In this document: one piece after another, positions 1 through 64,000 of the stretch
Numbering within the stretch: the stretch's first letter is position 1
Layout: each line of letters opens with the position of its first letter
Assembly (NCBI RefSeq): GCF_000427805.1
Contig: NZ_ATYS01000017.1
Location: 1 to 64,000, forward strand
Direction: 5' to 3'
DNA: 64,000 bases
Origin: Budvicia aquatica DSM 5075 = ATCC 35567
Lineage (GTDB): Bacteria; Pseudomonadota; Gammaproteobacteria; Enterobacterales; Enterobacteriaceae
Notes under the pieces: model-generated
Told to the model about the DNA's origin: nothing
The model's database searches: none
Seen by the model: the letters and a program-made list of their open reading frames with translations, nothing else
Program-made: the position numbers and the translations under genes

Positions 1-322
1 GATAGTTTCAAACTGGTATTGTTGTGGGGAGGCGTCTCTAAGCATGGTAGTCAGTCCATTTTTTGTACTGACCTTATTAGATCAAAGTCCTAGCCTTTTG
101 ACTAGGACTTTGTCATCAGTCTGAGGAGCCGTTCCGGCTCCTTTCTTCTTAATACCGATCTTATTCATAGCGCCTTATGTGCCTTGCTTCGCAATACAAC
201 GCTTATTTATAAACAAATAAGATCAAGTGATAACGGCTCAGCGGTATTTATGTTAAAGTTCAAAAAAATAACATTCCCATTACTTAATAAGTACATACTA
301 TGTACATAGCCAAGGTCATCTT

Positions 323-1768
323 ATGACACCACAACGTATATTAATTCTGGGAGCCAGCGGATATATCGGGCAGCACCTTATCCCCTATCTGACGTCTCAA
401 GGCCATCAGGTTACCGCGGCTGCCAGACGAATACAGTGGCTGGAAGAACAACACATTCCAAACGTCAGCTGCCAGTATGTTGACCTGTTTAAGCCTGAAA
501 CTATTACTCCCGCATTAAAAAATATCGACGTTGTCTATTATCTGGTACATAGCATGGGAGAAAAGGCTGACTTTTTGTATAGCGAAAAAAAATCAGCCCA
601 AAACCTACAGCAGGCCTTGCGCCATTCCAACGTTAAGCAAGTTATCTTTTTAGGCGCTCTTCAGCCAAAAGAAGGGAGTTCGTCACAGCATTTGCTGGCC
701 CGAAAAATAACCGGTGAAGCTCTGCGCGCCAGCGGTATTCCGGTTACTGAATTACGAGCGGCAATCATTATCGGCGCAGGTTCAGCGGCATTCGAAGTTA
801 TGCGGGATATGGTTTACAGCCTACCGATTCTCACGCCGCCACGCTGGGTTCGCTCGAAGTCATCACCGGTCGCTTTAGATAATTTATTGTTCTATCTGTC
901 AGAGATACTGAATCACCCTTCCGATCAAAACCGTATTTTTGACGTTGGTGGTCCTGAATACATTAGCTATCAAACGATGTTTGAACGCTTTATCGCCATT
1001 ACCGGTAAAAAGCGCTGGATTATTCCTATTCCGCTGCCGACGCAATTTATATCAGTGTATTGGCTAAATATGATCACTACGGTACCTACCAACATAGCTA
1101 AAGCGCTGATTGAGGGCTTAAAACACAACCTGCCGGCAGACTCAGAGCCATTACAGAAGCTTATACCTCAACATTTAATTAATTATGATGATGCGGTGTT
1201 AACCACCATGAATAAAGAGCAGTCAGCGGTAAACTCGGCTGATTGGGGATACGACCCTGAAGCCCGAGCCCGCTGGCGCCCCGGCTACGCGTTTTATCCT
1301 AAACATGCGGGTTATACTATAAAGACTACCGCCAGCCCGGAAAGCATCTGGCAAGTATTCCAACAAATTGGCGGACCTGAAGGCTATTTCTATGCCAATT
1401 ATTTATGGAAAACCCGCGCCTGGATGGATGATATTTTCGGCGGGGAACGCCGCTATGGTCGACCTGAAAAAGCAGAGCTGGCCGTAGGCGATCAGGTTGA
1501 CTCTTGGAAAGTTATTTCCATCAAGCCTCTACGTCAAATTGCCATGTTATTTGGGATGAAAGCGCCGGGGCTGGGTCGACTCACTCTAAGTATTAATGGG
1601 ACGGGTGAAATTCATCAGATTGACGTTCGTGCCTGGTGGCACCCGGCAGGATTTGGCGGGTTACTTTACTGGTTTGTGATGATGCCTGCGCATCTGTTTA
1701 TTTTTAAAGGTATGGCCAAGCGCATTGCCTGGTTAGCCGAAGAATTGGAACGAAAAAACAATTCTTAA
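323..1768 (+). CDS. ybjT: NAD(P)-binding Rossmann (NmrA/SDR-like) protein fused to a DUF2867-like C-terminal domain, YbjT-like
   Basis: N-terminal GASGYIG dinucleotide-binding motif. The ~480 aa length and two-domain layout match E. coli YbjT. It is divergently adjacent to amiD as in E. coli. Confidence 0.65.
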   Translation: MTPQRILILGASGYIGQHLIPYLTSQGHQVTAAARRIQWLEEQHIPNVSCQYVDLFKPETITPALKNIDVVYYLVHSMGEKADFLYSEKKSAQNLQQALRHSNVKQVIFLGALQPKEGSSSQHLLARKITGEALRASGIPVTELRAAIIIGAGSAAFEVMRDMVYSLPILTPPRWVRSKSSPVALDNLLFYLSEILNHPSDQNRIFDVGGPEYISYQTMFERFIAITGKKRWIIPIPLPTQFISVYWLNMITTVPTNIAKALIEGLKHNLPADSEPLQKLIPQHLINYDDAVLTTMNKEQSAVNSADWGYDPEARARWRPGYAFYPKHAGYTIKTTASPESIWQVFQQIGGPEGYFYANYLWKTRAWMDDIFGGERRYGRPEKAELAVGDQVDSWKVISIKPLRQIAMLFGMKAPGLGRLTLSINGTGEIHQIDVRAWWHPAGFGGLLYWFVMMPAHLFIFKGMAKRIAWLAEELERKNNS

Positions 1769-1851
1769 TATTTCACAGCATCAAACTAACTTTACGGCGC
1801 TATTTCGTTAAACCCGCGAAATAGCGCCGTAAAACCAATAGCGTCCTGCAA

Positions 1852-2733
1852 TTACGATTTATACTTCTCTAATAAAGCATCCAAAATCGCTAACGTCTCT
1901 GCATCAGCCTCACCCGAATAATTTGCCGGTCTGAAATGCATCTGAAAGGCCTTAATCACTGTTCGGGTTTGATTATCCATCACGCCACTGTCCGATACCT
2001 GATAACCATATCGATTGAGGTTATTCTGTAGCTGTTTGACATCGACGGCTGAGTGTAACTGACGCTTTGCCAAATACCGCTCAACCGTCGGAGAGTCAGG
2101 CCATGCTCCGATGCCAGCATCGGCCAGTTTCTTCCATGGAAATAACGGACCGGGATCAATTTTGCGTCCCGGAGAGATATCACTGTGTCCGACAACGTTA
2201 ATCGCCGCGATCTGATTGCGCTCAATAATATCGCGCGATAAGGCAATCACCAGCGCTATTTGGTTATCCGTAAAGGGCTGCCAATGGCTCACACCATTCA
2301 CCTTAGATGGGCCCTGATTAACAATTTCAACCCCAACGGAAGTATCATTCAAATTGATTCTTCCACGCCAAAAGCTGGCTCCTGCATGCCAGGCTCGCAT
2401 ATTTTCTGGCACCAACTGCAAAACAATAGCTTTACCTGACTGAATATCTGGGTCGGTATCAACTAAATAGTGAGCGCTGACGTTCTCGCCGGTAAGGATG
2501 TTCAACGATGAAGGGAAATCTTCTGCCGTATAATGAAAAACCAAAAACTGAATTCTTGGTTCTGCCCCCAGAGCACGGTGAGTATCATCAACCCAGTAAT
2601 CACCGCGGTCTTTAAGTGAATGACAACCAGAGATTAAAAACGCCAATACGGCCACAGCCAAAATATATATATACCGCCTGCCACTAAAGGGTAGACCAAA
2701 CTTAACCGCCCCTGACGTTGCCATCATATCCAT
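1852..2733 (-). CDS. amiD: N-acetylmuramoyl-L-alanine amidase AmiD (AmpD-fold lipoprotein with C-terminal peptidoglycan-binding domain)
   Basis: Lipobox LISGC. Amidase_2 motifs are present (HYTA, HAG, GHSD). The C-terminal PG-binding repeat is recognisable. The true start is probably one of the internal Met codons near the N-terminus. Confidence 0.75.
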   Translation of the reverse strand: MDMMATSGAVKFGLPFSGRRYIYILAVAVLAFLISGCHSLKDRGDYWVDDTHRALGAEPRIQFLVFHYTAEDFPSSLNILTGENVSAHYLVDTDPDIQSGKAIVLQLVPENMRAWHAGASFWRGRINLNDTSVGVEIVNQGPSKVNGVSHWQPFTDNQIALVIALSRDIIERNQIAAINVVGHSDISPGRKIDPGPLFPWKKLADAGIGAWPDSPTVERYLAKRQLHSAVDVKQLQNNLNRYGYQVSDSGVMDNQTRTVIKAFQMHFRPANYSGEADAETLAILDALLEKYKS

Positions 2734-3011
2734 GACTTAAATTACCTTGTGTTACTTTTATGCTGATCCTGTACTCATTATGCTCGAAAATGTCATATTT
2801 TGTTTCAAACAACGCTATTTTATTTGCCCTAAGCGATAAATACTCCCCCCTCAAAGGGCAATAAACAGACAGATTGAGCAAAAATTCATCGAACTGCTTT
2901 TTCGTCTGCGATAAATATCAAAAAATGTTCGATTGTCGCTGTCCAACAGCGAATAAACCTGATTTACTACTTCAAGCTTTGTAGCCATTAACCGTTTAAG
3001 AAAGGACTCTG

Positions 3012-3662
3012 ATGACGCTCTTTTTACAAAACTGCCTAGCATTTCCAACGATCATTTTCAGCGGACTACTGATTATAGTCTTACTGTATTGGATTTCTGC
3101 TGCCTTTGGCCTTCTCGATATTGATATTCTTAATATTGATGGCGTCGATATAAATACCGACGTTGACGGCTTTGATGCCCCCGGTGTGGCCGGATTACTC
3201 ATGAAGCTGGGGCTAGCCGGTATTCCGCTGACTATTATTATCACCCTGATAACCTTAACCGGCTGGTTTCTGACCTATTTCAGCACTCACCTAATTCTTC
3301 GCTTTATCGATACTGATATTATTCGTTATCTATTAGGAACTGCCGTATTTATTCTGGCTGGCTTTGTATCAGTTTTAGTGACCTCCATGATTCTAAAGCC
3401 CCTGCGTCCTAAATTAGCTAAGTTAAATCAAGCCAAAACGGTTAAGTCACTACTTGGCCAAATCGCTGAAGTCCGCTCTCCGATTGTTACTGAACAACGG
3501 GGAGAAGCTTTATTAGCCGATGGCGGTGCGGGTTTGATTCTTCAGGTCAGAGCATCTGAAGATGCCGGTATTGTTCGCGGAAATCGCATTGTTTTAATTG
3601 CCTACGACGCTGCAACTCACAGTTACACCGTTGTTAGTGAGGCTGAATTTAACCGACTTTAA
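3012..3662 (+). CDS. yqiJ: NfeD-like inner membrane protein (YqiJ/DUF1449 family), partner of flotillin
   Basis: Several N-terminal TM helices. The C-terminal soluble OB-fold-like segment (GEALLADGGAGLILQVRA...GNRIVLIAYD) is typical of short NfeD proteins encoded upstream of SPFH genes. Confidence 0.6.
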   Translation: MTLFLQNCLAFPTIIFSGLLIIVLLYWISAAFGLLDIDILNIDGVDINTDVDGFDAPGVAGLLMKLGLAGIPLTIIITLITLTGWFLTYFSTHLILRFIDTDIIRYLLGTAVFILAGFVSVLVTSMILKPLRPKLAKLNQAKTVKSLLGQIAEVRSPIVTEQRGEALLADGGAGLILQVRASEDAGIVRGNRIVLIAYDAATHSYTVVSEAEFNRL

Positions 3663-4021
3663 TTCATTTTTCCTTTCCCTGAATAATGGATAGGACTATC
3701 TATGGATGGTGGCTTAAGAATGAATCATGGAGGAGCTAAAATGTCCCAATTCCTTTCAAACAGCCGATGTCTGTCAGCTATCTGTTCGCGTTATACATTT
3801 GCCAAGCCCCGAATTTTCTTATATCGAACATTAACAAGAAAGCAGACCACACTTTTACAAGAAATTTTTCTATATTCGAACGTGAGTATCAGGTTTAGTT
3901 AGACACACGGTTATTAGTCATACTTTTGATCGGTAATATTATCGCATTAGCACACATTAGTTGATGATTACATAAGACTTAGCGGGACAGTAATATCCCT
4001 CAATTACACGGAGAAATACTT

Positions 4022-6262
4022 ATGTCTATGGCAGATTTAATGCCGTTCTTTACCATTGTTGGCGCGGTTATCGTGTTCATTTTGGGATTTTTTGGGTTAT
4101 TCAAAGCGTTCTATATCAAGGTGCCACAGGGAACTGCGCTGATTGTCAATGACATGTCATCTCAACCTAAAGTGCATTTTACCGGCGCACTGGTTTACCC
4201 GGTCATCTACAAAAAAGAGTTTATGCGTATCTCTTTGCTGACTCTGGAAGTTGACCGCCGGGGTAAAGATGGCCTGATCTGTAAGGATAACTTACGGGCA
4301 GATATTACCGTCGCTTTCTACCTGCGGGTTAATGAAACGACTGAAGACGTATTGAAAGTCGCGAAATCTATCGGCGTTGAGCGCGCTTCTGACCATCAGG
4401 CCGTCAGCGTATTATTCAGTGCAAAATTCTCCGAAGCGCTGAAAACCGTCGGTAAACAATTTGAGTTATCTAAGCTATTTGAAGATAGACAAAATTTCCG
4501 CGATCGCATTGTCGATGTGATTGGTAAAGATCTTAACGGCTACGCGCTGGAAGACGTTGCCATTGACTACTTAGAGCAAACGCCAAAAAGCTCGCTCGAT
4601 CCAAACAATATTTTTGATTCAGAAGGTATTCGTAAAATCACTGAAATTACAGCGATTCACAATATTGAAACCAATCAAAAAGAACGCGATCAAGAGCTGG
4701 CAATCAAGAAAAAGAACGTGGAAACACGTGAAGCCAGTCTGGCACTAGAACGCCAGCAGGCCGATGCCGAAGCCCGTCAGCAGCGTGAAATTGAAACAAT
4801 TCGCGCCCGTGAAGCGGCAGAAACGTTAAAAGTAAAAGAAGAAGAGCGCCTGAAAGCAGAACAGGCGCGAATTCAGACCCAACAAGAAATTGAAATCCGG
4901 GAAGAAAACCGCCAGCGTGAAGTTGAAGTCGCTCAGCAAAACCGTACTCGTGCAGTTTCTATTGAAATTGAAAAAGTAACCCGAGCCAGAGACCTTGAAA
5001 TAGTTTCGCGCGAGCGTGAAGTTGAACTTCAACGAATAGATAAAGAAAAAGCGCTGGAAGAAGAGCGTAAAAATATTGCTAACGTGGTACGTGAACGAGT
5101 CGCGGTCGAAAAAACCGTTGCTCAGGAAGAAGAACGTATTAAAGAAGTGCGTATGGTGTCTGAAGCCGACCGCCAGAAACAAGTCACGATTATCCAGGCG
5201 CAGGCCGATGCGGAACAAGACTTAGTCCGTCAGGTTAAACAAGCCGAAGCCGATGAGAACAGCGCTAAGCACAAAGCCTTAGAAATTAGCACCATGGCAC
5301 AGGCAGAGTTAGAAGCAGCCGCCAAGCAGGCCGAGTCGAAAAAACGCATGGCTGAAGGCGTTGAGGCTGAACAGGCCGCTCTGGGTCTGGCAGATGCGCG
5401 TGTACGTCAAGCACAGGCTGAAGCTGAAGAGAAAGAAGGTTTAGTTCAGGCTAACGTTACCGCTGAAAAACTGTTGGCAGAAGCCCGCGGTGAGCAAGAG
5501 AAAGGATTAGCCCGCGCCCGTATTCTGGAAGCTCAGGCAGCGGCAGAAGAGAAACAGGGCCTTGCCGAAGCCCGGGTTCTGGAAGAGAAGCTAACGGCTC
5601 AGGCCCGCGGTGACGAACAACAGGCACTGGCTAACGAAAAACAAGGCCTGGTTGATGCTCACGTATTAGAAGAAAAACTGGCGGCTCAGGCTCGAGGTGA
5701 AGGTCAGTTAGGTGCTGCGCAGGCGGAAGTTGTTCGTCAGCGTCTGAAAGCCGAAGCTGATGGCCTGACTGATAAGTTTACCGCTATGGGGAATCTTAAT
5801 ACCACAGCCCGCGAGCACGAAGAGTTCCGTATGCAACTGGAAAAACACTTCGAGCAAAGCATGGCCTCTATCTCTGCAAATAAAGAGATTGCCAGAGAAC
5901 AGGCAGACGTTCTGGCCGCCGCGCTCAGCAAAACGAATATCGACATTGTTGGCGGCGACGGTAGCTTCTTTAATACCTTCTCTAAAGCCCTTAGCGTCGG
6001 TAAAGCCATTAATGGCGTGGTAGAAAAGAGCCCGGTGGTACAGGATGTGGTACAGAAACTGATGGGAGCAGGTAAAGATGGCCAAAAACTGGATATCGAA
6101 GCCCTTTTACAGAATCCGGAAGTATTGGCGCTGATTCAGCAACTGACATCAGCACCGAAACCATCTGCACCACCGGCTTCGCCAGCGCTGCCACTCGCAG
6201 CACCGGTACCGCCAGCACCAGCACCAGCACCAGCACCAGCACCAAGCATGACTGAAGACTAA
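4022..6262 (+). CDS. yqiK: SPFH/band-7 flotillin-like protein (YqiK family) with extended coiled coil and C-terminal Pro-Ala repeat
   Basis: N-terminal TM segment followed by an SPFH domain. Long E/A/R/Q-rich coiled coil with internal AQARGE repeats. C-terminal (PA)n tail. At 746 aa it is longer than E. coli YqiK (553 aa). Confidence 0.8.
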   Translation: MSMADLMPFFTIVGAVIVFILGFFGLFKAFYIKVPQGTALIVNDMSSQPKVHFTGALVYPVIYKKEFMRISLLTLEVDRRGKDGLICKDNLRADITVAFYLRVNETTEDVLKVAKSIGVERASDHQAVSVLFSAKFSEALKTVGKQFELSKLFEDRQNFRDRIVDVIGKDLNGYALEDVAIDYLEQTPKSSLDPNNIFDSEGIRKITEITAIHNIETNQKERDQELAIKKKNVETREASLALERQQADAEARQQREIETIRAREAAETLKVKEEERLKAEQARIQTQQEIEIREENRQREVEVAQQNRTRAVSIEIEKVTRARDLEIVSREREVELQRIDKEKALEEERKNIANVVRERVAVEKTVAQEEERIKEVRMVSEADRQKQVTIIQAQADAEQDLVRQVKQAEADENSAKHKALEISTMAQAELEAAAKQAESKKRMAEGVEAEQAALGLADARVRQAQAEAEEKEGLVQANVTAEKLLAEARGEQEKGLARARILEAQAAAEEKQGLAEARVLEEKLTAQARGDEQQALANEKQGLVDAHVLEEKLAAQARGEGQLGAAQAEVVRQRLKAEADGLTDKFTAMGNLNTTAREHEEFRMQLEKHFEQSMASISANKEIAREQADVLAAALSKTNIDIVGGDGSFFNTFSKALSVGKAINGVVEKSPVVQDVVQKLMGAGKDGQKLDIEALLQNPEVLALIQQLTSAPKPSAPPASPALPLAAPVPPAPAPAPAPAPSMTED

Positions 6263-6270
6263 TATCCGGC

Positions 6271-6314
6271 GGGCCATCCGTGCAATTGCATTCGATGGCC
6301 CGTTTCTTTTTATT
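6271..6314 (+). terminator. Rho-independent terminator after yqiK-like gene
   Basis: Stem GGGCCATC...GATGGCCC followed by a TTTCTTTTTATTT run. Confidence 0.7.
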
Positions 6315-6452
6315 TAACACATTGTATTTACTAAGATAAGTTCACCCAGAAATAGTGCAGTATCAGGTCAACGGTAAATTTATCTTAGTTAATTTCTCTG
6401 AAAAATCATTATCAGAGTCAGCACGGCTAAAAAATATAATTTTATCAAGGAA

Positions 6453-9400
6453 ATGTTAAACGCCATGTCAGATAACCAAGACAATAATCGCGAACAGGAA
6501 TTACTGGATAACGCCGTTGCAGAAGGCGGTGCCTACGATATTTTACGTAAACGCTTATCTGAACAGGGCCAACAACTCCACGAAAAAGCGAAACAGCTAA
6601 ACGGTCGCCGTCTGGAAGAGTTCGGCAAAAGCCAGATGGACATCATTGGCCGTATCCGTATTCGTACTGAAAATAACTGCGTTGCGCGAGATATTGTCCG
6701 CGTCGGTGAGTGGCTGCTGTTTGGCTATAACGTTTTTATTGGCTTGAAAAAAGAGACGCGCATAGAAGATGTCTTCTCTCTTTATCGCCTGACTGAAAAT
6801 GAGGGCGAATACGACGTTGAACCCGTTGCTTTAACCGGCACCTTCCTGAACATCAACAGCTTTGTTCAGGACTTTAACGAGCTCTACACTTACTATAAGA
6901 ATACCCAGTTACTTCAACTTGTTGAACGTGAAGGAAAACTGCTGGCCAGTTTCCAAATCGGCGAGAGAATTACCGACGTCAGGGTTTTCCGCTGGTCAAT
7001 ATCAAGCGATAAAACTGAAATTAAATATATCGACAACCGCGGTGAACGGGATATCGCCCTGCCTCCGGCCTATGACTTTGAGTGGCATAAAACCACCCGT
7101 GAGAATGCGGTCAATGGCCGCTACTCTCATATGAATATTCTGGATACGGTATTCGTCGAAACGATTGGCGGTGACCTGACGATTAAGTGTGAAAACAACA
7201 CCGAAGACGGCTTGGGAATCTATCGGGAAGCGGTATTAGATAAAACCCAATCTCTGGATGATGCGCAGATTGAATATGCTCAGGCCGGCCCCCTGATTTT
7301 GCTAAAAATATTGCCTTATCGGGAAGAGTCCTGGCGCTATCTGGTTTATAACACCTTATCTCAAACAGCTATGCGTATTGATGCCATAGGGCTGGCCTGT
7401 ATTCAGCTACCGGAAGACCACGGCATTATCTTCCCGGGCGGTTACTATTTACAAAACGGCGAGTATAAGACCTTTGACCAGCCGATGGATGGCATGCGTT
7501 TTCGCCGAATTCGTCGTTCACCAAACGGTGAAGACGTATTATATATTTTCTATGAGCCTAACTTTGGCCGTTTAGCCCTGTTTAACTACAACATGATTGA
7601 ACGTAAGCTACACAATCCGTTGTTTGGCCATGGCTATGCCATGCTGGAAGATGGCCGAATGGTGCTGTTTGAAGGCCAATCGAATGAACCTACCCGTATT
7701 CATCCAATGCAGGTTTGGCAAACGCCCTACTACTCAGATGAATATGCCGCCCTTCAGCCGGCAAAAAATAGCTTTTTTGGCCGAATTGGTAATGCCGAAC
7801 TGGTTCGGGGAATTTCTGACCTCTACCACATCGCCAGAGAGATAGAGCAACAGCAAATATCATCTCAGCTTTATGAAAAACTCAGTCAGGATGCACGCCG
7901 ACTGATCGATATCTACTATTGGCTCAATGATGAGCAGAGCCTGCACGCATCCATCTTACTAAAAGAAATATCGCAAACCGGCGAACTGGTACTGGATGAA
8001 TACGAAAAAGTTGAGAGTATCCGCCGCCAGTCCGAACGGGCAATGAGTGAAGCAACATCTCGCCAAAAACAGCTAATTTTATCCTTATTACCGGACAGCT
8101 GGAGTAACGCTCAGCAGTTTGTTGACGCACTCAATGAGCTTAATGTCCACCGCGGGCAGCTCATCACCCTGCGGGATTATCGCTATATTGACTTAGACCG
8201 ACTCGATGAGATGGAACAACAGCTCACCGAGAGTCAACAAAGAATCTCACTCGCCACGGCTGACTTTTTGGCCAGCGATAAAGCCCTGCTGCCTTTTACT
8301 CAGCAGCTTCAGTCACTGGAAAAGCAGACTCAGGAAGCGACGAATAACGTCCAGCTTAACGAGCCCTTAGCCGGCATGGAAAAAATGTCTGCGGATTTAG
8401 ACATGCTTTCCAATCTGATGGCCTCATTGAAGTTCGAAGATACCATTCAACAAACTCATATTATTGAATCAATATCTGAGATCTATGCCAGATTAAATCA
8501 GGCCCGAGCCCGTTTACAACAGCGCCGCAAAGAGCAAGGTTCAGTAGAGTCTATTGCTCAATTCGGTGCTCAATTTAAGCTATTTAGTCAGGGGATTACT
8601 AACGCCTTAACGCTGGCCAGCGATCCTGAGCGTTGCGATGAGCAGCTTTCCCGTTTACTGGTTCAGTTAGAAGAGTTGGAAAGCCAGTTCAGCGAGCAGG
8701 AAGAGTTTTTAAACGATATTCTAAGTAAACGAGAAGAGTTACTTGAAACGTTTGAAAGCCATAAGCAATCCCTGCTGGATGAGCGCCAACGTAAATCACA
8801 AAATCTGACCGTTGCCGCTGACCGACTGCTCGACAGCCTTCAACGCAGAACCGCTCGATTTAACACCCTTGATGAGCTCAATGCCTTTTTCGCCTCTGAC
8901 CCGCTATCGATTAAAACTCGTGAAATTATTGAACGACTGCGCGGGCTAAAAGACAGCGTCAAAGCCGATGATATTGATGCCAAATTTAAAGCCGCCCGGG
9001 ATCAGGCTATCCGCAGCTTAAGGGATAAATCCGAAATATATGAAGACGGTGGCAACGTCATTAAGCTCGGCCCTCGCCATAGGTTTAGCGTTAATACACA
9101 GGAACTGGATCTCACTATTTTACCTCGCGGGGAACAGCTTTATTTGCATTTAACCGGTACCGATTATCAGGAACCCATTGAAAGTGATGAGCTGGAAACG
9201 CTAAAAGAGTATTGGCAGATCTCGATTGAATCTGAATCACCTGAAGTCTACCGGGGTGAATATCTCGCCTACTCTCTGATTTATGCCGCCAGTAAAGAGC
9301 AAGATGGTCTCACTCTGGACAAACTGATCTCCCTACTCCATGAGCCGGAAGCGCTGGAAAAAACCGTTCGTGATTTTGCCTCACCTCGTTATAAAGAGGG

Positions 9401-11402
9401 ATATGAGAAAGGCATTCACGATCACGATGCCGTTGCCATTCTACAAAAATTAATTCCCGTTGGTGAAAGCGCAGACTTACTGCGTTTTAATCCTTTAGCC
9501 AGAAGCATTGCCGTATTGTTCTGGCAGCATATCCAGAAAGAACCGCTGCCTTCCCTCTGGCCCGAGCGTGCCCGGACCAGCATGAATATTTATCAGCTAT
9601 TTCGTAGCGATGCCGGGCTACAGGATTTACAGGCTGAAATCGAAGCAGACCTAAGCCTGTTTTTGTCTCAGTTCCCCATCGCCTGTCAGCCCTATCAGCA
9701 GGCTCAGGCGGCAGAGTATCTCAGTCTGGCGCTGGGCTGTTCGCCAATTGAATTCAGCTTTAGTAAGTATGCTCGTACCCTGTTCGATAGCCTACAAACT
9801 CAGTTAGAAAAAGCCCATATGTGGGGCGACTTTAATCGTTCTCAACAAAATTTAGGCGATCGTCTGGCACAGCGCTGGCTGCTGGTAGAAAACTGGTTAA
9901 CCGGTATGTGTTCACTTCCTGAGTTTTCAGCGCTGGCAACTTATATACCCGAAGCCGTTGCACTGACACTATTAGATAATCGTGTTGCTGCGCGCTTCAG
10001 CGAAGTAGATTTACACTTTACGGTCACTCAGCTAATGGGTGAACATCCGCGAATTCAGGACAGAGCATTAACCCTGAGCCTGGATGATTATTTTGGCCGT
10101 ATGCGCAAACACCGGAAAGTGTTTATTCCAGCCTACCACCGATATCAGGAACTCAGACAAAACGTTTTAAATCAGCAGCGCAAGAACCTTCGTCTGCATG
10201 AATTTAAGGCCCGCCCGCTAAGTTCTTTCGTGCGTAATAAACTGATTAACGACGTATACCTGCCGATTATCGGTGACAACATGGCTAAACAGATTGGTGC
10301 TCTGGGTGAAGGAAAACGAACCGACCTGATGGGCCTGCTGCTAATGATTTCACCACCGGGGTACGGAAAGACCACCCTGATGGAATATATTGCTAACCGC
10401 CTGGGTCTGATTTTTATGAAAATTAATGGCCCGGCTTTAGGCCATGACGTTCTTTCATTAGATCCTGAACAGGCACCCAATGCTACCGCCCGGCAAGAGC
10501 TGGAGAAGCTGAATCTGGCGTTAGAAATGGGAAATAACGTGATGTTGTATGTGGATGATATCCAGCATACTAACCCTGAGTTCCTACAGAAATTTATTTC
10601 ACTGTGTGACGGTACCCGCCGCATTGAAGGGGTATGGAAAGGCAAAACAAAAACCTACGATATGCGCGGTAAAAAATTCTGCGTTGTCATGGCCGGTAAC
10701 CCTTATACCGAATCCGGTGACGTATTCCGCATTCCTGATATGTTAGCCAACCGAGCCGATATCTATAACTTAGGTGAAGTTCTGGGCGGCATGGAGGAAG
10801 CCTTTGCGCTGAGCTACATTGAAAATAGCCTGACCTCTAACCCGGTCTTAGCGCCGCTAGCCCTACGGGATATGAATGACCTTTATCAGTTTGTCGATAA
10901 AGCAATGGGTAAACCTTTCTCAAATAATAACTTAAGCTATAACTATAGCGACGCAGAAATCAATGAAATCGTTGCCGTGATTGAACGCATTATCATCATG
11001 CGTGATACCGTGCTGAAAGTGAACCAACAGTACATTGCCAGCGCGGCTCAGTCCGACAAGTACCGCACGGAGCCAAGCTTTAAGCTACAGGGTAGCTATC
11101 GCAATATGAATAAGCTCAGTGAGAAAATATCTTCCGTGATGAACCCGGCCGAAGTCCGGCGAATTCTCGACGATCACTACTTAGGTGAAGCCCAACTGCT
11201 AACTCACGGTGCAGAGGAAAACTTACTTAAATTAGCTGAAATTCGCGACTTGATGTCGCCAACTGAAGAAACTCGCTGGCAGCAAATAAAGCATGACTTT
11301 ATGCGCAATAAGGCACTCGGCGGTGATAATGCCGAGGTCGGAGATCGGGTGGTTGCGCAGCTTGCTGATTTAGTTGAAAGCGTTCAGGCCTTGGGTAAAT
11401 AA
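6453..11402 (+). CDS. Giant (1649 aa) soluble coiled-coil protein with C-terminal AAA+ (MoxR/AAA_5-like) ATPase domain; function unknown
   Basis: Uninterrupted 4.9 kb ORF. Walker A is PPGYGKTTL and Walker B is VMLYVDDIQ. Sensor-1-like VVMAGNP and an Arg-rich segment lie in the last ~350 aa. Long Q/E/L-rich predicted coiled-coil stretches occupy the middle. No TM segments. The start may instead be the ATG at 6465 (MSDNQ...). Confidence 0.75.
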   Translation: MLNAMSDNQDNNREQELLDNAVAEGGAYDILRKRLSEQGQQLHEKAKQLNGRRLEEFGKSQMDIIGRIRIRTENNCVARDIVRVGEWLLFGYNVFIGLKKETRIEDVFSLYRLTENEGEYDVEPVALTGTFLNINSFVQDFNELYTYYKNTQLLQLVEREGKLLASFQIGERITDVRVFRWSISSDKTEIKYIDNRGERDIALPPAYDFEWHKTTRENAVNGRYSHMNILDTVFVETIGGDLTIKCENNTEDGLGIYREAVLDKTQSLDDAQIEYAQAGPLILLKILPYREESWRYLVYNTLSQTAMRIDAIGLACIQLPEDHGIIFPGGYYLQNGEYKTFDQPMDGMRFRRIRRSPNGEDVLYIFYEPNFGRLALFNYNMIERKLHNPLFGHGYAMLEDGRMVLFEGQSNEPTRIHPMQVWQTPYYSDEYAALQPAKNSFFGRIGNAELVRGISDLYHIAREIEQQQISSQLYEKLSQDARRLIDIYYWLNDEQSLHASILLKEISQTGELVLDEYEKVESIRRQSERAMSEATSRQKQLILSLLPDSWSNAQQFVDALNELNVHRGQLITLRDYRYIDLDRLDEMEQQLTESQQRISLATADFLASDKALLPFTQQLQSLEKQTQEATNNVQLNEPLAGMEKMSADLDMLSNLMASLKFEDTIQQTHIIESISEIYARLNQARARLQQRRKEQGSVESIAQFGAQFKLFSQGITNALTLASDPERCDEQLSRLLVQLEELESQFSEQEEFLNDILSKREELLETFESHKQSLLDERQRKSQNLTVAADRLLDSLQRRTARFNTLDELNAFFASDPLSIKTREIIERLRGLKDSVKADDIDAKFKAARDQAIRSLRDKSEIYEDGGNVIKLGPRHRFSVNTQELDLTILPRGEQLYLHLTGTDYQEPIESDELETLKEYWQISIESESPEVYRGEYLAYSLIYAASKEQDGLTLDKLISLLHEPEALEKTVRDFASPRYKEGYEKGIHDHDAVAILQKLIPVGESADLLRFNPLARSIAVLFWQHIQKEPLPSLWPERARTSMNIYQLFRSDAGLQDLQAEIEADLSLFLSQFPIACQPYQQAQAAEYLSLALGCSPIEFSFSKYARTLFDSLQTQLEKAHMWGDFNRSQQNLGDRLAQRWLLVENWLTGMCSLPEFSALATYIPEAVALTLLDNRVAARFSEVDLHFTVTQLMGEHPRIQDRALTLSLDDYFGRMRKHRKVFIPAYHRYQELRQNVLNQQRKNLRLHEFKARPLSSFVRNKLINDVYLPIIGDNMAKQIGALGEGKRTDLMGLLLMISPPGYGKTTLMEYIANRLGLIFMKINGPALGHDVLSLDPEQAPNATARQELEKLNLALEMGNNVMLYVDDIQHTNPEFLQKFISLCDGTRRIEGVWKGKTKTYDMRGKKFCVVMAGNPYTESGDVFRIPDMLANRADIYNLGEVLGGMEEAFALSYIENSLTSNPVLAPLALRDMNDLYQFVDKAMGKPFSNNNLSYNYSDAEINEIVAVIERIIIMRDTVLKVNQQYIASAAQSDKYRTEPSFKLQGSYRNMNKLSEKISSVMNPAEVRRILDDHYLGEAQLLTHGAEENLLKLAEIRDLMSPTEETRWQQIKHDFMRNKALGGDNAEVGDRVVAQLADLVESVQALGK

Positions 11403-11407
11403 CCTTA

Positions 11408-11974
11408 ATGAAAGCGTGGATAAAACAACGAGTCTGGATTCTAAGCATACTGACTACCGTGCTAATTATTATACAGTGTATAAATTCAGTTACCGGTGAT
11501 GCTTTAAATAATTTCGGCATACTTCCCCGAACCACTCGGGGACTGGTCGGTATATTATGCGCCCCTTGGCTGCACAGTAACTGGGAGCATTTATTCAGTA
11601 ACTTACCAATATTACTGATCTTAAGTGCGTTATTAATTAGCCAGTCTGTCCGCGATTATATTAAGTCTAGTATTTTTATTATTCTATTCAGCGGCCTTTT
11701 GGTTTGGATTTTTGCCCGTACCGCCATTCATATTGGCGCCAGCGGATGGATTTTCGGACTATGGGCTCTACTACTAGCCAGAGCATTTACCCAGCGTAGC
11801 CTGCTGGATTTTATCTTTGCCGCAGTGGTCTTCATCTATTACGGTGGCATAACATCAGGAATGATACCGGGAACACCCGGTATCTCTTTTGAAGCGCATA
11901 TTGCAGGTGTTATCGCCGGCTTAAGTTATGCTCTGCTAACTCGGAAAAAGCCCCGGATAGAAGTAAGTCCGTAG
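11408..11974 (+). CDS. Rhomboid-family intramembrane serine protease (short 6-TM form)
   Basis: Six hydrophobic helices. Motifs present: HxxxN (HLFSN), GxSG (GASG) and AHxxG (AHIAG). The start codon lies 5 nt after the stop of the giant ATPase gene. Confidence 0.6.
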   Translation: MKAWIKQRVWILSILTTVLIIIQCINSVTGDALNNFGILPRTTRGLVGILCAPWLHSNWEHLFSNLPILLILSALLISQSVRDYIKSSIFIILFSGLLVWIFARTAIHIGASGWIFGLWALLLARAFTQRSLLDFIFAAVVFIYYGGITSGMIPGTPGISFEAHIAGVIAGLSYALLTRKKPRIEVSP

Positions 11975-12255
11975 CGCGGCTAATACGTTTCAAATTTATT
12001 TTATTTAAATGCAAAAGAGTATTTTTTCGAATTAAAACCTATTAATTCCAATAAATGCCGTCATAAAGACTGGATGATATATTACAGCCCTATTTTTAGT
12101 ATTAAATGCTTTATTTTGGCTTGCGATTAAAGCAAACTACCTTAAAAGAGACGGGTATAACGTTAACAAGATATTAACGATGGAAATACTCTGTTCCAGA
12201 TCAAAGAATATATATCGCTGACTTCTGATTATTTGAATTTTGATATTTTTATTTT

Positions 12256-12954
12256 ATGGATAACGTGGATATGGATAATGCTGCACTGGAAGATTATCTA
12301 AAAACAACGCTTGCTGATTTATCATTAAGTCAGTCTGAACGTAATCAACTTCGTGAGCTAGGGCAAACATTAAATCTGGAACAGTCCAGCTTTATGCGTA
12401 ATCGCGCATTTGATTTAGTGAGAGCTCAATTAACATCAGCCCCTGAGGACCTCCAGCCAACATTAAAATGGCTGGAGCTTGTGATCAAAACTCTCGATAT
12501 CAGCAGCATCCAACCCAAAATTAATTCCGCCGCCTATTTCTCCCCGGGTGAAGCCTGCCGGGAGAAAATTCGTTCAATGCTGGCTCAGAGCCGTCAGAAA
12601 GCAGACATCTGTGTTTTCACCATCGCAGATGATGTGCTTACAGAAGCGATTCTAAATGCCCACCAACGAAACGTTCAAATAAGAATAATTACTGATAACG
12701 ATAAATCAGAAGACAGCGGTAGCGATATTGAATATCTGCAAAATAAAGGTATCGCCATCGCGATGGATAATAGCCCATATCATATGCACCATAAGTTCGC
12801 GCTTTTCGATAATAGTTTTCTGCTCAACGGCAGTTTTAACTGGACGCGGAGCGCTTCTCAGCAAAATCAAGAGAACGTGTTAGTAACTGACGATATAACA
12901 TTACTCACCGCCTACCAAAAAGAATTTAATAAACTATGGACGCAGTTTAACTAA
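12256..12954 (+). CDS. Phospholipase D-family (single HKD, Nuc-like) nuclease/phosphodiesterase, cytoplasmic
   Basis: Canonical HxKx4Dx6GSxN motif (HHKFALFDNSFLLNGSFNWTRSA). No signal peptide. The gene is low-GC relative to its neighbours and has an AT-rich upstream region. Confidence 0.7.
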   Translation: MDNVDMDNAALEDYLKTTLADLSLSQSERNQLRELGQTLNLEQSSFMRNRAFDLVRAQLTSAPEDLQPTLKWLELVIKTLDISSIQPKINSAAYFSPGEACREKIRSMLAQSRQKADICVFTIADDVLTEAILNAHQRNVQIRIITDNDKSEDSGSDIEYLQNKGIAIAMDNSPYHMHHKFALFDNSFLLNGSFNWTRSASQQNQENVLVTDDITLLTAYQKEFNKLWTQFN

Positions 12955-13147
12955 TGGAAAATTTCATATTAATGCTGGCTATGGAGGTAAAAAAATCGAA
13001 GACTGCATTTAAGTTTACCGCTAAAGAAAAGGTAGATATACTCCCCGCACAAGGAAGTTTCACTCTACGCAAAGATTGCATAAAGTTCCCTCATTTCGTC
13101 GCGCCCTCTATGCAATTCCGTTACTTTCTCTACAAAACAGAATAAAT

Positions 13148-14518
13148 ATGAATAATAAAATAAAACGAATAACTCTTTGTTTTAGTATTGCGCTAACGTT
13201 GGCGGCCTGTTCTAACCCGCCTTCACGCAAAAACTATGATTATGCACTTTCGCAAGGACAGATTGAACTCGCTCAAAAAATAGCATTAGAAGAAGGCGTC
13301 GCACCGGGTACTGATACCGCGACTGAACTTCTTTGGTCTCTTGAAGCGGGTGCCGTATTACGTATGGCAGATCAGGTAGATCGCTCAACCAAAGTTCTTG
13401 ATGGCAGTGAGTTATTGATTAAAGACAACGAAACGCAAAATCTGGCGTCCTCTGGGCTTAGTCAAGCTGCATCAATGATTGTTAATGATAACGTGATGAG
13501 CTACACCCCGCGTGTATACGATCGGGTTATGGTTAACACTTATAAAGCATTAAACTTCTGGCAACAGGCTAACTTTAGCGATGCTCGCGTAGAATGGAAC
13601 CGGGTTGACGATCGTCAACGTCGTGCTGCGGAATATTTCTCTAAAGAAATTAATGCTCAAAAATCAGAAGTTAAAAGTAATAAAATCGGCGACAGTTACT
13701 CTCAGTCAATGGAAGCCCTTGAAGGATCAGGTATTGATGTATCTAAATGGGCACCTTATGATGGTTACATTAACCCGGCATCCCTGTATTTGCATGGCCT
13801 GTACTTCTTAATTAACAGCGAAAGTGCGGCTGATTACACCAAAGCAAAAGAGAGTCTAAAACGCGCTTACGCACTGACTCGCAGCAACCAAATTCGTGCT
13901 GATATTGCACTCGCTAATAAAGGCCGTACCGTTGCTCCCGGCGTTTGGGTTATTTTTGAGAATGGTCTGGCAGCCAGAAAAACTGAACGGCGTATTGATT
14001 TACCTCTGATTCTGGTTACAAAAAGCGTGGCCTATACCGGTATGGCTTTGCCCGTTCTGGAATCAGGTAGCCCGGCTTACCCTTACCTTTCGGTAAATGG
14101 CTCTCAAAAAACCGAGTCGTTTGCCAGTATGGATAAGATCATTGAGGGTGAGTTTAAGACTGAGTTTACCGGCATTTTGATCAAAGAGATCTCTCGGGCC
14201 ATCTTAAAAACCGCGGCTCAGGCGACGATGATGAATTCGGATAACAGCACGGTTAAGCTTATCGGCGCATTAACCGGTATTGCACAAGCCGTCAGTACAC
14301 AGGCTGATATTCGTAGCTGGCATGCTTTACCTTATGATTTCCAGGTTGCTTACGTTAAGTGGCCGAAAAGCGGACAAATTCAAATTAGTCCACCTGGAGG
14401 CGAAGCAATTAACGTTGATTTACCCGCAACGCCTCAACCCGTTGTCGTTTATGTGCGAGTGCTGAACGCTGGTTCTGCTCCACAAGTTAGCGTACTAACC
14501 AGTAAAAATGCGATGTAA
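13148..14518 (+). CDS. Predicted envelope lipoprotein (456 aa), function unknown
   Basis: Lipobox LTLAAC after a short basic N-terminus. The start was reassigned to the internal ATG at 13148; the ORF-track start lies further upstream. Confidence 0.55.
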   Translation: MNNKIKRITLCFSIALTLAACSNPPSRKNYDYALSQGQIELAQKIALEEGVAPGTDTATELLWSLEAGAVLRMADQVDRSTKVLDGSELLIKDNETQNLASSGLSQAASMIVNDNVMSYTPRVYDRVMVNTYKALNFWQQANFSDARVEWNRVDDRQRRAAEYFSKEINAQKSEVKSNKIGDSYSQSMEALEGSGIDVSKWAPYDGYINPASLYLHGLYFLINSESAADYTKAKESLKRAYALTRSNQIRADIALANKGRTVAPGVWVIFENGLAARKTERRIDLPLILVTKSVAYTGMALPVLESGSPAYPYLSVNGSQKTESFASMDKIIEGEFKTEFTGILIKEISRAILKTAAQATMMNSDNSTVKLIGALTGIAQAVSTQADIRSWHALPYDFQVAYVKWPKSGQIQISPPGGEAINVDLPATPQPVVVYVRVLNAGSAPQVSVLTSKNAM

Positions 14519-14575
14519 TGGACTATATCCAAAACGCATCGTGCTGAACTTTTAAACTGTATTGAGAGCTTTATA

Positions 14576-15190
14576 ATGAATATTTTTAATAGAAAAACAT
14601 TTCTTGCCGCTGCAGTAGCGCTGTCTTTAGCTGGCTGTGCACAGGAAGGTGCTTATTACGTAGATAGTTCTTCTGATAATGTTGCCGTTATGGGCCTGGA
14701 CTATAAAGACTTCGAAATGGCTGCTTCTAGCATGGTTGAAGATATGCTGAGCTCAGACTTACTGGTTCACCCACAGGGCGGCCGTTATGTTTTAACCGTT
14801 ACCGGCATCGTCAATGATACTGACCAACGTATCGATACCGACCAGTTAACTAAAAAAATCCGTACCAGCCTGTTAAATTCCGGTCGTTTTGTTGTGACTA
14901 CCGCAATTAGTGCCAACGGCCCGGAAGACGAGATGACGCGTAAAGTTCGTCAATTGCGTAACTCTAAAATGGTTAACCAAAAAACAGTTAAGAAAGATGG
15001 CCGCGTAATTGCCCCAGACTTCTCATTAACGGGTAAAATCATTCAGCAAAACCAACGTGTGAATTCAAAAACACAGCAAGTTGAATACTATTTCCAGTTA
15101 ACGTTAACCAATTTGGATGACGGTTTAGCCTATTGGGAAAAAGAGTATCCAATCATCAAGCGTGGCGACAATCGCACTGCAAGTTGGTAA
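14576..15190 (+). CDS. Predicted lipoprotein (204 aa), LpoB-like/TolB-N-like fold suggested
   Basis: Lipobox LSLAGC. The V/T-rich beta pattern (YVLTVTGIVNDTD...RFVVTT) resembles LpoB/CsgG-like modules. Confidence 0.5.
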   Translation: MNIFNRKTFLAAAVALSLAGCAQEGAYYVDSSSDNVAVMGLDYKDFEMAASSMVEDMLSSDLLVHPQGGRYVLTVTGIVNDTDQRIDTDQLTKKIRTSLLNSGRFVVTTAISANGPEDEMTRKVRQLRNSKMVNQKTVKKDGRVIAPDFSLTGKIIQQNQRVNSKTQQVEYYFQLTLTNLDDGLAYWEKEYPIIKRGDNRTASW

Positions 15191-15268
15191 GGTCGGCGTT
15201 GCACCGTATGCCTGTTTAATCAACATACGGTGCGATTTATATTATTTTTACCCATTAGGGCTTTCTTA

Positions 15269-16639
15269 ATGAAAAAATGGATATTGGTACTAGTAGGTCT
15301 TTTGGCAGTTTCACCTGCAGTGTATGCAAAAATTGAAACTGTTGATGCTCAGGGATATGGCGAGACCTACGAAAAAGCGGTTGATGCTGCTTTGGCTGAT
15401 GCCGTTCGTCAGGTTAACGGAATGACCGTAAGTACTCAGTCAGAACGCGCTGGTGATTATGTTCGGGTTAAAGACAAATCTGATGCCACAATTGAAGGAA
15501 AAGGCACCTACGTTCAAGATACTAAGAACAAAGATGACTCTTTTCTAGGCAACAAAGGTGTAGACAGTACGCTGACCGAGAATTTAGATGTGAATGTTGG
15601 TGGTAACGCTAACCGTGACTTAACCGTAAACACCGGTAAAAGTGCACAAATTAACACTCGCAGCTCCGGTACGGTAAAGGGTTATAAAGTTAAATCCCGT
15701 GACTGTGACCCAAAAGGATGTACCGTTCTCCTGAGCGTTGATATTGATAAAGTTGAGCGTAAAACCTCTCAGGCTAATTCTAAACGCGATCGCCTGGCGG
15801 TCATTACTACCGGTAACCGCAGTCGTTCAGCCTTTGCTAATCAGCTCCGCCAAGAAATCACTGACCGTATCGTTCAGTCGCAGCGTTTCACCGTATTAGA
15901 CCGCAGCACAACCAACGATAAAGCCTTCGAACAGGAAGAAGCCTTCTTGGAAGGTCGCCTGAATAATTCGGTTGATATCAAGCAAGCTGCCCTTCCGGCT
16001 GATTACCTATTGGTTATCAACGTGACGGAAGCGGGTGTTAATACTAAGACTAAAGTGACCAGCGTTGACTTAACCGGTGAATTTGACGTAACCCGCACCA
16101 GCAAAACTAAAGTGACCGTGCGTTATTCCCTGCTTGAAGCGGCCACTCACGGCATTCAATGGTCTGACTCTAGTGTATTTGAGCAAGGTGGCCGTTATTT
16201 AGAAACCGCCCGCCAACAAATCAGCGACGTTATTGCCGATAAAATTGTCAACAAACTGACTCCGGCGAAAGTCGTCAGCGTTTCTAACGGTCAAGTCATT
16301 ATTAACCGTGGTGAAGCAATGACCTACTTAGGCGACCGTTTTGATATTTATTCTCAAGGCGAGGAGCTGATAGACCCTGATACGGGTGAAACCTTAGGCG
16401 CAACAGAAGAAAAAGTAGCGACTATTGCTATCGATAGTGTTAAAGACAAAATCTCTTATGGCATTGTTGAAAGCGGAAAAATTGAGTCTATCGAAAAAGG
16501 CGCAATTGCCCGACTGGCTCCACCTCTGCCGGTAGAGAAAAAAGCGACCGATAAAAAGGTGACTAAGACCAAAACAACGCCAAAACCTAAAGCTGATGCA
16601 CAGAAGCTGGGTGATTCTGGCGGCGTTTTCCTTAAATAG
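15269..16639 (+). CDS. Secreted periplasmic/outer-membrane-associated protein with C-terminal CsgG-like domain
   Basis: Sec signal MKKWILVLVGLLAVSPAVYA. The central region has a CsgG/LPP20-like pattern (RLAVITTGN...RFTVLDRS...ADYLLVINVTEAG). K/T-rich C-terminal tail. Start taken at the internal ATG at 15269. Confidence 0.5.
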   Translation: MKKWILVLVGLLAVSPAVYAKIETVDAQGYGETYEKAVDAALADAVRQVNGMTVSTQSERAGDYVRVKDKSDATIEGKGTYVQDTKNKDDSFLGNKGVDSTLTENLDVNVGGNANRDLTVNTGKSAQINTRSSGTVKGYKVKSRDCDPKGCTVLLSVDIDKVERKTSQANSKRDRLAVITTGNRSRSAFANQLRQEITDRIVQSQRFTVLDRSTTNDKAFEQEEAFLEGRLNNSVDIKQAALPADYLLVINVTEAGVNTKTKVTSVDLTGEFDVTRTSKTKVTVRYSLLEAATHGIQWSDSSVFEQGGRYLETARQQISDVIADKIVNKLTPAKVVSVSNGQVIINRGEAMTYLGDRFDIYSQGEELIDPDTGETLGATEEKVATIAIDSVKDKISYGIVESGKIESIEKGAIARLAPPLPVEKKATDKKVTKTKTTPKPKADAQKLGDSGGVFLK

Positions 16640-16661
16640 GTTAAGCTCGCTTATACACCAT

Positions 16662-16698
16662 AAAAATAGCTAACCTCACGGTTGGCTATTTTTTTATC
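16662..16698 (+). terminator. Rho-independent terminator ending the lipoprotein cluster
   Basis: AAATAGCTAACC...GGTTGGCTATTTTTTTAT hairpin plus T-run. Confidence 0.6.
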
Positions 16699-16932
16699 TG
16701 AAACTAGCGTGTTAAAAATACAGATTGTGAAAATAACACTAGGCCGCTATATCCCCCTGTCTAGATAACCTGAGGCATTAAGCCTTTAAATCAATAAGAC
16801 TCCCGATATCGGCAATAAACTGTTAAACATATCTTACCTTATCAAATACACAGGCTTATAATCGTTGGTAACAGCCTCGTGACTGACTAAAGCGCCCACA
16901 AACTCGTTCGTCCCTGTTCAGGGAATCCGTTA

Positions 16933-18099
16933 ATGGAGCAAGATATGTTTAATTTTGATTACTATAATCCAACCCGCATTATCTTTGGCAGCCATCGAAT
17001 TAAAGATCTCGATGCACAAATTCCGGCCAATGCCCGAGTTCTTGTCACCTATGGCGGCGGAAGTGCTAAAAAGCACGGCACAATGGATGAAGTTATTCAG
17101 GCTTTAGGTTCACGTAAATATATCGAATTTGGCGGTATAGAGCCGAACCCTCACTATGACACCTTGATGAAGGCAGTCGAGATCGTTAAAACCGAGCAGA
17201 TAGATTATCTGATTGCCGTTGGTGGCGGTTCCGTCATTGATGGTACGAAATTTATTGCTGCCGCGGTGTATTTCGAAGGCGACGCTTGGCAAGCTTGGAT
17301 TGGCAGTACGCCAATTAAAAAAGCCTTACCGGTAGGTTGTGTACTGACCTTGCCAGCAACCGGTTCTGAAATGAACGGAACTTCGGTTATCTCTAATACC
17401 GCATTGAATGCCAAGCTCAGTAACAAGAACCCGCTGCTATTCCCTCAGTTTGCTATATTAGATCCAAGAAAGTCATATACTTTACCGCCACATCAAACGG
17501 CTAATGGCGTTGTCGATGCTTTTATCCATGTGGTAGAACAATATCTGACTTATCCGGTTTACGGTAAAGTTCAAGACCGATACGCCGAAGGCCTAATGCT
17601 CACATTGATCGAAGAAGGCCCTAAAGCGCTGGTAGAGCCTGAAAATTATGACGTCAGAGCAGCTATCATGTGGAGTGCCACTCAGGCCCTCAATGGCCTT
17701 ATAGGCGTCGGTGTTCCGCAAGACTGGTCTTCTCATCGGATGGGATATTACTTCACTATTTACCATGGATTAGACCATGCCCAAACGTTGGCTATTATTC
17801 TGCCGGCAGTTCTTGAAATTCAAAAAGAGTCTAAGCGTCTGAAGCTTCTTCAATATGCAGAACGTGTCTGGGGCTTAACTGATGGTAGCGAAGAACAGCG
17901 AATTAACCATGCAATAAGCCTGACCAGAACGTTTTTTGAGGATATGGGTATTCCGACTTACCTCAGGGCATATGGTATTCCTGAATCATCTATTGATGAA
18001 GCCATTATCTATTTAGAGAAATTTAATTTGTTACCATTAGGTGAACATAAAGATATAGGTGTAATAGAAGTACGAAAAATTCTAAGTTTGAGTTACTAA
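16933..18099 (+). CDS. yqhD: NADPH-dependent aldehyde reductase, Fe-containing alcohol dehydrogenase family (YqhD)
   Basis: Near-collinear with E. coli YqhD (GGGSV.DGTKFIAAA, VLTLPATGSE, HGLDHAQTLAI). The start could instead be the ATG at 16945 (MFNFDY). Confidence 0.85.
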   Translation: MEQDMFNFDYYNPTRIIFGSHRIKDLDAQIPANARVLVTYGGGSAKKHGTMDEVIQALGSRKYIEFGGIEPNPHYDTLMKAVEIVKTEQIDYLIAVGGGSVIDGTKFIAAAVYFEGDAWQAWIGSTPIKKALPVGCVLTLPATGSEMNGTSVISNTALNAKLSNKNPLLFPQFAILDPRKSYTLPPHQTANGVVDAFIHVVEQYLTYPVYGKVQDRYAEGLMLTLIEEGPKALVEPENYDVRAAIMWSATQALNGLIGVGVPQDWSSHRMGYYFTIYHGLDHAQTLAIILPAVLEIQKESKRLKLLQYAERVWGLTDGSEEQRINHAISLTRTFFEDMGIPTYLRAYGIPESSIDEAIIYLEKFNLLPLGEHKDIGVIEVRKILSLSY

Positions 18100-18308
18100 A
18101 ATCAGCCGACAGGACAGAATAACGTTATAAAGACTTGTTCATTTCCTGTCGGCATACTATGATAGTGTTATCACTCGGCTATGCTACTGCTCACAACCCT
18201 GTGTTATATAATCTCCAGATATATTACCACCAGCTGTAACATTTAATTAATGATGTACATGGCCGATCTGGATTCACCTTCCAATTAAATCTATTAAAGT
18301 AAAAAATA

Positions 18309-18521
18309 ATGAGCGATATTGATTATTTAATGATGTTCCGCAAATGTTCAAATCATGACAGTTTAGAGCGCCTATATGACAAACTAAACTATTCTTTAGT
18401 TGATAATAATATTCTTGCCAATATGTATCGTGCTGCCGACCATCGGCGTGCAGAGCTAGTCGCAGGTAAACTGTTCGACTTAGGTAAAGTTCCTAAATCT
18501 CTTTGGTCTCAGGTTAAATAG
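18309..18521 (+). CDS. cnu: Hha/YmoA-family nucleoid-associated protein, closest to Cnu/YdgT
   Basis: DYLMMFRKC...[29 protein letters not shown] matches the YdgT/Cnu signature. No tomB-like gene lies upstream. Confidence 0.75.
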
Positions 18522-19478
18522 TTCTATATTTACAACTAAAGCTAATGATAAACACATTGTGTTTACCCTTTGTTTTTAGATAGTTATATAAAACCTGATG
18601 CTAAACTGTAAACATTAGACACACTGTCATGTGGTTTTTTACTAATTTGCCCTGCTGTTTGTTTTTTATGCCATTTACTTCATATGTATCATCGTTATTT
18701 AGATATGACTCTCATGTAATAATAGCTATCTCTTAAGGTAGCTATTAGCATTGAGAAACAAATAAAATATTTCTTAATATACCCACTTTGATTTTACGTA
18801 TATTTAATACGGGGTATAAAATTAATCTAAAATTGCACCAAATCAAAGAATAAGGGACTTAATCTGATAAGCACATCAAACGGTCCAACCAAATAAATTA
18901 ACAATTAAAACCAATAAAAAATGAGCTAATAAAGTTTTTAAGCGCAGTATATAGTCAATAATATGAAACAAACTATTCATATATAGTTTGTTTCCACTTG
19001 CGTTTTGTCCAGCTAACACTAACACGCTCTGTTTATCATATATAAACAATGCCGGTTCCGGTTCAGCCCCGAATCCTTGAGTCTGATTATGACAAAATGT
19101 TAATAATTATTTATTTCCATATTTTTCAATAAGTAATCTAATATCATTTAATACCGCAAGGTCCAATTTCTTCAATCTGATTAAAACACAAAAACCTAAC
19201 CACCTTGTTAACCCTTAAAATCTTTAATATTCATCAATATGATGGCTGCTGTCGCAAATTTTATAGATTCAGTGATATTACTCAGCTAGACGCTGCCAGC
19301 AGGAACATCTGAGCAGTTGGCTGGTTAAAAATCGACTCTGATGGCTAGATAAACAAACACGCCCCTACTCTTAACTAAGATCGCCCCAACAGAGCAGACA
19401 AGTAACCCCAAACGCAGGTTAACAACACACCAATTTGCTCAGTTGGTGAACACTCAGGTTAAAGATAACAATTTAGCG

Positions 19479-19507
19479 TTGACAGTCTATGAGTAGCTAG
19501 ATATGAT
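19479..19507 (+). promoter_or_regulatory. Sigma70 promoter of tRNA-Asn copy 1 (TTGACA, 17 nt spacer, TATGAT, GC-rich discriminator)
   Basis: The -35 TTGACA is at 19479-19484 and the -10 TATGAT at 19502-19507. A GC-rich stretch (gattcgcccc) follows before the tRNA. Confidence 0.6.
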
Positions 19508-19525
19508 TCGCCCCGTTCAAACGAT

Positions 19526-19601
19526 TCCTCTGTAGTTCAGTCGGTAGAACGGCGGACTGTTAATCCGTATGTCACTGGTTCGAGTCCAGTCAGAGGAGCC
19601 A
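19526..19601 (+). tRNA. asn tRNA: tRNA-Asn (anticodon GTT)
   Basis: 76 nt, identical in sequence to enterobacterial tRNA-Asn (TCCTCTGTAGTTCAGTCGGTAGAACGGCGGACTGTTAATCCG...GGAGCCA). Encoded CCA. Confidence 0.95.
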
Positions 19602-19653
19602 TATATAGTTTTATGACGTTTAGATGAGTCTAAGCAAGTCATAAAATAGAGTT

Positions 19654-19688
19654 AAAAAAACCAGAGAATAAACCCTCTGGTTTTTTTA
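19654..19688 (+). terminator. Rho-independent terminator after tRNA-Asn copy 1
   Basis: AAAAAAACCAGAG..CTCTGGTTTTTTT. Confidence 0.7.
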
Positions 19689-19818
19689 CGTCTGCAGCAT
19701 TTGCCAACTCACTTATATAAGCTTAATTCATCGATATTGATATACAGCCCGATTCAGAGGGTTGGCTTATCGATACCCTAATCTGGGCTAGGCACAAAAC
19801 CTATACTGACTCAGAGCA

Positions 19819-22368
19819 TCAATATATTGGCATATCCCATTCTTCTAACGGAATCGGGCGCCCAAAGTAATAACCCTGTGCCCTCAGGCAGCCCAACTTA
19901 AACAGTTTCTGCGCCATTTCTTGTGTTTCGATACCTTCGGCTATCAATGGTACCGATAAGCCGTCAGCTAACCGGATAACGGCTGAAATGATAGCTTCAC
20001 TCTTAGCGCTATTCAGCACGCTGCTGACAAAATCACGGTCGATCTTCAAACAGTCGAAATTCAGGTTATGCAGGTATGAAAGGCTCGAAAAACCAGAACC
20101 AAAATCATCAATTGCAATCGAGATACCGAAAGCGCGAATCCGCGTTAATTGATCCTTAATCACTGGATTGCTTTCCATAATCAGCGATTCGGTAATTTCT
20201 AAGGTGAGGTTTTTAGGCGATAGATTAAACTCATCCAAAACAGTCGTAATATAGCCATAGAAGTCAGGCTGCATCAGTTGCCGCACGGATACGTTGATGT
20301 GAAGTTCAAAGTCCGCCGGCCAGCCGGCTTTTATTTTTTCTGACAGTTGACGACACGACTCATGCAAAACCCACCGCCCAATCGATAAAATCAAACCGGA
20401 CTCCTCAGCCAGCGGGATAAATATATAAGGGGCCACCATGCCATATACTTTGCTGTTCCAACGTATCAACGCTTCAGCCCCAATCACTGAGCTATCTTCA
20501 AGTTTGACTATCGGTTGAAAATAGACCAGAAACTCATTGTTGGTCATCGCCTGGTTTAAATTAGTCAGCATACGGGTGTTATTCACGGCTATAGTCATCA
20601 TATCCGGGTGATAGACTTCATAGGCACCGCTGCCTTTTTTTCTCGCCGCAGCCAGTGCAACAGAGGCATTACGCAGATTATCATTCAGCGCTTTATCATC
20701 GAACTCACCGTTAACAAAACCAATATTCCCAACAAATAGCAAATGCTCGCCTTCATCACTACTTAAGCTAGAAAAGATATCGATATATTTCTTAATTTCT
20801 AGCGAACAAATCTTATGCTCAAAGCTATAGGGATAACAAATCGCAAACTCAGAATCATTGATTCGGGCAAGAAGCGCATTGACGGGTACCGTTTCCAAAA
20901 GGCGTTTAACAAACTCACGCAGGAGTGATTCCCCTTGTTTATATCCAAGAGTGTTATTGATTTCATTTACGTTATCTAAGCTTATCAATATCAATCCTTT
21001 CCAGAGATTCTGTTCTTCCTGAGTTGCTAATTCACGCATTCTTTCCATTAAGCCTTCTTTACTCAATAACCCGGTTATTGAGTCGTAGTAGACCTGACGT
21101 TTTAAACTGGAGAAGGCCTTAGAAAGGGTTAAGGACATATCATTGAAGGCATCATTTAGCAGTTTGATCTCCTTAAGTTCAAACCGGGTCTCTTTTGCCG
21201 GTACCCACTTGAGCTTGGCAATAAGCCTCGCCTGTTTAGCAACCTCTAAAATCGGGGCCGTTATTTTAGCTAACGTGATCCATGCCAGGGTGACGCCAAT
21301 GATAAAAATAAGCACCACTGAAAAGATGGTAATTATCCGGTCTTTATTGAATATACCGACCAAATCATTTTGCGGGACAATAACGGCCATACGCCAGTTT
21401 TGCAGGCCAAGTTCTTCCCCCACGGGAACAACACGTACATAAAAAATTTCATCATCAACATCAAAGGTAATTTTAGTGATATTACGATCGGCCAGATAAG
21501 GGGCAATACTGCGTATAATTTTGCTGTCACTGTCTGCCGGAGACATTAATCGCGCATTTTCCAAACTGGCCAAACCCTGAGATGTCGCCAACACCTCTTT
21601 TTCTACCGTTGAATGGGAAATAATTTTATTATCGCCATTTACAATAAAAATAACCCCGTGACCTAAATTAGGTATCTCTCTGAGATAGTGATTGAATTTC
21701 TCCAGCTTAATGTCGCTGGAGACTACGCCAACGTAACGCTTATTCACATCATAAATCGGGCTATTGTATGAAATGCTAATCCCTTTGAGATCGTCTATAT
21801 CTTGGTAGGCAACGCTCCAGGATGAGAGCTTATTTTTATCTGCGTCACGATACCAAGAGCGCATACGGGGGTCATAATGATGAATTGCATTACGTACCGG
21901 ACTCTCCATTGATATTCCGGAATAAAAATTCAACACGCCGTCCGTTCTGGAATCTTTCAAAATAAGCATAAAGCTGTCTGCCTGAGCCCCTCTGCTTACA
22001 CCGATATAATCCCCATTGGTCGAACCGAAAGCGACAAGGCTTAATTGAGGGGAATACGGAAATATTCGCCGCAATGTTCTTCTTAGCGGAGACTCAAACT
22101 CCTGCAGGTCTTCCAGATCGTCGGTTAAAATCTCGCGCATGGCCATTTCAACGGCGGCGTTAGACTGAACAGGGACTTTAAGAAAGTTAAATAAGTTATT
22201 CTGAACGGTTTCGATCTGGGCTGAGGTTATTTTTTCACCCAGTCCGTTAAATATCAGGTTTTCATTTCGCAGTTGTAAAAAGATGGCCGAACCAAACATG
22301 ATGGTCAAAATAAAAACAAAAAGCGATGTCACTACCAGCTTTAAAGATACTGTATTTAGTACTCGCAC
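19819..22368 (-). CDS. Membrane sensor GGDEF-EAL protein (periplasmic dCache-like domain, HAMP, degenerate GGDEF, intact EAL); probable c-di-GMP phosphodiesterase
   Basis: Two TM helices flank a ~300 aa periplasmic region. The GGDEF signature position reads NDSEF, which is degenerate. EAL motifs are intact (EALIRW, DDFGSGFSSL, KIDRDFV, EGIETQE). Confidence 0.85.
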   Translation of the reverse strand: MRVLNTVSLKLVVTSLFVFILTIMFGSAIFLQLRNENLIFNGLGEKITSAQIETVQNNLFNFLKVPVQSNAAVEMAMREILTDDLEDLQEFESPLRRTLRRIFPYSPQLSLVAFGSTNGDYIGVSRGAQADSFMLILKDSRTDGVLNFYSGISMESPVRNAIHHYDPRMRSWYRDADKNKLSSWSVAYQDIDDLKGISISYNSPIYDVNKRYVGVVSSDIKLEKFNHYLREIPNLGHGVIFIVNGDNKIISHSTVEKEVLATSQGLASLENARLMSPADSDSKIIRSIAPYLADRNITKITFDVDDEIFYVRVVPVGEELGLQNWRMAVIVPQNDLVGIFNKDRIITIFSVVLIFIIGVTLAWITLAKITAPILEVAKQARLIAKLKWVPAKETRFELKEIKLLNDAFNDMSLTLSKAFSSLKRQVYYDSITGLLSKEGLMERMRELATQEEQNLWKGLILISLDNVNEINNTLGYKQGESLLREFVKRLLETVPVNALLARINDSEFAICYPYSFEHKICSLEIKKYIDIFSSLSSDEGEHLLFVGNIGFVNGEFDDKALNDNLRNASVALAAARKKGSGAYEVYHPDMMTIAVNNTRMLTNLNQAMTNNEFLVYFQPIVKLEDSSVIGAEALIRWNSKVYGMVAPYIFIPLAEESGLILSIGRWVLHESCRQLSEKIKAGWPADFELHINVSVRQLMQPDFYGYITTVLDEFNLSPKNLTLEITESLIMESNPVIKDQLTRIRAFGISIAIDDFGSGFSSLSYLHNLNFDCLKIDRDFVSSVLNSAKSEAIISAVIRLADGLSVPLIAEGIETQEMAQKLFKLGCLRAQGYYFGRPIPLEEWDMPIY

Positions 22369-22762
22369 ATACCCACCATATCTAGTGAAAAAACAATCTA
22401 TTATAGCTTAGTTTGAGCAAATCCTTCTGGCCTTGTTGCCCCGACAGTCCTGCGATACTAACTGCCCATGGCTCCCTGCTATTAAGTCTATATTACTTTC
22501 AGTCACAACCGGGCTGATTCAAGAAATATTCTTGAATTACTGACGTAAACACCCAACAGGTAATAATTATCTTACGGTACCCATCCCGCTAGTCATTTTT
22601 ATTCGTAGTCACTAAATTTAAACAGAACCGCTATTAGAGGATTTGGCTTTTTTATCATTGGAATAAATCAATAGCAGACTCACTAAATGACTAAAATAGA
22701 AACACTCATCAGCTTAATTGCACGAAGTATAAGCAAACGAGCCGGATTCACTTTTAGAGCAG

Positions 22763-22791
22763 TTGACAGTACCACTGTTGGCGGATATGAT
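22763..22791 (+). promoter_or_regulatory. Sigma70 promoter of tRNA-Asn copy 2 (TTGACA, 17 nt spacer, TATGAT)
   Basis: Same architecture as the copy-1 promoter, and the leader sequence is duplicated. Confidence 0.6.
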
Positions 22792-22809
22792 TCGTTCCGT
22801 TCAAACGAT

Positions 22810-22885
22810 TCCTCTGTAGTTCAGTCGGTAGAACGGCGGACTGTTAATCCGTATGTCACTGGTTCAAGTCCAGTCAGAGGAGCCA
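22810..22885 (+). tRNA. asn tRNA: tRNA-Asn (anticodon GTT), second copy with one T-loop substitution
   Basis: Identical to copy 1 except a G-to-A change in the T-loop (TTCAAGT versus TTCGAGT). Confidence 0.93.
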
Positions 22886-22941
22886 TATTAGATTTCAAGA
22901 AGTTCAGATGAGTCTGAACAGCTCTTGAGATTAGACAGTTT

Positions 22942-22977
22942 AAAACCCCGGAATGGTGACATTCCGGGGTTTTTTAA
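22942..22977 (+). terminator. Rho-independent terminator after tRNA-Asn copy 2
   Basis: AACCCCGGAATG..CATTCCGGGGTTTTTT. Confidence 0.7.
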
Positions 22978-23065
22978 TATCTGGTCATTAGTATTGTGCT
23001 TCATCGGTAACCTTTCCCTCACTCCATTAGCCAGGCGGGCAATCACAGGTAATTCTCATTGAAAG

Positions 23066-23127
23066 AAAAAGCCCCGATAAACTGTCGGAGCCTTTAGGTT
23101 ACTGCATTCTTAGAAATTAACATTAAC
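23066..23127 (+). repeat. ~60-bp intergenic repeat, copy A (AAAAAGCCCCGAnnAAnTGTCnGnGCnTTTAGGTTACTGCATnCTTAGAAnTTAACATTAA)
   Basis: About 85% identical to copy B at 30596-30657 in the same orientation. Begins with a hairpin-like GCCCCG...GGGC segment. Confidence 0.7.
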
Positions 23128-23310
23128 CAATATTAATTTATTCAATCAACCCGGCTAACGTAAGTTTTAACCTTAATTTACTCAGAGTTTTTATTTTTAA
23201 TACCCAGTCTCGTTACCCTGCCATGTTAATTAAAAATAAAATCAGCCAGCCAAAATTGATTTAATCGATAATGCTATTTTCATTAAATGTGAAAAGGAAA
23301 AAGGGAATAA

Positions 23311-24033
23311 TTAATGGCCTCCCTCTTCTTTTGGTACGACTTCTTCTTTTGGTACAAATAGCACCTTAGCTAATAACATACATGTTACAACACAAATAAT
23401 GATCGAGGCATATCCTCCACCAAAGGGTAACACGGTAAAAATACCTAATATACTTAATAACTTAACAATAAAAATAACCGGTAAAGCACTTAGCGATAAT
23501 CTTAATGGACTATTTAATAACCTATCCATAAAGAGCGCGCCAAAAAGTGCTGGTAATAAAAACTGTAATGCATCCAGTATTGCTTGAGGAAGGTGCTCAA
23601 TGATCACTTGCCCGGCAACGGCAAGAAATGTCATTAAAGTCAGACTGATAAATATAGAAACTGAAATCCCAATAGCGGTAATAATAGTGCCTTCCGGCGT
23701 TCCTAATTGATACCCTGCAGCGTTCAGAGCCTGAGTTGCAGCAGGAACCCGGACCTCTTTGGTATTCCCGGCCATATAGGATAAATAGAGCCCGGGAACC
23801 CCAAAGATAGATTGCAGTGACATTGGGTCGACAATATACCATGGCAATAAAATAGATAGCATCGAGACCATACCCGTAAAAATACTATCTGCCGTTGGCT
23901 GGGCATCAAAATAAAATAATAAAACTAACACAGGTAAATAGGCCACCAGTAATACTGAACGAGTGCACCATTTTCCGCGGCTAACAATATAAGGCATGTA
24001 GTCTTTTTCAAAAATATCACTTTTCGTTTTCAT
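23311..24033 (-). CDS. Polytopic inner-membrane protein (240 aa), putative transporter subunit
   Basis: Multiple hydrophobic helices. The stop lies about 16 bp before the next membrane-protein gene. Last gene of the sigma54 operon. Confidence 0.5.
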   Translation of the reverse strand: MKTKSDIFEKDYMPYIVSRGKWCTRSVLLVAYLPVLVLLFYFDAQPTADSIFTGMVSMLSILLPWYIVDPMSLQSIFGVPGLYLSYMAGNTKEVRVPAATQALNAAGYQLGTPEGTIITAIGISVSIFISLTLMTFLAVAGQVIIEHLPQAILDALQFLLPALFGALFMDRLLNSPLRLSLSALPVIFIVKLLSILGIFTVLPFGGGYASIIICVVTCMLLAKVLFVPKEEVVPKEEGGH

Positions 24034-24048
24034 TATTATGGTCCATTT

Positions 24049-24795
24049 TTATTTAGCGATCACAGCCACAGTCATTCCGATGACCATACAAATGGTTAAT
24101 CCCCATTCTTTTAACCATTGAATATTTGCTTTTCGATTATAAAGAGTAATACCAGCCATTGCGGACGCAGAGGAAATAATGGCTAGGGTATTGGCTCCTA
24201 AGGGATAACCAAAGTTCATGGTTAATGCACCAAAGCTACCAATCAATGCACCACTGCCAATGATTGGAATCAGGTGAACATTGCCTCCGGATATAACCTT
24301 ATTCACTTTATCCATTCGATGAGCGAAGAATGAAACAAATAATAAGAATGGTAGCCCACATGTCGTCATTACAATGGCCGCCGCACAGAGATAGCTGGCA
24401 TTAAGTTCACTTTTACCTAACGTTAATCCCATTCCATCAGCGGTAAAAGCGGCTTCCATAAGGGCATCGGCAACAGAGCCAATGAAATCAACCCTCATCC
24501 AGGCCATCGGGGCACCGACATACAACATCAGTGTCAGAATGCCTGACAACATCATAAAACAAGGGCCAATTGATGCAATTGATGCCCCCCGAATGGCACT
24601 GCTGACTTTAGCATCAGAAATGCCAATCTCTTTTGCCGTGCGTAAACTTTTTCTGAAAAATAGAAAAGCTTGAGCGAAAACAAAACAGAGTGCGGGAGCT
24701 GCTGCCATCCATAAAATCCAGCTATTGGCAATGTCGCTATACTGTTCTGTCATATCACTCCCCTTCTTCCATCTTGAAGCAGAAGGTGCATACAT
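24049..24795 (-). CDS. Polytopic inner-membrane protein (248 aa), putative transporter subunit
   Basis: Hydrophobic helices throughout. Overlaps the upstream small-protein gene by about 40 bp. Confidence 0.5.
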   Translation of the reverse strand: MYAPSASRWKKGSDMTEQYSDIANSWILWMAAAPALCFVFAQAFLFFRKSLRTAKEIGISDAKVSSAIRGASIASIGPCFMMLSGILTLMLYVGAPMAWMRVDFIGSVADALMEAAFTADGMGLTLGKSELNASYLCAAAIVMTTCGLPFLLFVSFFAHRMDKVNKVISGGNVHLIPIIGSGALIGSFGALTMNFGYPLGANTLAIISSASAMAGITLYNRKANIQWLKEWGLTICMVIGMTVAVIAK

Positions 24796-25255
24796 TATCG
24801 GTAAAGAAATGTTTTTGGTGGATGCATTTCAACTTCGGATTAAAGCCATATGCAATAGACGGATCAATCATTTCACAATAGAGCATGCCATATTTTTCCA
24901 TGCCCAATTTCTGAAATTCACTGGCAAAAACACAGCGCGTAAAAAGCTGTTCTACATATCCATCACCATAACTATCAACGCTCTCAAATTCATCGCTACG
25001 GTCCATGTCATAGCTGACTAAATAATTGTCGCTGTCATTTTTTTGTCCGCGAGCATGGGCTCTTCTGGCAATATCTTTTCCTCGCTCCTCGCCAAATTTC
25101 CAGACACCTCGCTTAATAGCCTCTTCACCTTTTTCACCAAACTCATCAACAACCTCTTTGGCTAATGCAACAAACATTCTGGCAAACATTTGATACATAG
25201 ATACAGGCTCTAAATCATCGGCGATTTTATTACTTTCTACTTTATGATCTTTCAT
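24755..25255 (-). CDS. Small cytoplasmic Cys-rich protein (166 aa); possibly an L-2-amino-thiazoline-4-carboxylate (ATC) hydrolase-like enzyme
   Basis: Soluble, with a C-terminal cysteine cluster (CEMIDP...CIHQKHFFTDNVCTFC). The ATC-hydrolase assignment rests only on gene context with an M20 carbamoylase and is speculative. Confidence 0.4.
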   Translation of the reverse strand: MKDHKVESNKIADDLEPVSMYQMFARMFVALAKEVVDEFGEKGEEAIKRGVWKFGEERGKDIARRAHARGQKNDSDNYLVSYDMDRSDEFESVDSYGDGYVEQLFTRCVFASEFQKLGMEKYGMLYCEMIDPSIAYGFNPKLKCIHQKHFFTDNVCTFCFKMEEGE

Positions 25256-25314
25256 GAGTTATTCCTTATTTAATGATTAACGTGTTTATAACGGTATATT
25301 TACGATACAAATAA

Positions 25315-26547
25315 TTAGCTCTGGTCTAATGCAATCATGGTGTGAAATAACACCTCGGTTCCCTTTGCCATATTTTCCCAAGTAACATTTTCATCAGGAT
25401 GATGAGTGATGCCCTTATAGCAGGGCACAAACAGCATGGCTGACGGGCAAACTCCCGCCATAATCATGGCGTCATGGCCCGCGCCACTATTCATGTGTCG
25501 ATATGATAAATTGAGTTTTTCGCATGAATGAATAATCAGCTGTCTTAATGCTTCATTCATCACTACCGGAGATTTATAAGAAATATTGTTAATATCAAAT
25601 GCAGTATTACATTCTTGTTGAATTAATAACGCTTGCTGATGAATATACCTGTCAATATCTTCAAGAATTTTTGCATCGCCAGAGCGGATATCTAAGGTAA
25701 ATTGGCATTGATTTGGAATACAGTTAGCGGAATTAGGCTGCAGTGAAAATTTTCCTACCGTTAACGTTGCACTATCAGCGTATTGACGAAGAATAAAACG
25801 ATTAAGCTCAGTGACGAATAAACAGCCGGCCACCCCCGCATCTTGCCGCAAGGTCATGGGTACCGTTCCGGCATGGCCAGCAAATCCGGTAATTGTAATT
25901 ACCATTTGCTGTATAGCGACGATACTATCGACAATACCAATATCAATATTGGTTGCTTCTAATACCGGCCCTTGTTCATCGTGCAGCTCTAAAAAAGCTT
26001 TGATCGACTCCGGAGCGCGGAAAGCGGGTTGAACAACCCGATGACCTAAATAGTCTGTGAGCACTTCGCGTAGGCTATTTCCCCGATCGTTATACAGCCG
26101 ATCTTTATCCTGCTCGGAAAACTCTCCGGAAATAAACCGGCTGCCTAACAACACCGTCCCAAAATGAGTGCCTTCTTCTTCAACCGTTGCCAATACTTCA
26201 ACGCTATGGCTTAACTGAATATTGTTTTCTTTTAGTATTCTAACGGCTTCTAGCGCACACACTACGCCGGCAATACCATCAAATGCGCCTGAGTTTCTGA
26301 CTGTATCGAGATGAGAGCCACTGACAATGCTCGGTAATGCCGGATCTTTTCCTAGCAAGATCCCATACACATTGCCCACATCATCTTCTTTAATAATCAG
26401 CCCGATTTCCTGCATCTGTTGCTTAAGATATTCCACACCCTGTCGGTATGTAGCAGTAAGCCCAATTCGGGTCACGCCACCATTACAGGGCTCTGAAATA
26501 TGACGCAGTGTCTCAATATCTTTTTTTAAACGTGATTGATTCGCCAT
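25315..26547 (-). CDS. M20-family amidohydrolase of the N-carbamoyl-L-amino-acid hydrolase / allantoate amidohydrolase (hydantoinase-carbamoylase) group
   Basis: Metal-binding motif signature (GSHLDTV...DGIAGV, EEEG, GHAG...). At 410 aa the length is typical of AmaB/AllC-type dimeric M20 enzymes. Confidence 0.75.
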   Translation of the reverse strand: MANQSRLKKDIETLRHISEPCNGGVTRIGLTATYRQGVEYLKQQMQEIGLIIKEDDVGNVYGILLGKDPALPSIVSGSHLDTVRNSGAFDGIAGVVCALEAVRILKENNIQLSHSVEVLATVEEEGTHFGTVLLGSRFISGEFSEQDKDRLYNDRGNSLREVLTDYLGHRVVQPAFRAPESIKAFLELHDEQGPVLEATNIDIGIVDSIVAIQQMVITITGFAGHAGTVPMTLRQDAGVAGCLFVTELNRFILRQYADSATLTVGKFSLQPNSANCIPNQCQFTLDIRSGDAKILEDIDRYIHQQALLIQQECNTAFDINNISYKSPVVMNEALRQLIIHSCEKLNLSYRHMNSGAGHDAMIMAGVCPSAMLFVPCYKGITHHPDENVTWENMAKGTEVLFHTMIALDQS

Positions 26548-26555
26548 AACGCCGC

Positions 26556-27824
26556 CTACTCCCCTAACATAATGTTTAATATTTCTTGATCCGTTTGCCT
26601 CATTCCCTGGCTGGCTAGCCTTCCGACGGCCTTTATCGTGTGGTCTACCGAAGATTTAACGATGCCGTCACCGGGTTGTAATACGTCATTTTTCATTGCA
26701 ATCTCATGACACATAACGGCAGTTTCAACACAGGTAGCAATTTTGGCTGCACACGAAGCCTTTGCACCGTCACAAATCATGCCGGATAGCGTCCCGAGTG
26801 TATTAATGACTGAGTATTCAATTTGCTCATCAGTGCCCTTTCTCAATAAAGTAATCCCTGCGGCACTACCGCTGGCAGCACAAACGACGCCGCAATAAGC
26901 AGACAATTTTCCGATATAGGATTTTTCATACAGAGCAATAAGGTTGCTAAGGAGCAATGCCCGATAGCGCTCTTCTTGAGATGAATTAAGCTCTTGAGCA
27001 TAAATGATAACGGGCAATGAAACGGTGAGCCCCTGATTACCACTCCCGGAATTAATCATAACCGGTAAATCACATCCGCCCATTCTGGCGTCAGATCCGG
27101 ATGCAGCATATGCTTTAGCGCGATTCTTAGGACTATTATCAGATGTTAATAAAATGGTTTTACCCACATTGACACCATAGGGATTATTAAGGCCTTCTTG
27201 CGCTATTTGTAAGTTATATTGAATCTCTTGATCTAATAGATCGATAAGCGAGGTGTAGTCACTATATCGAGAGAAATGGATAATCTCCTGAAGAGTAATC
27301 CCATTTATCGAATGACTATCCTGTGGGTTGTTATCGATCTCATCTAATTGAGAACAGAGTTGTTCACCATTGCGGATAATGCTAACTACATTCGTGTGCC
27401 CATCTCGAATTTCAACGCTGACCGTATCATTCTTATATTTTCCAGTAATAATGATATGCAATGTGGCATGACTTTCAAGCAGCTCTATTGAGCAAGGAAT
27501 CTGTGGAATTAAGCGCTGACATTGTTCAATTTGTTCTGGCGTTATATCAGACAAAACCTCTAGTTTTTTATCTGAACAGCCAAAATAAGCACCCAATAAA
27601 CAGGCTACGGGAATGCCTTTCATTCCACCGGAATTAGGGACAATGACGCTTTTCACATTTTTAACCATATTTGCACTACATTGTGCAAGCAGCGATTCTG
27701 GTTTATGCGCTAAATATTTAGTCACTAACGAAGAGGCATAAGCGATAGAAATAGGTTCTGTACAACCCAATGCCAATACCATTTCATCACGTAATAATTT
27801 AATTAACTTCAATTCAATACTCAT
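26556..27824 (-). CDS. cyuA: UPF0597 / serine-dehydratase-like L-cysteine desulfidase (CyuA/YhaM family)
   Basis: ALGCTEPIS, SGSDARMGG...NSGSGNQG and MICDGAKASCAAK blocks are collinear with E. coli YhaM. Confidence 0.75.
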   Translation of the reverse strand: MSIELKLIKLLRDEMVLALGCTEPISIAYASSLVTKYLAHKPESLLAQCSANMVKNVKSVIVPNSGGMKGIPVACLLGAYFGCSDKKLEVLSDITPEQIEQCQRLIPQIPCSIELLESHATLHIIITGKYKNDTVSVEIRDGHTNVVSIIRNGEQLCSQLDEIDNNPQDSHSINGITLQEIIHFSRYSDYTSLIDLLDQEIQYNLQIAQEGLNNPYGVNVGKTILLTSDNSPKNRAKAYAASGSDARMGGCDLPVMINSGSGNQGLTVSLPVIIYAQELNSSQEERYRALLLSNLIALYEKSYIGKLSAYCGVVCAASGSAAGITLLRKGTDEQIEYSVINTLGTLSGMICDGAKASCAAKIATCVETAVMCHEIAMKNDVLQPGDGIVKSSVDHTIKAVGRLASQGMRQTDQEILNIMLGE

Positions 27825-27859
27825 ATATATCCTTAATTCATGTGTTATAAGATATATAG

Positions 27860-27875
27860 AGCAAGGAGCATGCCA
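27860..27875 (-). promoter_or_regulatory. Sigma54 (-24/-12) promoter, TGGCATGCTCCTTGCT on the minus strand, driving the cyuA-like operon
   Basis: GG and GC elements are spaced exactly as in the TGGCACG-N4-TTGCW consensus. The site lies about 35 nt upstream of the cyuA-like ATG, and an AAGGA RBS follows. Confidence 0.6.
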
Positions 27876-27952
27876 ACCTCATTTAAAATAAAAGCCAATA
27901 TCATTAATTCATTAAAAATCAATAAATAGCTTCGACCCCTAATTAATTATAT

Positions 27953-27968
27953 GTGAGTAGAGTCACAA
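27953..27968. promoter_or_regulatory. Perfect TGTGA-N6-TCACA palindrome (CRP-type site or enhancer-binding protein UAS) ~90 bp upstream of the sigma54 promoter
   Basis: ATGTGAGTAGAGTCACAAA. Confidence 0.45.
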
Positions 27969-28148
27969 AAAATAACAAAATGAGTTGGCGTAGATTTATA
28001 CAAATTTTTATTATTGTTAGGAATATATTTGGCTTTAAGCCTGATTACCAACCTAACATATTGATTTTATTTAATTAACTAAATATGGTAAAAATTCTTA
28101 AAAATAAGAATGAGCATAAGCAACAGCCAGTGAGTAATTTCGCTTGGT

Positions 28149-28934
28149 TTAAACATCCCGTAATTTTTTTCTGAACTCCGCAGGGGACACCCTCATTAAT
28201 TTACGAAAGATAGAAATTAACGCTGATGCGCTGTTATAACCTAGCTCAAATGCAATTGACTCAATGGTATAATCCGTTTCGCCCAACAGAGATAATGCCT
28301 TGATGACTCGTAACCGCTGGCGCCATTCTCCTAATGTAATACCTAGCTCTTGTTTACTTCTGCGCATTAACGTTCTTTCTGTTGTATTAAATTGGCGAGC
28401 TAGCTGCGAAAGAGACAGGCAAGAGTGAGGGTTATCATCCAGAAATTGCAGAATAGGCTTAAGAATGCGATCGTTTGAAGTCGGTAAATAACTGTCCACT
28501 TTAGGCATTTCACACAGTTGATCGACTAAAACTTGGAGTAAACGCTTCTCTTTATCCGTTTCAGGAAAAATAATTTCATTGTTCTGTAAAGTCCATAAGA
28601 TACTTCTAATTAATGGATTTAGGAGCAATATCGTTGGTTGCTTAGGCAGAGACTCACAATATTCAGATAAGATATACAAAGAACAATGTACGACTTCACA
28701 ATTATTAAATGCAATATGTTCAACCCTTGGTGGTAGCCATAAACCATACTGAGGTGGGACAAGAAAATGTTTATCATCTATATGAATTTTCATTACCCCT
28801 CGATAGCAAAAGTTAAACTCTCCGCAACCATGTTGGTGCTTAGGATAAATACCATTCTTAGGCATAAAAACTATGCGAGGAAATATCGGTGATGGCAGCT
28901 CATCGCCATATGCCGGTAAAATTATTTGGCTCAT
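28149..28934 (-). CDS. AraC/XylS-family transcriptional regulator with N-terminal cupin sensor domain
   Basis: C-terminal dual HTH (LSQLARQFNTTERTLMRRSKQELG..., ESIAFELGYNSASALISIFRK). N-terminal beta-barrel region. Confidence 0.8.
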   Translation of the reverse strand: MSQIILPAYGDELPSPIFPRIVFMPKNGIYPKHQHGCGEFNFCYRGVMKIHIDDKHFLVPPQYGLWLPPRVEHIAFNNCEVVHCSLYILSEYCESLPKQPTILLLNPLIRSILWTLQNNEIIFPETDKEKRLLQVLVDQLCEMPKVDSYLPTSNDRILKPILQFLDDNPHSCLSLSQLARQFNTTERTLMRRSKQELGITLGEWRQRLRVIKALSLLGETDYTIESIAFELGYNSASALISIFRKLMRVSPAEFRKKLRDV

Positions 28935-29129
28935 ATCATTTACCCCACAAACAAATTGCTTACCTATTATTCACAATGGCTGTTTAGCGATACATTATGG
29001 CTGAATCTCTCTATATGTATAAGCCAATAAAATGGCACAATCATTTTATATCTAGTTTAAATCAATTTTTGTAACAAAAAAGACCCATTAATAGAACTTA
29101 TCATAATTTGATTATAAATGGTGTAGATT

Positions 29130-30563
29130 ATGACTATGTCCCTTAAGAACATTGAAAATTTTATTCAATCTTATATTAATACGATTGCGATAGTATTAAA
29201 GCTTGATATAACCGTCGTGGATAATAATTTAGTCAGGATAGCAGGGACAAACCGTTATTCTACTGAGATCGGAAATACGATTCATAAAACGAAATTCTAT
29301 CAAGACGTGTTTAGCTCAGGATTACCTAATATCATGTGTAAGAAAACGAGATTTTCCGCTTGTTATTCCTGTGCTAGGTATCGAAGTTGCTCTGAGTTGG
29401 CTGATATAGCCTATCCAATAAAATACAACAATGACATTATTGGCGTTATCAGCCTGATTGCATTTACCGAAGAATCTAAAGAAACGCTGATCAATAATGA
29501 TAAAAGCTATATAGATTTTTTAAAATGCATTAGTACCTTGTTAGCAAGCCAGCTATTAGTTTCAATTGTTAAAATTCCATTAAAGTCTAATCTCAGCCAA
29601 ATACAGAATAAATCTAAAGTTGAATTTATTAGCGCTGATTCCCGAGTTAAAAAACTGCTTGAGACCGCAAAACAAACGGCAAACTCGGATTCAACCACTC
29701 TTATCACGGGAGAGAGCGGAACAGGTAAAGATGTATTAGCCAAAATTATTCATCAATCAAGTAACCGGTCCGCGCATCCGCTCATATCAGTTAACTGTGG
29801 TGCAATACCGGAAAATTTAATTGAAAGTGAGTTGTTTGGCTATGAACGAGGCGCTTTTACCGGCGCCAACAGAGAGGGAAGCATAGGCAAATTCGAGTTA
29901 GCCAATAATGGTATTTTGTTTCTTGATGAAGTGGGAGAGATGCCACTTACCGCTCAAACAAGGCTACTACGCGTGTTGCAAGAAAAGACAATCCAACGTA
30001 TTGGCGGGAAAGATGATATTGCTATTAATGTAAAAATTATCTGTGCAACAAATCAGAATTTACAGCATTTGATTCAAGAGAAAAAATTTCGGGAAGATCT
30101 CTATTACCGGATTCATGTTATTCCGCTTCATATTCCGCCGTTAAGGGAAAGAAAAAACGATATACAGCTGCTTTCAGAGCACTTTCTAAACCACTTTAAC
30201 CATAAATTTAGTAAAGAAATCATCATCAATAATAATGTTCTTGATATATTAAAAACCTACTTATGGCCGGGAAATGTCAGAGAACTAAAAAATTTCTTTG
30301 AATACTTAACCAATATCAAAATGAGCGGAGAGATCGACGAAAGTGATATCCCGCCATCAATGCGTCATATACCAGAGATGAAAACAGAATCTTCCCGGTC
30401 GCTAAAATCAATGCTCAAAATACAAGAAAGCCAGCTGTTACACTCACTAATCTCCACGACGTACAGTGCAAATGGAAAAAAGCAGTTGGCTAATCAACTC
30501 GGTATATCAGTCTCATCCCTGTATCGGAAAATAGCTGAATATAAACTGCAGCAAAGAGGCTAA
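29130..30563 (+). CDS. Sigma54-dependent transcriptional activator (bEBP) with N-terminal Cys-cluster sensor domain and C-terminal HTH
   Basis: AAA+ sigma54-interaction domain (GESGTGKDVLAKIIH, ELFGYERGAFTGAN GAFTGA motif, LLRVLQEK). The N-terminal ~150 aa contain CKKTRFSACYSCARYRSC. C-terminal HTH is KKQLANQLGISVSSLYRKI. Confidence 0.85.
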   Translation: MTMSLKNIENFIQSYINTIAIVLKLDITVVDNNLVRIAGTNRYSTEIGNTIHKTKFYQDVFSSGLPNIMCKKTRFSACYSCARYRSCSELADIAYPIKYNNDIIGVISLIAFTEESKETLINNDKSYIDFLKCISTLLASQLLVSIVKIPLKSNLSQIQNKSKVEFISADSRVKKLLETAKQTANSDSTTLITGESGTGKDVLAKIIHQSSNRSAHPLISVNCGAIPENLIESELFGYERGAFTGANREGSIGKFELANNGILFLDEVGEMPLTAQTRLLRVLQEKTIQRIGGKDDIAINVKIICATNQNLQHLIQEKKFREDLYYRIHVIPLHIPPLRERKNDIQLLSEHFLNHFNHKFSKEIIINNNVLDILKTYLWPGNVRELKNFFEYLTNIKMSGEIDESDIPPSMRHIPEMKTESSRSLKSMLKIQESQLLHSLISTTYSANGKKQLANQLGISVSSLYRKIAEYKLQQRG

Positions 30564-30595
30564 TGGAGGTGCCTTACCCGACAAGCCAGTGAACG

Positions 30596-30657
30596 AAAAA
30601 AGCCCCGACGAATTGTCAGGGCTTTTAGGTTACTGCATACTTAGAATTTAACATTAA
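30596..30657 (+). repeat. ~60-bp intergenic repeat, copy B
   Basis: Direct repeat of copy A (23066-23127), located immediately after the bEBP stop codon. Confidence 0.7.
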
Positions 30658-30844
30658 TTACTTCAATAAGTTATAACTGATACTGCTACTAGATGTACAC
30701 GTTCATAAGAGAAAAATTAAGTATTTGTAGCGAACAATTCCTCCGATTTATTAACTTAAAACACATAATTCCCTAAACATTCATATTAGCTCATCGATTG
30801 TCTGACTCACTAACTTAGTACACCACCCTCGCGATATGTATTTA

Positions 30845-31080
30845 CTACATGGCCTTACATTCGTCGCGATATTCTAAATCAATGTAAAAATACCCATTAA
30901 TCGCGAACATTGACTACAACTACAGGGCCTTTATCGCGCTAATTTTCTGTTCCTGCCGCGATGATACTCTTAACTTCGAGGCCTGACTCCCATCACGATA
31001 TAACTGATTTAATATATCCCCCATCGTGACGATGTCCAATTAACATTGGTTAACTACGAGGCCTTTATCGCGTATATTTA
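30845..31080 (+). repeat. Array of four imperfect ~28-bp direct repeats (consensus ~TAACTACRRGGCCTTTATCGCG.TAT) in the ptsG-like leader region
   Basis: Copies start near 30845, 30918, 30974 and 31054. The two best copies are CTACAGGGCCTTTATCGCGCTAATTTT and CTACGAGGCCTTTATCGCGTATATTTA. Confidence 0.55.
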
Positions 31081-31419
31081 CTAAAACACAGACAACCTAT
31101 AAATCGCCTGAAAGCCCGATTCCGTCTGCGTTAACAACCAATTTAACCATTTAAATTTAGTTGTCAATACTGTTTTTAAATACAGTGCATTTATAATTTT
31201 ATAACCCCTAATTTATTAGTGACTAAGCGAGTTGAAAGTTGCTGATATCACACAATAAAAACCACAAAATATGATCGGGTACCGATATGCTGGGCCCCCA
31301 TACTAAGTAAAAAGAGACCGTTATTGATAAATTTCGCCTCGCTCTTTCTGGTGAATCTCATGTAGTCGTCTACACTCAAAAAACGATTTTATTTACTCAC
31401 CATTCAAATGTATTTAATG

Positions 31420-31441
31420 ATTTGTGATCATAATCACCTAA
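31420..31441. promoter_or_regulatory. CRP-binding site candidate (TGTGATCATAATCACC) ~125 bp upstream of ptsG-like start
   Basis: TGTGA-N6-TCACc with AT-rich flanks. Confidence 0.5.
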
Positions 31442-31561
31442 TGTAACTTTTATTTATTTTACGCTGTGAAATAAATAAGCCTGACTGAAAAATCGACAGT
31501 TTTAGACCAGCTTTACATACACCGTTCTCACTTAAAACATACATGCTCCGGAGCGTTTTTC

Positions 31562-33025
31562 ATGTTCAAAGATCTCTTTGCTAACCTGCAAAAAGTCGGT
31601 AAGGCGCTGATGCTGCCCGTTTCCGTCTTACCTATTGCAGGTATATTACTCGGTGTTGGTGCAGCGCACTTTAGCTGGTTACCCACAATTGTCTCTGACG
31701 TGATGGAGAAGTCAGGAAGTTCGATATTCGATCAAATGCCGTTACTGTTTGCCGTTGGTGTTGCTTTAGGCTTTACCAATAACGATGGCGTTGCAGGTCT
31801 GGCCGCCATCGTCGGCTATGGAATTATGGCGGCAACATTAGGCGTTATGGCCGGCGTTTTGGGCGTTGCTAAGATCGACACCGGTGTTCTGGGCGGTATT
31901 TTAGTCGGTGGCCTGGCGGGTTATCTGTTTAACCGCTTCTATCGTATTAAACTCCCCGATTATTTAGGCTTCTTTGCCGGAAAGCGTTTTGTCCCTATTA
32001 TCACGGGATTTATCTGTATCGCTTTAGGTGTTGCCCTTTCCTTTATTTGGCCGCCAATCGGCAAAGCTATTGGTGCATTTTCACAGTGGGCGGCTTACCA
32101 GAACCCGGCTATGGCCTTCGGTATCTATGGCGTAGTGGAACGTTCATTAATTCCTTTCGGTTTGCACCATATCTGGAACGTTCCGTTCTTCTATGAAGCC
32201 GGCCAAGCCTGCGTTATTGACAATAAAGTTGTTGCTACCATTATCAGCGAAAATATCTGTAAAGCAGAGAATGGTCGCTGGATTACCGGTGAGATCCAAC
32301 GTTATCTTCAGGGCGATCCTACCGCCGGAAATATGGCTGGCGGTTACTTATTTAAGATGTGGGGACTACCAGCAGCCGCTATTGCTATGTGGCACACAGC
32401 TAAGCCAGAAAACCGGGCAAAAGTTGGCGGTATTATGATTTCGGCGGCTCTGACATCATTCTTAACCGGTATCACCGAACCTATTGAATTCGCCTTTATG
32501 TTCGTAGCGCCAGTGCTGTACGTTATCCATGCGCTTTTGGCCGGCTCAGCCTATGTAATTGCCATCCTGCTGGGGATGAAGCACGGAATGACCTTCTCAC
32601 ACGGTGCCATTGACTTCTCGCTGTTTTATCACTTATCGACAAACGGCTGGCTATTCTTTATTGTCGGCCCGATTTACGCCCTGCTCTACTACACAATATT
32701 CCGGGTGGCTATTATCAAACTGAACCTGAAAACCCCGGGACGTGAAGATGATACTCCGAAAGACGCCGTTAAAGCGGCAACCGGCACCAATATGGCTGCT
32801 GACCTGGTTGCTGCATTTGGTGGAAAAGAAAATATCACTAACTTAGATGCCTGTATTACTCGATTAAGAGTCGGTGTTGCCGATGTTTCTCAGGTAGATC
32901 AAGAGAAGCTAAAGCGTCTTGGCGCGGCAGGCGTTGTTGTGGCAGGCTCTGGCATTCAGGCTATTTTCGGGACCAAGTCAGATAACCTCAAGAGCGATAT
33001 GGATGAGTATATTCGTAATAACTAG
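31562..33025 (+). CDS. ptsG: PTS glucose-family EIICB permease (PtsG-like) with ~40 aa loop insertion
   Basis: N-terminus nearly identical to E. coli PtsG ([30 protein letters not shown]). Conserved [11 protein letters not shown] Cys motif [10 protein letters not shown] and C-terminal SDNLK..MDEYIRN. Confidence 0.8.
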
Positions 33026-33049
33026 CTATTCTGTGGGTCTCTAATGAGT

Positions 33050-33085
33050 AAAATGCCGTGACATCAACCACGGCATTTTTATTTC
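33050..33085 (+). terminator. Rho-independent terminator of ptsG-like gene
   Basis: AAATGCCGTG..CGGCATTTTTATTT. Confidence 0.65.
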
Positions 33086-33114
33086 TATTAGTCATTGGCA
33101 ACAATCTCAAATGT

Positions 33115-33145
33115 AAAAAGCCCCGTAAATACGGGGCCTTTGGTA
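33115..33145 (-). terminator. Rho-independent terminator of yeeX (minus strand)
   Basis: The minus strand reads GCCCCGT atttACGGGGC followed by TTTTT. Confidence 0.65.
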
Positions 33146-33165
33146 TTGAGTTACGGCTGAAAATA

Positions 33166-33486
33166 TTACTTAACGTCGGCTTTAGCCTTCATGCTTTGAG
33201 AGATATCACGACGCTCTTTTGACAGCTCAGCATTCTTGATGATGTATTCATCAACACGCTCTTCATAGTCACTCTTCATATTAGCGATGATAGCCTGAAC
33301 GTCTTCAATGCTCATGCCCTGCTTGATATAGTCACTCAGATTTTCCAGTAACAGCACTCGCTTCTGGTTGTCACGAATTTTCTTTTCGTTATCCACAATA
33401 TCACGCTTCAGTTTGTTTTTACGGCGGGACAAACGCACATATTCCAGCACGTTTTGAAATGAAGGTTTGTTCACGTTTTCCATCAT
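33166..33486 (-). CDS. yeeX: UPF0265/DUF496 protein YeeX
   Basis: [48 protein letters not shown]...[15 protein letters not shown] is near-identical to E. coli YeeX. Confidence 0.85.
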
Positions 33487-33601
33487 AGTACCCTTACTTA
33501 AGAAATAAGAAATCTTGGCTGACTAAATCAAAATAGCTCTTTGGAATAGTACGTAACTAAAACCTTAACTGCTACTTAAATGATACTTTTCTATCACATT
33601 G

Positions 33602-34621
33602 TTATTCGGAGGCATAACCGTTTACGTTATTGCTCTGCCAGTTCCAAGTATCTTGCATCATAGCAGTTAAATCACGCGTCGCTTTCCACCCTAGCTTTTT
33701 CTCAGCTAAAGAAGGGTCTGACCAGCACTCTGCAATGTCACCTTCTCTACGGGGAGCAATACGGTAAGGAATAGCTTTTCCTGAAACCTTTTCAAAGGAC
33801 TTAATCATCTCCAATACGGAATATCCGATACCTGTCCCTAAGTTATAAGCACTAAATCCCTGATGGTTTTTCAGAGCATCTAGAGCATTTAAATGGCCCT
33901 GAGCTAAATCCATCACATGGATATAATCTCGAACGCCGGTACCATCTTTGGTCGGGTAATCATCACCAAAAATAGCGAGTTCAGTCAGTTTCCCTACCGC
34001 TACCTGAGAGATATAAGGCAGTAAGTTATTGGGAATGCCGTTAGGATCTTCGCCGATTAACCCTGATTCATGCGCACCTACCGGGTTAAAATAACGCAGC
34101 GTAATAACAGTATAGTCAGGCTCAGCCCGAACAAAATCTTGCAAAATCTGCTCAACCATCAGTTTCGATGTGCCGTAAGGATTTGTGGTACCACCAACCG
34201 GAGCATTTTCAGTAATAGGTACAACGTCGACCATCCCGTAGACCGTGGCCGAAGAGCTGAAAATAATATTTTTAACGCCGGCATGACGCATCTCTTCCAG
34301 CAGAACTAAAGAACCGGTTACGTTATTTTGATAATAAGAAAGCGGTTTTACTACCGACTCACCCACCGCTTTAAGCCCGGCAAAGTGAATAACGCTATCA
34401 ATAGTATGTTGCGCAAAAATCTGTTGTAAGCAGCTTCGATCAAGAATATCACCTTGGTAGAAAACAACTTTCTTACCCGCCAGGGTTTCAACCCGTTTCA
34501 ACGCAACCAGCGACGAGTTAGATAAGTTATCTAATACAATAACCTCATCGCCACGTTTGAGTAGAGCTAAAACGGTATGAGAACCGATATACCCGACGCC
34601 ACCGGTAACTAAAATAGCCAT
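33602..34621 (-). CDS. galE: UDP-glucose 4-epimerase
   Basis: [19 protein letters not shown]-binding motif and SSSATVYG. The catalytic YxxxK context is present. 339 aa. Confidence 0.85.
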
Positions 34622-34651
34622 AACGCTCTATTCCTTCCGTTCATTATTGAC

Positions 34652-34680
34652 AAAAAATCCGGGAATCCCCGGATTTTTGC
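34652..34680. terminator. Hairpin terminator between gnd and galE
   Basis: AAAAATCCGGGAATCCCCGGATTTTTG. Confidence 0.6.
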
Positions 34681-34696
34681 AGATCGCTTAAAGCTA

Positions 34697-36100
34697 TTAT
34701 TCCATCCATTCGGTATGGAATACACCGTCTTTATCAGTACGCTTATAGGTATGCGCACCAAAATAGTCACGCTGCGCCTGAATCAGGTTAGCCGGTAAAA
34801 CGGCGGCACGGTAGCTGTCGTAATACGCAATAGCTGCAGACAAGGTCGGAGTCGGAATACCGTGTTGAACCGCATAAGAAATAACGTCACGCAGTGACTG
34901 TTGATATTCGTCAGCCGTTTTCTTGAAGTAGCTGGCCAGCAACAGGTTAGCAATATCACCATTTTCAGCATAAGCATCGGTGATTTTTTGCAGGAACTGA
35001 GCACGAATAATACAGCCGGCACGGAAGATTTTAGCAATCTCGCCGTAGTTTAAGTCCCAGTTAAACTCATCGGATGCGGCTTTTAATTGCGCAAAGCCCT
35101 GAGCATAAGAGACAATTTTACCTAAATACAGCGCGCGACGAACCTTCTCAACAAATTCAGCTTTATCACCGGTGAATGGCTGAGTTTTAGGCCCTGATAG
35201 CACCTTAGATGCTGCAACTCGCTCAGTTTTCAGCGCAGATAAGTAACGGGCAAACACTGATTCAGTAATCAGAGATAAAGGCACGCCAAGATCTAAAGAG
35301 CTTTGGCTGGTCCATTTACCGGTACCTTTTTGTGCTGCTTCATCCAGAATGACATCAACCAGATAATGGCCATTCTCATCTTTCTTACGGAAGATATCCG
35401 CGGTAATTTCGACTAAATAGCTATCCAGCTCGCCTTTATTCCAGTCGGTAAAGGTTTCAGCCAGTTCAGGATTAGACAGACCGACTGATTTCAGTAATGA
35501 ATAAGCCTCTGCAATTAGCTGCATATCACCGTATTCAATACCGTTGTGTACCATTTTAACGTAGTGGCCTGCACCATCAGCACCAATATAGGTAATGCAC
35601 GGTTCATCGCCTACTCTGGCTGCGATTTTCTCTAAAATTGGCGCAACCAGTTCATAGGCTTCTCTCTGTCCGCCGGGCATGATTGAAGGCCCCTTTAATG
35701 CCCCCTCTTCACCACCTGAAACACCGGTACCGATAAAGTTGAAGCCCAGAGCTGACAGGTCTTTATTACGACGAATAGTGTCTTGGAAATAAGTATTACC
35801 GCCGTCAATGAGGATGTCACCTTTATCGAGATAAGGCTTCAGTGAATCAATGGTTTTATCCGTTGCTTCGCCGGCTTTAACCATTAATAGGATACGACGT
35901 GGTTTTTCTAACGAATTCACAAACTCTTCAATGCTATGGCAAGGAACCAATTTTTTACCCGGATTCTCTGCAATCACCTCATCGGTTTTATCGCTGGAGC
36001 GGTTAAAAATAGAAACGCTATAACCGCGGCTTTCAATATTCAGTGCCAAATTACGGCCCATGACCGCCATACCAACGACACCGATTTGCTGTTTAGACAT
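34697..36100 (-). CDS. gnd: 6-phosphogluconate dehydrogenase (decarboxylating)
   Basis: [21 protein letters not shown] onward is collinear with E. coli Gnd (468 aa). The ORF-track 5' extension to 36367 is an artefact. An AGGAG RBS precedes the ATG at 36100. Confidence 0.9.
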
Positions 36101-36523
36101 AGAGACTCCTAGCTGATAGGTAACATTCACCCGATGGAAATACGACAAGTGAACAACTAATTTATAACAAATATAATAACGCACGAGGGTGGCAATTGGT
36201 ACGACAGAAATTGCGATTACAGAAATTGCTATTATTGATGGTAAATAGTCCCAGATAAGTGCATTTTTGGCTTGGAATGGCCGAGATGACCATTTTAATA
36301 ACGAGTTAAAACCCCGATAGATAAACTCCACTGGATAACTCACTAAATGAGTTAAGCCGTTATTCAATAAGTTAGTGGCGAAAAGATGACTTTATGCTCA
36401 ATTAGCAACTTATTTTGTCTCTGCTATGTTTAAGGTTAATACAAATTATTGTCGTGACCGCATTTACACAATACAATTACCACGCAGCATGTGCTGCGTA
36501 ACTTGAAGGTAACCACCTGACTT

Positions 36524-38104
36524 ATGGAATGGATCGCAGATCCAACAATTTGGGCCGGCCTGGCGACACTGGTTGTGCTCGAAATCGTTCTCGGTATAGA
36601 TAACCTTATTTTCATTGCTATTCTGGCAGATAAGTTACCCCGGGCTCAACGTGACAGGGCTCGTGTCGTAGGTTTAACCTTAGCATTAGCCATGCGTCTA
36701 GCTCTGCTAGCCAGCATTTCGTGGCTTTCAACTCTAACTGCTCCACTATTCAGCGTTTTTGACCACAGCTTCAGCGGCCGTGAACTGATCATGCTCGCCG
36801 GAGGGGTGTTCTTGTTATTCAAAGCCACCATGGAATTGAATGAGCAGTTAGAAGGAAAAGATCACGACCAGCAGTCCCAACAGAAAGGGGCGAAATTCTG
36901 GCCCGTTGTGGCGCAAATCGTGGTGCTGGATGCGGTATTCTCACTAGACTCAGTCATTACTGCGGTAGGTATGGTCGATCATCTTGCCGTTATGATGATT
37001 GCCGTCTGTATTGCGATGGGCCTGATGTTATTAGCCAGTAAGCCGCTAACGCGCTTTGTTAATGCTCATCCGACAATTGTAATTCTGTGTCTTAGCTTCT
37101 TACTGATGATCGGCTTTAGCCTCGTTGCTGACGGGCTTGGCTTCCATATTCCTAAAGGTTATCTGTACGCTGCTATTGGTTTCTCAATTCTTATTGAGGT
37201 GTTTAACCAACTATCGATATCCAATCGCCGTAAGTTTTTGTCATCTAATCGCCCGCTTCGCCAACGTACCGCCGAAGCCGTTTTGCGTATGTTAAGTGGC
37301 AAGCATGAAGAAGCTGAACTGGACGATTACACTGCTCACCTAGTCGCTGATAAACGGGGTGATGAACTGTTTAACCAACAGGAACGTCATATGATTGAAC
37401 GCGTATTGGGATTAGCCCAGCGTTCGGTCGGCAGTATCATGACTTCTCGCCATGATATTGAGAACCTTGATTTAAGCGATACCGATGAAGATATCCGCGT
37501 TATTCTGCATAAAAACCAGCATACTCGCTTAGTGGTGACTGAAGACGGATCGGTTGATGAACCATTAGGCGTATTGCACGTTAATGACTTACTAAAACAA
37601 CAGTTAGAACAAGCCGAGTTGGATATCCGTTCGCTGGTCAAACAGCCGCTGATTTTCCCTGAAACGGTGTCGCTGTTAATGGCTTTAGAACAGTTTCGAC
37701 TGGCTAAAACTCACTTTGCCTTTGTGGTGGATGAGTTTGGTTCGGTTGAGGGTATTGTCACGTTAACCGATGTGATGGAAACCATAGCGGGTAATCTACC
37801 GGTAGATGGTGAAAACATCGATGCTCGCCACGATATTATCCATGAGGAAGACGGTAGCTGGATTGCCAATGGCTATATGCCACTGGAAGATCTTATTATC
37901 TATGTACCCATTGAGATTGAAGAAAAGCGTGAGTATCACACGCTGGCAGGTCTGTTAATGGAGCATGCTCAACGTATTCCTGAAGCCGGTGAACAGCTTA
38001 AAATTGGTGACTGGTTATATGAACCCCTGGAAGTTAATAGCCACCGGTTATTAAAAATCAGAATCACCTCGCTGAAGCCAAAATCTGAAGACGAAGAAGA
38101 ATAA
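36524..38104 (+). CDS. yegH: TerC-family membrane protein with CBS pair and CorC/HlyC C-terminal domain (YegH)
   Basis: N-terminal TerC TM region, two CBS domains, C-terminal transporter-associated domain. 526 aa, as in E. coli YegH. Confidence 0.8.
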
Positions 38105-38184
38105 GTTCTGACGTGCTTTAAAGCAGATAATGCAAAATAAGAAAGGAGCCTATGGCTCCTTTCTTACCGCTGCTCATTAGCTTA

Positions 38185-40047
38185 TCAGAACAGTTTCTCT
38201 AATAGCTTCTGAGCATCTTTCGTTTCTTTCTTATCCTGATTCTTATTAATCCATTTATCAATCGCTTGTCCGACTTTACCTTTCAATTGATCGCGTAAAA
38301 CTTGCTCAACATTAAGCTGATAATTTAGCTTACTCCACGGGCCGTATATCCGCAGAGGAATGGTGCTGTTTTGCAGTATTTGAATAATATCTGATTTGCC
38401 AGTCCAGCCCTGAGTCACTCTGATATTTAAATTCATATCACAAGATTTATTCGGCAGGTTCAATGTACCGGTACCAGCAACGGTTAGCAGTTCAGAAGCG
38501 CCATTAAGGCGAGTTATTTTCACCTGACCTTGATTGAGAACGGTATCAACCACCAACTCTTTAACTTCCGTATAGCGATCGTACTTTTCCTTGCCTTGCA
38601 CGCTACTATTGCTGCGTGAGACGGCCTGCTGAATAAGCTGCTGAATATTCAAACCCTGTAAGCGTGCTCCGACAATATTGATATGAGCATTGCCCTGCCA
38701 GCCCTGTTTGATATCCAAAATATTATCGCCGCTGTTATTGAAGGTCCCTTGCATAGTCAACTGACCGGTTAAGGTTTCAGGATACGCCATGGCTTTTAAC
38801 AGTTCGCCAAGAGCGATATTCTGTACTCTCGGCTTAAGCGTTACCAACGTTTTAGCTCCGGTACTATCAACCAGCCCGTCAATATTAATTGCGCCATTAG
38901 CCAGCTTAGCCTGCAAATCATCAATAGTCGCTTTACCCTGCTGGTTAATAACCTTTAATGCTAGTTGATGAACCGGAATACCTTTATAAATCAGGTTATC
39001 TATATCAACGGATACTGTTGCATCAAACTCTCTTAAGAAAGTCAGGTCTGGCTGTTCAGGAATACCATTGGCCGACGATAACACCGGAGAAGGAAGTTCT
39101 CTTTCTGCTTTACTGGCCGCACTGGTACCAGCATCAGAGGATAAAAATAGCCGATCAAGATTGATATTTTCAGACTTAATCGCCAAAGAATAATGGGGTA
39201 CGTCACCGAATGAAGCTGAAATATCTGCCGTAATTTGATTTTCATTAAACGTAGCGGTAAATGGAAACAGGCGCACACTTTGTGGTGAGCTCTGATAATC
39301 CAGCTTAAATACGCTGTTTCCCTTAATCCCTTCTGCCGGAATACCTGCTCCGGCCAGTTGATAGTCTATGCCGGTAACATCAATATTCACCCCATGTGGA
39401 AACGCTTTTAAGTCCAGCGCGCCGTCAAGGGAAAAGCTCAGTTCTCGCTGATCGCGATTGATTCTGGCTTTAGCCGTTAAAGCTGCCTGACGAGCATCGG
39501 TTCGGGTCAGGGTTAAATTAATATCCCGAACGTTAATAATGTCATTATCCGTCCGTTGCCACACCAGCAGGCTATCTGTGATTTTTATTTTTTCCAGTTC
39601 CAGAGTCCAGACTGAAGCCGATGCCTGAACGACGGGCTTACTGTGACTCTGACTTTCACCCGGTGCAATAGGGGCACCTTGAGAACGTTTAGGTTGGGTA
39701 TCGGGAACCAGTTGAATAACGCCCCCTTTCAACACTACATTCTTGACTGAAAGCTGATGCGAAAAAAGAGGAAGTAACTCAACGTCCAGTCGCATATTTT
39801 CAGCGCTAACGATCGGCATGGTTGCACCCGGCGCCGTCAGCGTCATCTGCCCGGCTAAAATGCTCAATTGAGGCCATGCATGCCAGCGTAAATCGCCGTC
39901 GATCTTTAACTGGTAGCCGGTTTTATCCTCGACCTTCTTCACCATATAGCCACGAAAATCATTCGGATTAACCAGCAGGATCAGCGCGGTCATCCCGGCG
40001 ATAACAACAACCAGAAGAATTGCCAGTGCGGTTAAAAAGCGTCTCAT
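38185..40047 (-). CDS. asmA: AsmA-family outer-membrane biogenesis protein
   Basis: N-terminal signal-anchor MRRFLTALAILLVVVIAGMTALILL. 620 aa. Position upstream of dcd matches E. coli. Confidence 0.8.
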   Translation of the reverse strand: MRRFLTALAILLVVVIAGMTALILLVNPNDFRGYMVKKVEDKTGYQLKIDGDLRWHAWPQLSILAGQMTLTAPGATMPIVSAENMRLDVELLPLFSHQLSVKNVVLKGGVIQLVPDTQPKRSQGAPIAPGESQSHSKPVVQASASVWTLELEKIKITDSLLVWQRTDNDIINVRDINLTLTRTDARQAALTAKARINRDQRELSFSLDGALDLKAFPHGVNIDVTGIDYQLAGAGIPAEGIKGNSVFKLDYQSSPQSVRLFPFTATFNENQITADISASFGDVPHYSLAIKSENINLDRLFLSSDAGTSAASKAERELPSPVLSSANGIPEQPDLTFLREFDATVSVDIDNLIYKGIPVHQLALKVINQQGKATIDDLQAKLANGAINIDGLVDSTGAKTLVTLKPRVQNIALGELLKAMAYPETLTGQLTMQGTFNNSGDNILDIKQGWQGNAHINIVGARLQGLNIQQLIQQAVSRSNSSVQGKEKYDRYTEVKELVVDTVLNQGQVKITRLNGASELLTVAGTGTLNLPNKSCDMNLNIRVTQGWTGKSDIIQILQNSTIPLRIYGPWSKLNYQLNVEQVLRDQLKGKVGQAIDKWINKNQDKKETKDAQKLLEKLF

Positions 40048-40093
40048 GACATCACGTCCCCAGTGGTTAACAAACTTAATCTATCCATTCGAT

Positions 40094-40675
40094 TTAATCT
40101 TTATCTATACGGCTAGCATCAGCACCCTGCTGGCCTTTATATTTAGCATCTTCACGTCGATTGTAAGGTCGAGCCGCCGGGCCGCTCAATGGTTCAAAAC
40201 TCAATGCGCCAATTAGCATGCCCGGGCGCAGTGCCAGCGGTAGTTTACCGGAGTTATAAAACTCCAAAACAATTTTCCCCTGCCAGCCCGGATCGATACG
40301 GTGAGCCGTTACATGGACCATTAGACCAAGCCTTGCCAACGATGAACGCCCGTCAAGCCAGCCGATTAAATCGTCCGGAATGGAGACAGATTCAAGCGTA
40401 ACGGCCAAAGCCAGTTCCCCGGGATGTAAAAAGAATGCTTCATCACCGGTCAGTATAATTTCATCGCTCATAACCCGTTCTAATGCTGCAGACACTTCTT
40501 CTTTCGGCCCGCTAAGGTCAATATAAGGTGCAGTATGACCAAGAAAAACGCGGAACTGATTACCTAACCGGACATCAACTGTCGCACCGCTTATACGTTC
40601 AATGGGTGGTCGAGGAGTGATCGCCAGCCTGCCACTATCAAGGTAAGCTTCAATGTCTCGATCGCATAATCTCAT
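40094..40675 (-). CDS. dcd: dCTP deaminase
   Basis: [17 protein letters not shown]...; 193 aa; collinear with E. coli Dcd. Confidence 0.9.
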
Positions 40676-41083
40676 CCGGTACTTCTCCTGTGTTTATCTT
40701 GTTATAACGGTTTATGACCGCCAGACTTTAAGTTACAAACATGTTGGCTGCATTTATTTATCCAGTCTCTTACCTGAGTCCGACCGAACTCAAATAAAGA
40801 AAATCATCTATAAATACAAAAGTCTGATGCCAGTAGATTCATTTTATGTCGGCTACTTTATGGCTATACCACATGTACTACATACCAAGCACTAATAGTA
40901 TAACTGTAGGAATCATAAGTTCTTTTATCTCAGCACGCATTCACAAAAAAACAAAAACGTTCAGAAGAAACTTCTGCTGAAAAATTAAAGCTAAGTATAT
41001 GATTTTGTAAAGGCGTACGCCAGACTAAAACGCTGGCGTACCAGAGATAAGTCAGGTAATTGCTCACCTGAGCTATATATAGA

Positions 41084-42199
41084 TTACAGTAGCGTTCTGA
41101 TATTAATTTCTGACGGAATTGCACTACCCTGCCAATACAACTCGGCTGCCACTCGAGCCGCTAACTGGCGGTACATACCGCTGAATTCGCTATCAGGATT
41201 GGAAATTACCGTTGGTGCACCGCGATCTAAATCTTCACGAATGCTGATATGCAACGGAAGCTGCCCCAATAGCTGGCTGCCATGTTTTTCAATCAGTTTT
41301 GCTGCACCACCGGAACCAAAAATAGGCTCTTGATGCCCGCAGTTGCTGCATACATGCATACTCATATTTTCAATCACGCCTAATACCGGCACGTGAACTT
41401 TTTCAAACATGATCAAGCCTTTCATTGCATCAACTAAGGCAACATCCTGCGGAGTGGTCACAATAACAGCGCCGGTAACCGGGATGTTTTGTGACAATGT
41501 CAGTTGAATATCACCGGTTCCCGGTGGCATGTCGATAACCAGATAGTCCAGATCCGGCCACAGCGTATCTTGAAGCAATTGCAATAGTGCCTTACTGGCC
41601 ATCGGACCGCGCCACACCATGGCATTGCCATCTTCAACTAAATATCCGATCGAATTAGTCGCTAACCCGTGAGCCATAATCGGAGCCATATGCTCGCCAT
41701 CCGGTGATGTCGGACGCTCGGCTACGGTACCCAACATGGTCGGAATAGAAGGACCATAAATATCGGCGTCCAGAATACCAACCTTTGCGCCTTCGGCGGA
41801 TAAAGCCAGCGCCAGATTAACCGCAGTACTGGATTTTCCTACTCCGCCTTTGCCTGAACTCACGGCAATAATATTTTTAACACCTTTAATTGCAGCCTGA
41901 TCGTTAGCCCGCTTTAACGTAGCAATATTATGGATTAGCTTCCATACCACAGACTTAGCGCCGGTTGCTTTAATCAGTTGCTCATTTTTTTCTGCTTTTA
42001 GTGCTTCAAAACCGGTTTCCCACACAAACGGCATTTGCAACTCAATGTGTAAGACATCATCCAGAATAGTGCAATGATGCAGTGCACGAAGCTGGCCTAG
42101 ATCTTTCTTTAGCGTTGGATGGGTAAAAGTGGCGAGTAGCTCCGCCACCTGATGGTTCAACGCTTCTGGTGTTACCGGCCCTTGGGATTGCTGGCTCAT
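41084..42199 (-). CDS. apbC: Fe-S cluster carrier ATPase Mrp/ApbC
   Basis: ParA/MinD-type P-loop (IAVSSGKGGVGKSSTAVNLALAL). CxxC (CSNCGH) motif. Confidence 0.9.
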   Translation of the reverse strand: MSQQSQGPVTPEALNHQVAELLATFTHPTLKKDLGQLRALHHCTILDDVLHIELQMPFVWETGFEALKAEKNEQLIKATGAKSVVWKLIHNIATLKRANDQAAIKGVKNIIAVSSGKGGVGKSSTAVNLALALSAEGAKVGILDADIYGPSIPTMLGTVAERPTSPDGEHMAPIMAHGLATNSIGYLVEDGNAMVWRGPMASKALLQLLQDTLWPDLDYLVIDMPPGTGDIQLTLSQNIPVTGAVIVTTPQDVALVDAMKGLIMFEKVHVPVLGVIENMSMHVCSNCGHQEPIFGSGGAAKLIEKHGSQLLGQLPLHISIREDLDRGAPTVISNPDSEFSGMYRQLAARVAAELYWQGSAIPSEINIRTLL

Positions 42200-42532
42200 C
42201 CCTACTCCTTATTATTATCAGTGATTTTAATCATGGCTGTTGTTTTATCTATATCCAAAATAATATGACGGATATACCAATATACTGTTGTTAATCACAA
42301 CATATTGCCATCTAGCATAACAGATGCCCGGCCAAAACGCGTATATCGGCTTTTCCGGATTACACAGGATACCTATAGTGAACCTCTCCGTTCAAAAATC
42401 AAAATCTGCCGGCACATAAACAATGAAATATATTGCTAACAACGCTTAATACGGCCTAGCCGAGTCAGGCTCAATCGGTTAACATCTGTAGTTCCCGAAA
42501 ATTAACTACTCAATAAAGATAAGAATCTAACT

Positions 42533-44581
42533 ATGGCTCAAGTCGCGAAAAAAATGTTGGTGACGTGTGCGCTACCATACGCAAACGGTTCAATTCATCT
42601 CGGTCATATTCTCGAGCATATTCAAGCAGATATTTGGGTTCGCTATCAACGAATGCGCGGACATCAGGTTCACTTTATCTGTGCGGATGACGCCCACGGC
42701 ACCCCGATCATGCTTAAAGCTCAGCAGCTTGGCGTGACGCCGGAGAGCATGATTGAAGAGATGAGCCATGAACACCAAAAAGATTTCGCAGGCTTTTCTA
42801 TTAGTTATGACAACTATCACTCCACGCACAGTGAAGAAAACCGCGAATTATCAGAACTGATTTATAGTCGCCTTAAAGCTAACGGTTTTATCAAAACCAG
42901 AACTATTTCTCAGCTTTACGATCCTGAGAAATCCATGTTCCTGCCCGATCGCTTTGTTAAAGGTACTTGCCCTAAGTGCAAGGCACCGGACCAGTACGGC
43001 GATAACTGTGAAGTATGTGGAGCAACGTACAGCCCGACAGAGTTAATTGATCCGCGGTCCGTCGTTTCAGGTGCCACACCTGAGATGCGTGAAACCGAAC
43101 ACTTTTTCTTTGACCTGCCGTCATTTCAGACCATGTTACAGGCGTGGACCCGTTCGGGTGCACTGCAAGAGCAAGTCGCCAATAAAATGCAGGAGTGGTT
43201 TGATGCAGGCCTTCAGCAATGGGATATCACCCGTGATGCCCCATATTTTGGCTTTGAAATTCCGGATGCTCCGGGCAAATTTTTCTATGTCTGGCTGGAT
43301 GCGCCTATTGGCTATATGGGGTCATTCAAAAACCTGTGTAATAAACGTGATGATTTATGTTTTGATGAATACTGGAAAGAAGGTTCAGAGACTGAGCTTT
43401 ATCACTTCATCGGTAAGGACATTGTCTATTTCCACAGCCTGTTCTGGCCTGCGGTATTAGAAGGCAGCCAGTTCCGTAAGCCGACTAACCTGTTTGTTCA
43501 CGGTTATGTCACGGTTAACGGCGCTAAGATGTCAAAATCACGCGGTACCTTTATTCAGGCCAGCACTTACCTGAAACACTTAGATCCGGACTGTTTACGT
43601 TATTACTACGCGGCAAAACTATCATCGCGTATTGATGATATTGACCTCAATCTGGAAGACTTTGTTCAGCGCGTAAATGCCGATATCGTTAATAAAGTGG
43701 TCAATCTGGCCTCGCGCAATGCCGGCTTTATTACTAAGCGCTTTAACGGTCAGCTATCGCATAAATTGGCTGATACTGAGCTATACAAAACCTTTACCCA
43801 TGCCGCTAAAAGCATCAGTGAATGCTATGAGCAGCGTGAGTTTAGTAAAGCGATTCGTGAAATCATGGCGCTGGCCGATATTGCTAACCGCTATGTCGAT
43901 GAACAGGCACCTTGGGTTGTGGCAAAAGAAGAAGGCCGTGATGACGACCTGCAGTCTATTTGCTCCATGGGTATTAATATGTTCCGGGTTTTAATGACCT
44001 TCTTAAAACCGGTCCTACCAGCCCTGACCGACCGCGCCGAAGCATTCTTAAACCAGGAACTGAGCTGGGATGGCATTCATCAGCCGCTGCTCGACCATAA
44101 AGTGAATAGCTTTAAGGCGCTGTTTAACCGTATAGATGCCGATAAAGTAGCGGACATGGTTGAATCATCTAAAGCTGACCTCAAGGCCACTCAGGCCCTT
44201 TCAGCCCCTAAAGCTGCCGCAGGTAGCGTACTGGCGGAAGAACCTATTGCGGAAACCATCACTTTTGATGATTTCGCAAAAGTTGACCTGCGGGTTGCGC
44301 TGATTCAGCAGGCTGAAGCGGTTGAAGGGTCAGATAAGTTACTGAAGTTAACGCTGGATCTGGGGGGAGAAATCCGTCAGGTATTCTCCGGCATTAAGTC
44401 CGCCTATCCCGATCCTAAAGCACTGGAAGGCCGCTTAACGGTTATGGTAGCTAATCTGGCTCCGCGTAAAATGCGTTTTGGCGTTTCAGAAGGCATGGTT
44501 ATGGCTGCAGGTCCCGGGGGAAGCGATATATTCCTGCTTACTCCAGACAGCGGTGCTCAACCGGGCATGTCTGTTAAGTAA
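42533..44581 (+). CDS. metG: Methionyl-tRNA synthetase
   Basis: HIGH ([14 protein letters not shown]) and KMSKS (GAKMSKSRG) motifs. Zn-knuckle CPKCK...CEVC. C-terminal tRNA-binding domain. Confidence 0.95.
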
Positions 44582-44609
44582 TAGATTAATCTAAAGCGAT
44601 TAACGCTAA

Positions 44610-44650
44610 AAACAAAGGCGATGATAAATTCATCGCCTTTGTTGTTTCTA
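44610..44650. terminator. Bidirectional terminator between metG and cirA
   Basis: AAAGGCGATGAtaaatTCATCGCCTTTGTTGTTTC. Confidence 0.65.
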
Positions 44651-44673
44651 CTGATAGCAAACTGACTGATTAA

Positions 44674-46638
44674 TTAGAAGGTATAGTCCGCGGCAATAAA
44701 GTAACGGCGCCCTTCTTCATTATAGCTGTAGTCATCACGGCTCAACTCTTTATCAATCAGGTTAAGCACGCCGGCACGTAGTTTAAGATTTTTTGTCGCC
44801 TGATAAGCACCACCGGTATTCCACACCACATAACCGCCCGGAGTTGCCTCAGTGCCATTAACCGCCCGTTGTTTTCCGGTATAGTTAGCCGATACATAGA
44901 AAGACCAATCCTCAAGTGGCATCCAGTCCACAGTACCATTAGCCGTATGGAACGGACGCTCTTTTAGCGGCTTATTTCCGCCGTTGCTCAGATCCCGTGC
45001 ATCGTTATAGGTGTAGTTAAGTTTTGCTTTCCATTGGTCAGTAATCGGCACCGAGATTTCAGTTTCAACCCCGCGAATACGCGCTTTATTCACGTTGTAA
45101 TAGCCAAAAATAGGCGCTCCGGTGCTCGGATCAAAGCCAAGGAAATTAGGGTACGACGGAGCAAGAGATGTATTTGCCGTACGGTTAATACCAATCATAT
45201 CTTCAAGATTGTTTTCAAATACCGTAATACTACTGTTAACGCCTTCCAGAATACCCTCCTGGCCTGCGTAATAAATACCTAACTCAAAGTTCTCACTGGT
45301 TTCAGGCTTTAGGTCTGAATTGCCAGAAACGATACAGGATCCCCGGCATGATGCAGACTGCCAGTCAGGGCTTAACTGCAGCAATGATGGCGCTTTAAAC
45401 GCCGTTGCCCAACCACCTTTAAGCGTTACTTCGTCCGTTGCGTTATACACTAAATATGCTCTAGGACTCCAATGAGTACCATATTCTTCATGGTTATCCA
45501 TTCGAGTACCGGCGGTCAGCGCCAGGCTATCAAGGATACGCCACTCATCTTCAATAAATACTGCATGTTGCTTAGCCGAAGCAGAGCCGCTGCCTTTGAG
45601 ATTACCCGGATCGGAGAGATCGTCTTTACGCAGCTCACCGCCTAAAGTCACGGTCTGATTGATAGCATCAACCGGTAGAATAAATTTACCGTCAAGCGTC
45701 TTATTTTCTGAGGTGATATGGCTGGTACTGTAATTATCCACTTTCTCGCCGTAGAAACGGATTTCAGTATTCGCCAGGCTCCAGCGTCCGTTATGAGAAA
45801 CCGAGTAGTTCTGACGTTCCAGACGGGTTTTATCTAATGAGTCTGAATTTCGATCCTGACGGTCAAAACCATAACCTAACAGGATTTCCTGCTGTTCGGT
45901 TGGCGTAACGGAAAACTCAACGTTACCATCCCGGCTCTTATAGCCTTCAATTCCGCCCTGTGTGCCGCTGGTACTGGTTTCGGATGGTTTAGCCTGATCT
46001 TTATCGCGCTGAGCAAAATTACCGAATAATTTCACACCCAGCAAATCGTCAATTAAAGGACCGCTGGTATATACGCTGGTATTATAGCTATCACCGGTAT
46101 CACGATGTTCCTGAATAGTACTGTCTACGCTCAGATTGGTAGACCACGTTTTCTTGACTTTACGGGTAATAATATTGACTACCCCGCCCAGCGCATCTGA
46201 ACCGTACAGCGAAGACATCGGGCCACGTACTACTTCAATGCGTTCAATCGCATTAACCGGCACCCAGCTCAGGTCGTAATCATTATGACGAAATACTGCA
46301 TTGCGCGAGTTAACGCGCTTACCATCAACTAAAATCAGCGTATAGCTGCTGTCCAGCCCGCGAATGCTCACGCCGCGCCGGTTATCACCTTCGTTAGTTA
46401 GCTGAACCCCAGGAACCTCTTGAAGAATATCTTTTAAATTTTGAGCCGGTTTACGGTCTAAATCTTCCCGAGTAATGACGCTAATACTGGCCGGTGCATC
46501 CCTCAGGTTTTGTTCCACAGCAGAAGCCGTAACAACCATGGTCTGTTCTTCTGATGCAGCAAACACAGAAGCACTGGTAAGTAAGAGCGGTACATACATC
46601 CCTGACAAAATAATCGGATTAAGTCGTAGCCTTGCCAT
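44674..46638 (-). CDS. cirA: TonB-dependent catecholate siderophore / colicin I receptor
   Basis: TonB box ETMVVTA. Plug and barrel are collinear with E. coli CirA ([17 protein letters not shown]..., [20 protein letters not shown]-terminal F). Start taken at the ATG at 46638, which has a GGAG RBS. Confidence 0.85.
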
Positions 46639-46851
46639 TGAAATCTCCATAATATTAATGTCTATTTGTAATAATTCTTTGTTAAATCTGCGGTTATTAG
46701 TCTTGTTATCAATCAAGTCACTTTATATTTATCAGCCCGACTTCCAGAAAAATGACAAAGAAATCCCTCGCGAAATAAAAGTATTTCAGCGACCAATCAT
46801 CGAAATATATTGTCATTAAAGGTTACAAATCAGAGCATACAAACATTAATG

Positions 46852-46870
46852 CAAATGATTACCATTATCA
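46852..46870. promoter_or_regulatory. Fur box candidate upstream of cirA
   Basis: AAATGATTACCATTATCAAC resembles GATAATGATAATCATTATC. Confidence 0.5.
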
Positions 46871-47103
46871 ACATAAATATTGTAGGGATATTTAATAAGT
46901 GTGAATGCTGACAGCTTTAATAAAGGAACACAGAGCCCGGCAGAAAGTATCGAGTTAATGTTCATCATTGTCTTCCTTTCCCTGAGGTGTAAATACGACT
47001 AATAATAAGAATGATAACTATTACTTAAATAAAGCCAGACTCTGGAGGAAAAATAAATTTTTCCTCAGGTCATTTTTTTGCTTTAAATGCGTTTTTACAG
47101 CGA

Positions 47104-47889
47104 CTAACTTACTGAATGTTCTACCAATCCATCAATTAACACTTGAGGCCGGCCAAAAGAGCAGCGCTCGATTCGCCCACGAACGCCATATACCTTGGCC
47201 AGACTGTCCGGTGTAATCACCTCTTCGGGCTTACCGTCAGCAATTAAATCACCGCTCTGAAGCATCAGAACATGATCTCCGTGGCGCAAAGCTATATTGA
47301 TATCATGAACCACCACAACGGTAATAATATTGCGTTTTTGAGTCTCTTTACGCACCAGATCCATCACGTGGAACTGATAGTTAAGGTCCAGCGCGCTAAG
47401 AGGTTCATCTAACAAGAGTAATGACGGCTGGCGAATCAGTGACTGTGCCAAACCGACTAACTGTTTCTGCCCGCCGGAGAGCTGATCTAAATAGCTCAGC
47501 GCCAGGTGAGAAATCCCTAATTGATGAAGCAAAGCCATCACTTCAGCTTCACTTTTATCATCGCTACTGCCACCGGATGCCCGCTGGGCAACAACGATAG
47601 ACTCAAGCACGTGCAAATGAACCCCAGCCGGTAACGACTGTGGCAGATACACCACTTTTTTAGCCCGTTCAGCAAATGGCATTTGCATTAAGTCATGGCC
47701 ATCGAGAAGCAATTCGCCGGTAGCATGATTTAACCCTGCCAAAGAGCGTAATAGCGTTGATTTACCGCTACCGTTTGGTCCGAGCAAAACGGTAATTTCT
47801 CCGCGGGATAACATCGGGATCGATAAATCTTTAATGATTTGCTTCTTCGGATACCCGGCATTAAAATTTTTCGCCTGCAAGCCGCTCAT
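47104..47889 (-). CDS. ABC transporter ATP-binding protein, FepC/FecE (iron-siderophore) type
   Basis: Walker A GPNGSGKST, signature LSGGQKQ, Walker B LLLLDEP. Start overlaps the permease stop (ATGA). Confidence 0.85.
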   Translation of the reverse strand: MSGLQAKNFNAGYPKKQIIKDLSIPMLSRGEITVLLGPNGSGKSTLLRSLAGLNHATGELLLDGHDLMQMPFAERAKKVVYLPQSLPAGVHLHVLESIVVAQRASGGSSDDKSEAEVMALLHQLGISHLALSYLDQLSGGQKQLVGLAQSLIRQPSLLLLDEPLSALDLNYQFHVMDLVRKETQKRNIITVVVVHDINIALRHGDHVLMLQSGDLIADGKPEEVITPDSLAKVYGVRGRIERCSFGRPQVLIDGLVEHSVS

Positions 47890-48980
47890 TACACGTTCCC
47901 CCTATGGCGCAGAATAATGCTCAAGAAGAACGGAACACCAACCAGTGACGTCACTATCCCAACAGGAATAATTACGCCCGGGATCAAATTCTTAGAGGCA
48001 ACGGAAGCCATGGAGAGTACCAACGCACCAATAAACGCACTGGCTGGCAAATAAAAGCGGTGATCTTCACCGAAGATCAAGCGGGCAATATGGGGGGCAA
48101 CCAAGCCGATAAAACCGATCGGCCCGACAAATGCAACCGCCAAAGCTGACAAAATACTAATACGTAGCAATGTCGTTAACCGTAAACGTCGAACGTCAAT
48201 ACCAAAGCTAATCGCCCGGTCTTCGCCCAACCTTAACGCAGTCAGCTTCCAGGCGTTCATCATTGACCATGGGAATAACACCAAGAATACCACCAGCAAA
48301 ATGGTTAGCTTAATCCAGGTCGCTCTGGCTAAGCTTCCCATTGTCCAGAATACCAGCCCCTGCAAAGTATCTTCTGAAGCAATAAATTGCATCATAGAAA
48401 CCAACGCATTAAAGGTGAAAACCAGCGCAATACCGAATAACACCACGCCGGACGTCGCAACCCGAGTCCAGCGAGTTACGGCATCTAACATAAATGCCGC
48501 TAACAGCGCGAAGATAAAGGCATTGGCCGAAATAAACCACTGAGGGTCAATACCGGGAATACCAATGCCTAAAACAATGGCTAGCGCGGCACCAAATGCC
48601 GCGGCTGACGAAACCCCTAAGGTAAAAGGGCTGGCCAGCGGGTTATTTAAAATGGTTTGCATTTCAGCACCGGCAAGGCCTAAAGCCATACCGACCACGA
48701 TAGCCATCAATGCATAAGGCAGGCGGATATCCCAGACAATAACCTGAGTACCCGCATCCACCGTTTCCGGATGCCATAAGGTCTGCCACAGTTCACTGAT
48801 GGTAAGACCGGAAGGACCCATAATAAAATCAAGCACAAGTGACCCAATAATCGCTAGAATGACAAAAGCCATCACTATCAGACGCTTACGTAAAATGCCA
48901 TGATAACGGCCCATTATGCTGGTATCAGCAGAGGCCTTTTTTGCTGCTATTGAATCTGTACTTGTGCTCATTAATGACAA
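47889..48980 (-). CDS. ABC transporter permease, FecCD family
   Basis: About 10 TM helices. FecCD-type conserved G-rich loop. Confidence 0.8.
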   Translation of the reverse strand: MSLMSTSTDSIAAKKASADTSIMGRYHGILRKRLIVMAFVILAIIGSLVLDFIMGPSGLTISELWQTLWHPETVDAGTQVIVWDIRLPYALMAIVVGMALGLAGAEMQTILNNPLASPFTLGVSSAAAFGAALAIVLGIGIPGIDPQWFISANAFIFALLAAFMLDAVTRWTRVATSGVVLFGIALVFTFNALVSMMQFIASEDTLQGLVFWTMGSLARATWIKLTILLVVFLVLFPWSMMNAWKLTALRLGEDRAISFGIDVRRLRLTTLLRISILSALAVAFVGPIGFIGLVAPHIARLIFGEDHRFYLPASAFIGALVLSMASVASKNLIPGVIIPVGIVTSLVGVPFFLSIILRHRGNV

Positions 48981-49020
48981 CCATTGTTACTTTATTATCA
49001 AATAGTAGTGCAAATTTTTA

Positions 49021-50166
49021 TTATTTTTTATCAGCCTGAGGCCCGACCCAATAGGTACCTGACGGCTCAATCGCTAAGAAATCTTTATACAATGTATCCA
49101 TTGTTTTTTGGGTATCAATATCTTTGAACTGCTCAGGATAGAACCACTTACCAAACTCCTGAATAGCCAGCACGTTATACGGTGAGTTATAGAAGCTATG
49201 CCAAACAGCATAAGTTCTGCCCTCTTGCACCGCAGGCAATGTGTTAATACCTTTGCGGTTAAGTATGCTATTCAGGCTATTACGAGCAACTTCGTAAGGC
49301 ACATCAGCCCCCAGCTTAATCCCTAAACCAGGTGCGTTAGCCGCACGAGCGCCGGTTGCGATGTATACATCTGGATTAGTCGCGATAATCTTCTCAAGGT
49401 TAACGGTACCTAAAGCACCCGGCAGCAAACCTTTTGCGATATTAATACCACCGGCTAAATCAATAAAATCACCCATATTACCGTTACCGGCCGTACCACA
49501 GCACTCATCAGAAGTTGCCGCTTTCAGCTCGATAAACACTTTAGGTTTTTTATCTTCAGGAATTGTTTTGGTGACATCGGTAATTTTAGCCACATTGTCT
49601 TCGTAGAATTTAATGTAGCGCTCGGCCTCGGCTTCACGATGTAAGGCCTTACCTAAAATACGCATGCTCGGCACAGTATTTTTTAACGGGGAAGTACGGA
49701 AATCGATAAATACCACCGGAACGCCCGCTTTTTCTAGCTGAGTAACCAGTTCACTGCTACGGCCCGGGCCATGACCGGATAAGCCAAAAATAGCAACGTC
49801 GGGATTCAGCGTTAGTACTTTCTCAGCGCTAACGCTTTCAGCCGTGGTGTTACCGATTAATGGAATTTTATCAATTTCTGGAAATTTTTCTTTGTAGCGC
49901 GCGTAGGTATGAGGATCTAGCTTGCGGAAATCCCCCTGCCAGCCAGCAATACGGGATAATGGTTTATCGCCTTCGAGTAAAGCAACGGCGTAAATTAAAC
50001 GCCCTTCACCCAACAAAATACGGTCGACTTTTTTCGGTAGTTCAACCTGACGCCCTGCGATGTCGGTAATTGATTCTGCCCATGCTCCGGCGCTCAATAG
50101 TAATGAACTCCCCATTAGCAGAGAGATACTAAAACCCTTAGCCAATGAACTCTTTAATTGCCCCAT
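49021..50166 (-). CDS. Periplasmic substrate-binding protein of iron-siderophore/heme-type ABC transporter (class III SBP)
   Basis: Sec signal. 381 aa. Operon position upstream of the permease and ATPase. Confidence 0.7.
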   Translation of the reverse strand: MGQLKSSLAKGFSISLLMGSSLLLSAGAWAESITDIAGRQVELPKKVDRILLGEGRLIYAVALLEGDKPLSRIAGWQGDFRKLDPHTYARYKEKFPEIDKIPLIGNTTAESVSAEKVLTLNPDVAIFGLSGHGPGRSSELVTQLEKAGVPVVFIDFRTSPLKNTVPSMRILGKALHREAEAERYIKFYEDNVAKITDVTKTIPEDKKPKVFIELKAATSDECCGTAGNGNMGDFIDLAGGINIAKGLLPGALGTVNLEKIIATNPDVYIATGARAANAPGLGIKLGADVPYEVARNSLNSILNRKGINTLPAVQEGRTYAVWHSFYNSPYNVLAIQEFGKWFYPEQFKDIDTQKTMDTLYKDFLAIEPSGTYWVGPQADKK

Positions 50167-50418
50167 AATGATGCCTTTTCCCTACGGTTTCAAAGAGTGC
50201 AAACAATAATGCAAAAGAGAACGATTATCAATAACAAATGGCGTGAAATGCGCTTAGGAAATGGTTTTAGATCAAAATTGAACGCATTAAAAAATAGGAT
50301 AGCGATACGAAATAGCAAACAGAATGATAAAGCCGCAGTGATCGAGTATTAACACGCCGATCAAATAGCGGCTTTTATGGTAGTAAAATGCATCAGTATC
50401 GGGGAGACAACCGCCACT

Positions 50419-51267
50419 TTATTCAGTAAATAGCTGCCGGTCTGATTGATAGCGTTGAATATATTCATCAGCCAGCCTTTTAGAAGGTGCCATTCTGCCC
50501 GACTTCCTCAAGGTTGGTGAAACTCGATTCATCATTGTTCTGGCCTTATCACCCACCCGATCGTTTCTTTGAGCGGCAACGGTGGCATACCAGGCATAGG
50601 CCTGCTGATAGTCTTTTTTAACCCCCTGCCCCAGAAAATAGGAGCCTGCCAGATTAAATTGGGCAATAACATATCCTTGCTCAGCCGCTTTGGTATACCA
50701 GAAAATGGCCCGACCATAATCCTTATCGACCCCTTCACCGTGAGAGTAGGCTGCACCTAAATTATTTTGAGAGCTTGCTATACCCTGCCCTGCGGCCAGA
50801 TTATCCCAATATACTGACTGCTCCAGATTAATATCGGTTCCCCAGCCTTTGAGATAAAAATTGGCAACCTGACTTTGAGCCTTGGCATTTCCCTGACTGG
50901 CCGATTTGGTATACCAGTTCAACGCTTCATCATATTGAGATGACGCAGTATAAATATCACCAAGCTTAGCCTGAGCATCGGCATCTCCGCTTTCTGCAGA
51001 CAGCCGTAACCAGCGATCGGCTTGCTCGCTATTACCGGAAGCCGAAAACATTGCGCCGAGTTGGCGCTGAGCAGCAATATCACCCTTTTCGCCCTGCTGT
51101 TCCAGCGCAGCCATATATTGCTGCAGCCCGCCCAGCATACTTTTATCGGTTGATTTAATCGTTGGTTTAAAGGTAGGCGATTTAGCTTGTTGCACCGGTA
51201 CACAACCCCCTAAGAGCAGGGTGAAAATACTCAAAGCAACGATATAGTATCTATCCTTGTTACCCAT
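50419..51267 (-). CDS. Sel1-repeat (TPR-like) lipoprotein
   Basis: Lipobox LLGGC. Repeated Sel1 units (AQ..LG..Y..G.GV..D...A..WY.KAA.QG). Confidence 0.75.
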   Translation of the reverse strand: MGNKDRYYIVALSIFTLLLGGCVPVQQAKSPTFKPTIKSTDKSMLGGLQQYMAALEQQGEKGDIAAQRQLGAMFSASGNSEQADRWLRLSAESGDADAQAKLGDIYTASSQYDEALNWYTKSASQGNAKAQSQVANFYLKGWGTDINLEQSVYWDNLAAGQGIASSQNNLGAAYSHGEGVDKDYGRAIFWYTKAAEQGYVIAQFNLAGSYFLGQGVKKDYQQAYAWYATVAAQRNDRVGDKARTMMNRVSPTLRKSGRMAPSKRLADEYIQRYQSDRQLFTE

Positions 51268-51272
51268 AATTG

Positions 51273-51638
51273 CTACTTCCCGTCGGCCTGTTCTAGCAAG
51301 AGTCTAAATAACTGGCGATCTATTTCCTGACAGTCACGAGCAATTCTCGCCTGATATACGCTATCCATTACGTTGCTCATATCACCGTCTAAGGTTTCAC
51401 GCAGGGCTAAATATTGAGTTGCCGACTGCATACTTTTATCCAGTGCCAGCTTATTTTGATTGTATAGGCTTGGATCAACACTTTTTAATGACTCAAGCTT
51501 ATCTAAACATCCCTGAAAACGCTGTTGATAGGATTGCCCGCCACGCTGCTGATAATCCTGTCTCACTAAATTGGCACAACCGCTGGTGGCTATCAGGGCT
51601 ACGCCTAATGCGGTCAATATCAATGTTTTTTTCATCAA
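51273..51638 (-). CDS. Small lipoprotein, DUF1311/LprI-like (lysozyme-inhibitor-like)
   Basis: Lipobox ATSGC. Two conserved Cys and the helical DUF1311 pattern. Confidence 0.55.
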   Translation of the reverse strand: MMKKTLILTALGVALIATSGCANLVRQDYQQRGGQSYQQRFQGCLDKLESLKSVDPSLYNQNKLALDKSMQSATQYLALRETLDGDMSNVMDSVYQARIARDCQEIDRQLFRLLLEQADGK

Positions 51639-51966
51639 TCCCTTACCTTAAGTCACGCCATCGCTGGCTATTAAAGTGATATATAAACGAATAAATCCGT
51701 AGCAATACTAAACCGAATAATGGTATCGGAATGGTAAGATAGTCATCAGATGCGCATTATTAAACGGCGGAGAATACTGTCAGGCTGCTATATTACTCTA
51801 TCCTTAAGCGGATATATCGATACAAAATGACATATAATAAGAAATCAAAATATAGAAAACCAATACTCACAAAATATAAAAATATAACTGAACAAAATAA
51901 TATTTATTCAGATACAAAAAAGGCGACATATTAAATGTCGCCTTTCTATATCAATATAAACTGCTA

Positions 51967-53460
51967 TTAATGTTTAATATTGGTATCCGGAAATTCCATA
52001 TCTTTATAGTGAATAAACTTAGTTTTCTTCACCAATTTATAGCCAAACCAAATGGATAAAAACAGCGGAATACCAATATAGGTTGCAGCAACCCCATACC
52101 AGTCAATATTATCCTGCAGGAAAGCCTGATAGTTCTGACCCAGCGTGATGATCAAGCACAGCACAAAGGCAAAAATCGGCCCTAATGGGAAGAACCCTGA
52201 GCGATAAGGTAAATCACTCAAGTCACGCCCCTGCTTGACGTACCCGCGACGGAATCGGTAATGACTAATGGCAATACCTAACCAGGCAATAAATCCGGTC
52301 ATACCGGAGGTATTGAGTAACCACAAGTACACCTGCTGATTACCAAACATTGACGTCAAGAAGCACAAGCCTGCTACGACGGTAGTCGCAATCAGCGCAT
52401 TACGCGGAACGCCACCTTCAGAAAGCTTAGCGAAAATCTTAGGTGCTTTACCTTCGCTGGCCAATGCATACAGCATACGCGTAGAGGCATACATCCCGGA
52501 GTTACCGGCAGAAAGCACTGACGTTAATATAACGGCATTCATCACCGCAGCGGCAGAGAGTAAGCCGGCATGTTCGAATACTAAGGTAAACGGACTAACG
52601 CTGATATCAGTTTCATCATTACGCAACAGGCTCGGGTCTGTATAAGGAATCAGTACGCTGACGATCAGAATAGCGAAGATATAGAACAACAGAATACGCC
52701 AGAACACCTGACGTACCGCGCGCGGAATATTACGCCCCGGATCCTCAGACTCACCGGCAGCAATTCCAATCAGCTCCGTTCCCTGGAAGGAGAAGCCGAC
52801 TATCATCGCGACCCCGATCATGGCAGAAAATCCGCCGGAGAATGGCGCATCCCCGATAGTCCAGTTATGCCACCCGGAAGACGGACCGCCTTTCAGAATA
52901 CCGAAGATCATCAGAACACCGAGCCCGATAAAGATAATCACGGTAACGACTTTAATTAATGAGAACCAGAACTCTGCTTCACCAAATCCTTTTACTGAGA
53001 TGTAGTTCAGTAAGAACATCAGCCCCAGGAATAAGGCACTCCAAATCCAGCTGGGTAAGCCTAGCGGAGTCTCAGGGAACCAGTATTGCATCACTAGTTG
53101 AGCGGCAACCAGGTCAACCGCAACGGTTACGGCCCAGTTATACCAATAGTTCCAGCCCAAGGCGAAGCCAAATCCGGGCTCAACGTATTTAGCACCGTAA
53201 GTAGAGAAAGAACCTGATACCGGCATATACGCCGCCAGTTCACCTAAACTGGTCATCAAGAAATAAACCATTAAACCAATAAGTGCATATGATAATAATG
53301 CACCACCGGGGCCAGCCTGCGCGATAGTTGCACCGGATGCAACAAACAGGCCGGTACCAATCGATCCGCCAACGGCGATCATGGTTAAGTGCCGGGCTTT
53401 CAGCACGCGGCGTAGCTTAGGGGCGCCACTTGTTGAGGTATTAGATTCTACCTGAGCCAT
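51967..53460 (-). CDS. lysP: Lysine-specific permease (APC family)
   Basis: Near-collinear with E. coli LysP (LKARHLTMIA.GGSIGTGLFVASGATI.QAGPGGALLSY...). Start taken at MAQVE (ATG at 53460). Confidence 0.9.
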   Translation of the reverse strand: MAQVESNTSTSGAPKLRRVLKARHLTMIAVGGSIGTGLFVASGATIAQAGPGGALLSYALIGLMVYFLMTSLGELAAYMPVSGSFSTYGAKYVEPGFGFALGWNYWYNWAVTVAVDLVAAQLVMQYWFPETPLGLPSWIWSALFLGLMFLLNYISVKGFGEAEFWFSLIKVVTVIIFIGLGVLMIFGILKGGPSSGWHNWTIGDAPFSGGFSAMIGVAMIVGFSFQGTELIGIAAGESEDPGRNIPRAVRQVFWRILLFYIFAILIVSVLIPYTDPSLLRNDETDISVSPFTLVFEHAGLLSAAAVMNAVILTSVLSAGNSGMYASTRMLYALASEGKAPKIFAKLSEGGVPRNALIATTVVAGLCFLTSMFGNQQVYLWLLNTSGMTGFIAWLGIAISHYRFRRGYVKQGRDLSDLPYRSGFFPLGPIFAFVLCLIITLGQNYQAFLQDNIDWYGVAATYIGIPLFLSIWFGYKLVKKTKFIHYKDMEFPDTNIKH

Positions 53461-53686
53461 TGGTAACCTATATCGAAAACTAAAAGAGCGCGATTGTAAC
53501 AAATGTGAAGATGCCCGATAACCTCAATCCGCCTGATATTAGATTCGTTCATAACTCGCAAGAAGTTATTAGCTAAACCATATAACGTAATAAATACCGA
53601 CAACTAAATAGCCGCTTTAAAACGTCTATTCAGTCGAGTTCAACATCGTGCAGGTCAGGCAGTTAAAGGCTCAACGACAAATTAAC

Positions 53687-54586
53687 CTACTTACTTTTAA
53701 TTTCATTCAGCAATTCTGTCGGGAAATGACAGTAGGTTAAAAACTGCAATAGTCCGGCGGATAAATGCTTCTGACGATGATATATCAGATACAGAGTACG
53801 TTCTAAATCTGCAAATGGGATCTTCAGCTCAACCAGCGTACCCAACTCCAACTGTTCAGCCACAACCCGACGGGACAAGCAACTGATACCGATACCGTGC
53901 CTGACGGCATGTTTAATCGCCTCGGAATTACCCAACTCCATAATAGGTCGGGCGCCGGGCAGGTGTAACATCAGGCTATGTTCTAATACATCACGGGTTC
54001 CCGAACCGGTTTCACGTAAAATCCACGGGGCCTTCGTCAAGGCTTCAATCGAGACCGGGCCTTTTGCCAGAGGATGGTCCGCTGAGGAAAAAACCACCAG
54101 CTCATCACTGACCCAAGGGCGGGATATCAAGTCAGGGTGATGGCATGGCCCTTCGATCAAGCCAAAATCCACTCTAAAATCCACTACGGACTGAATAATT
54201 TCACGGCTGTTGCCTACGTTGAGCTCAAGCGGCGTATGAGGAAACTCATGGCGATAAGCGGCGATGATTTCAGGCAGCATATAATTACCAATAGTGGTAC
54301 TGGCCGCGACCCGTAAAGCACTATCATTTTGCTGAAACAGTTGTTCAACTTCGGTCGCCTGCTCCAGCAGCGCCAACACCTTTGGATAAAGTAATCGGCC
54401 GTTCTCGTTAACCACCAACCGCTTACCCACCCGGTCGAACAGTAAAACGTTAAGCTGCCCTTCCAAATCTGACAGCGCCGCACTGACCGCCGACTGAGAT
54501 AACGCCAGCACCGATGAAGCCTGAGTAGTGGAACCGCTTTTTAATACCTCAACAAAAATCTCAAGCTGTCGCAATGTTATGTGCAT
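53687..54586 (-). CDS. yeiE: LysR-family transcriptional regulator YeiE
   Basis: [40 protein letters not shown] matches YeiE. Divergent from yeiH as in E. coli. Confidence 0.85.
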
Positions 54587-54690
54587 GGCATCCCTCCTTA
54601 CCACTTATACCGATAAGTTATAAATATATAATCAATTTCTCTTTTATAGCCAGTTACTTTACTTTATAGCCATATTTTCAACGATGGAGG

Positions 54691-55791
54691 GTGACTTATA
54701 TGCACCAAATCAGTAGCTGGATGGCATTTAAACGGGATCCGTCAGGATTTATCACGCCACTGCTGCCGGGTTTATTGCTGGCCGGAGTGATTACCGCATT
54801 TTCAATGTATGCCGCTACGCTGCCGATCGTGTCACAGTGGGGTCTTAGTGCCCTGACCTTAGCCATTGTGATTGGCATGATTTTAGGTAATGTTGTTTAT
54901 CCTTCTATTGCCTCAAGCTGTGACGGCGGCGTTCATTTAGCCAAACAAAAATTATTACGGCTTGGCATTATCCTGTATGGATTTCGTTTAACCTTTCAAC
55001 AAATTGCTGATGTTGGCCTCAGCGGTATCGTCATTGACGCCCTGACGCTAACATCTACATTCTTTCTGGCCTGTTGGTTAGGTAAATACCTGTTTGGTAT
55101 GGATCGGCAAACAACCCTATTAATTGGCGCAGGCAGTAGTATTTGTGGCGCTGCAGCGGTTATGGCTGCCGATCCGATTGTAAAATCAGAATCAAGCAAA
55201 GTTGCGGTAGCCGTGGCAACGGTTGTGATATTCGGTACCATCGCGATGTTTCTTTATCCATGGATCTATCAGTTGGATCTAAAGCTGAATATTCTTAGCT
55301 TGTCAGATAATGATTTCGGTATTTATATCGGTTCAACGATTCATGAAGTGGCACAGGTTGTTGCCGCAGGTAAGGCTATTTCTGATGATGCCGGTAACAG
55401 CGCCGTTATTACTAAGATGATTCGAGTCATGATGCTGGCGCCGTTTTTACTAATTCTTTCGGCTTATCTGAGCCGTACTGAAGCCCCATCGGCTTCAGAA
55501 AACGCGCAAGCGCAGAAAAACCCGGTGGTTATTCCTTGGTTTGCCGTTTTCTTTATCTTAGTTGCCGGATTTAACTCACTCGACCTGCTGCCTGCGAAAT
55601 TAGTCAGCATCATTATCGATCTGGATACGGTATTACTCTGCATGGCAATGGCGGCTTTAGGGTTAACCACTCACGTCAGCGCCATTAAGCAAGCCGGGGT
55701 TAAACCTATGCTGCTAGCCGCATTACTGTTTATCTGGCTAATTGTCGGCGGTGCAGCTATCAATTTGCTGATATTGAAATGGGGTATCTGA
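54691..55791 (+). CDS. yeiH: UPF0324 inner-membrane protein YeiH
   Basis: Polytopic membrane protein divergent from yeiE. The start may be one of the downstream Met codons. Confidence 0.75.
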
Positions 55792-55943
55792 TTTTATCTG
55801 CCGCCGGAAACAACCAATCTGGCGGCAGATATTTGATCCAAACGGATATAAGTACGCTGAATCTATTAAAGTTACACATTTGTTAATAGCCGTTACGATA
55901 GAAATTATGCGATACTCCTGCTTATCAACAGAGGAGAATTGAG

Positions 55944-56801
55944 ATGAAGTTTATCGGTGCACATGTGAGTGCAGCAGGCGGTCTAGACCAAGCGGTCATC
56001 CGCGCTCACGAACTTGAAGCAACAGCATTTGCCTTGTTTACTAAAAATCAGCGCCAATGGCGGGCCTCACCGTTAACCGATGAGGTTATATCTGACTTTC
56101 GTCAGGCCTGTGAGAAATATAACTACACTCCTCAGCAAATTCTTCCCCATGATAGCTATCTGATTAATCTGGGTCATCCGGTCGAAGATGCATTAAAAAA
56201 ATCTCGGGATGCTTTTATTGATGAACTTGAGCGCTGTAGCCAACTTGGCCTGACGTTGCTTAACTTCCATCCGGGTAGCCATTTACTACAAATAGATGAA
56301 GACCTCTGCCTGGCCCGTATTGCAGAATCGATCAATATCGCGCTAGATAAAACGGAAGGTGTTACCGCCGTTATCGAAAATACCGCCGGACAGGGCAGTA
56401 ATCTGGGCTTTAAGTTTGAGCATCTGGCGGCCATTATTGACGGTGTAGAAGATAAAAGTCGGGTTGGCGTCTGTATTGATACCTGCCATGCATTTGCCGC
56501 CGGTTATGATATTCGTACTGAAGAAACCTGTGAAAAAACCTTCGCCAGCTTCCAGCGGATTGTTGGTTTTAATTATTTACGCGGCATGCACCTCAATGAT
56601 GCAAAAAGCGAGTTCGCTAGCCGGGTTGACCGCCATCATAGCCTGGGTGAAGGTAATATCGGCAAAACGGTATTCAGCTATATTATGCGTGACAGCCGGT
56701 TTGATAATATTCCACTGATTTTGGAAACCGTTAACCCCGACATCTGGAAAGATGAAATTGCGTGGCTAAAAAGTCAGCAAAAACAGTTAGCAACGGCATA
56801 A
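55944..56801 (+). CDS. nfo: Endonuclease IV
   Basis: [14 protein letters not shown]...; 285 aa; Zn-binding His/Asp/Glu pattern of Nfo. Confidence 0.92.
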
Positions 56802-56821
56802 GATTAGTGTGATGTTAAGAT

Positions 56822-56848
56822 AAAAATCCCGGTGAAAGCCGGGATTTC
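56822..56848. terminator. Bidirectional terminator between nfo and fruK
   Basis: AAATCCCGGtgaaaGCCGGGATTT. Confidence 0.65.
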
Positions 56849-56879
56849 AGACTGATGCTTAACCATCAGATTGGTAGCA

Positions 56880-57818
56880 TCAATTAAATGGTTTTAATTC
56901 AACCCGCGACATCATCGATGCCAGCTGCATACGATCTTTAATGCCTACGTTACTCTGACTGACAGCCAGAACGGCTACCGCCGTCGCTAAACGCAAGGTA
57001 TGCTCGCTGGATTCACGCATCAGCAATCCGTAAATCAGGCCACCTACCATTGAATCTCCGGCGCCCACGGTACTCACTACATCACAACTTGGCGGTTTAG
57101 CTAACCATGCACCGGAGGCATTAACCCACAATGCCCCTTCAACGCCTAATGAAATCACAACGTGGGCAATTCCGTCCTCACGCAGAGCATGGGCGGCTTC
57201 AACAACATCAGCCAAGGTCGGCAAGCGACGCCCCATCCAAATCTCCAGCTCGCGGCGATTAGGTTTGACTAACCAAGGCGACGCTTTTAAGCCCGCGGCA
57301 AAAGCTTCACGGCTGCTGTCAAAAATAATACATGGGCACAGGGATCGTAGCTGGCGCATCCAGTCGCTAAAAGCTTCAGGCGCAACGCCAGAGGGTAAGC
57401 TCCCGCTGACAGCAACCATATCAAACTGCCCCAGCCACGATAAGGAATCGGTGGTGAACCGTTGCCAATCCGCCGGAGTAACTTCAAAGCCTGAAAAGTT
57501 AAAGTCAGTGACTTCATTATCAGACTCGGTTAATTTCACGTTAATGCGAGTGCGCCCGGAAACCACCTGAAAACGGTTGGCGATTCCCAGCTCACTGAAT
57601 AACTGCTGAAAACCATCCTGATTATCTTTACCTAAAAACCCACCTACCGTGACATCAATGCCCAGATCTTTTAATACCTTGGCGACATTGATCCCTTTAC
57701 CGGCCGCATGTAATCCTGCCGTTCTGACCAAATTGACTTCCCCGCGCTCAATCTGAGGGCAGTAGCCAACTAAGTCATAAGCCGGATTCAAGGTTATTGT
57801 TGCAACGCGTCTATTCAT
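56880..57818 (-). CDS. fruK: 1-phosphofructokinase
   Basis: Near-identical to E. coli FruK (RRVATITLNPAYDLVG.CP.IERGEVNLV.T.GLHAAGKGINVAKVLKDLGIDVTVGGFLGKDNQDGFQQLF...). ATG at 57818; the ORF-track start is a TTG one codon upstream. Confidence 0.9.
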   Translation of the reverse strand: MNRRVATITLNPAYDLVGYCPQIERGEVNLVRTAGLHAAGKGINVAKVLKDLGIDVTVGGFLGKDNQDGFQQLFSELGIANRFQVVSGRTRINVKLTESDNEVTDFNFSGFEVTPADWQRFTTDSLSWLGQFDMVAVSGSLPSGVAPEAFSDWMRQLRSLCPCIIFDSSREAFAAGLKASPWLVKPNRRELEIWMGRRLPTLADVVEAAHALREDGIAHVVISLGVEGALWVNASGAWLAKPPSCDVVSTVGAGDSMVGGLIYGLLMRESSEHTLRLATAVAVLAVSQSNVGIKDRMQLASMMSRVELKPFN

Positions 57819-58108
57819 CAATATCTTCTTTTAAACTTATACCGACAGTCAAAACTGTCACTCAATAGCCAAAGAAACGCCTTTGCGTTCCCCTGTTTAC
57901 CTTTGGTGGATCGTTTCAGGTGATTTTAGCCTTATTTTTGTTCAATTGCTCTAGCCGAGCCAATCTTTTAGCTTTCATCACTTGATATGAATCTATTTAT
58001 TATCGGAAATCAGATAAAAAGGTGCCGACGGCGCTGAATGAGGGCACCATCAATAAATGTACTTAAAGCCTATACTCTGCAATCAATAAGAGTCAGTAAT
58101 AGAGATCT

Positions 58109-58363
58109 TCAGGGGGCGGTCAGAAATTCTAACTGACGCAGGTATATGAGCGCTTCATCCCGGTTGTTCAGGCACATATCCGCGCGGGGTTTTAACTGTC
58201 CGCAGACCTTAGGCCTGTCAGGATGTTCAAAAATCTTACACCGAAAAGCATCATCAAGATGAATACAGCGAACATCCGCCGCTTTGCCGTCGGGCATACC
58301 GGGAATAAAGCTGGAAATGGATAATCCGATACAACATGCACCACAACCCGGTCGACATTCCAT
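58109..58363 (-). CDS. yeiW: UPF0153 Cys-cluster protein YeiW
   Basis: [11 protein letters not shown]...PGMPDGK...CIHLD...CKIF matches YeiW. Start taken at the internal Met. Confidence 0.8.
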
Positions 58364-58559
58364 GCAATACATCCGCAGCAGGACATTAAAGTTGCCAGAC
58401 CATATCAGCACGCCAGAATAATAACCAGCTATTTACCGAACGGCTATCACTTCTCCGGACTAACCATATTAATTGATTAATAAAAAGGGGTTTACAAATA
58501 ACAGCATCCACGTATCATTAGACTAGTACAGAAATATAACCTTATCAGGAAAGTCTATA

Positions 58560-59801
58560 ATGTCACAAGATATGCCTTTGCATAAACGCCCTTCCGTATT
58601 TGGCGGCGCGATGATTATCTCTGGCACCGCGGTTGGTGCAGGAATGTTTTCCATCCCAATTGTGACATCCGGCGTGTGGTTCAGTGGCTCAACCCTGATG
58701 CTTATCTATACCTGGTTCTGCATGTTATTTTCAGGCTTAATGTTACTGGAAGCTAACCTAAACTATCCGGCGGGATCCAGCTTTCATACCATGGTTAAAG
58801 GCCTGTTAGGCAGCGTATGGAATAGCATCAACGGGCTGTCTGTTGCCTTCGTTCTTTATATCCTGACCTATGCCTATATCTCCGCCGGTGGCTCAATTAT
58901 TAGCCATACCCTTTCCTCGGTGTTTGCTATTAATCAGACCATGGCCGGGTTGTGTTTTGCTGTTCTGGTGGCATTTATTGTTTGGTTATCAACCAAAGCG
59001 GTCGATCGTATTAATACCATTTTGATCGGCGGTATGGTGATCACCTTTGTCTTTTCCGTCAGTGATATGTTTACCCAGGTCAGTACGGTAGTGCTGTTCA
59101 ATACGGCAGAAAGCGATGCGCAATATTTACCTTATGCTTTAGCAGCACTGCCCTATTTATTGGCTTCATTTGGCTATCACGGAAATATTCCCGGCTTAGT
59201 CAAATACTATGGCAAAGATGCTAAATCCGTAGTGCAGAGCCTGCTCTACGGAACCTTAATCGCGCTGGTCATTTATCTGTTATGGCAGTTTGTTATACAG
59301 GGCAATGTTCCCCGCCCGGCATTCAAACAGGTTATTGAAGAAGGCGGAAACATTGGTAACTTACTGGCTCAGTTAGATAACGGTACCGTCACATCAACCG
59401 TTAAACAGTTACTTAATGCTTTCTCTTATATGGCGCTGGCCAGCTCATTCCTTGGTGTATCTCTTGGGTTACTGGATTACATTGCGGACTTCTTTAAGTT
59501 CGAAGACTCAGCCGCAGGGCGAACTAAATCAGCGCTGGTCACGTTCGTACCGCCAACAATCTGCGCGCTGATATTTCCTAACGGTTTCTTGTACGCCATT
59601 GGATTTGCAGGCTTAGCAGCAACTATTTGGGCCGTTATTGTACCGGCCATGCTGGCCCGGGCCAGTCGGGTACAGTTCCCTCAGGCAAGCTATCGCGCCC
59701 CCGGCGGCAGGCTGATGATTTACTTTGTTATTCTCTTTGGTTTGATTAATATCGTCGCCCACGTTCTTTCAACGTTAAACTTATTGCCGGTGTATCAATA
59801 G
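58560..59801 (+). CDS. Aromatic amino acid:H+ symporter (Mtr/TnaB/TyrP family), Mtr-like
   Basis: GTA.GAGMFS.P, WFCML.SGLM.LEANLNY..GSSF, FGYHGN.P, LLPVYQ are collinear with Mtr/TnaB. Confidence 0.85.
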   Translation: MSQDMPLHKRPSVFGGAMIISGTAVGAGMFSIPIVTSGVWFSGSTLMLIYTWFCMLFSGLMLLEANLNYPAGSSFHTMVKGLLGSVWNSINGLSVAFVLYILTYAYISAGGSIISHTLSSVFAINQTMAGLCFAVLVAFIVWLSTKAVDRINTILIGGMVITFVFSVSDMFTQVSTVVLFNTAESDAQYLPYALAALPYLLASFGYHGNIPGLVKYYGKDAKSVVQSLLYGTLIALVIYLLWQFVIQGNVPRPAFKQVIEEGGNIGNLLAQLDNGTVTSTVKQLLNAFSYMALASSFLGVSLGLLDYIADFFKFEDSAAGRTKSALVTFVPPTICALIFPNGFLYAIGFAGLAATIWAVIVPAMLARASRVQFPQASYRAPGGRLMIYFVILFGLINIVAHVLSTLNLLPVYQ

Positions 59802-60007
59802 CCCACTAAGTTGCCCATACTAAGTTGCCCATATTGGTATCAGGTGAGTTCAATATTTGCCTGATACCACGCATCTCTCCTGAGATTTATGATCTAACGC
59901 CTATCATAAGAATTTTTATCTATTCATAGATGGATTCTTCTTGCCTGTTTTCATACGCGCGAGTAACTTGTCGCCAGATATTTTAAACAGTCAAAACAGG
60001 TCTTTTT

Positions 60008-60580
60008 ATGCCAAGAGCAAATGAAATAAAACGCGGTATGGCGATCAATTACAACGGCAAAATGTTATTAGTCCGTGATATTGAGGTTCAAAGCCCAAGC
60101 GCGCGCGGTGCCAGCACGTTATATAAAATGCGATTCTCTGATGTCCGTACCGGTCTGAAAGTAGAAGAACGTTTTAAAGGTGATGATATTCTCGAGGCTA
60201 TCAGTCTAAATCGTCGTCAGGTCACCTTCTCTTATATTGATGGTGACGAATACATTTTTATGGACGATGAAAACTACACTCCGTACATCTTCAAAAAAGA
60301 ACAAATTGAAGAAGAACTGCTGTTTATCCCTGAAGGCGGTATTCCGGGTATGCAGGTCTTAACCGTTGAAGATCAGGTTCTGGCGTTAGAATTGCCACAA
60401 ACTGTCGATATGGAAATTGTTGAAACCGCTCCCGGCATAAAAGGCGCATCAGCCAGTGCCCGTAATAAACCGGCAACGATGAGTACCGGTCTGGTTATTC
60501 AGGTTCCTGAATATTTAAATCCGGGTGAAAAAATCCGTATTCATGTACCAGAGCGTCGCTATATGAGCCGCGCAGATTAA
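60008..60580 (+). CDS. yeiP: Elongation factor P-like protein YeiP (EfpL)
   Basis: [11 protein letters not shown]...; 190 aa; KOW/OB three-domain EF-P paralogue. Confidence 0.9.
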
Positions 60581-60685
60581 AGATTTAAACTAACGCCATA
60601 GAGTGACTTACTGATATGGCGTTAGTTTTCCAAGTAATAAAAAATTATTCGCTTAAACCTAGCTGTATTTCATTCAATGTTAGAA

Positions 60686-61012
60686 TCAGTTATAGGTGAT
60701 GGTTGCTATACCAAGCTTTCTCGACTTATCCACCCAATTAAAACTCACCATATTTCCATTACCCAACTGTTGTGGCTGTTCAGTCGCTTGATTAATCGGG
60801 ACCTGAGTAACCAGCGGCTGACGATTGTTATGCGAACATGTCAGCGTCACAACGCGATTGTTACTCGAAAAATCACACGGTTCCTCGACCACACGGCCAA
60901 CAAATGTAATCTGCGCGGAGCTTGAAGCCCAAACATTTAGCACTGAGAGTGAAACAATCCCTGTAATAAGTAAGAAAAGCCCTTTAACCGAAGTTTTTAC
61001 TATATCTTTCAT
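60686..61012 (-). CDS. Small secreted protein with fimbrial-subunit-like N-terminal motif (possible pilin remnant)
   Basis: Sec signal. The mature N-terminus SSSAQITFVGRVVEEPCDF resembles the type-1 pilin donor-strand region. Cys pair present. Only ~83 mature residues. Confidence 0.35.
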   Translation of the reverse strand: MKDIVKTSVKGLFLLITGIVSLSVLNVWASSSAQITFVGRVVEEPCDFSSNNRVVTLTCSHNNRQPLVTQVPINQATEQPQQLGNGNMVSFNWVDKSRKLGIATITYN

Positions 61013-61205
61013 ATAAGACCTCTGGCTATATACTTATTAAAGTCAAATTTCCAGCAATAAACTATTCACTCCCTTGGTACTAACGCCCCGAAATTTAATA
61101 TATTGATCCAATATTTCAATATGAATCCGATACCCGATGGCATAGACTTCGAATATCCAACCCATATTTCTATAATATAGTTCGGATTGATAAGGTGATC
61201 CTTCT

Positions 61206-62183
61206 GTGACAAAAACAAATTTAATTACCGGCTTTCTGGGCAGTGGTAAAACAACCACAATCCAACATCTGCTACGCCAAAAACCTGCCGATGAAAACTG
61301 GGCTATTTTAGTCAATGAGTTTGGTGAGGTGGGCATAGATGGCGCATTGCTAGCGAATCAAGGTGCAACCTTAAAAGAAATTCCCGGCGGCTGTATGTGC
61401 TGCGTTAACGGTTTACCTATGCAGGTTGGTTTAAACATGCTGCTCAAGCAGGCTAAGCCAGATCGCCTGTTAATTGAACCGACAGGCTTAGGGCATCCGA
61501 AGCAGATTCTTTCGCTATTAACCTCAGACGTTTATCAACCCCTGCTCGATTTACGTGCGACGCTTTGTCTGGTTGATGCCAGGCAGCTATCAGAACCACG
61601 TTATTACGAAAATGAAAATTTTCGCGATCAGCTCGCCTCAGCTGATATTATCTTGGCCAGTAAAGCCGACACATATTCAGAAAATGACAAAGCCGTATTT
61701 AGCCAATGGCAACAAAATGACGATTTAAAACGCCCATCTTTCTTTATCGAACAAGGCAATGCTCCCGTTGAATTACTCGACAAGCCACGCCTTAATCTGC
61801 AAGAATTACCCGATTCAGCACACCATCATCATCCGAAGAAAAATGGCCTGGCTGCGCTTAGTTTAGCGGGCGATCGGGGCTGGCGCAGGGCATTAAATCA
61901 GGGGCAAGGATATTTTAGCTGTGGCTGGATATTTGACTCGGCCACCTGTTTTTCAACGGCTGCATTACTTGATTGGGTTCGTTTGGCACCGGTGGAGCGT
62001 GTCAAGGGCGTTATGCGCATTGCTGAAGGCACCATAATATTTAACCGCCAAGGGCTAGATTTAAGCATTGAGACTCAGCCCGTTGAACCTGTTGATAGTC
62101 GAGTTGAGCTGATTCACACCAGCGAAGCACCGTGGAACGTACTACAGAGCGAATTATTAAAAGCCCGAACCCCAAAGTCATAA
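61206..62183 (+). CDS. yeiR: COG0523 zinc-associated GTPase (CobW/YeiR/ZigA family)
   Basis: P-loop GFLGSGKTT. CxCC metal motif GGCMCCV. GTG start. Confidence 0.85.
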   Translation: MTKTNLITGFLGSGKTTTIQHLLRQKPADENWAILVNEFGEVGIDGALLANQGATLKEIPGGCMCCVNGLPMQVGLNMLLKQAKPDRLLIEPTGLGHPKQILSLLTSDVYQPLLDLRATLCLVDARQLSEPRYYENENFRDQLASADIILASKADTYSENDKAVFSQWQQNDDLKRPSFFIEQGNAPVELLDKPRLNLQELPDSAHHHHPKKNGLAALSLAGDRGWRRALNQGQGYFSCGWIFDSATCFSTAALLDWVRLAPVERVKGVMRIAEGTIIFNRQGLDLSIETQPVEPVDSRVELIHTSEAPWNVLQSELLKARTPKS

Positions 62184-62235
62184 CTTGTTGTCATGCAAAA
62201 GCAATCTATGATTATGGTGTCAGACTTAAGTTTTA

Positions 62236-62973
62236 ATGTTATTAAATTTATATAAAGGTGTTTTGATGGGCTGCAGTAACTTACCTAAAATCTTACTTTT
62301 GAACCTATTTGGAATTGGGTTATTCCTTTCTTGGTATTTACCTGAAAATCATGGTTTCTGGTTCCAGATTGATTCATCAATTTTTCACTATTTTAATGCC
62401 CATTTAGCCACTAATGCTGCTTTTCTAAAGCTGGTTGCTATCACCAATAATCGAGCCTTTGACGGCGTTTCATTAATGGCGATGGGCTTACTGTTTCTTT
62501 ATTTCTTCTTGAAGCAGGATGCTGCCGGCAAACGTCGGATGATTATTATTGGCGTTGTCATGTTACTGACCGCCGTCCTGATTAATCAGTCAGGCAGGCT
62601 ATTACCCGTTCAACGTCCAAGCCCGACCCTGAGCTTTAGTGATATCAATCGCGTTACCGAGCTGTCAGGAATTCCGACTAAAGACTCATCTAAAGACAGT
62701 TTCCCCGGAGATCACGGCCTGATGCTGATGATATTCGCAGGATTTATGCTGCGTTACTTCACTCGGTGGTCATTTGTCATTGCGGTCGGCTACGTTATTA
62801 TCTTTTCACTACCGCGTATTATGGTCGGTGCACACTGGTTCACTGATATCTATGTCGGTGCTCTTTCAATGGCCTGCGTTGGGCTAAGCTGGTGGTTATT
62901 AACCCCGGCAAGCGACTTCGTCATTAATGGTATCAATAGATTAATTCCGGGATATAAACCCCCATCACGCTAG
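62236..62973 (+). CDS. lpxT: PAP2-family undecaprenyl-pyrophosphate phosphatase / lipid A 1-diphosphate synthase
   Basis: PAP2 motifs (RPSP, SFPGDHG, GAHWFTD). Sits upstream of mepS as in E. coli (yeiU). Confidence 0.75.
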   Translation: MLLNLYKGVLMGCSNLPKILLLNLFGIGLFLSWYLPENHGFWFQIDSSIFHYFNAHLATNAAFLKLVAITNNRAFDGVSLMAMGLLFLYFFLKQDAAGKRRMIIIGVVMLLTAVLINQSGRLLPVQRPSPTLSFSDINRVTELSGIPTKDSSKDSFPGDHGLMLMIFAGFMLRYFTRWSFVIAVGYVIIFSLPRIMVGAHWFTDIYVGALSMACVGLSWWLLTPASDFVINGINRLIPGYKPPSR

Positions 62974-63275
62974 CCTTGTGTATATGACCGGTAGTCATAA
63001 TCACTACCGGTTATATGTCACAAAAAAAGATAAAAAACTCGTTTTGTAACATTTCAAAGCCAGAAAAGTCTCGCAATCAGACTTTCAATACAGTAGTCTT
63101 CCTAGCGTTTGTGTGTACTTACCGCGAATGGAGCATAACAGGAAGACAGGTATTGTCTCGTTTTGCCAGGAATAATTGCCCAATGCCCCTTGATTTTAGG
63201 CGCCTTGAGCGAACCCAGATTAACACCGTGTGTAGCGACTTTTGTCGTTAAGGACTAGAAAGGAATTCCATTAAA

Positions 63276-63854
63276 ATGGTCAAATCTCAACCGATTCTGA
63301 GATATGTTCTACGATTAGCGCCGGCCGTAGCCGCAATCGTAATGCTATCAGGCTGTGGCACATTATCATCTGCAGAAGCTTCAAACTCCAAACATACAGA
63401 GACCAGTGCAGTAAAAGACAGACAAGGGCTTTCACTACAATCGTCTCAAGATGAATTTGAATCAATGGTTAAAAACGTTGATATCAAATCCAAAATTCTT
63501 AACCAGTATGCTGGCTGGAAAGGCGTTCGCTATCGGATGGGCGGCTCGACTAAGAAAGGCGTCGATTGCTCCGGCTTTGTACAGCTGACATTCCGTGAAC
63601 AATTTGGCTTAGTCCTTCCTCGTGATACCTCAAGACAACAGGCTACGGGTAAGCAGATTAAGCGAGAAAAACTTCGCCCGGGAGATTTAGTCCTGTTCCG
63701 CGCGGGTTCAACCGGTCGCCACGTTGGCATTTATATCGGTAATGATAATTTTGTTCATGCGTCTACCAGCAGTGGAGTCATAATTTCCAGCCTTAACGAT
63801 AAATACTGGAACTCACGCTACCATCAGGCTCGCAGAGTCTTAAATAAAAGCTGA
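63276..63854 (+). CDS. mepS: NlpC/P60 peptidoglycan DL-endopeptidase lipoprotein MepS (Spr)
   Basis: Lipobox LSGC. Catalytic DCSGFVQ...H...H triad region matches Spr. Confidence 0.9.
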
Positions 63855-64000
63855 TTAGCATTGAAAAACGCCTGAATAAATTCAGGCGTTTTTGTTTGCG
63901 TTCAATCTGATACCATCTTCAGACAATCCCCCCTGCCGGTACATAACTATCCCCCTGCGCTAACCCGCGCCCTCAAACTAGGTAACCTTCATAACATGAG

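Follow-up and report, generated by a model that had tools for sequence, protein, structure and literature searches.

The window analysed here, a stretch of 64,000 nucleotides from Budvicia aquatica, contains a 7.5-kb segment between a tRNA-Asn gene (copy 2, 22810-22885, plus strand), which forms the outer flank of the insertion site and is followed by its own terminator hairpin (22942-22975, plus strand), and ptsG (31562..33025, plus strand). The largest part of the segment is a five-gene sigma-54-dependent operon on the minus strand (23311..27824) that encodes an SDH_alpha/CyuA-like protein (gene 1, 26556-27824), an M20 carbamoylase-type amidase (gene 2, 25315-26547), an ATC hydrolase (gene 3, 24755-25255), a DUF5058 protein (gene 4, 24049-24795) and a 240-aa protein of unknown function (gene 5, 23311-24033). 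A sigma-54 promoter, TGGCATGCTCCTTGCT, lies in front of it (27875-27860, minus strand), and an AraC-type regulator (28149-28934, minus strand) and a sigma-54 enhancer-binding protein as activator (29130-30563, plus strand) complete the set. The predicted function of this module is the degradation of 2-aminothiazoline-4-carboxylate via N-carbamoyl-cysteine to cysteine and further to pyruvate. The same operon was found between secF and bioD in Pragia and between ygbA and mutS in Intestinirhabdus, and a further copy belongs to a tRNA-Leu island that also carries IS elements and a P4-type integrase. Judging from these placements, the module is foreign and demonstrably mobile on evolutionary time scales.

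The module is bracketed by a 70-nt direct repeat, with copy A at 23057-23126 and copy B at 30587-30657. Gapped local alignment of the two gave a score of 84 against 19.7 +/- 2.4 for shuffled sequences, i.e. 27 standard deviations above the shuffles. A repeat search delimited a core of 61 nt with 87% identity (23066-23126 and 30597-30657), and over 62 nt the copies share 53/62 positions, so that the coordinates and the identity of about 85% given by a first-pass annotation of this DNA hold for both copies. Copy A starts 181 nt past the end of tRNA-Asn copy 2, where the annotation had placed it at about 180 bp, and its statement that the repeats enclose exactly the operon with its AraC and enhancer-binding regulators agrees with the gene content of the interval, whose seven ORFs are these genes. 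No identical run shared by the copies exceeds 15 bp. With three mismatches allowed, a conserved core of 33 nt has exactly two occurrences in the 64-kb window, where none is expected, and an exact-pattern scan for the repeat in one genome per species gave no matches. That two unrelated terminators came to look alike by chance or convergence has next to no probability: it could draw on the generic shape of terminators only, the kind of likeness behind weak Rfam matches to MicC and sR035, whereas the copies are also 91% identical across the 35 nt upstream of the hairpin. The alignment score and the number of core occurrences already refute it.

The same annotation had read the repeats on the plus strand, as elements that begin with a GC hairpin. 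The evidence favours the minus strand, on which both copies consist of an AU-rich tail (UUAAUGUUAA..UGCAGUAACC), then a GC-rich hairpin and last a U-run (UUUUUCUUUC and UUUUUUCG, respectively). Folding energies on this strand are -19.4 kcal/mol for copy A (z = -3.0) and -19.7 kcal/mol for copy B (z = -4.0), and the plus-strand folds are weaker with -12.3 and -16.2 kcal/mol. In copy A the stem is formed by 23071-23077 paired with 23085-23091 and followed by the U-run at 23061-23070; copy B has a conserved unpaired tail at 30623-30657, a stem of 30602-30609 paired with 30615-30622, and a U-run at 30596-30601 (all on the minus strand). Where stems differ, from copy to copy as well as from species to species, pairing is kept by G-U pairs or compensatory changes, with pair types of UA/UG/CG, AU/GU/GC and CG/UA across 21 sequences and likewise in six Budviciaceae. 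Both copies thus show the hairpin and U-run of an intrinsic terminator, with a stem that is kept across homologues. A simple terminator scan flagged neither of them, probably since extension of the stem swallows A/U pairs and leaves too few T.

Each copy has the A-tract, GC hairpin and T-tract of bidirectional Rho-independent terminators and, like these, lies between convergent units: tRNA-Asn and the operon for copy A, the activator gene and a putative RNA gene for copy B. In contrast to ordinary terminators they carry a 35-nt conserved tail common to different bacterial families. The last operon gene ends 185 nt upstream of copy A, which in turn lies about 90 nt from the tRNA-Asn terminator; copy A is most likely the terminator of the sigma-54 operon, predicted to shield tRNA-Asn from antisense read-through. 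Copy B, about 33 nt past the stop codon of the convergent activator gene, is the predicted end of the RNA gene and probably also that of the activator gene, and may act as a terminator on the plus strand as well. In vivo termination at both hairpins is a prediction from these features.

The putative RNA gene, which we regard as the parent of the repeat, is a candidate structured non-coding RNA (ncRNA) of about 540 nt (30595..31133, minus strand) that is oriented divergently from ptsG, its conserved neighbour in Budviciaceae. Its promoter region (31140..31185, minus strand) holds a near-consensus sigma-70 promoter with 10/12 consensus matches, namely TTGACA as -35 (31167-31162), a 16-nt spacer and TAAATT as -10 (31145-31140). 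Upstream lies a palindrome, CTGT-N8-ACAG (31185-31170), which we compared with the LexA/SOS operator. Promoter and upstream box recur in 15 taxa and 10 viral contigs (25 sequences). The box has the CTGT-N8-ACAG form in Budvicia, Pragia, Rahnella and strain Kacie_13 and the form ATGT-N8-ACAG in Limnobaculum, a metagenome-assembled genome (MAG), Yersinia, Citrobacter, Enterobacter and Pantoea; it reads ATGC in Duffyella and is absent in Leminorella. From promoter to terminator the unit is conserved in Budvicia, Limnobaculum, Pragia, Leminorella and one MAG, with homology over 620 nt, promoter through terminator, in B. diplopodorum.

The consensus structure comprises 103 pairs with 93% of cells paired, and 22 pairs show compensatory changes compared to 10.7 in shuffles and 2-7 in slid controls; this detailed fold covers the six Budviciaceae species only and was derived from the same alignment on which it is scored. 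Palindromic ATCGCGAT / AAGGCC..GTAG modules recur in the body. We considered an mRNA for a small protein or type I toxin and rejected it: no ORF of at least 12 codons in the unit is common in position and frame to the six species, and the GGAGG region has indels whose lengths are not divisible by three. Rfam searches of the window and eight related loci returned nothing at or above the gathering score, and MicC (24.5 bits against a gathering score of 90) and sR035 (29.3 bits against 233) were discarded as matches to terminator hairpins only. The ncRNA resembles CsrB/RsmB and 3′UTR-derived sRNAs in length (450-550 nt), a strong promoter of its own, an intrinsic terminator, repeated modules and the lack of an ORF. 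Unlike CsrB/RsmB it is without an Rfam match, GGA occurs about 6-7 times in 540 nt, roughly as base composition predicts, and its module is CGCGAU..AAGGCC..GUAG rather than a CsrA site. The ncRNA was previously unannotated and has no Rfam family. Copy B (30587..30657, minus strand) continues the conserved ncRNA body without a break in six Budviciaceae and 21 family members, and this contiguity, together with its fold, identifies it as the genuine 3′ end. We infer that it is the working end, i.e. the Rho-independent terminator, of a structured and apparently non-coding RNA whose expression is predicted.

Homologues of the ncRNA were detected in all sampled Budviciaceae, on replicons of Yersinia, Rahnella, Pantoea, Duffyella, Citrobacter, Enterobacter and Providencia, and at prophage borders, often directly upstream of cspG; a search of 5,426 complete E. 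coli genomes found no copy of the gene. Its best-conserved part is the unpaired 3′ tail. A GCCC that is invariant in 21/21 family members reads GCTC in copy A. The first-pass suggestion of a terminator/sRNA family was therefore essentially right, since the repeat is the conserved 3′ tail and intrinsic terminator of an Enterobacterales RNA gene family. The other prospect it had raised, a ubiquitous REP-like terminator, is not borne out by the 64-kb window, the related loci and the plasmid records covered. As in REP, BIME or MITE sequences a short hairpin-bearing repeat follows genes, but the window has it twice in 64 kb, each related locus once and each plasmid record at a single place, and in these sequences it belongs to a defined gene instead of being dispersed.

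Could the conserved 540-bp unit instead be a DNA element, made of recombinase arm sites or protein-binding repeats, of which the repeat is a duplicated piece? The palindromic modules of the body would suit such an element, and for some family members a lambda-type integrase gene is only about 200 nt away. We give this explanation little credit, since at about 30 loci the unit keeps fixed ends, with a near-consensus promoter and an intrinsic terminator, and the covarying helices contain many G-U pairs, which would be A-C mismatches on the opposite strand. Furthermore, no integrase was found among the annotated neighbours of the chromosomal Budviciaceae copies, the Citrobacter chromosomal copy or the inspected megaplasmid copies of Rahnella and Pantoea.

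Copy A (23057..23126, minus strand) is by its fold, nhmmer matches and tail comparison an orphan duplicate of the ncRNA tail and terminator. With nhmmer its match is confined to the final 64-89 nt of the family profile, and of 14 family tails it is most similar to copy B, with a score of 80 and 51 for the next best. A profile census found orphan tails in B. aquatica contigs only, and self-searches in five relatives revealed one element copy each. Pragia, which is without the module at this place, keeps a single copy between tRNA-Asn and ptsG: the tRNA-Asn is followed by its terminator, about 35 nt, the single ncRNA terminator and then ptsG. In the ancestral layout, as in Pragia, the ncRNA terminator would have faced that of tRNA-Asn at a distance of a few dozen bases. 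The 7.5-kb module was then inserted, in the B. aquatica lineage, exactly at the ncRNA 3′ end, probably with duplication of a target of about 70 bp. The RNA gene would thereby have retained a complete end, copy B, while copy A stayed behind next to the tRNA, where the two terminators used to adjoin. On balance we favour this reading, in which the repeats are the ncRNA 3′ end and its orphan duplicate around a module inserted in the B. aquatica lineage only, and consider it fairly probable. The duplication may have arisen in the insertion event itself, in an att-like manner, rather than later; with no integrase or remnant and repeats that are only 87% identical, this origin is inseparable from a later local duplication.

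Copy A might also have gained a role as an RNA, lending the family tail to a 3′UTR-derived or independent sRNA and thereby coupling cysteine catabolism to the partner of the tail. It retains UUAAUGUUAA, GCAGUAAC and a stable terminator, is the same in all sampled strains, and derives from the most conserved, unpaired part of the family. We regard such a role as rather unlikely: there is no promoter-like site from the operon stop to copy A, the invariant GCCC is lost, and relative to B. diplopodorum copy A has about three times more changes than copy B, which by sequence comparison looks like relaxed constraint.

The arrangement recalls islands and prophages that integrate into the 3′ ends of tRNA, tmRNA, sRNA or protein genes and carry a substitute end, such as P4-type elements at tRNA genes or e14 and phage 21 in icd. 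Here, too, a lineage-specific block of DNA sits at the 3′ end of an RNA gene whose end is intact, a displaced partial copy marks the far border, relatives are single-copy, and in another genome a bona fide tRNA-Leu island, equipped with a P4-type integrase, harbours the same operon. Unlike in these islands, an unannotated ncRNA takes the place of a tRNA gene as target, the repeats are 87% instead of nearly 100% identical, no tyrosine or serine recombinase gene is present, and neither excision nor polymorphism was detected. The absence of an integrase, already stated in the first-pass annotation, was confirmed for the segment and its surroundings by the annotation of the seven ORFs and by tblastn with lambda-type and P4-type integrases, which gave no hits in the 64-kb window. 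The further proposal of that annotation, that the repeats are the boundaries of a cassette mobilised by recombination, stands in part: they do bracket DNA unique to B. aquatica, but mobilisation by recombination between them is unsupported.

Repeats that currently mobilise or excise the module, as att-like sites or as RecA substrates, would explain why they exactly bracket lineage-specific DNA of evolutionary mobility while relatives are single-copy, and the integrase genes that adjoin family members in some prophage contigs could be seen in the same light. Efficient RecA-dependent exchange in E. coli is usually cited to need roughly 23-27 bp of identity, more than the 15 bp available here, and the copies are without sign of homogenisation. 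The element was never present at the five other genomic contexts of the operon. The module was found in 10/10 sampled B. aquatica-type contigs, with identical PtsG and no empty-site variant among them, and the repeat copy was unchanged in every such contig that reached far enough. Active mobilisation is accordingly improbable. From the missing integrase, the short identical run and the lack of an empty-site variant it follows that the repeats are an old insertion scar, now predicted to serve as terminators, and no active cassette.

Viewed by itself, the repeat is a commonplace of genome history, in which the scar of an insertion also supplies two predicted terminators; it was left where a complete sigma-54-controlled thiazoline/carbamoyl cysteine-precursor pathway was dropped into a hot spot next to tRNA-Asn and fixed in one species. 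Its greater value is as a pointer to an unannotated RNA gene, and the RNA family is more interesting than the scar. Tentatively, we suggest a new family of structured Enterobacterales RNAs of about 450-550 nt that may be regulatory or protein-sequestering, possibly linked to cold or SOS responses, and whose 3′ end would be a preferred landing site; we hold this broader proposal to be possible rather than probable. Under it, the carriers would be chromosomes, megaplasmids, conjugative plasmids and the borders of prophages or satellites, and the B. aquatica duplication would be a fossil of a landing site. The gaps of 0.5-1 kb that hold the ncRNA are currently left blank by annotation pipelines. 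Should the RNA be expressed, cold-shock genes and mobile DNA would be linked to a new candidate regulatory RNA that can be tested.

Our analysis identified the two direct repeats that bracket the 7.5-kb module as the 3′ end of a candidate structured RNA gene (copy B) and one orphan copy of that end (copy A). The coordinates that the first-pass annotation had assigned to both copies are borne out by the window sequence. A repeat search of the window aligned 23066-23126 with 30597-30657 (61 nt, 87% identity), and a gapped local alignment lengthened the repeat to 70 nt (23057-23126 for copy A, 30587-30657 for copy B), with a longest unbroken identity of 15 bp. The alignment scores 84 against 19.7 ± 2.4 in shuffled sequence, and a 33-nt core occurs at only these two places in 64 kb when up to three mismatches are allowed, with none expected by chance; a merely fortuitous resemblance of the two copies can practically be dismissed. 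On the minus strand both copies consist of UUAAUGUUAAnUUCUAAGnAUGCAGUAACCUAAA, followed by a GC hairpin of 7-8 bp and a U-run. The minus-strand folds (−19.4 and −19.7 kcal/mol; z = −3.0 and −4.0) are stronger than those of the plus strand (−12.3 and −16.2 kcal/mol), and the two stems differ by C/U exchanges opposite G, for which pairing is possible only in minus-strand RNA. Copy A follows the last operon gene, 185 nt past its stop codon, and copy B is found inside a 1-kb gap between the sigma-54 activator gene and ptsG that holds no ORF of at least 60 aa. The repeat is of a known kind, namely an island-border duplication combined with a bidirectional terminator. Within the sequence that could be examined it is not REP-like; the exact pattern TTAGGTTACTGCATNCTTAGAA had no match in a one-genome-per-species collection, from which B. 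aquatica itself is seemingly absent.

Homologous gaps were located in relatives with ptsG, the conserved divergent neighbour of the RNA gene, as anchor. In B. diplopodorum, the nearest named relative (PtsG 94% identical), the gap matches window 30596-31215 at 81.5% identity, and in Limnobaculum, Pragia, Leminorella and a MAG at 70-77%, approximately the level of the adjacent coding DNA. The alignment contains a promoter (an invariant AAAAACAGTATTGACA, 16 nt, then TAAATT), a conserved start (AACGCAG), a body with an internally repeated CGCGAU..AAGGCC..GUAG module, and a conserved tail with terminator, which is the repeat noticed by the first-pass annotation. We refer to this ~540-nt candidate gene (31133 to 30595, minus strand) as the ncRNA. 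From an alignment of only six Budviciaceae species, on which the structure taken from it was also scored, RNAalifold predicted 103 pairs, 22 of them with compensatory changes, and 93% of cells were paired in the pair count. The observed covariation was reached by none of 500 column shuffles, compensatory pairs fell to 2-7 when partners were slid by 1-3 columns, and in one hairpin five of eight pairs had changed between genera. Such covariation is good, though not decisive, evidence for the predicted structure, and a conserved DNA element rather than an RNA seems very improbable beside it. In the Budvicia ncRNAs the repeated module is present in one additional internal copy (~90-130 nt; window 30811-31082, with the repeat at 30918-30948 and 31052-31082) that is absent from other Budviciaceae; Yersinia and Rahnella members also contain several such modules.

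Several identities were considered for the ncRNA. Within it no ORF keeps its position and frame across species, and a coding RNA, a type I toxin and a leader peptide were rejected on this ground. Rfam returned no family at its threshold, and MicC and sR035 were rejected as weak matches to terminator hairpins only. A CsrB/RsmB-like sponge was likewise rejected, with GGA motifs at chance level and no Rfam match. A SgrS-like regulation of ptsG was considered, as GUGUACUGAGU resembles the SgrS seed; a complement in the ptsG leader, judged by eye, was unconvincing, and this reading was dropped because of the missing complement and because the family occurs without ptsG in most hosts. Literature searches on Budvicia with small RNA, and on cspG with sRNA, intergenic or cold, found nothing describing the ncRNA. 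By eye, a CRP-like palindrome, TGTGATCATAATCACC (ptsG strand), is visible at window ~31417-31437, ~130 nt upstream of ptsG.

Copy A is matched by only the last 64-89 nt of the family profile (at 23067-23154), and nothing resembling the ncRNA body was found upstream of it. When copy A was compared with 14 family tails, copy B was the closest (score 80), followed by Duffyella (51), and the duplication therefore took place within, or derives from, the B. aquatica lineage. Relative to B. diplopodorum, the 35-nt tail has five differences in copy A and two in copy B. Copy A has also lost the GCCC shared without exception by 21 of 21 family members, and it retains a stable hairpin and U-run. This pattern of changes fits a copy kept for termination alone; that copy A gives rise to a second functional RNA appears unlikely.

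A single-copy empty site, for which the first-pass annotation had suggested a search, was found in Pragia between tRNA-Asn and the ncRNA, where tRNA-Asn and its terminator are followed by ~35 nt and then by a single ncRNA terminator. The same gap holds one 321-aa ORF in Limnobaculum, ~6.8 kb in Leminorella, and unrelated genes in B. diplopodorum and the MAG. Its cargo differs by genus (72 nt, 1.45 kb and 6.8 kb, and 7.5 kb in the window; the stretch between tRNA-Asn and the terminator is 22886-23056 in the window, and 7620-9081, 2318-9085 and 8978-9049 in the compared loci L003, L008 and L010, respectively), and a second copy of the repeat is absent from all five relatives (Pragia, Limnobaculum, Leminorella, B. 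diplopodorum and the MAG). Given the varied cargo and the single copies in relatives, the terminator gap is a hot spot in general, and B. aquatica alone has the duplication, its copies A and B bracketing a lineage-specific insertion where relatives have a single copy. An island integrated into tRNA-Asn itself was rejected, as the far border carries no partial tRNA-Asn repeat. The two tRNA-Asn genes (19526-19601 and 22810-22885) are contained in a separate 148-nt direct repeat (19500-19647 and 22784-22931, 88% identical), at which short-read assemblies break. It flanks a gene for an 849-aa GGDEF-EAL (GepA-like) phosphodiesterase, a layout conserved in Pragia and Limnobaculum.

The bracketed segment encodes an AraC-type regulator, a sigma-54 activator and a five-gene operon on the minus strand (SDH_alpha/CyuA-like enzyme, M20 carbamoylase-type amidase, L-2-aminothiazoline-4-carboxylate hydrolase, DUF5058 and a 240-aa unknown protein), with a sigma-54 promoter, TGGCATGCTCCTTGCT, ~35 nt upstream of its first gene. 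In view of the operon genes, promoter and activator, the description of this segment in the first-pass annotation as a cysteine-catabolic sigma-54 module is therefore a fair label, the pathway assignment being based on family names alone. The operon is patchily distributed across genomes. Its neighbours are secF and bioD in Pragia, and ygbA and mutS in Intestinirhabdus; one genome has it on a tRNA-Leu(CAA) island, adjacent to a P4-type integrase and IS66/IS630-type genes, and it occurs in two further metagenomic contexts (among these loci, L085 6962-13442, L082 5114-11455 and L088 6962-11419). Similarity to the window always ends within coding regions, and the five-gene ATC-to-cysteine operon moves horizontally. 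In hosts other than B. aquatica it has no AraC gene beside it, and the activator gene, if present, lies upstream of the operon with the same orientation. Import of the repeat together with the module was rejected, as no trace of it was found at the operon in Pragia, Intestinirhabdus, the tRNA-Leu island or the two metagenomic contexts. An identical activator is encoded in GCA_900706715.1; at this locus (L001) ptsG, galE, the M20 amidase and other genes are in fragments in DNA that otherwise equals the window, probably through assembly indel errors rather than as pseudogenes.

The absence of an integrase had already been remarked on, and tblastn indeed finds none in the window. The module is present at all ten places encoding an identical PtsG, and on every contig long enough to include it each copy shares 97-100% identity with its counterpart in the window; among these ten, neither an empty-site variant nor homogenisation between copies A and B was observed. 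The repeats are diverged and stable, and no recombinase is present. The segment differs from a live integrase island and could not be placed among these, because it has no integrase, its repeats are not identical and no polymorphism was seen; an active cassette is accordingly improbable. Islands that integrate into the 3′ ends of tRNA, tmRNA or sRNA genes leave the same kind of duplication, and the entry of e14 into icd is an event of the same kind. Similarly, the module would have inserted at the ncRNA gene's 3′ end and duplicated ~70 bp, the recombinase would since have been lost or have acted in trans, and both copies would now serve as terminators at convergent junctions. We consider this account, an insertion scar at the ncRNA 3′ end that now provides terminators, to be probable overall, and are more tentative about a specifically att-like origin of the duplication, to which we give somewhat less than an even chance. 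A later local duplication might instead merely have given the operon, behind which copy A lies, a terminator.

Homologues of the ncRNA (window 30595-31185, minus strand) were found at loci L002, L003, L004, L008, L010, L099-L108, L110-L112 and L116-L123, and its hosts include chromosomes, megaplasmids, one conjugative plasmid and provirus contigs of Enterobacterales; the size typical of the family is ~450-550 nt. Searches of plasmid records with blastn returned homologues of full length that share the promoter, tail and terminator. They are carried, among others, by megaplasmids of Rahnella, Pantoea and Duffyella, by a conjugative plasmid of Enterobacter ludwigii, and by a Citrobacter freundii record of chromosomal appearance (rpoC to thiH). 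On a Yersinia frederiksenii plasmid (L099) the homologue lies beside P4-like primase genes. Upstream of it are a C4 antisense RNA (Rfam RF01695, 105-191) and Icd-like, DUF5375 and P4-alpha-like primase genes, which places this copy at the border of a P4/P1-like satellite region in a record labelled plasmid. The Providencia ncRNA is shorter (353 nt), and on a Klebsiella plasmid the last ~100 nt remain, which we read as a remnant probably cut by an IS1 end. The 5,426 complete E. coli genomes searched and a phage collection contained no match; a motif scan of IMG/VR gave 16 matches, 11 of them full-length members, and a metagenome scan yielded no more than a further B. aquatica contig and a single chance match. 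Across family alignments of 14-21 members the CGCGA/UCGCG (variants UGCGA/UCGCA), GGCC and terminator stems are kept, as is a long-range GRUGUAC/GUACAUY helix, and the best-conserved stretch is the unpaired tail AUUAAUGUUWAAU...UGYAGUAMC..AAAAGCCC. An upstream palindrome reads CTGT-N8-ACAG (LexA-like) in Budvicia, Pragia and Rahnella, and has ATGT as left half-site (ATGT-N8-ACAG) in about half of the family; LexA (SOS) control of the ncRNA in Budvicia would be an attractive possibility.

The neighbourhoods of the ncRNA give some indication of its associations. At least ten loci, which belong to different families, have a cspG-type gene on the same strand ~300 nt downstream of the ncRNA terminator (L101 5386-5598, L102 3869-4081, L105 4082-4294, L107 3110-3322, L110 7679-7888, L112 and L120-L123), with its own Rfam cspA thermoregulator starting ~95-150 nt past that terminator. 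These neighbour genes suggest that the ncRNA is tied to cold adaptation. Close to the Providencia copy (L103) are genes for an lpxL/lpxP-family acyltransferase and for a cold-shock protein. In two viral contigs (L117 4375-6274 and L118 8526-10423) the ncRNA gene lies ~200 nt downstream of a lambda-type integrase gene, and a third (L111 9301-12387) has the order int, GNAT, ncRNA and, directly past the ncRNA, an integrase C-terminus fragment of 38 residues (12274-12387, 79% identical). The ncRNA gene may lie at or beside a phage attachment site. The family revealed by the repeat is clearly more interesting than the repeat itself: the ncRNA looks like a new structured enterobacterial RNA family tied to mobile DNA and cspG.

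Follow-up and report, generated by a model that had tools for sequence, protein, structure and literature searches.

In Escherichia coli and Salmonella, the cyuPA genes are under CyuR control and act in anaerobic cysteine breakdown through a [4Fe-4S] desulfidase. Hydantoin-utilisation (hyu) clusters combine a transporter, a ring-opening hydrolase and an M20 carbamoylase that releases the L-amino acid, while in Pseudomonas cysteine is formed from 2-aminothiazoline-4-carboxylate (ATC) by AtcB and AtcC (Shiba 2002 and Tashima 2006, as cited in passages of PMC10821248 and PMC5847659). Animals naturally contain ATC, which is a metabolite of cyanide (PMC9291117); since its abundance is low, its ecological relevance is uncertain. 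Here we analyse a five-gene operon of Budvicia aquatica, carried on a 64-kb stretch of DNA (the window), for which we found no published description and which, by analogy, is best read as a variant of the Pseudomonas atcBC pathway not previously described. With moderate confidence, we propose a substrate-inducible catabolic operon with a sigma54 promoter, which would convert ATC via N-carbamoyl-cysteine and cysteine to pyruvate, H2S and 2 NH3. All elements lie where a preliminary description of this DNA had placed them, the operon and its end being as follows.

23311-27824, minus strand: five-gene operon of Budvicia aquatica
26556-27824, minus strand: first gene, CyuA-like (SDH_alpha) protein of 422 aa (PF03313, E 1e-62)
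25315-26547, minus strand: M20 protein of 410 aa, hydantoinase/carbamoylase family (TIGR01879)
24755-25255, minus strand: PF14196 protein of 166 aa with 5 Cys (PF14196, E 2e-21)
24049-24753, minus strand: DUF5058 protein of 234 aa, a polytopic membrane protein (PF16481, E 3e-52)
23311-24033, minus strand: second polytopic membrane protein, 240 aa, the DUF5058 partner, without a Pfam or NCBIfam model
22946-22975, no strand: perfect, GC-rich, 10-bp hairpin CCCCGGAATG-GTGA-CATTCCGGGG followed by a T-run, read directly in the sequence

The five genes had been described as tightly packed or overlapping. The packing stands, with gaps of 8, 59, 1 and 15 nt in order from the desulfidase gene, while the overlap was an ORF-calling artefact: the DUF5058 and 166-aa genes appeared to overlap because the longest ORF (248 aa) was taken, whereas gene callers start DUF5058 at MTEQ, 1 nt past the preceding stop. 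The families first guessed for the operon proteins were borne out by HMM scans. The hairpin, which is absent from the list given by the terminator scan, terminates tRNA-Asn and, acting bidirectionally, may end the operon as well.

In a Pfam scan, the first gene product matched PF03313 at 212 bits over residues 86-417, and it aligns over its full length with E. coli CyuA (36% identity) and, by PDB comparison, with the solved L-cysteine desulfidase 9HE0 (E 7e-21). All eight residues for which a function has been demonstrated in the M. maripaludis enzyme (MmCyuA; PMC12647591) are present, and they are also kept in 11/11 module-linked desulfidase orthologues checked. C311, C351 and C358 correspond to the [4Fe-4S] ligand cysteines C287, C329 and C336 of MmCyuA, C21 and E23 to the catalytic Cys23/Glu25 pair, and R247, N263 and K361 to Arg223, Asn239 and Lys339 of the anion site; the three ligand cysteines do not vary across a set of 12 module-linked orthologues. 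This Cys/Glu pair sets cysteine desulfidases apart from serine dehydratases, which lack it (PMC12647591). By its PF03313 match and its eight functional residues, the 26556-27824 product is, as originally suggested, a CyuA-family [4Fe-4S] L-cysteine desulfidase paralogue, with cysteine desulfidation as its predicted activity.

The adjoining M20 protein scores 384 bits against TIGR01879 (hydantoinase/carbamoylase; cutoff 204), and its nearest solved relative is the N-carbamoyl-L-amino-acid hydrolase 3N5F (E 1e-67). In the alignment with 3N5F, the motifs GSHLD, FDG, EEEG, ELH.EQG, HAG, N..IP, LD.R and H.P all line up; from the BsLcar literature, we take them to be metal and substrate sites. These results agree with the carbamoylase-type assignment made beforehand, with the caveat that the best NCBIfam model, the subfamily-level NF006771 (423 against a cutoff of 399), carries the name 'allantoate amidohydrolase'. 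That name, together with the observation that among solved structures E. coli AllC is almost as near a relative as the L-carbamoylase, would fit a ureide- or allantoate-type scavenging of nitrogen, with the M20 hydrolysing allantoate and the SDH_alpha protein deaminating serine or another amino acid. We consider this extremely unlikely, since the protein misses the cutoffs of the AllC equivalogs by a wide margin (TIGR03176, 296 vs 598; NF006768, 330 vs 532), no other allantoin genes lie nearby, the Cys/Glu pair is present in the SDH_alpha protein, and the partner gene belongs to PF14196. A grouping with allantoate amidohydrolases, which the preliminary description had regarded as telling against its own reading, is thus not what the equivalog comparison returned. 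We predict that the M20 is an N-carbamoyl-L-cysteine amidohydrolase.

A comparison of the 166-aa protein with PF14196 (ATC_hydrolase) had been proposed as a check, and it gave a match to the full model, at 77.6 bits (cutoff 28.1) and over model positions 2-145 of 145. Three cysteines, C108, C127 and C156, are invariant across 19 sequences and probably form a Cys3 metal site; a Cys cluster is common to PF14196 and V4R domains, according to a passage of PMC5847659. The protein is a predicted thiazoline ring-opening enzyme.

Gene linkage was followed in 80 species genomes, each with a PF14196 relative at 43-83% identity. A homologue of the Budvicia M20 carbamoylase lies at most 10 kb from the PF14196 gene in 66/80 genomes, while a carbamoylase-type M20 gene is both adjacent to it and co-directional in 48/80; 12 genomes also have a CyuA-like gene. 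The M20 partners in Paenibacillus, Clostridium and Acidaminococcus are of the TIGR01879 type. This linkage across phyla supports a single pathway.

The two polytopic membrane proteins first described proved to be a DUF5058 protein, with five or six hydrophobic segments, and a partner without family, with about seven. The partner has no Pfam or NCBIfam match even at E 10, its family counts about 1,000 representatives at 50% identity, and its structure model was of poor quality and matched no known transporter; profile comparison found no relatedness between the two proteins. The DUF5058 gene stands directly ahead of the partner gene in all loci examined, and the second protein is an obligate partner of DUF5058. 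In Paenibacillus, a Liv-type ABC transporter is found at the position held by the membrane pair in Budvicia. We regard DUF5058 and the 240-aa protein as a putative two-subunit transporter, and we infer both the fact of transport and its direction.

The trio of DUF5058, partner and PF14196 genes is contiguous in 5/5 contexts whose second membrane protein shares 40% identity or more with that of Budvicia, it occurs without any nearby M20 in three contexts, and its genes are 78-87% conserved, compared with 57-69% for the two flanking enzymes. In structure comparison, the PF14196 protein has a V4R/HNOB-like fold that resembles the ligand-sensor domains of DmpR, PoxR, H-NOX and V4R, a likeness also drawn in part of PMC5847659. 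These features would suit a non-catalytic 166-aa protein, acting as a V4R-like ligand-binding subunit of the DUF5058 pair (a cytoplasmic substrate trap or transport gate), with N-carbamoyl- or N-acyl-cysteine being imported and cut by the M20 alone. Such a role is quite unlikely in our view: a purified enzyme was the basis on which the family was established (Tashima 2006, as cited in a passage of PMC5847659), and the PF14196 gene occurs without the membrane pair in 74/80 genomes, mostly beside a carbamoylase, as a soluble enzyme would. A catalytic PF14196 protein could also be part of a more speculative arrangement, which we hold to be unlikely, whereby the trio forms an unrecognised uptake system, widespread in anaerobes. 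Here a small cytoplasmic metallo-hydrolase would be coupled to a two-subunit permease of new fold, ring opening would pull a heterocyclic amino-acid derivative inward, and in Budvicia, Gilliamella and insect- or gut-associated Enterobacterales the system would recycle ATC; if true, this would connect cyanogenic diets with the release of H2S by bacteria.

Other versions of the locus bear on the nature of the substrate. A distant contig (L094) has all five genes in another order, with a second membrane protein 43% identical to that of Budvicia and an M20 that is of the N-acyl-amino-acid amidohydrolase type (TIGR01891) rather than a carbamoylase. Remoter relatives of the membrane pair are accompanied by several M20 and AstE-type deacylases but by no PF14196 gene, and in one Klebsiella version the place of the desulfidase is taken by a PLP enzyme (D-serine dehydratase/aldolase family) encoded alongside. 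Close PF14196 relatives (~50% identity) are found with arginase-family, Nramp and IclR genes in Acidaminococcus, and with TctABC and PrpD in Salirhabdus; from these differing contexts, the substrate range of the family is probably wider than ATC. All of these observations favour a pathway that follows the same logic, from import through ring opening or deacylation and the release of cysteine to its desulfidation, but has a natural substrate other than ATC. This could be a different thiazoline-4-carboxylate substituted at position 2, a cysteine with an S- or N-acyl or carbamoyl group, a seleno-analogue or some related heterocycle. We see this as possible, if doubtful, since in Enterobacterales and most Bacillota loci the partnering M20 belongs specifically to the hydantoinase/carbamoylase family, which points to a ureido intermediate as from ATC, and since the sole characterised PF14196 member works on ATC. 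ATC is the substrate we favour in what follows.

Upstream of the operon lie two regulatory genes and two sequence elements.

27860-27875, minus strand: predicted sigma54 -24/-12 promoter TGGCATGCTCCTTGCT, an exact match to TGGCAY-N5-TTGCW
27952-27967, no strand: perfect copy of the palindrome TGTGA-N6-TCACA, a candidate activator or CRP site
28149-28934, minus strand: AraC-family regulator gene, cupin + HTH_18 (Pfam HTH_18, E 2e-21)
29130-30563, plus strand: one-component sigma54 activator (bEBP) gene (Pfam Sigma54_activat, E 2.6e-70)

The promoter element ends 35 nt ahead of the desulfidase ATG at 27824, and the centre of the palindrome lies ~92 nt upstream of the promoter centre, matching the ~35 nt and ~90 bp of the preliminary description. 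The promoter element is the sole exact match to TGGCAY-N5-TTGCW in the 64 kb (0.28 expected), and its GG/GC spacing is that of the consensus, with 10 bp between the second G of GG and the G of GC. In the intergenic alignment it is the best-conserved block, and its distance to the ATG is 51 nt in Budvicia and in Gilliamella and 58 nt in Pragia. Gilliamella and Pragia, which keep the box, both have a neighbouring sigma54 activator, while the box is missing in the Klebsiella and Cedecea copies of the cassette, both of which are without an activator gene.

The activator combines an N-terminal PocR/GAF-like sensor (with weak PocR/GAF matches), an AAA+ domain that carries GAFTGA, and HTH_8 at its C terminus. 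Its orthologues adjoin the operon in Gilliamella (57% identity) and Pragia (54%); they keep the invariant C-x2-C-x5-C triad of the sensor, and GAFTGA is intact in Pragia and reads GSFTGA in Gilliamella. The palindrome is the only TGTGA-N6-TCACA in the window (0.03 expected) and is centred at -109.5 from the inferred start; Pragia has a copy with 1 mismatch at exactly -109.5, with diverged flanks. It fits both the CRP consensus and a NifA-type TGT-N10-ACA upstream activator sequence, and we consider it a candidate binding site for the activator or CRP. The AraC-family gene immediately precedes the operon, shares its strand and diverges from the activator gene; it is kept in Gilliamella (72%) and missing in Pragia, so that its part would be auxiliary at most.

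A single match of this kind has 25% odds of occurring somewhere in 64 kb, an AraC gene directly precedes the operon, and the Klebsiella and Cedecea cassettes work without a nearby activator gene, all of which would suit a chance -24/-12 match and palindrome and sigma70 transcription under the AraC regulator. This is very improbable: the position of the element is kept in three genera despite diverged flanks, it strictly co-occurs with the activator gene, Pragia has activator and promoter without AraC, and no competing sigma70 promoter for the operon stood out in the promoter scan. The sigma54 control proposed initially is thus supported by a box kept in three genera and co-varying with the activator gene, and the operon would depend on RpoN.

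Altogether, gene content, catalytic residues, promoter/activator co-variation and linkage support the ATC-to-cysteine breakdown pathway first put forward, while the substrate, its transport and the activator effector are what we infer. The computational checks suggested with the preliminary description all gave favourable or neutral results. In the proposed sequence of events, the adjacent one-component activator would open the sigma54 promoter, and DUF5058 with its 240-aa partner would form a two-subunit inner-membrane importer of a cyclic cysteine derivative, most likely ATC, the adduct of cyanide and cystine. The PF14196 enzyme would then open the thiazoline ring by hydrolysing its C-S bond, yielding N-carbamoyl-L-cysteine, which the M20 carbamoylase would convert to L-cysteine, CO2 and NH3, and the CyuA-type [4Fe-4S] desulfidase would turn cysteine into pyruvate, NH3 and H2S. 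In this way, the cell would obtain carbon, nitrogen and sulfur with no build-up of free cysteine.

If true, Enterobacterales and gut Bacillota would hold a complete and compact route from ATC to pyruvate, ammonia and H2S, by which a stable cyanide detoxification product of animals is degraded. It would provide a first function for DUF5058 and for an unnamed membrane family of about 1,000 sequence clusters, a physiological role for the widespread PF14196 family beyond an industrial Pseudomonas process, and a second, precursor-fed context for CyuA-type desulfidases, a gut H2S source. The one-component sigma54 activator with its Cys-triad sensor would offer a tractable new effector/activator pair.

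The Budvicia desulfidase belongs to the same [4Fe-4S] family as that of E. coli and Salmonella, with functional residues in common. In E. coli K-12 the cyuP importer adjoins cyuA, whereas the Budvicia gene has no adjacent cyuP-type importer; its neighbours are M20, PF14196 and DUF5058 genes, an AraC-family regulator and a sigma54 activator, with no CyuR-type gene among them, and we propose that its cysteine is formed inside the cell from a precursor. The hyu clusters have a like architecture, but their ring opener is a dihydropyrimidinase-type hydantoinase and their transporter an NCS1 permease, while the predicted ring opener of Budvicia is a small V4R-like PF14196 protein, its putative transporter is apparently not an NCS1 permease, and a dedicated lyase removes the amino-acid product. 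Unlike the V4R/HNOB sensors of the phenol-responsive DmpR, PoxR and MopR, the PF14196 protein is free-standing, with neither an AAA+ nor a DNA-binding domain, and has a predicted catalytic role. Closest by family and pairing, and likened on these grounds, are Pseudomonas atcB and atcC (L-ATC hydrolase and N-carbamoyl-L-cysteine amidohydrolase; Shiba et al. 2002, Ohmachi/Tashima et al. 2006), where a PF14196-family gene likewise lies beside an L-carbamoylase-type M20 and cysteine is made from ATC. In Budvicia, by comparison, the pair sits in one operon with a CyuA-type desulfidase, which would make the pathway catabolic, leading to pyruvate and H2S; a dedicated membrane-protein pair and sigma54/activator control are added, and the hosts are Enterobacterales, Orbaceae and anaerobic Bacillota.

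The operon consists of five minus-strand genes, located together with their putative control elements and surroundings as follows.

19526-19601: tRNA-Asn(GUU) gene, on the flank of the dCache-GGDEF-EAL gene away from the operon
19819-22368: dCache-GGDEF-EAL gene, between the two tRNA-Asn(GUU) genes
22810-22885: tRNA-Asn(GUU) gene, downstream of the operon, which abuts it
23311-24033, minus strand: second membrane protein, 240 aa
24049-24753, minus strand: DUF5058 protein, 234 aa
24755-25255, minus strand: PF14196 protein, 166 aa
25315-26547, minus strand: M20 amidase, 410 aa
26556-27824, minus strand: SDH_alpha/CyuA-like protein, 422 aa
27860-27875, minus strand: -24/-12 element TGGCATGCTCCTTGCT, GG and GC at consensus spacing, ending 35 nt before the ATG
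27952-27967: palindrome TGTGA-N6-TCACA
28149-28934, minus strand, as the operon: AraC-family gene, upstream of the operon
29130-30563, divergent from the operon: sigma54 activator gene, upstream of the operon

The genes had been described as tightly packed or overlapping; the packing stands, with gaps of 8, 59, 1 and 15 nt, while the overlap is an artefact that arises when the longest ORF is taken for the DUF5058 gene. By exact-sequence look-up, all eight proteins tested from this region proved to be B. aquatica proteins (PHI31419 to PHI31426). In a B. aquatica assembly of 5,913,003 bp (VFS51778-VFS51787) the cassette genes are broken into pieces of 78, 384/390, 123, 109 and 43 aa, probably through frameshift errors, which may explain why the species representative was not a 100% match in the genome scan. 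The 1 kb separating the activator gene from a ptsG-like EIICB gene (30564-31561) holds no ORF longer than 45 aa and gave no Rfam match at gathering score; the same gap is found in other Budvicia contigs. On the other side of the operon, 3' of the tRNA-Asn gene, a hairpin with a textbook 10-bp GC stem and T6 (22946-22975) is absent from the terminator-scan output.

The CyuA-like protein shares 36% identity with E. coli CyuA over its full length and matches the solved L-cysteine desulfidase (9HE0/9FSL) with an E value of 7e-21. The structure of the latter has C287, C329 and C336 as cluster ligands, an essential C23/E25 pair that does not occur in serine dehydratases, and R223, N239 and K339 close to the anion site (PMC12647591). 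The window protein displays C311, C351 and C358, C21 and E23, and R247, N263 and K361, and the same residues are present in 11 of 11 other aligned module-linked orthologues. That a CyuA orthologue carrying the cysteine-specific Cys/Glu pair has been recruited repeatedly and independently is the strongest argument that the amino-acid product of the operon would be cysteine.

As proposed in the preliminary description, the M20 enzyme is of the carbamoylase type: it passes the TIGR01879 hydantoinase/carbamoylase family model (384, cutoff 204), and among solved structures 3N5F, a Geobacillus N-carbamoyl-L-amino-acid hydrolase, is the closest to it (E 1e-67), with AllC and ureidoglycolate hydrolase close behind. 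Its conserved motifs, which we take to be the metal and substrate sites, all align with 3N5F. The model against which it scores highest is at subfamily level and bears the name 'allantoate amidohydrolase' (423, cutoff 399), and the score against the ErtE model is 387 (cutoff 520). An allantoate pathway was considered and rejected, since the enzyme falls below both AllC equivalog cutoffs (296 vs 598 and 330 vs 532) and no allantoin genes lie nearby.

We propose that 2-aminothiazoline-4-carboxylate (ATC) would be imported and its ring opened by the PF14196 enzyme, yielding N-carbamoyl-L-cysteine; the M20 amidase would decarbamoylate this intermediate to L-cysteine, CO2 and NH3, and the CyuA-like enzyme would desulfidate cysteine to pyruvate, NH3 and H2S. 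ATC arises naturally in animals from cyanide and cystine (PMC9291117). The identity of the substrate as ATC is the weakest link of the proposed pathway. Other close PF14196 relatives are encoded beside an arginase-family enzyme, Nramp and IclR, or beside TctABC and PrpD, so that the substrate range of the family probably spans several cyclic amidine or ureido compounds. One such cluster, near rpoN on an Acidaminococcus contig (L089, 4464-9477), encodes an arginase-family ureohydrolase, a split Nramp, IclR and an M20 enzyme of the carbamoylase type beside a close PF14196 relative (52% identity). This content hints that the substrate in gut Negativicutes is another one, a cyclic guanidine or ureido compound.

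Linkage was counted in 80 species genomes that encode PF14196 relatives (43-83% identity). In 66 of the 80, an M20 gene homologous to the window's carbamoylase lies within 10 kb of the PF14196 gene, and in 48 it is adjacent and co-directional, while a CyuA-like gene occurs at the PF14196 locus in 12 genomes, the membrane pair in 6 and an activator homologue in 4, three of which (two Gilliamella genomes and Pragia) also have the cassette. All M20 partners tested from Paenibacillus, Clostridium transplantifaecale and Acidaminococcus belong to the TIGR01879 type, and that of the L094 contig to the TIGR01891 type.

Hydrophobic segments number five or six in the DUF5058 protein and about seven in its partner, the second membrane protein. 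The partner gave no Pfam or NCBIfam match up to E 10; a profile search found 1,019 representatives of its family (E up to 1e-3) among 1.84 billion, and the relatives among the matches listed are mostly about 220-240 aa long. That the two proteins are homologous halves of one transporter was rejected (profile comparison probability 0.4%; BLASTP likewise negative). The DUF5058 gene immediately precedes the partner gene in 7 of 7 non-enterobacterial contexts examined, and the PF14196 gene directly follows the partner in all five contexts with at least 40% partner identity (Clostridiales, Synergistaceae and other metagenome-derived contigs). One of these five, L094, has all five functions in another order (YheO-like regulator, M20, DUF5058, partner, PF14196, SDH_alpha). 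In the other two of the seven contexts, remote partner relatives (about 30% identity) stand beside M20 or AstE-type deacylases without a PF14196 gene, and in Paenibacillus a Liv-type ABC amino-acid transporter fills the slot upstream of the PF14196-M20 pair. These contexts, rather than homology to a known transporter, lead us to regard the membrane pair as a putative transporter. On a metagenome contig (L095, 2041-14962), genes for a sigma54 activator, an AstE/AspA-family deacylase, DUF5058, the partner, an MFS transporter, RidA, HpaB and four M20 amidohydrolases all run in the same direction; they would make up a large cluster for N-acyl-amino-acid utilisation that shares the same transporter pair.

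The -24/-12 promoter claimed about 35 nt upstream of the cyuA-like ATG was recovered at that distance. The pattern TGGCAY-N5-TTGCW has this single exact match in the 64-kb window (0.28 expected), and loosening it to two mismatches gave no further match window-wide that retains both GG and GC. We fetched 80 genome loci encoding relatives of the 166 aa protein and mapped the window's proteins onto them. Across the window and these loci, the activator gene travels with the cassette in just three genera, Budvicia, Gilliamella (57% identity) and Pragia (54%), and exactly those three have the box (TGGCATAAAAATTGCT in Gilliamella, TGGCATGCCCGTTGCA in Pragia), starting 51, 51 and 58 nt before the ATG, respectively. 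It is the best-conserved block of an intergenic region that otherwise aligns poorly, and the copies of Cedecea (L009) and of an uncultured Klebsiella (L087) have neither activator nor box. This co-variation provides good evidence that the operon is under sigma54 control, as predicted from sequence. All three activators have the GAFTGA loop (GSFTGA in Gilliamella) and an invariant C-x2-C-x5-C triad in the N-terminal sensor domain, which weakly resembles PocR/GAF. The UniRef name of the activator, '(S)-limonene 6-monooxygenase', is an evident mis-annotation.

The perfect palindrome noted upstream of the promoter is indeed present and unique in the window (0.03 expected). Its centre lies at -109.5 relative to the inferred start, and the Pragia copy (TGTGATTGCTATCTCA, one mismatch) is centred likewise at exactly -109.5; the palindrome is not conserved at the Gilliamella locus. 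It is a candidate site that fits the CRP consensus and the TGT-N10-ACA activator-site type alike. A perfect IHF-consensus 13-mer, WATCAANNNNTTR, lies at -61 in Pragia, between palindrome and promoter, and at -210 in Budvicia, upstream of the palindrome; given these different positions, a consistent IHF site was dropped. Immediately past the AraC stop codon, the block ATTTTTAAGAATTTTTA (28089-28105) is common to Budvicia and Gilliamella, both with the AraC gene, and kept only in part in Pragia; it may belong to a terminator or act as a regulator site.

The complete cassette was found among the 80 loci in Gilliamella apicola, Cedecea colo, Pragia fontium and the uncultured Klebsiella sp.; in Klebsiella sp. 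MISC125 and Mixta tenebrionis only the desulfidase gene is missing from the set of five. Raoultella, K. huaxiensis and Intestinirhabdus likewise encode homologues of the second membrane protein. Neither plasmids nor complete E. coli genomes yielded a match to the cassette. The cassette looks horizontally mobile, given its tRNA-Asn setting in the window, the IS66-type genes and P4-type integrase flanking it in the uncultured Klebsiella and its position between secDF and bio genes in Pragia. Regulators differ by lineage, being the sigma54 activator, YheO-like PAS_6/HTH_22 proteins (many Bacillaceae, one Klebsiella), IclR or MerR. The YheO-like regulators adjoin PF14196-M20 pairs in many Bacillaceae; in Klebsiella sp. 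MISC125 (L010, 12356-14122), where there is no CyuA-like gene, one follows the cassette together with a PLP enzyme of the D-serine dehydratase / D-threo-hydroxyaspartate aldolase family.

The operon had not been recognised as a described one, and our literature search (DUF5058, PF14196, cyuA with carbamoyl, enzyme name) likewise returned no description of it, no paper mentioning DUF5058 and no tie of cyuA to carbamoylases beyond one review of cysteine production. The first two proposed enzymatic steps are the same as in the Pseudomonas conversion of ATC to cysteine (PMC10821248; PMC5847659), and the last is that of CyuA (PMC12647591). The chemistry has a precedent in Pseudomonas and the desulfidase in E. 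coli and methanogens. New are the fusion of ATC-type enzymes with a desulfidase in a single catabolic operon, the membrane system of two uncharacterised proteins, the predicted sigma54 control and the spread over Enterobacterales, Orbaceae, Clostridia and Synergistaceae.
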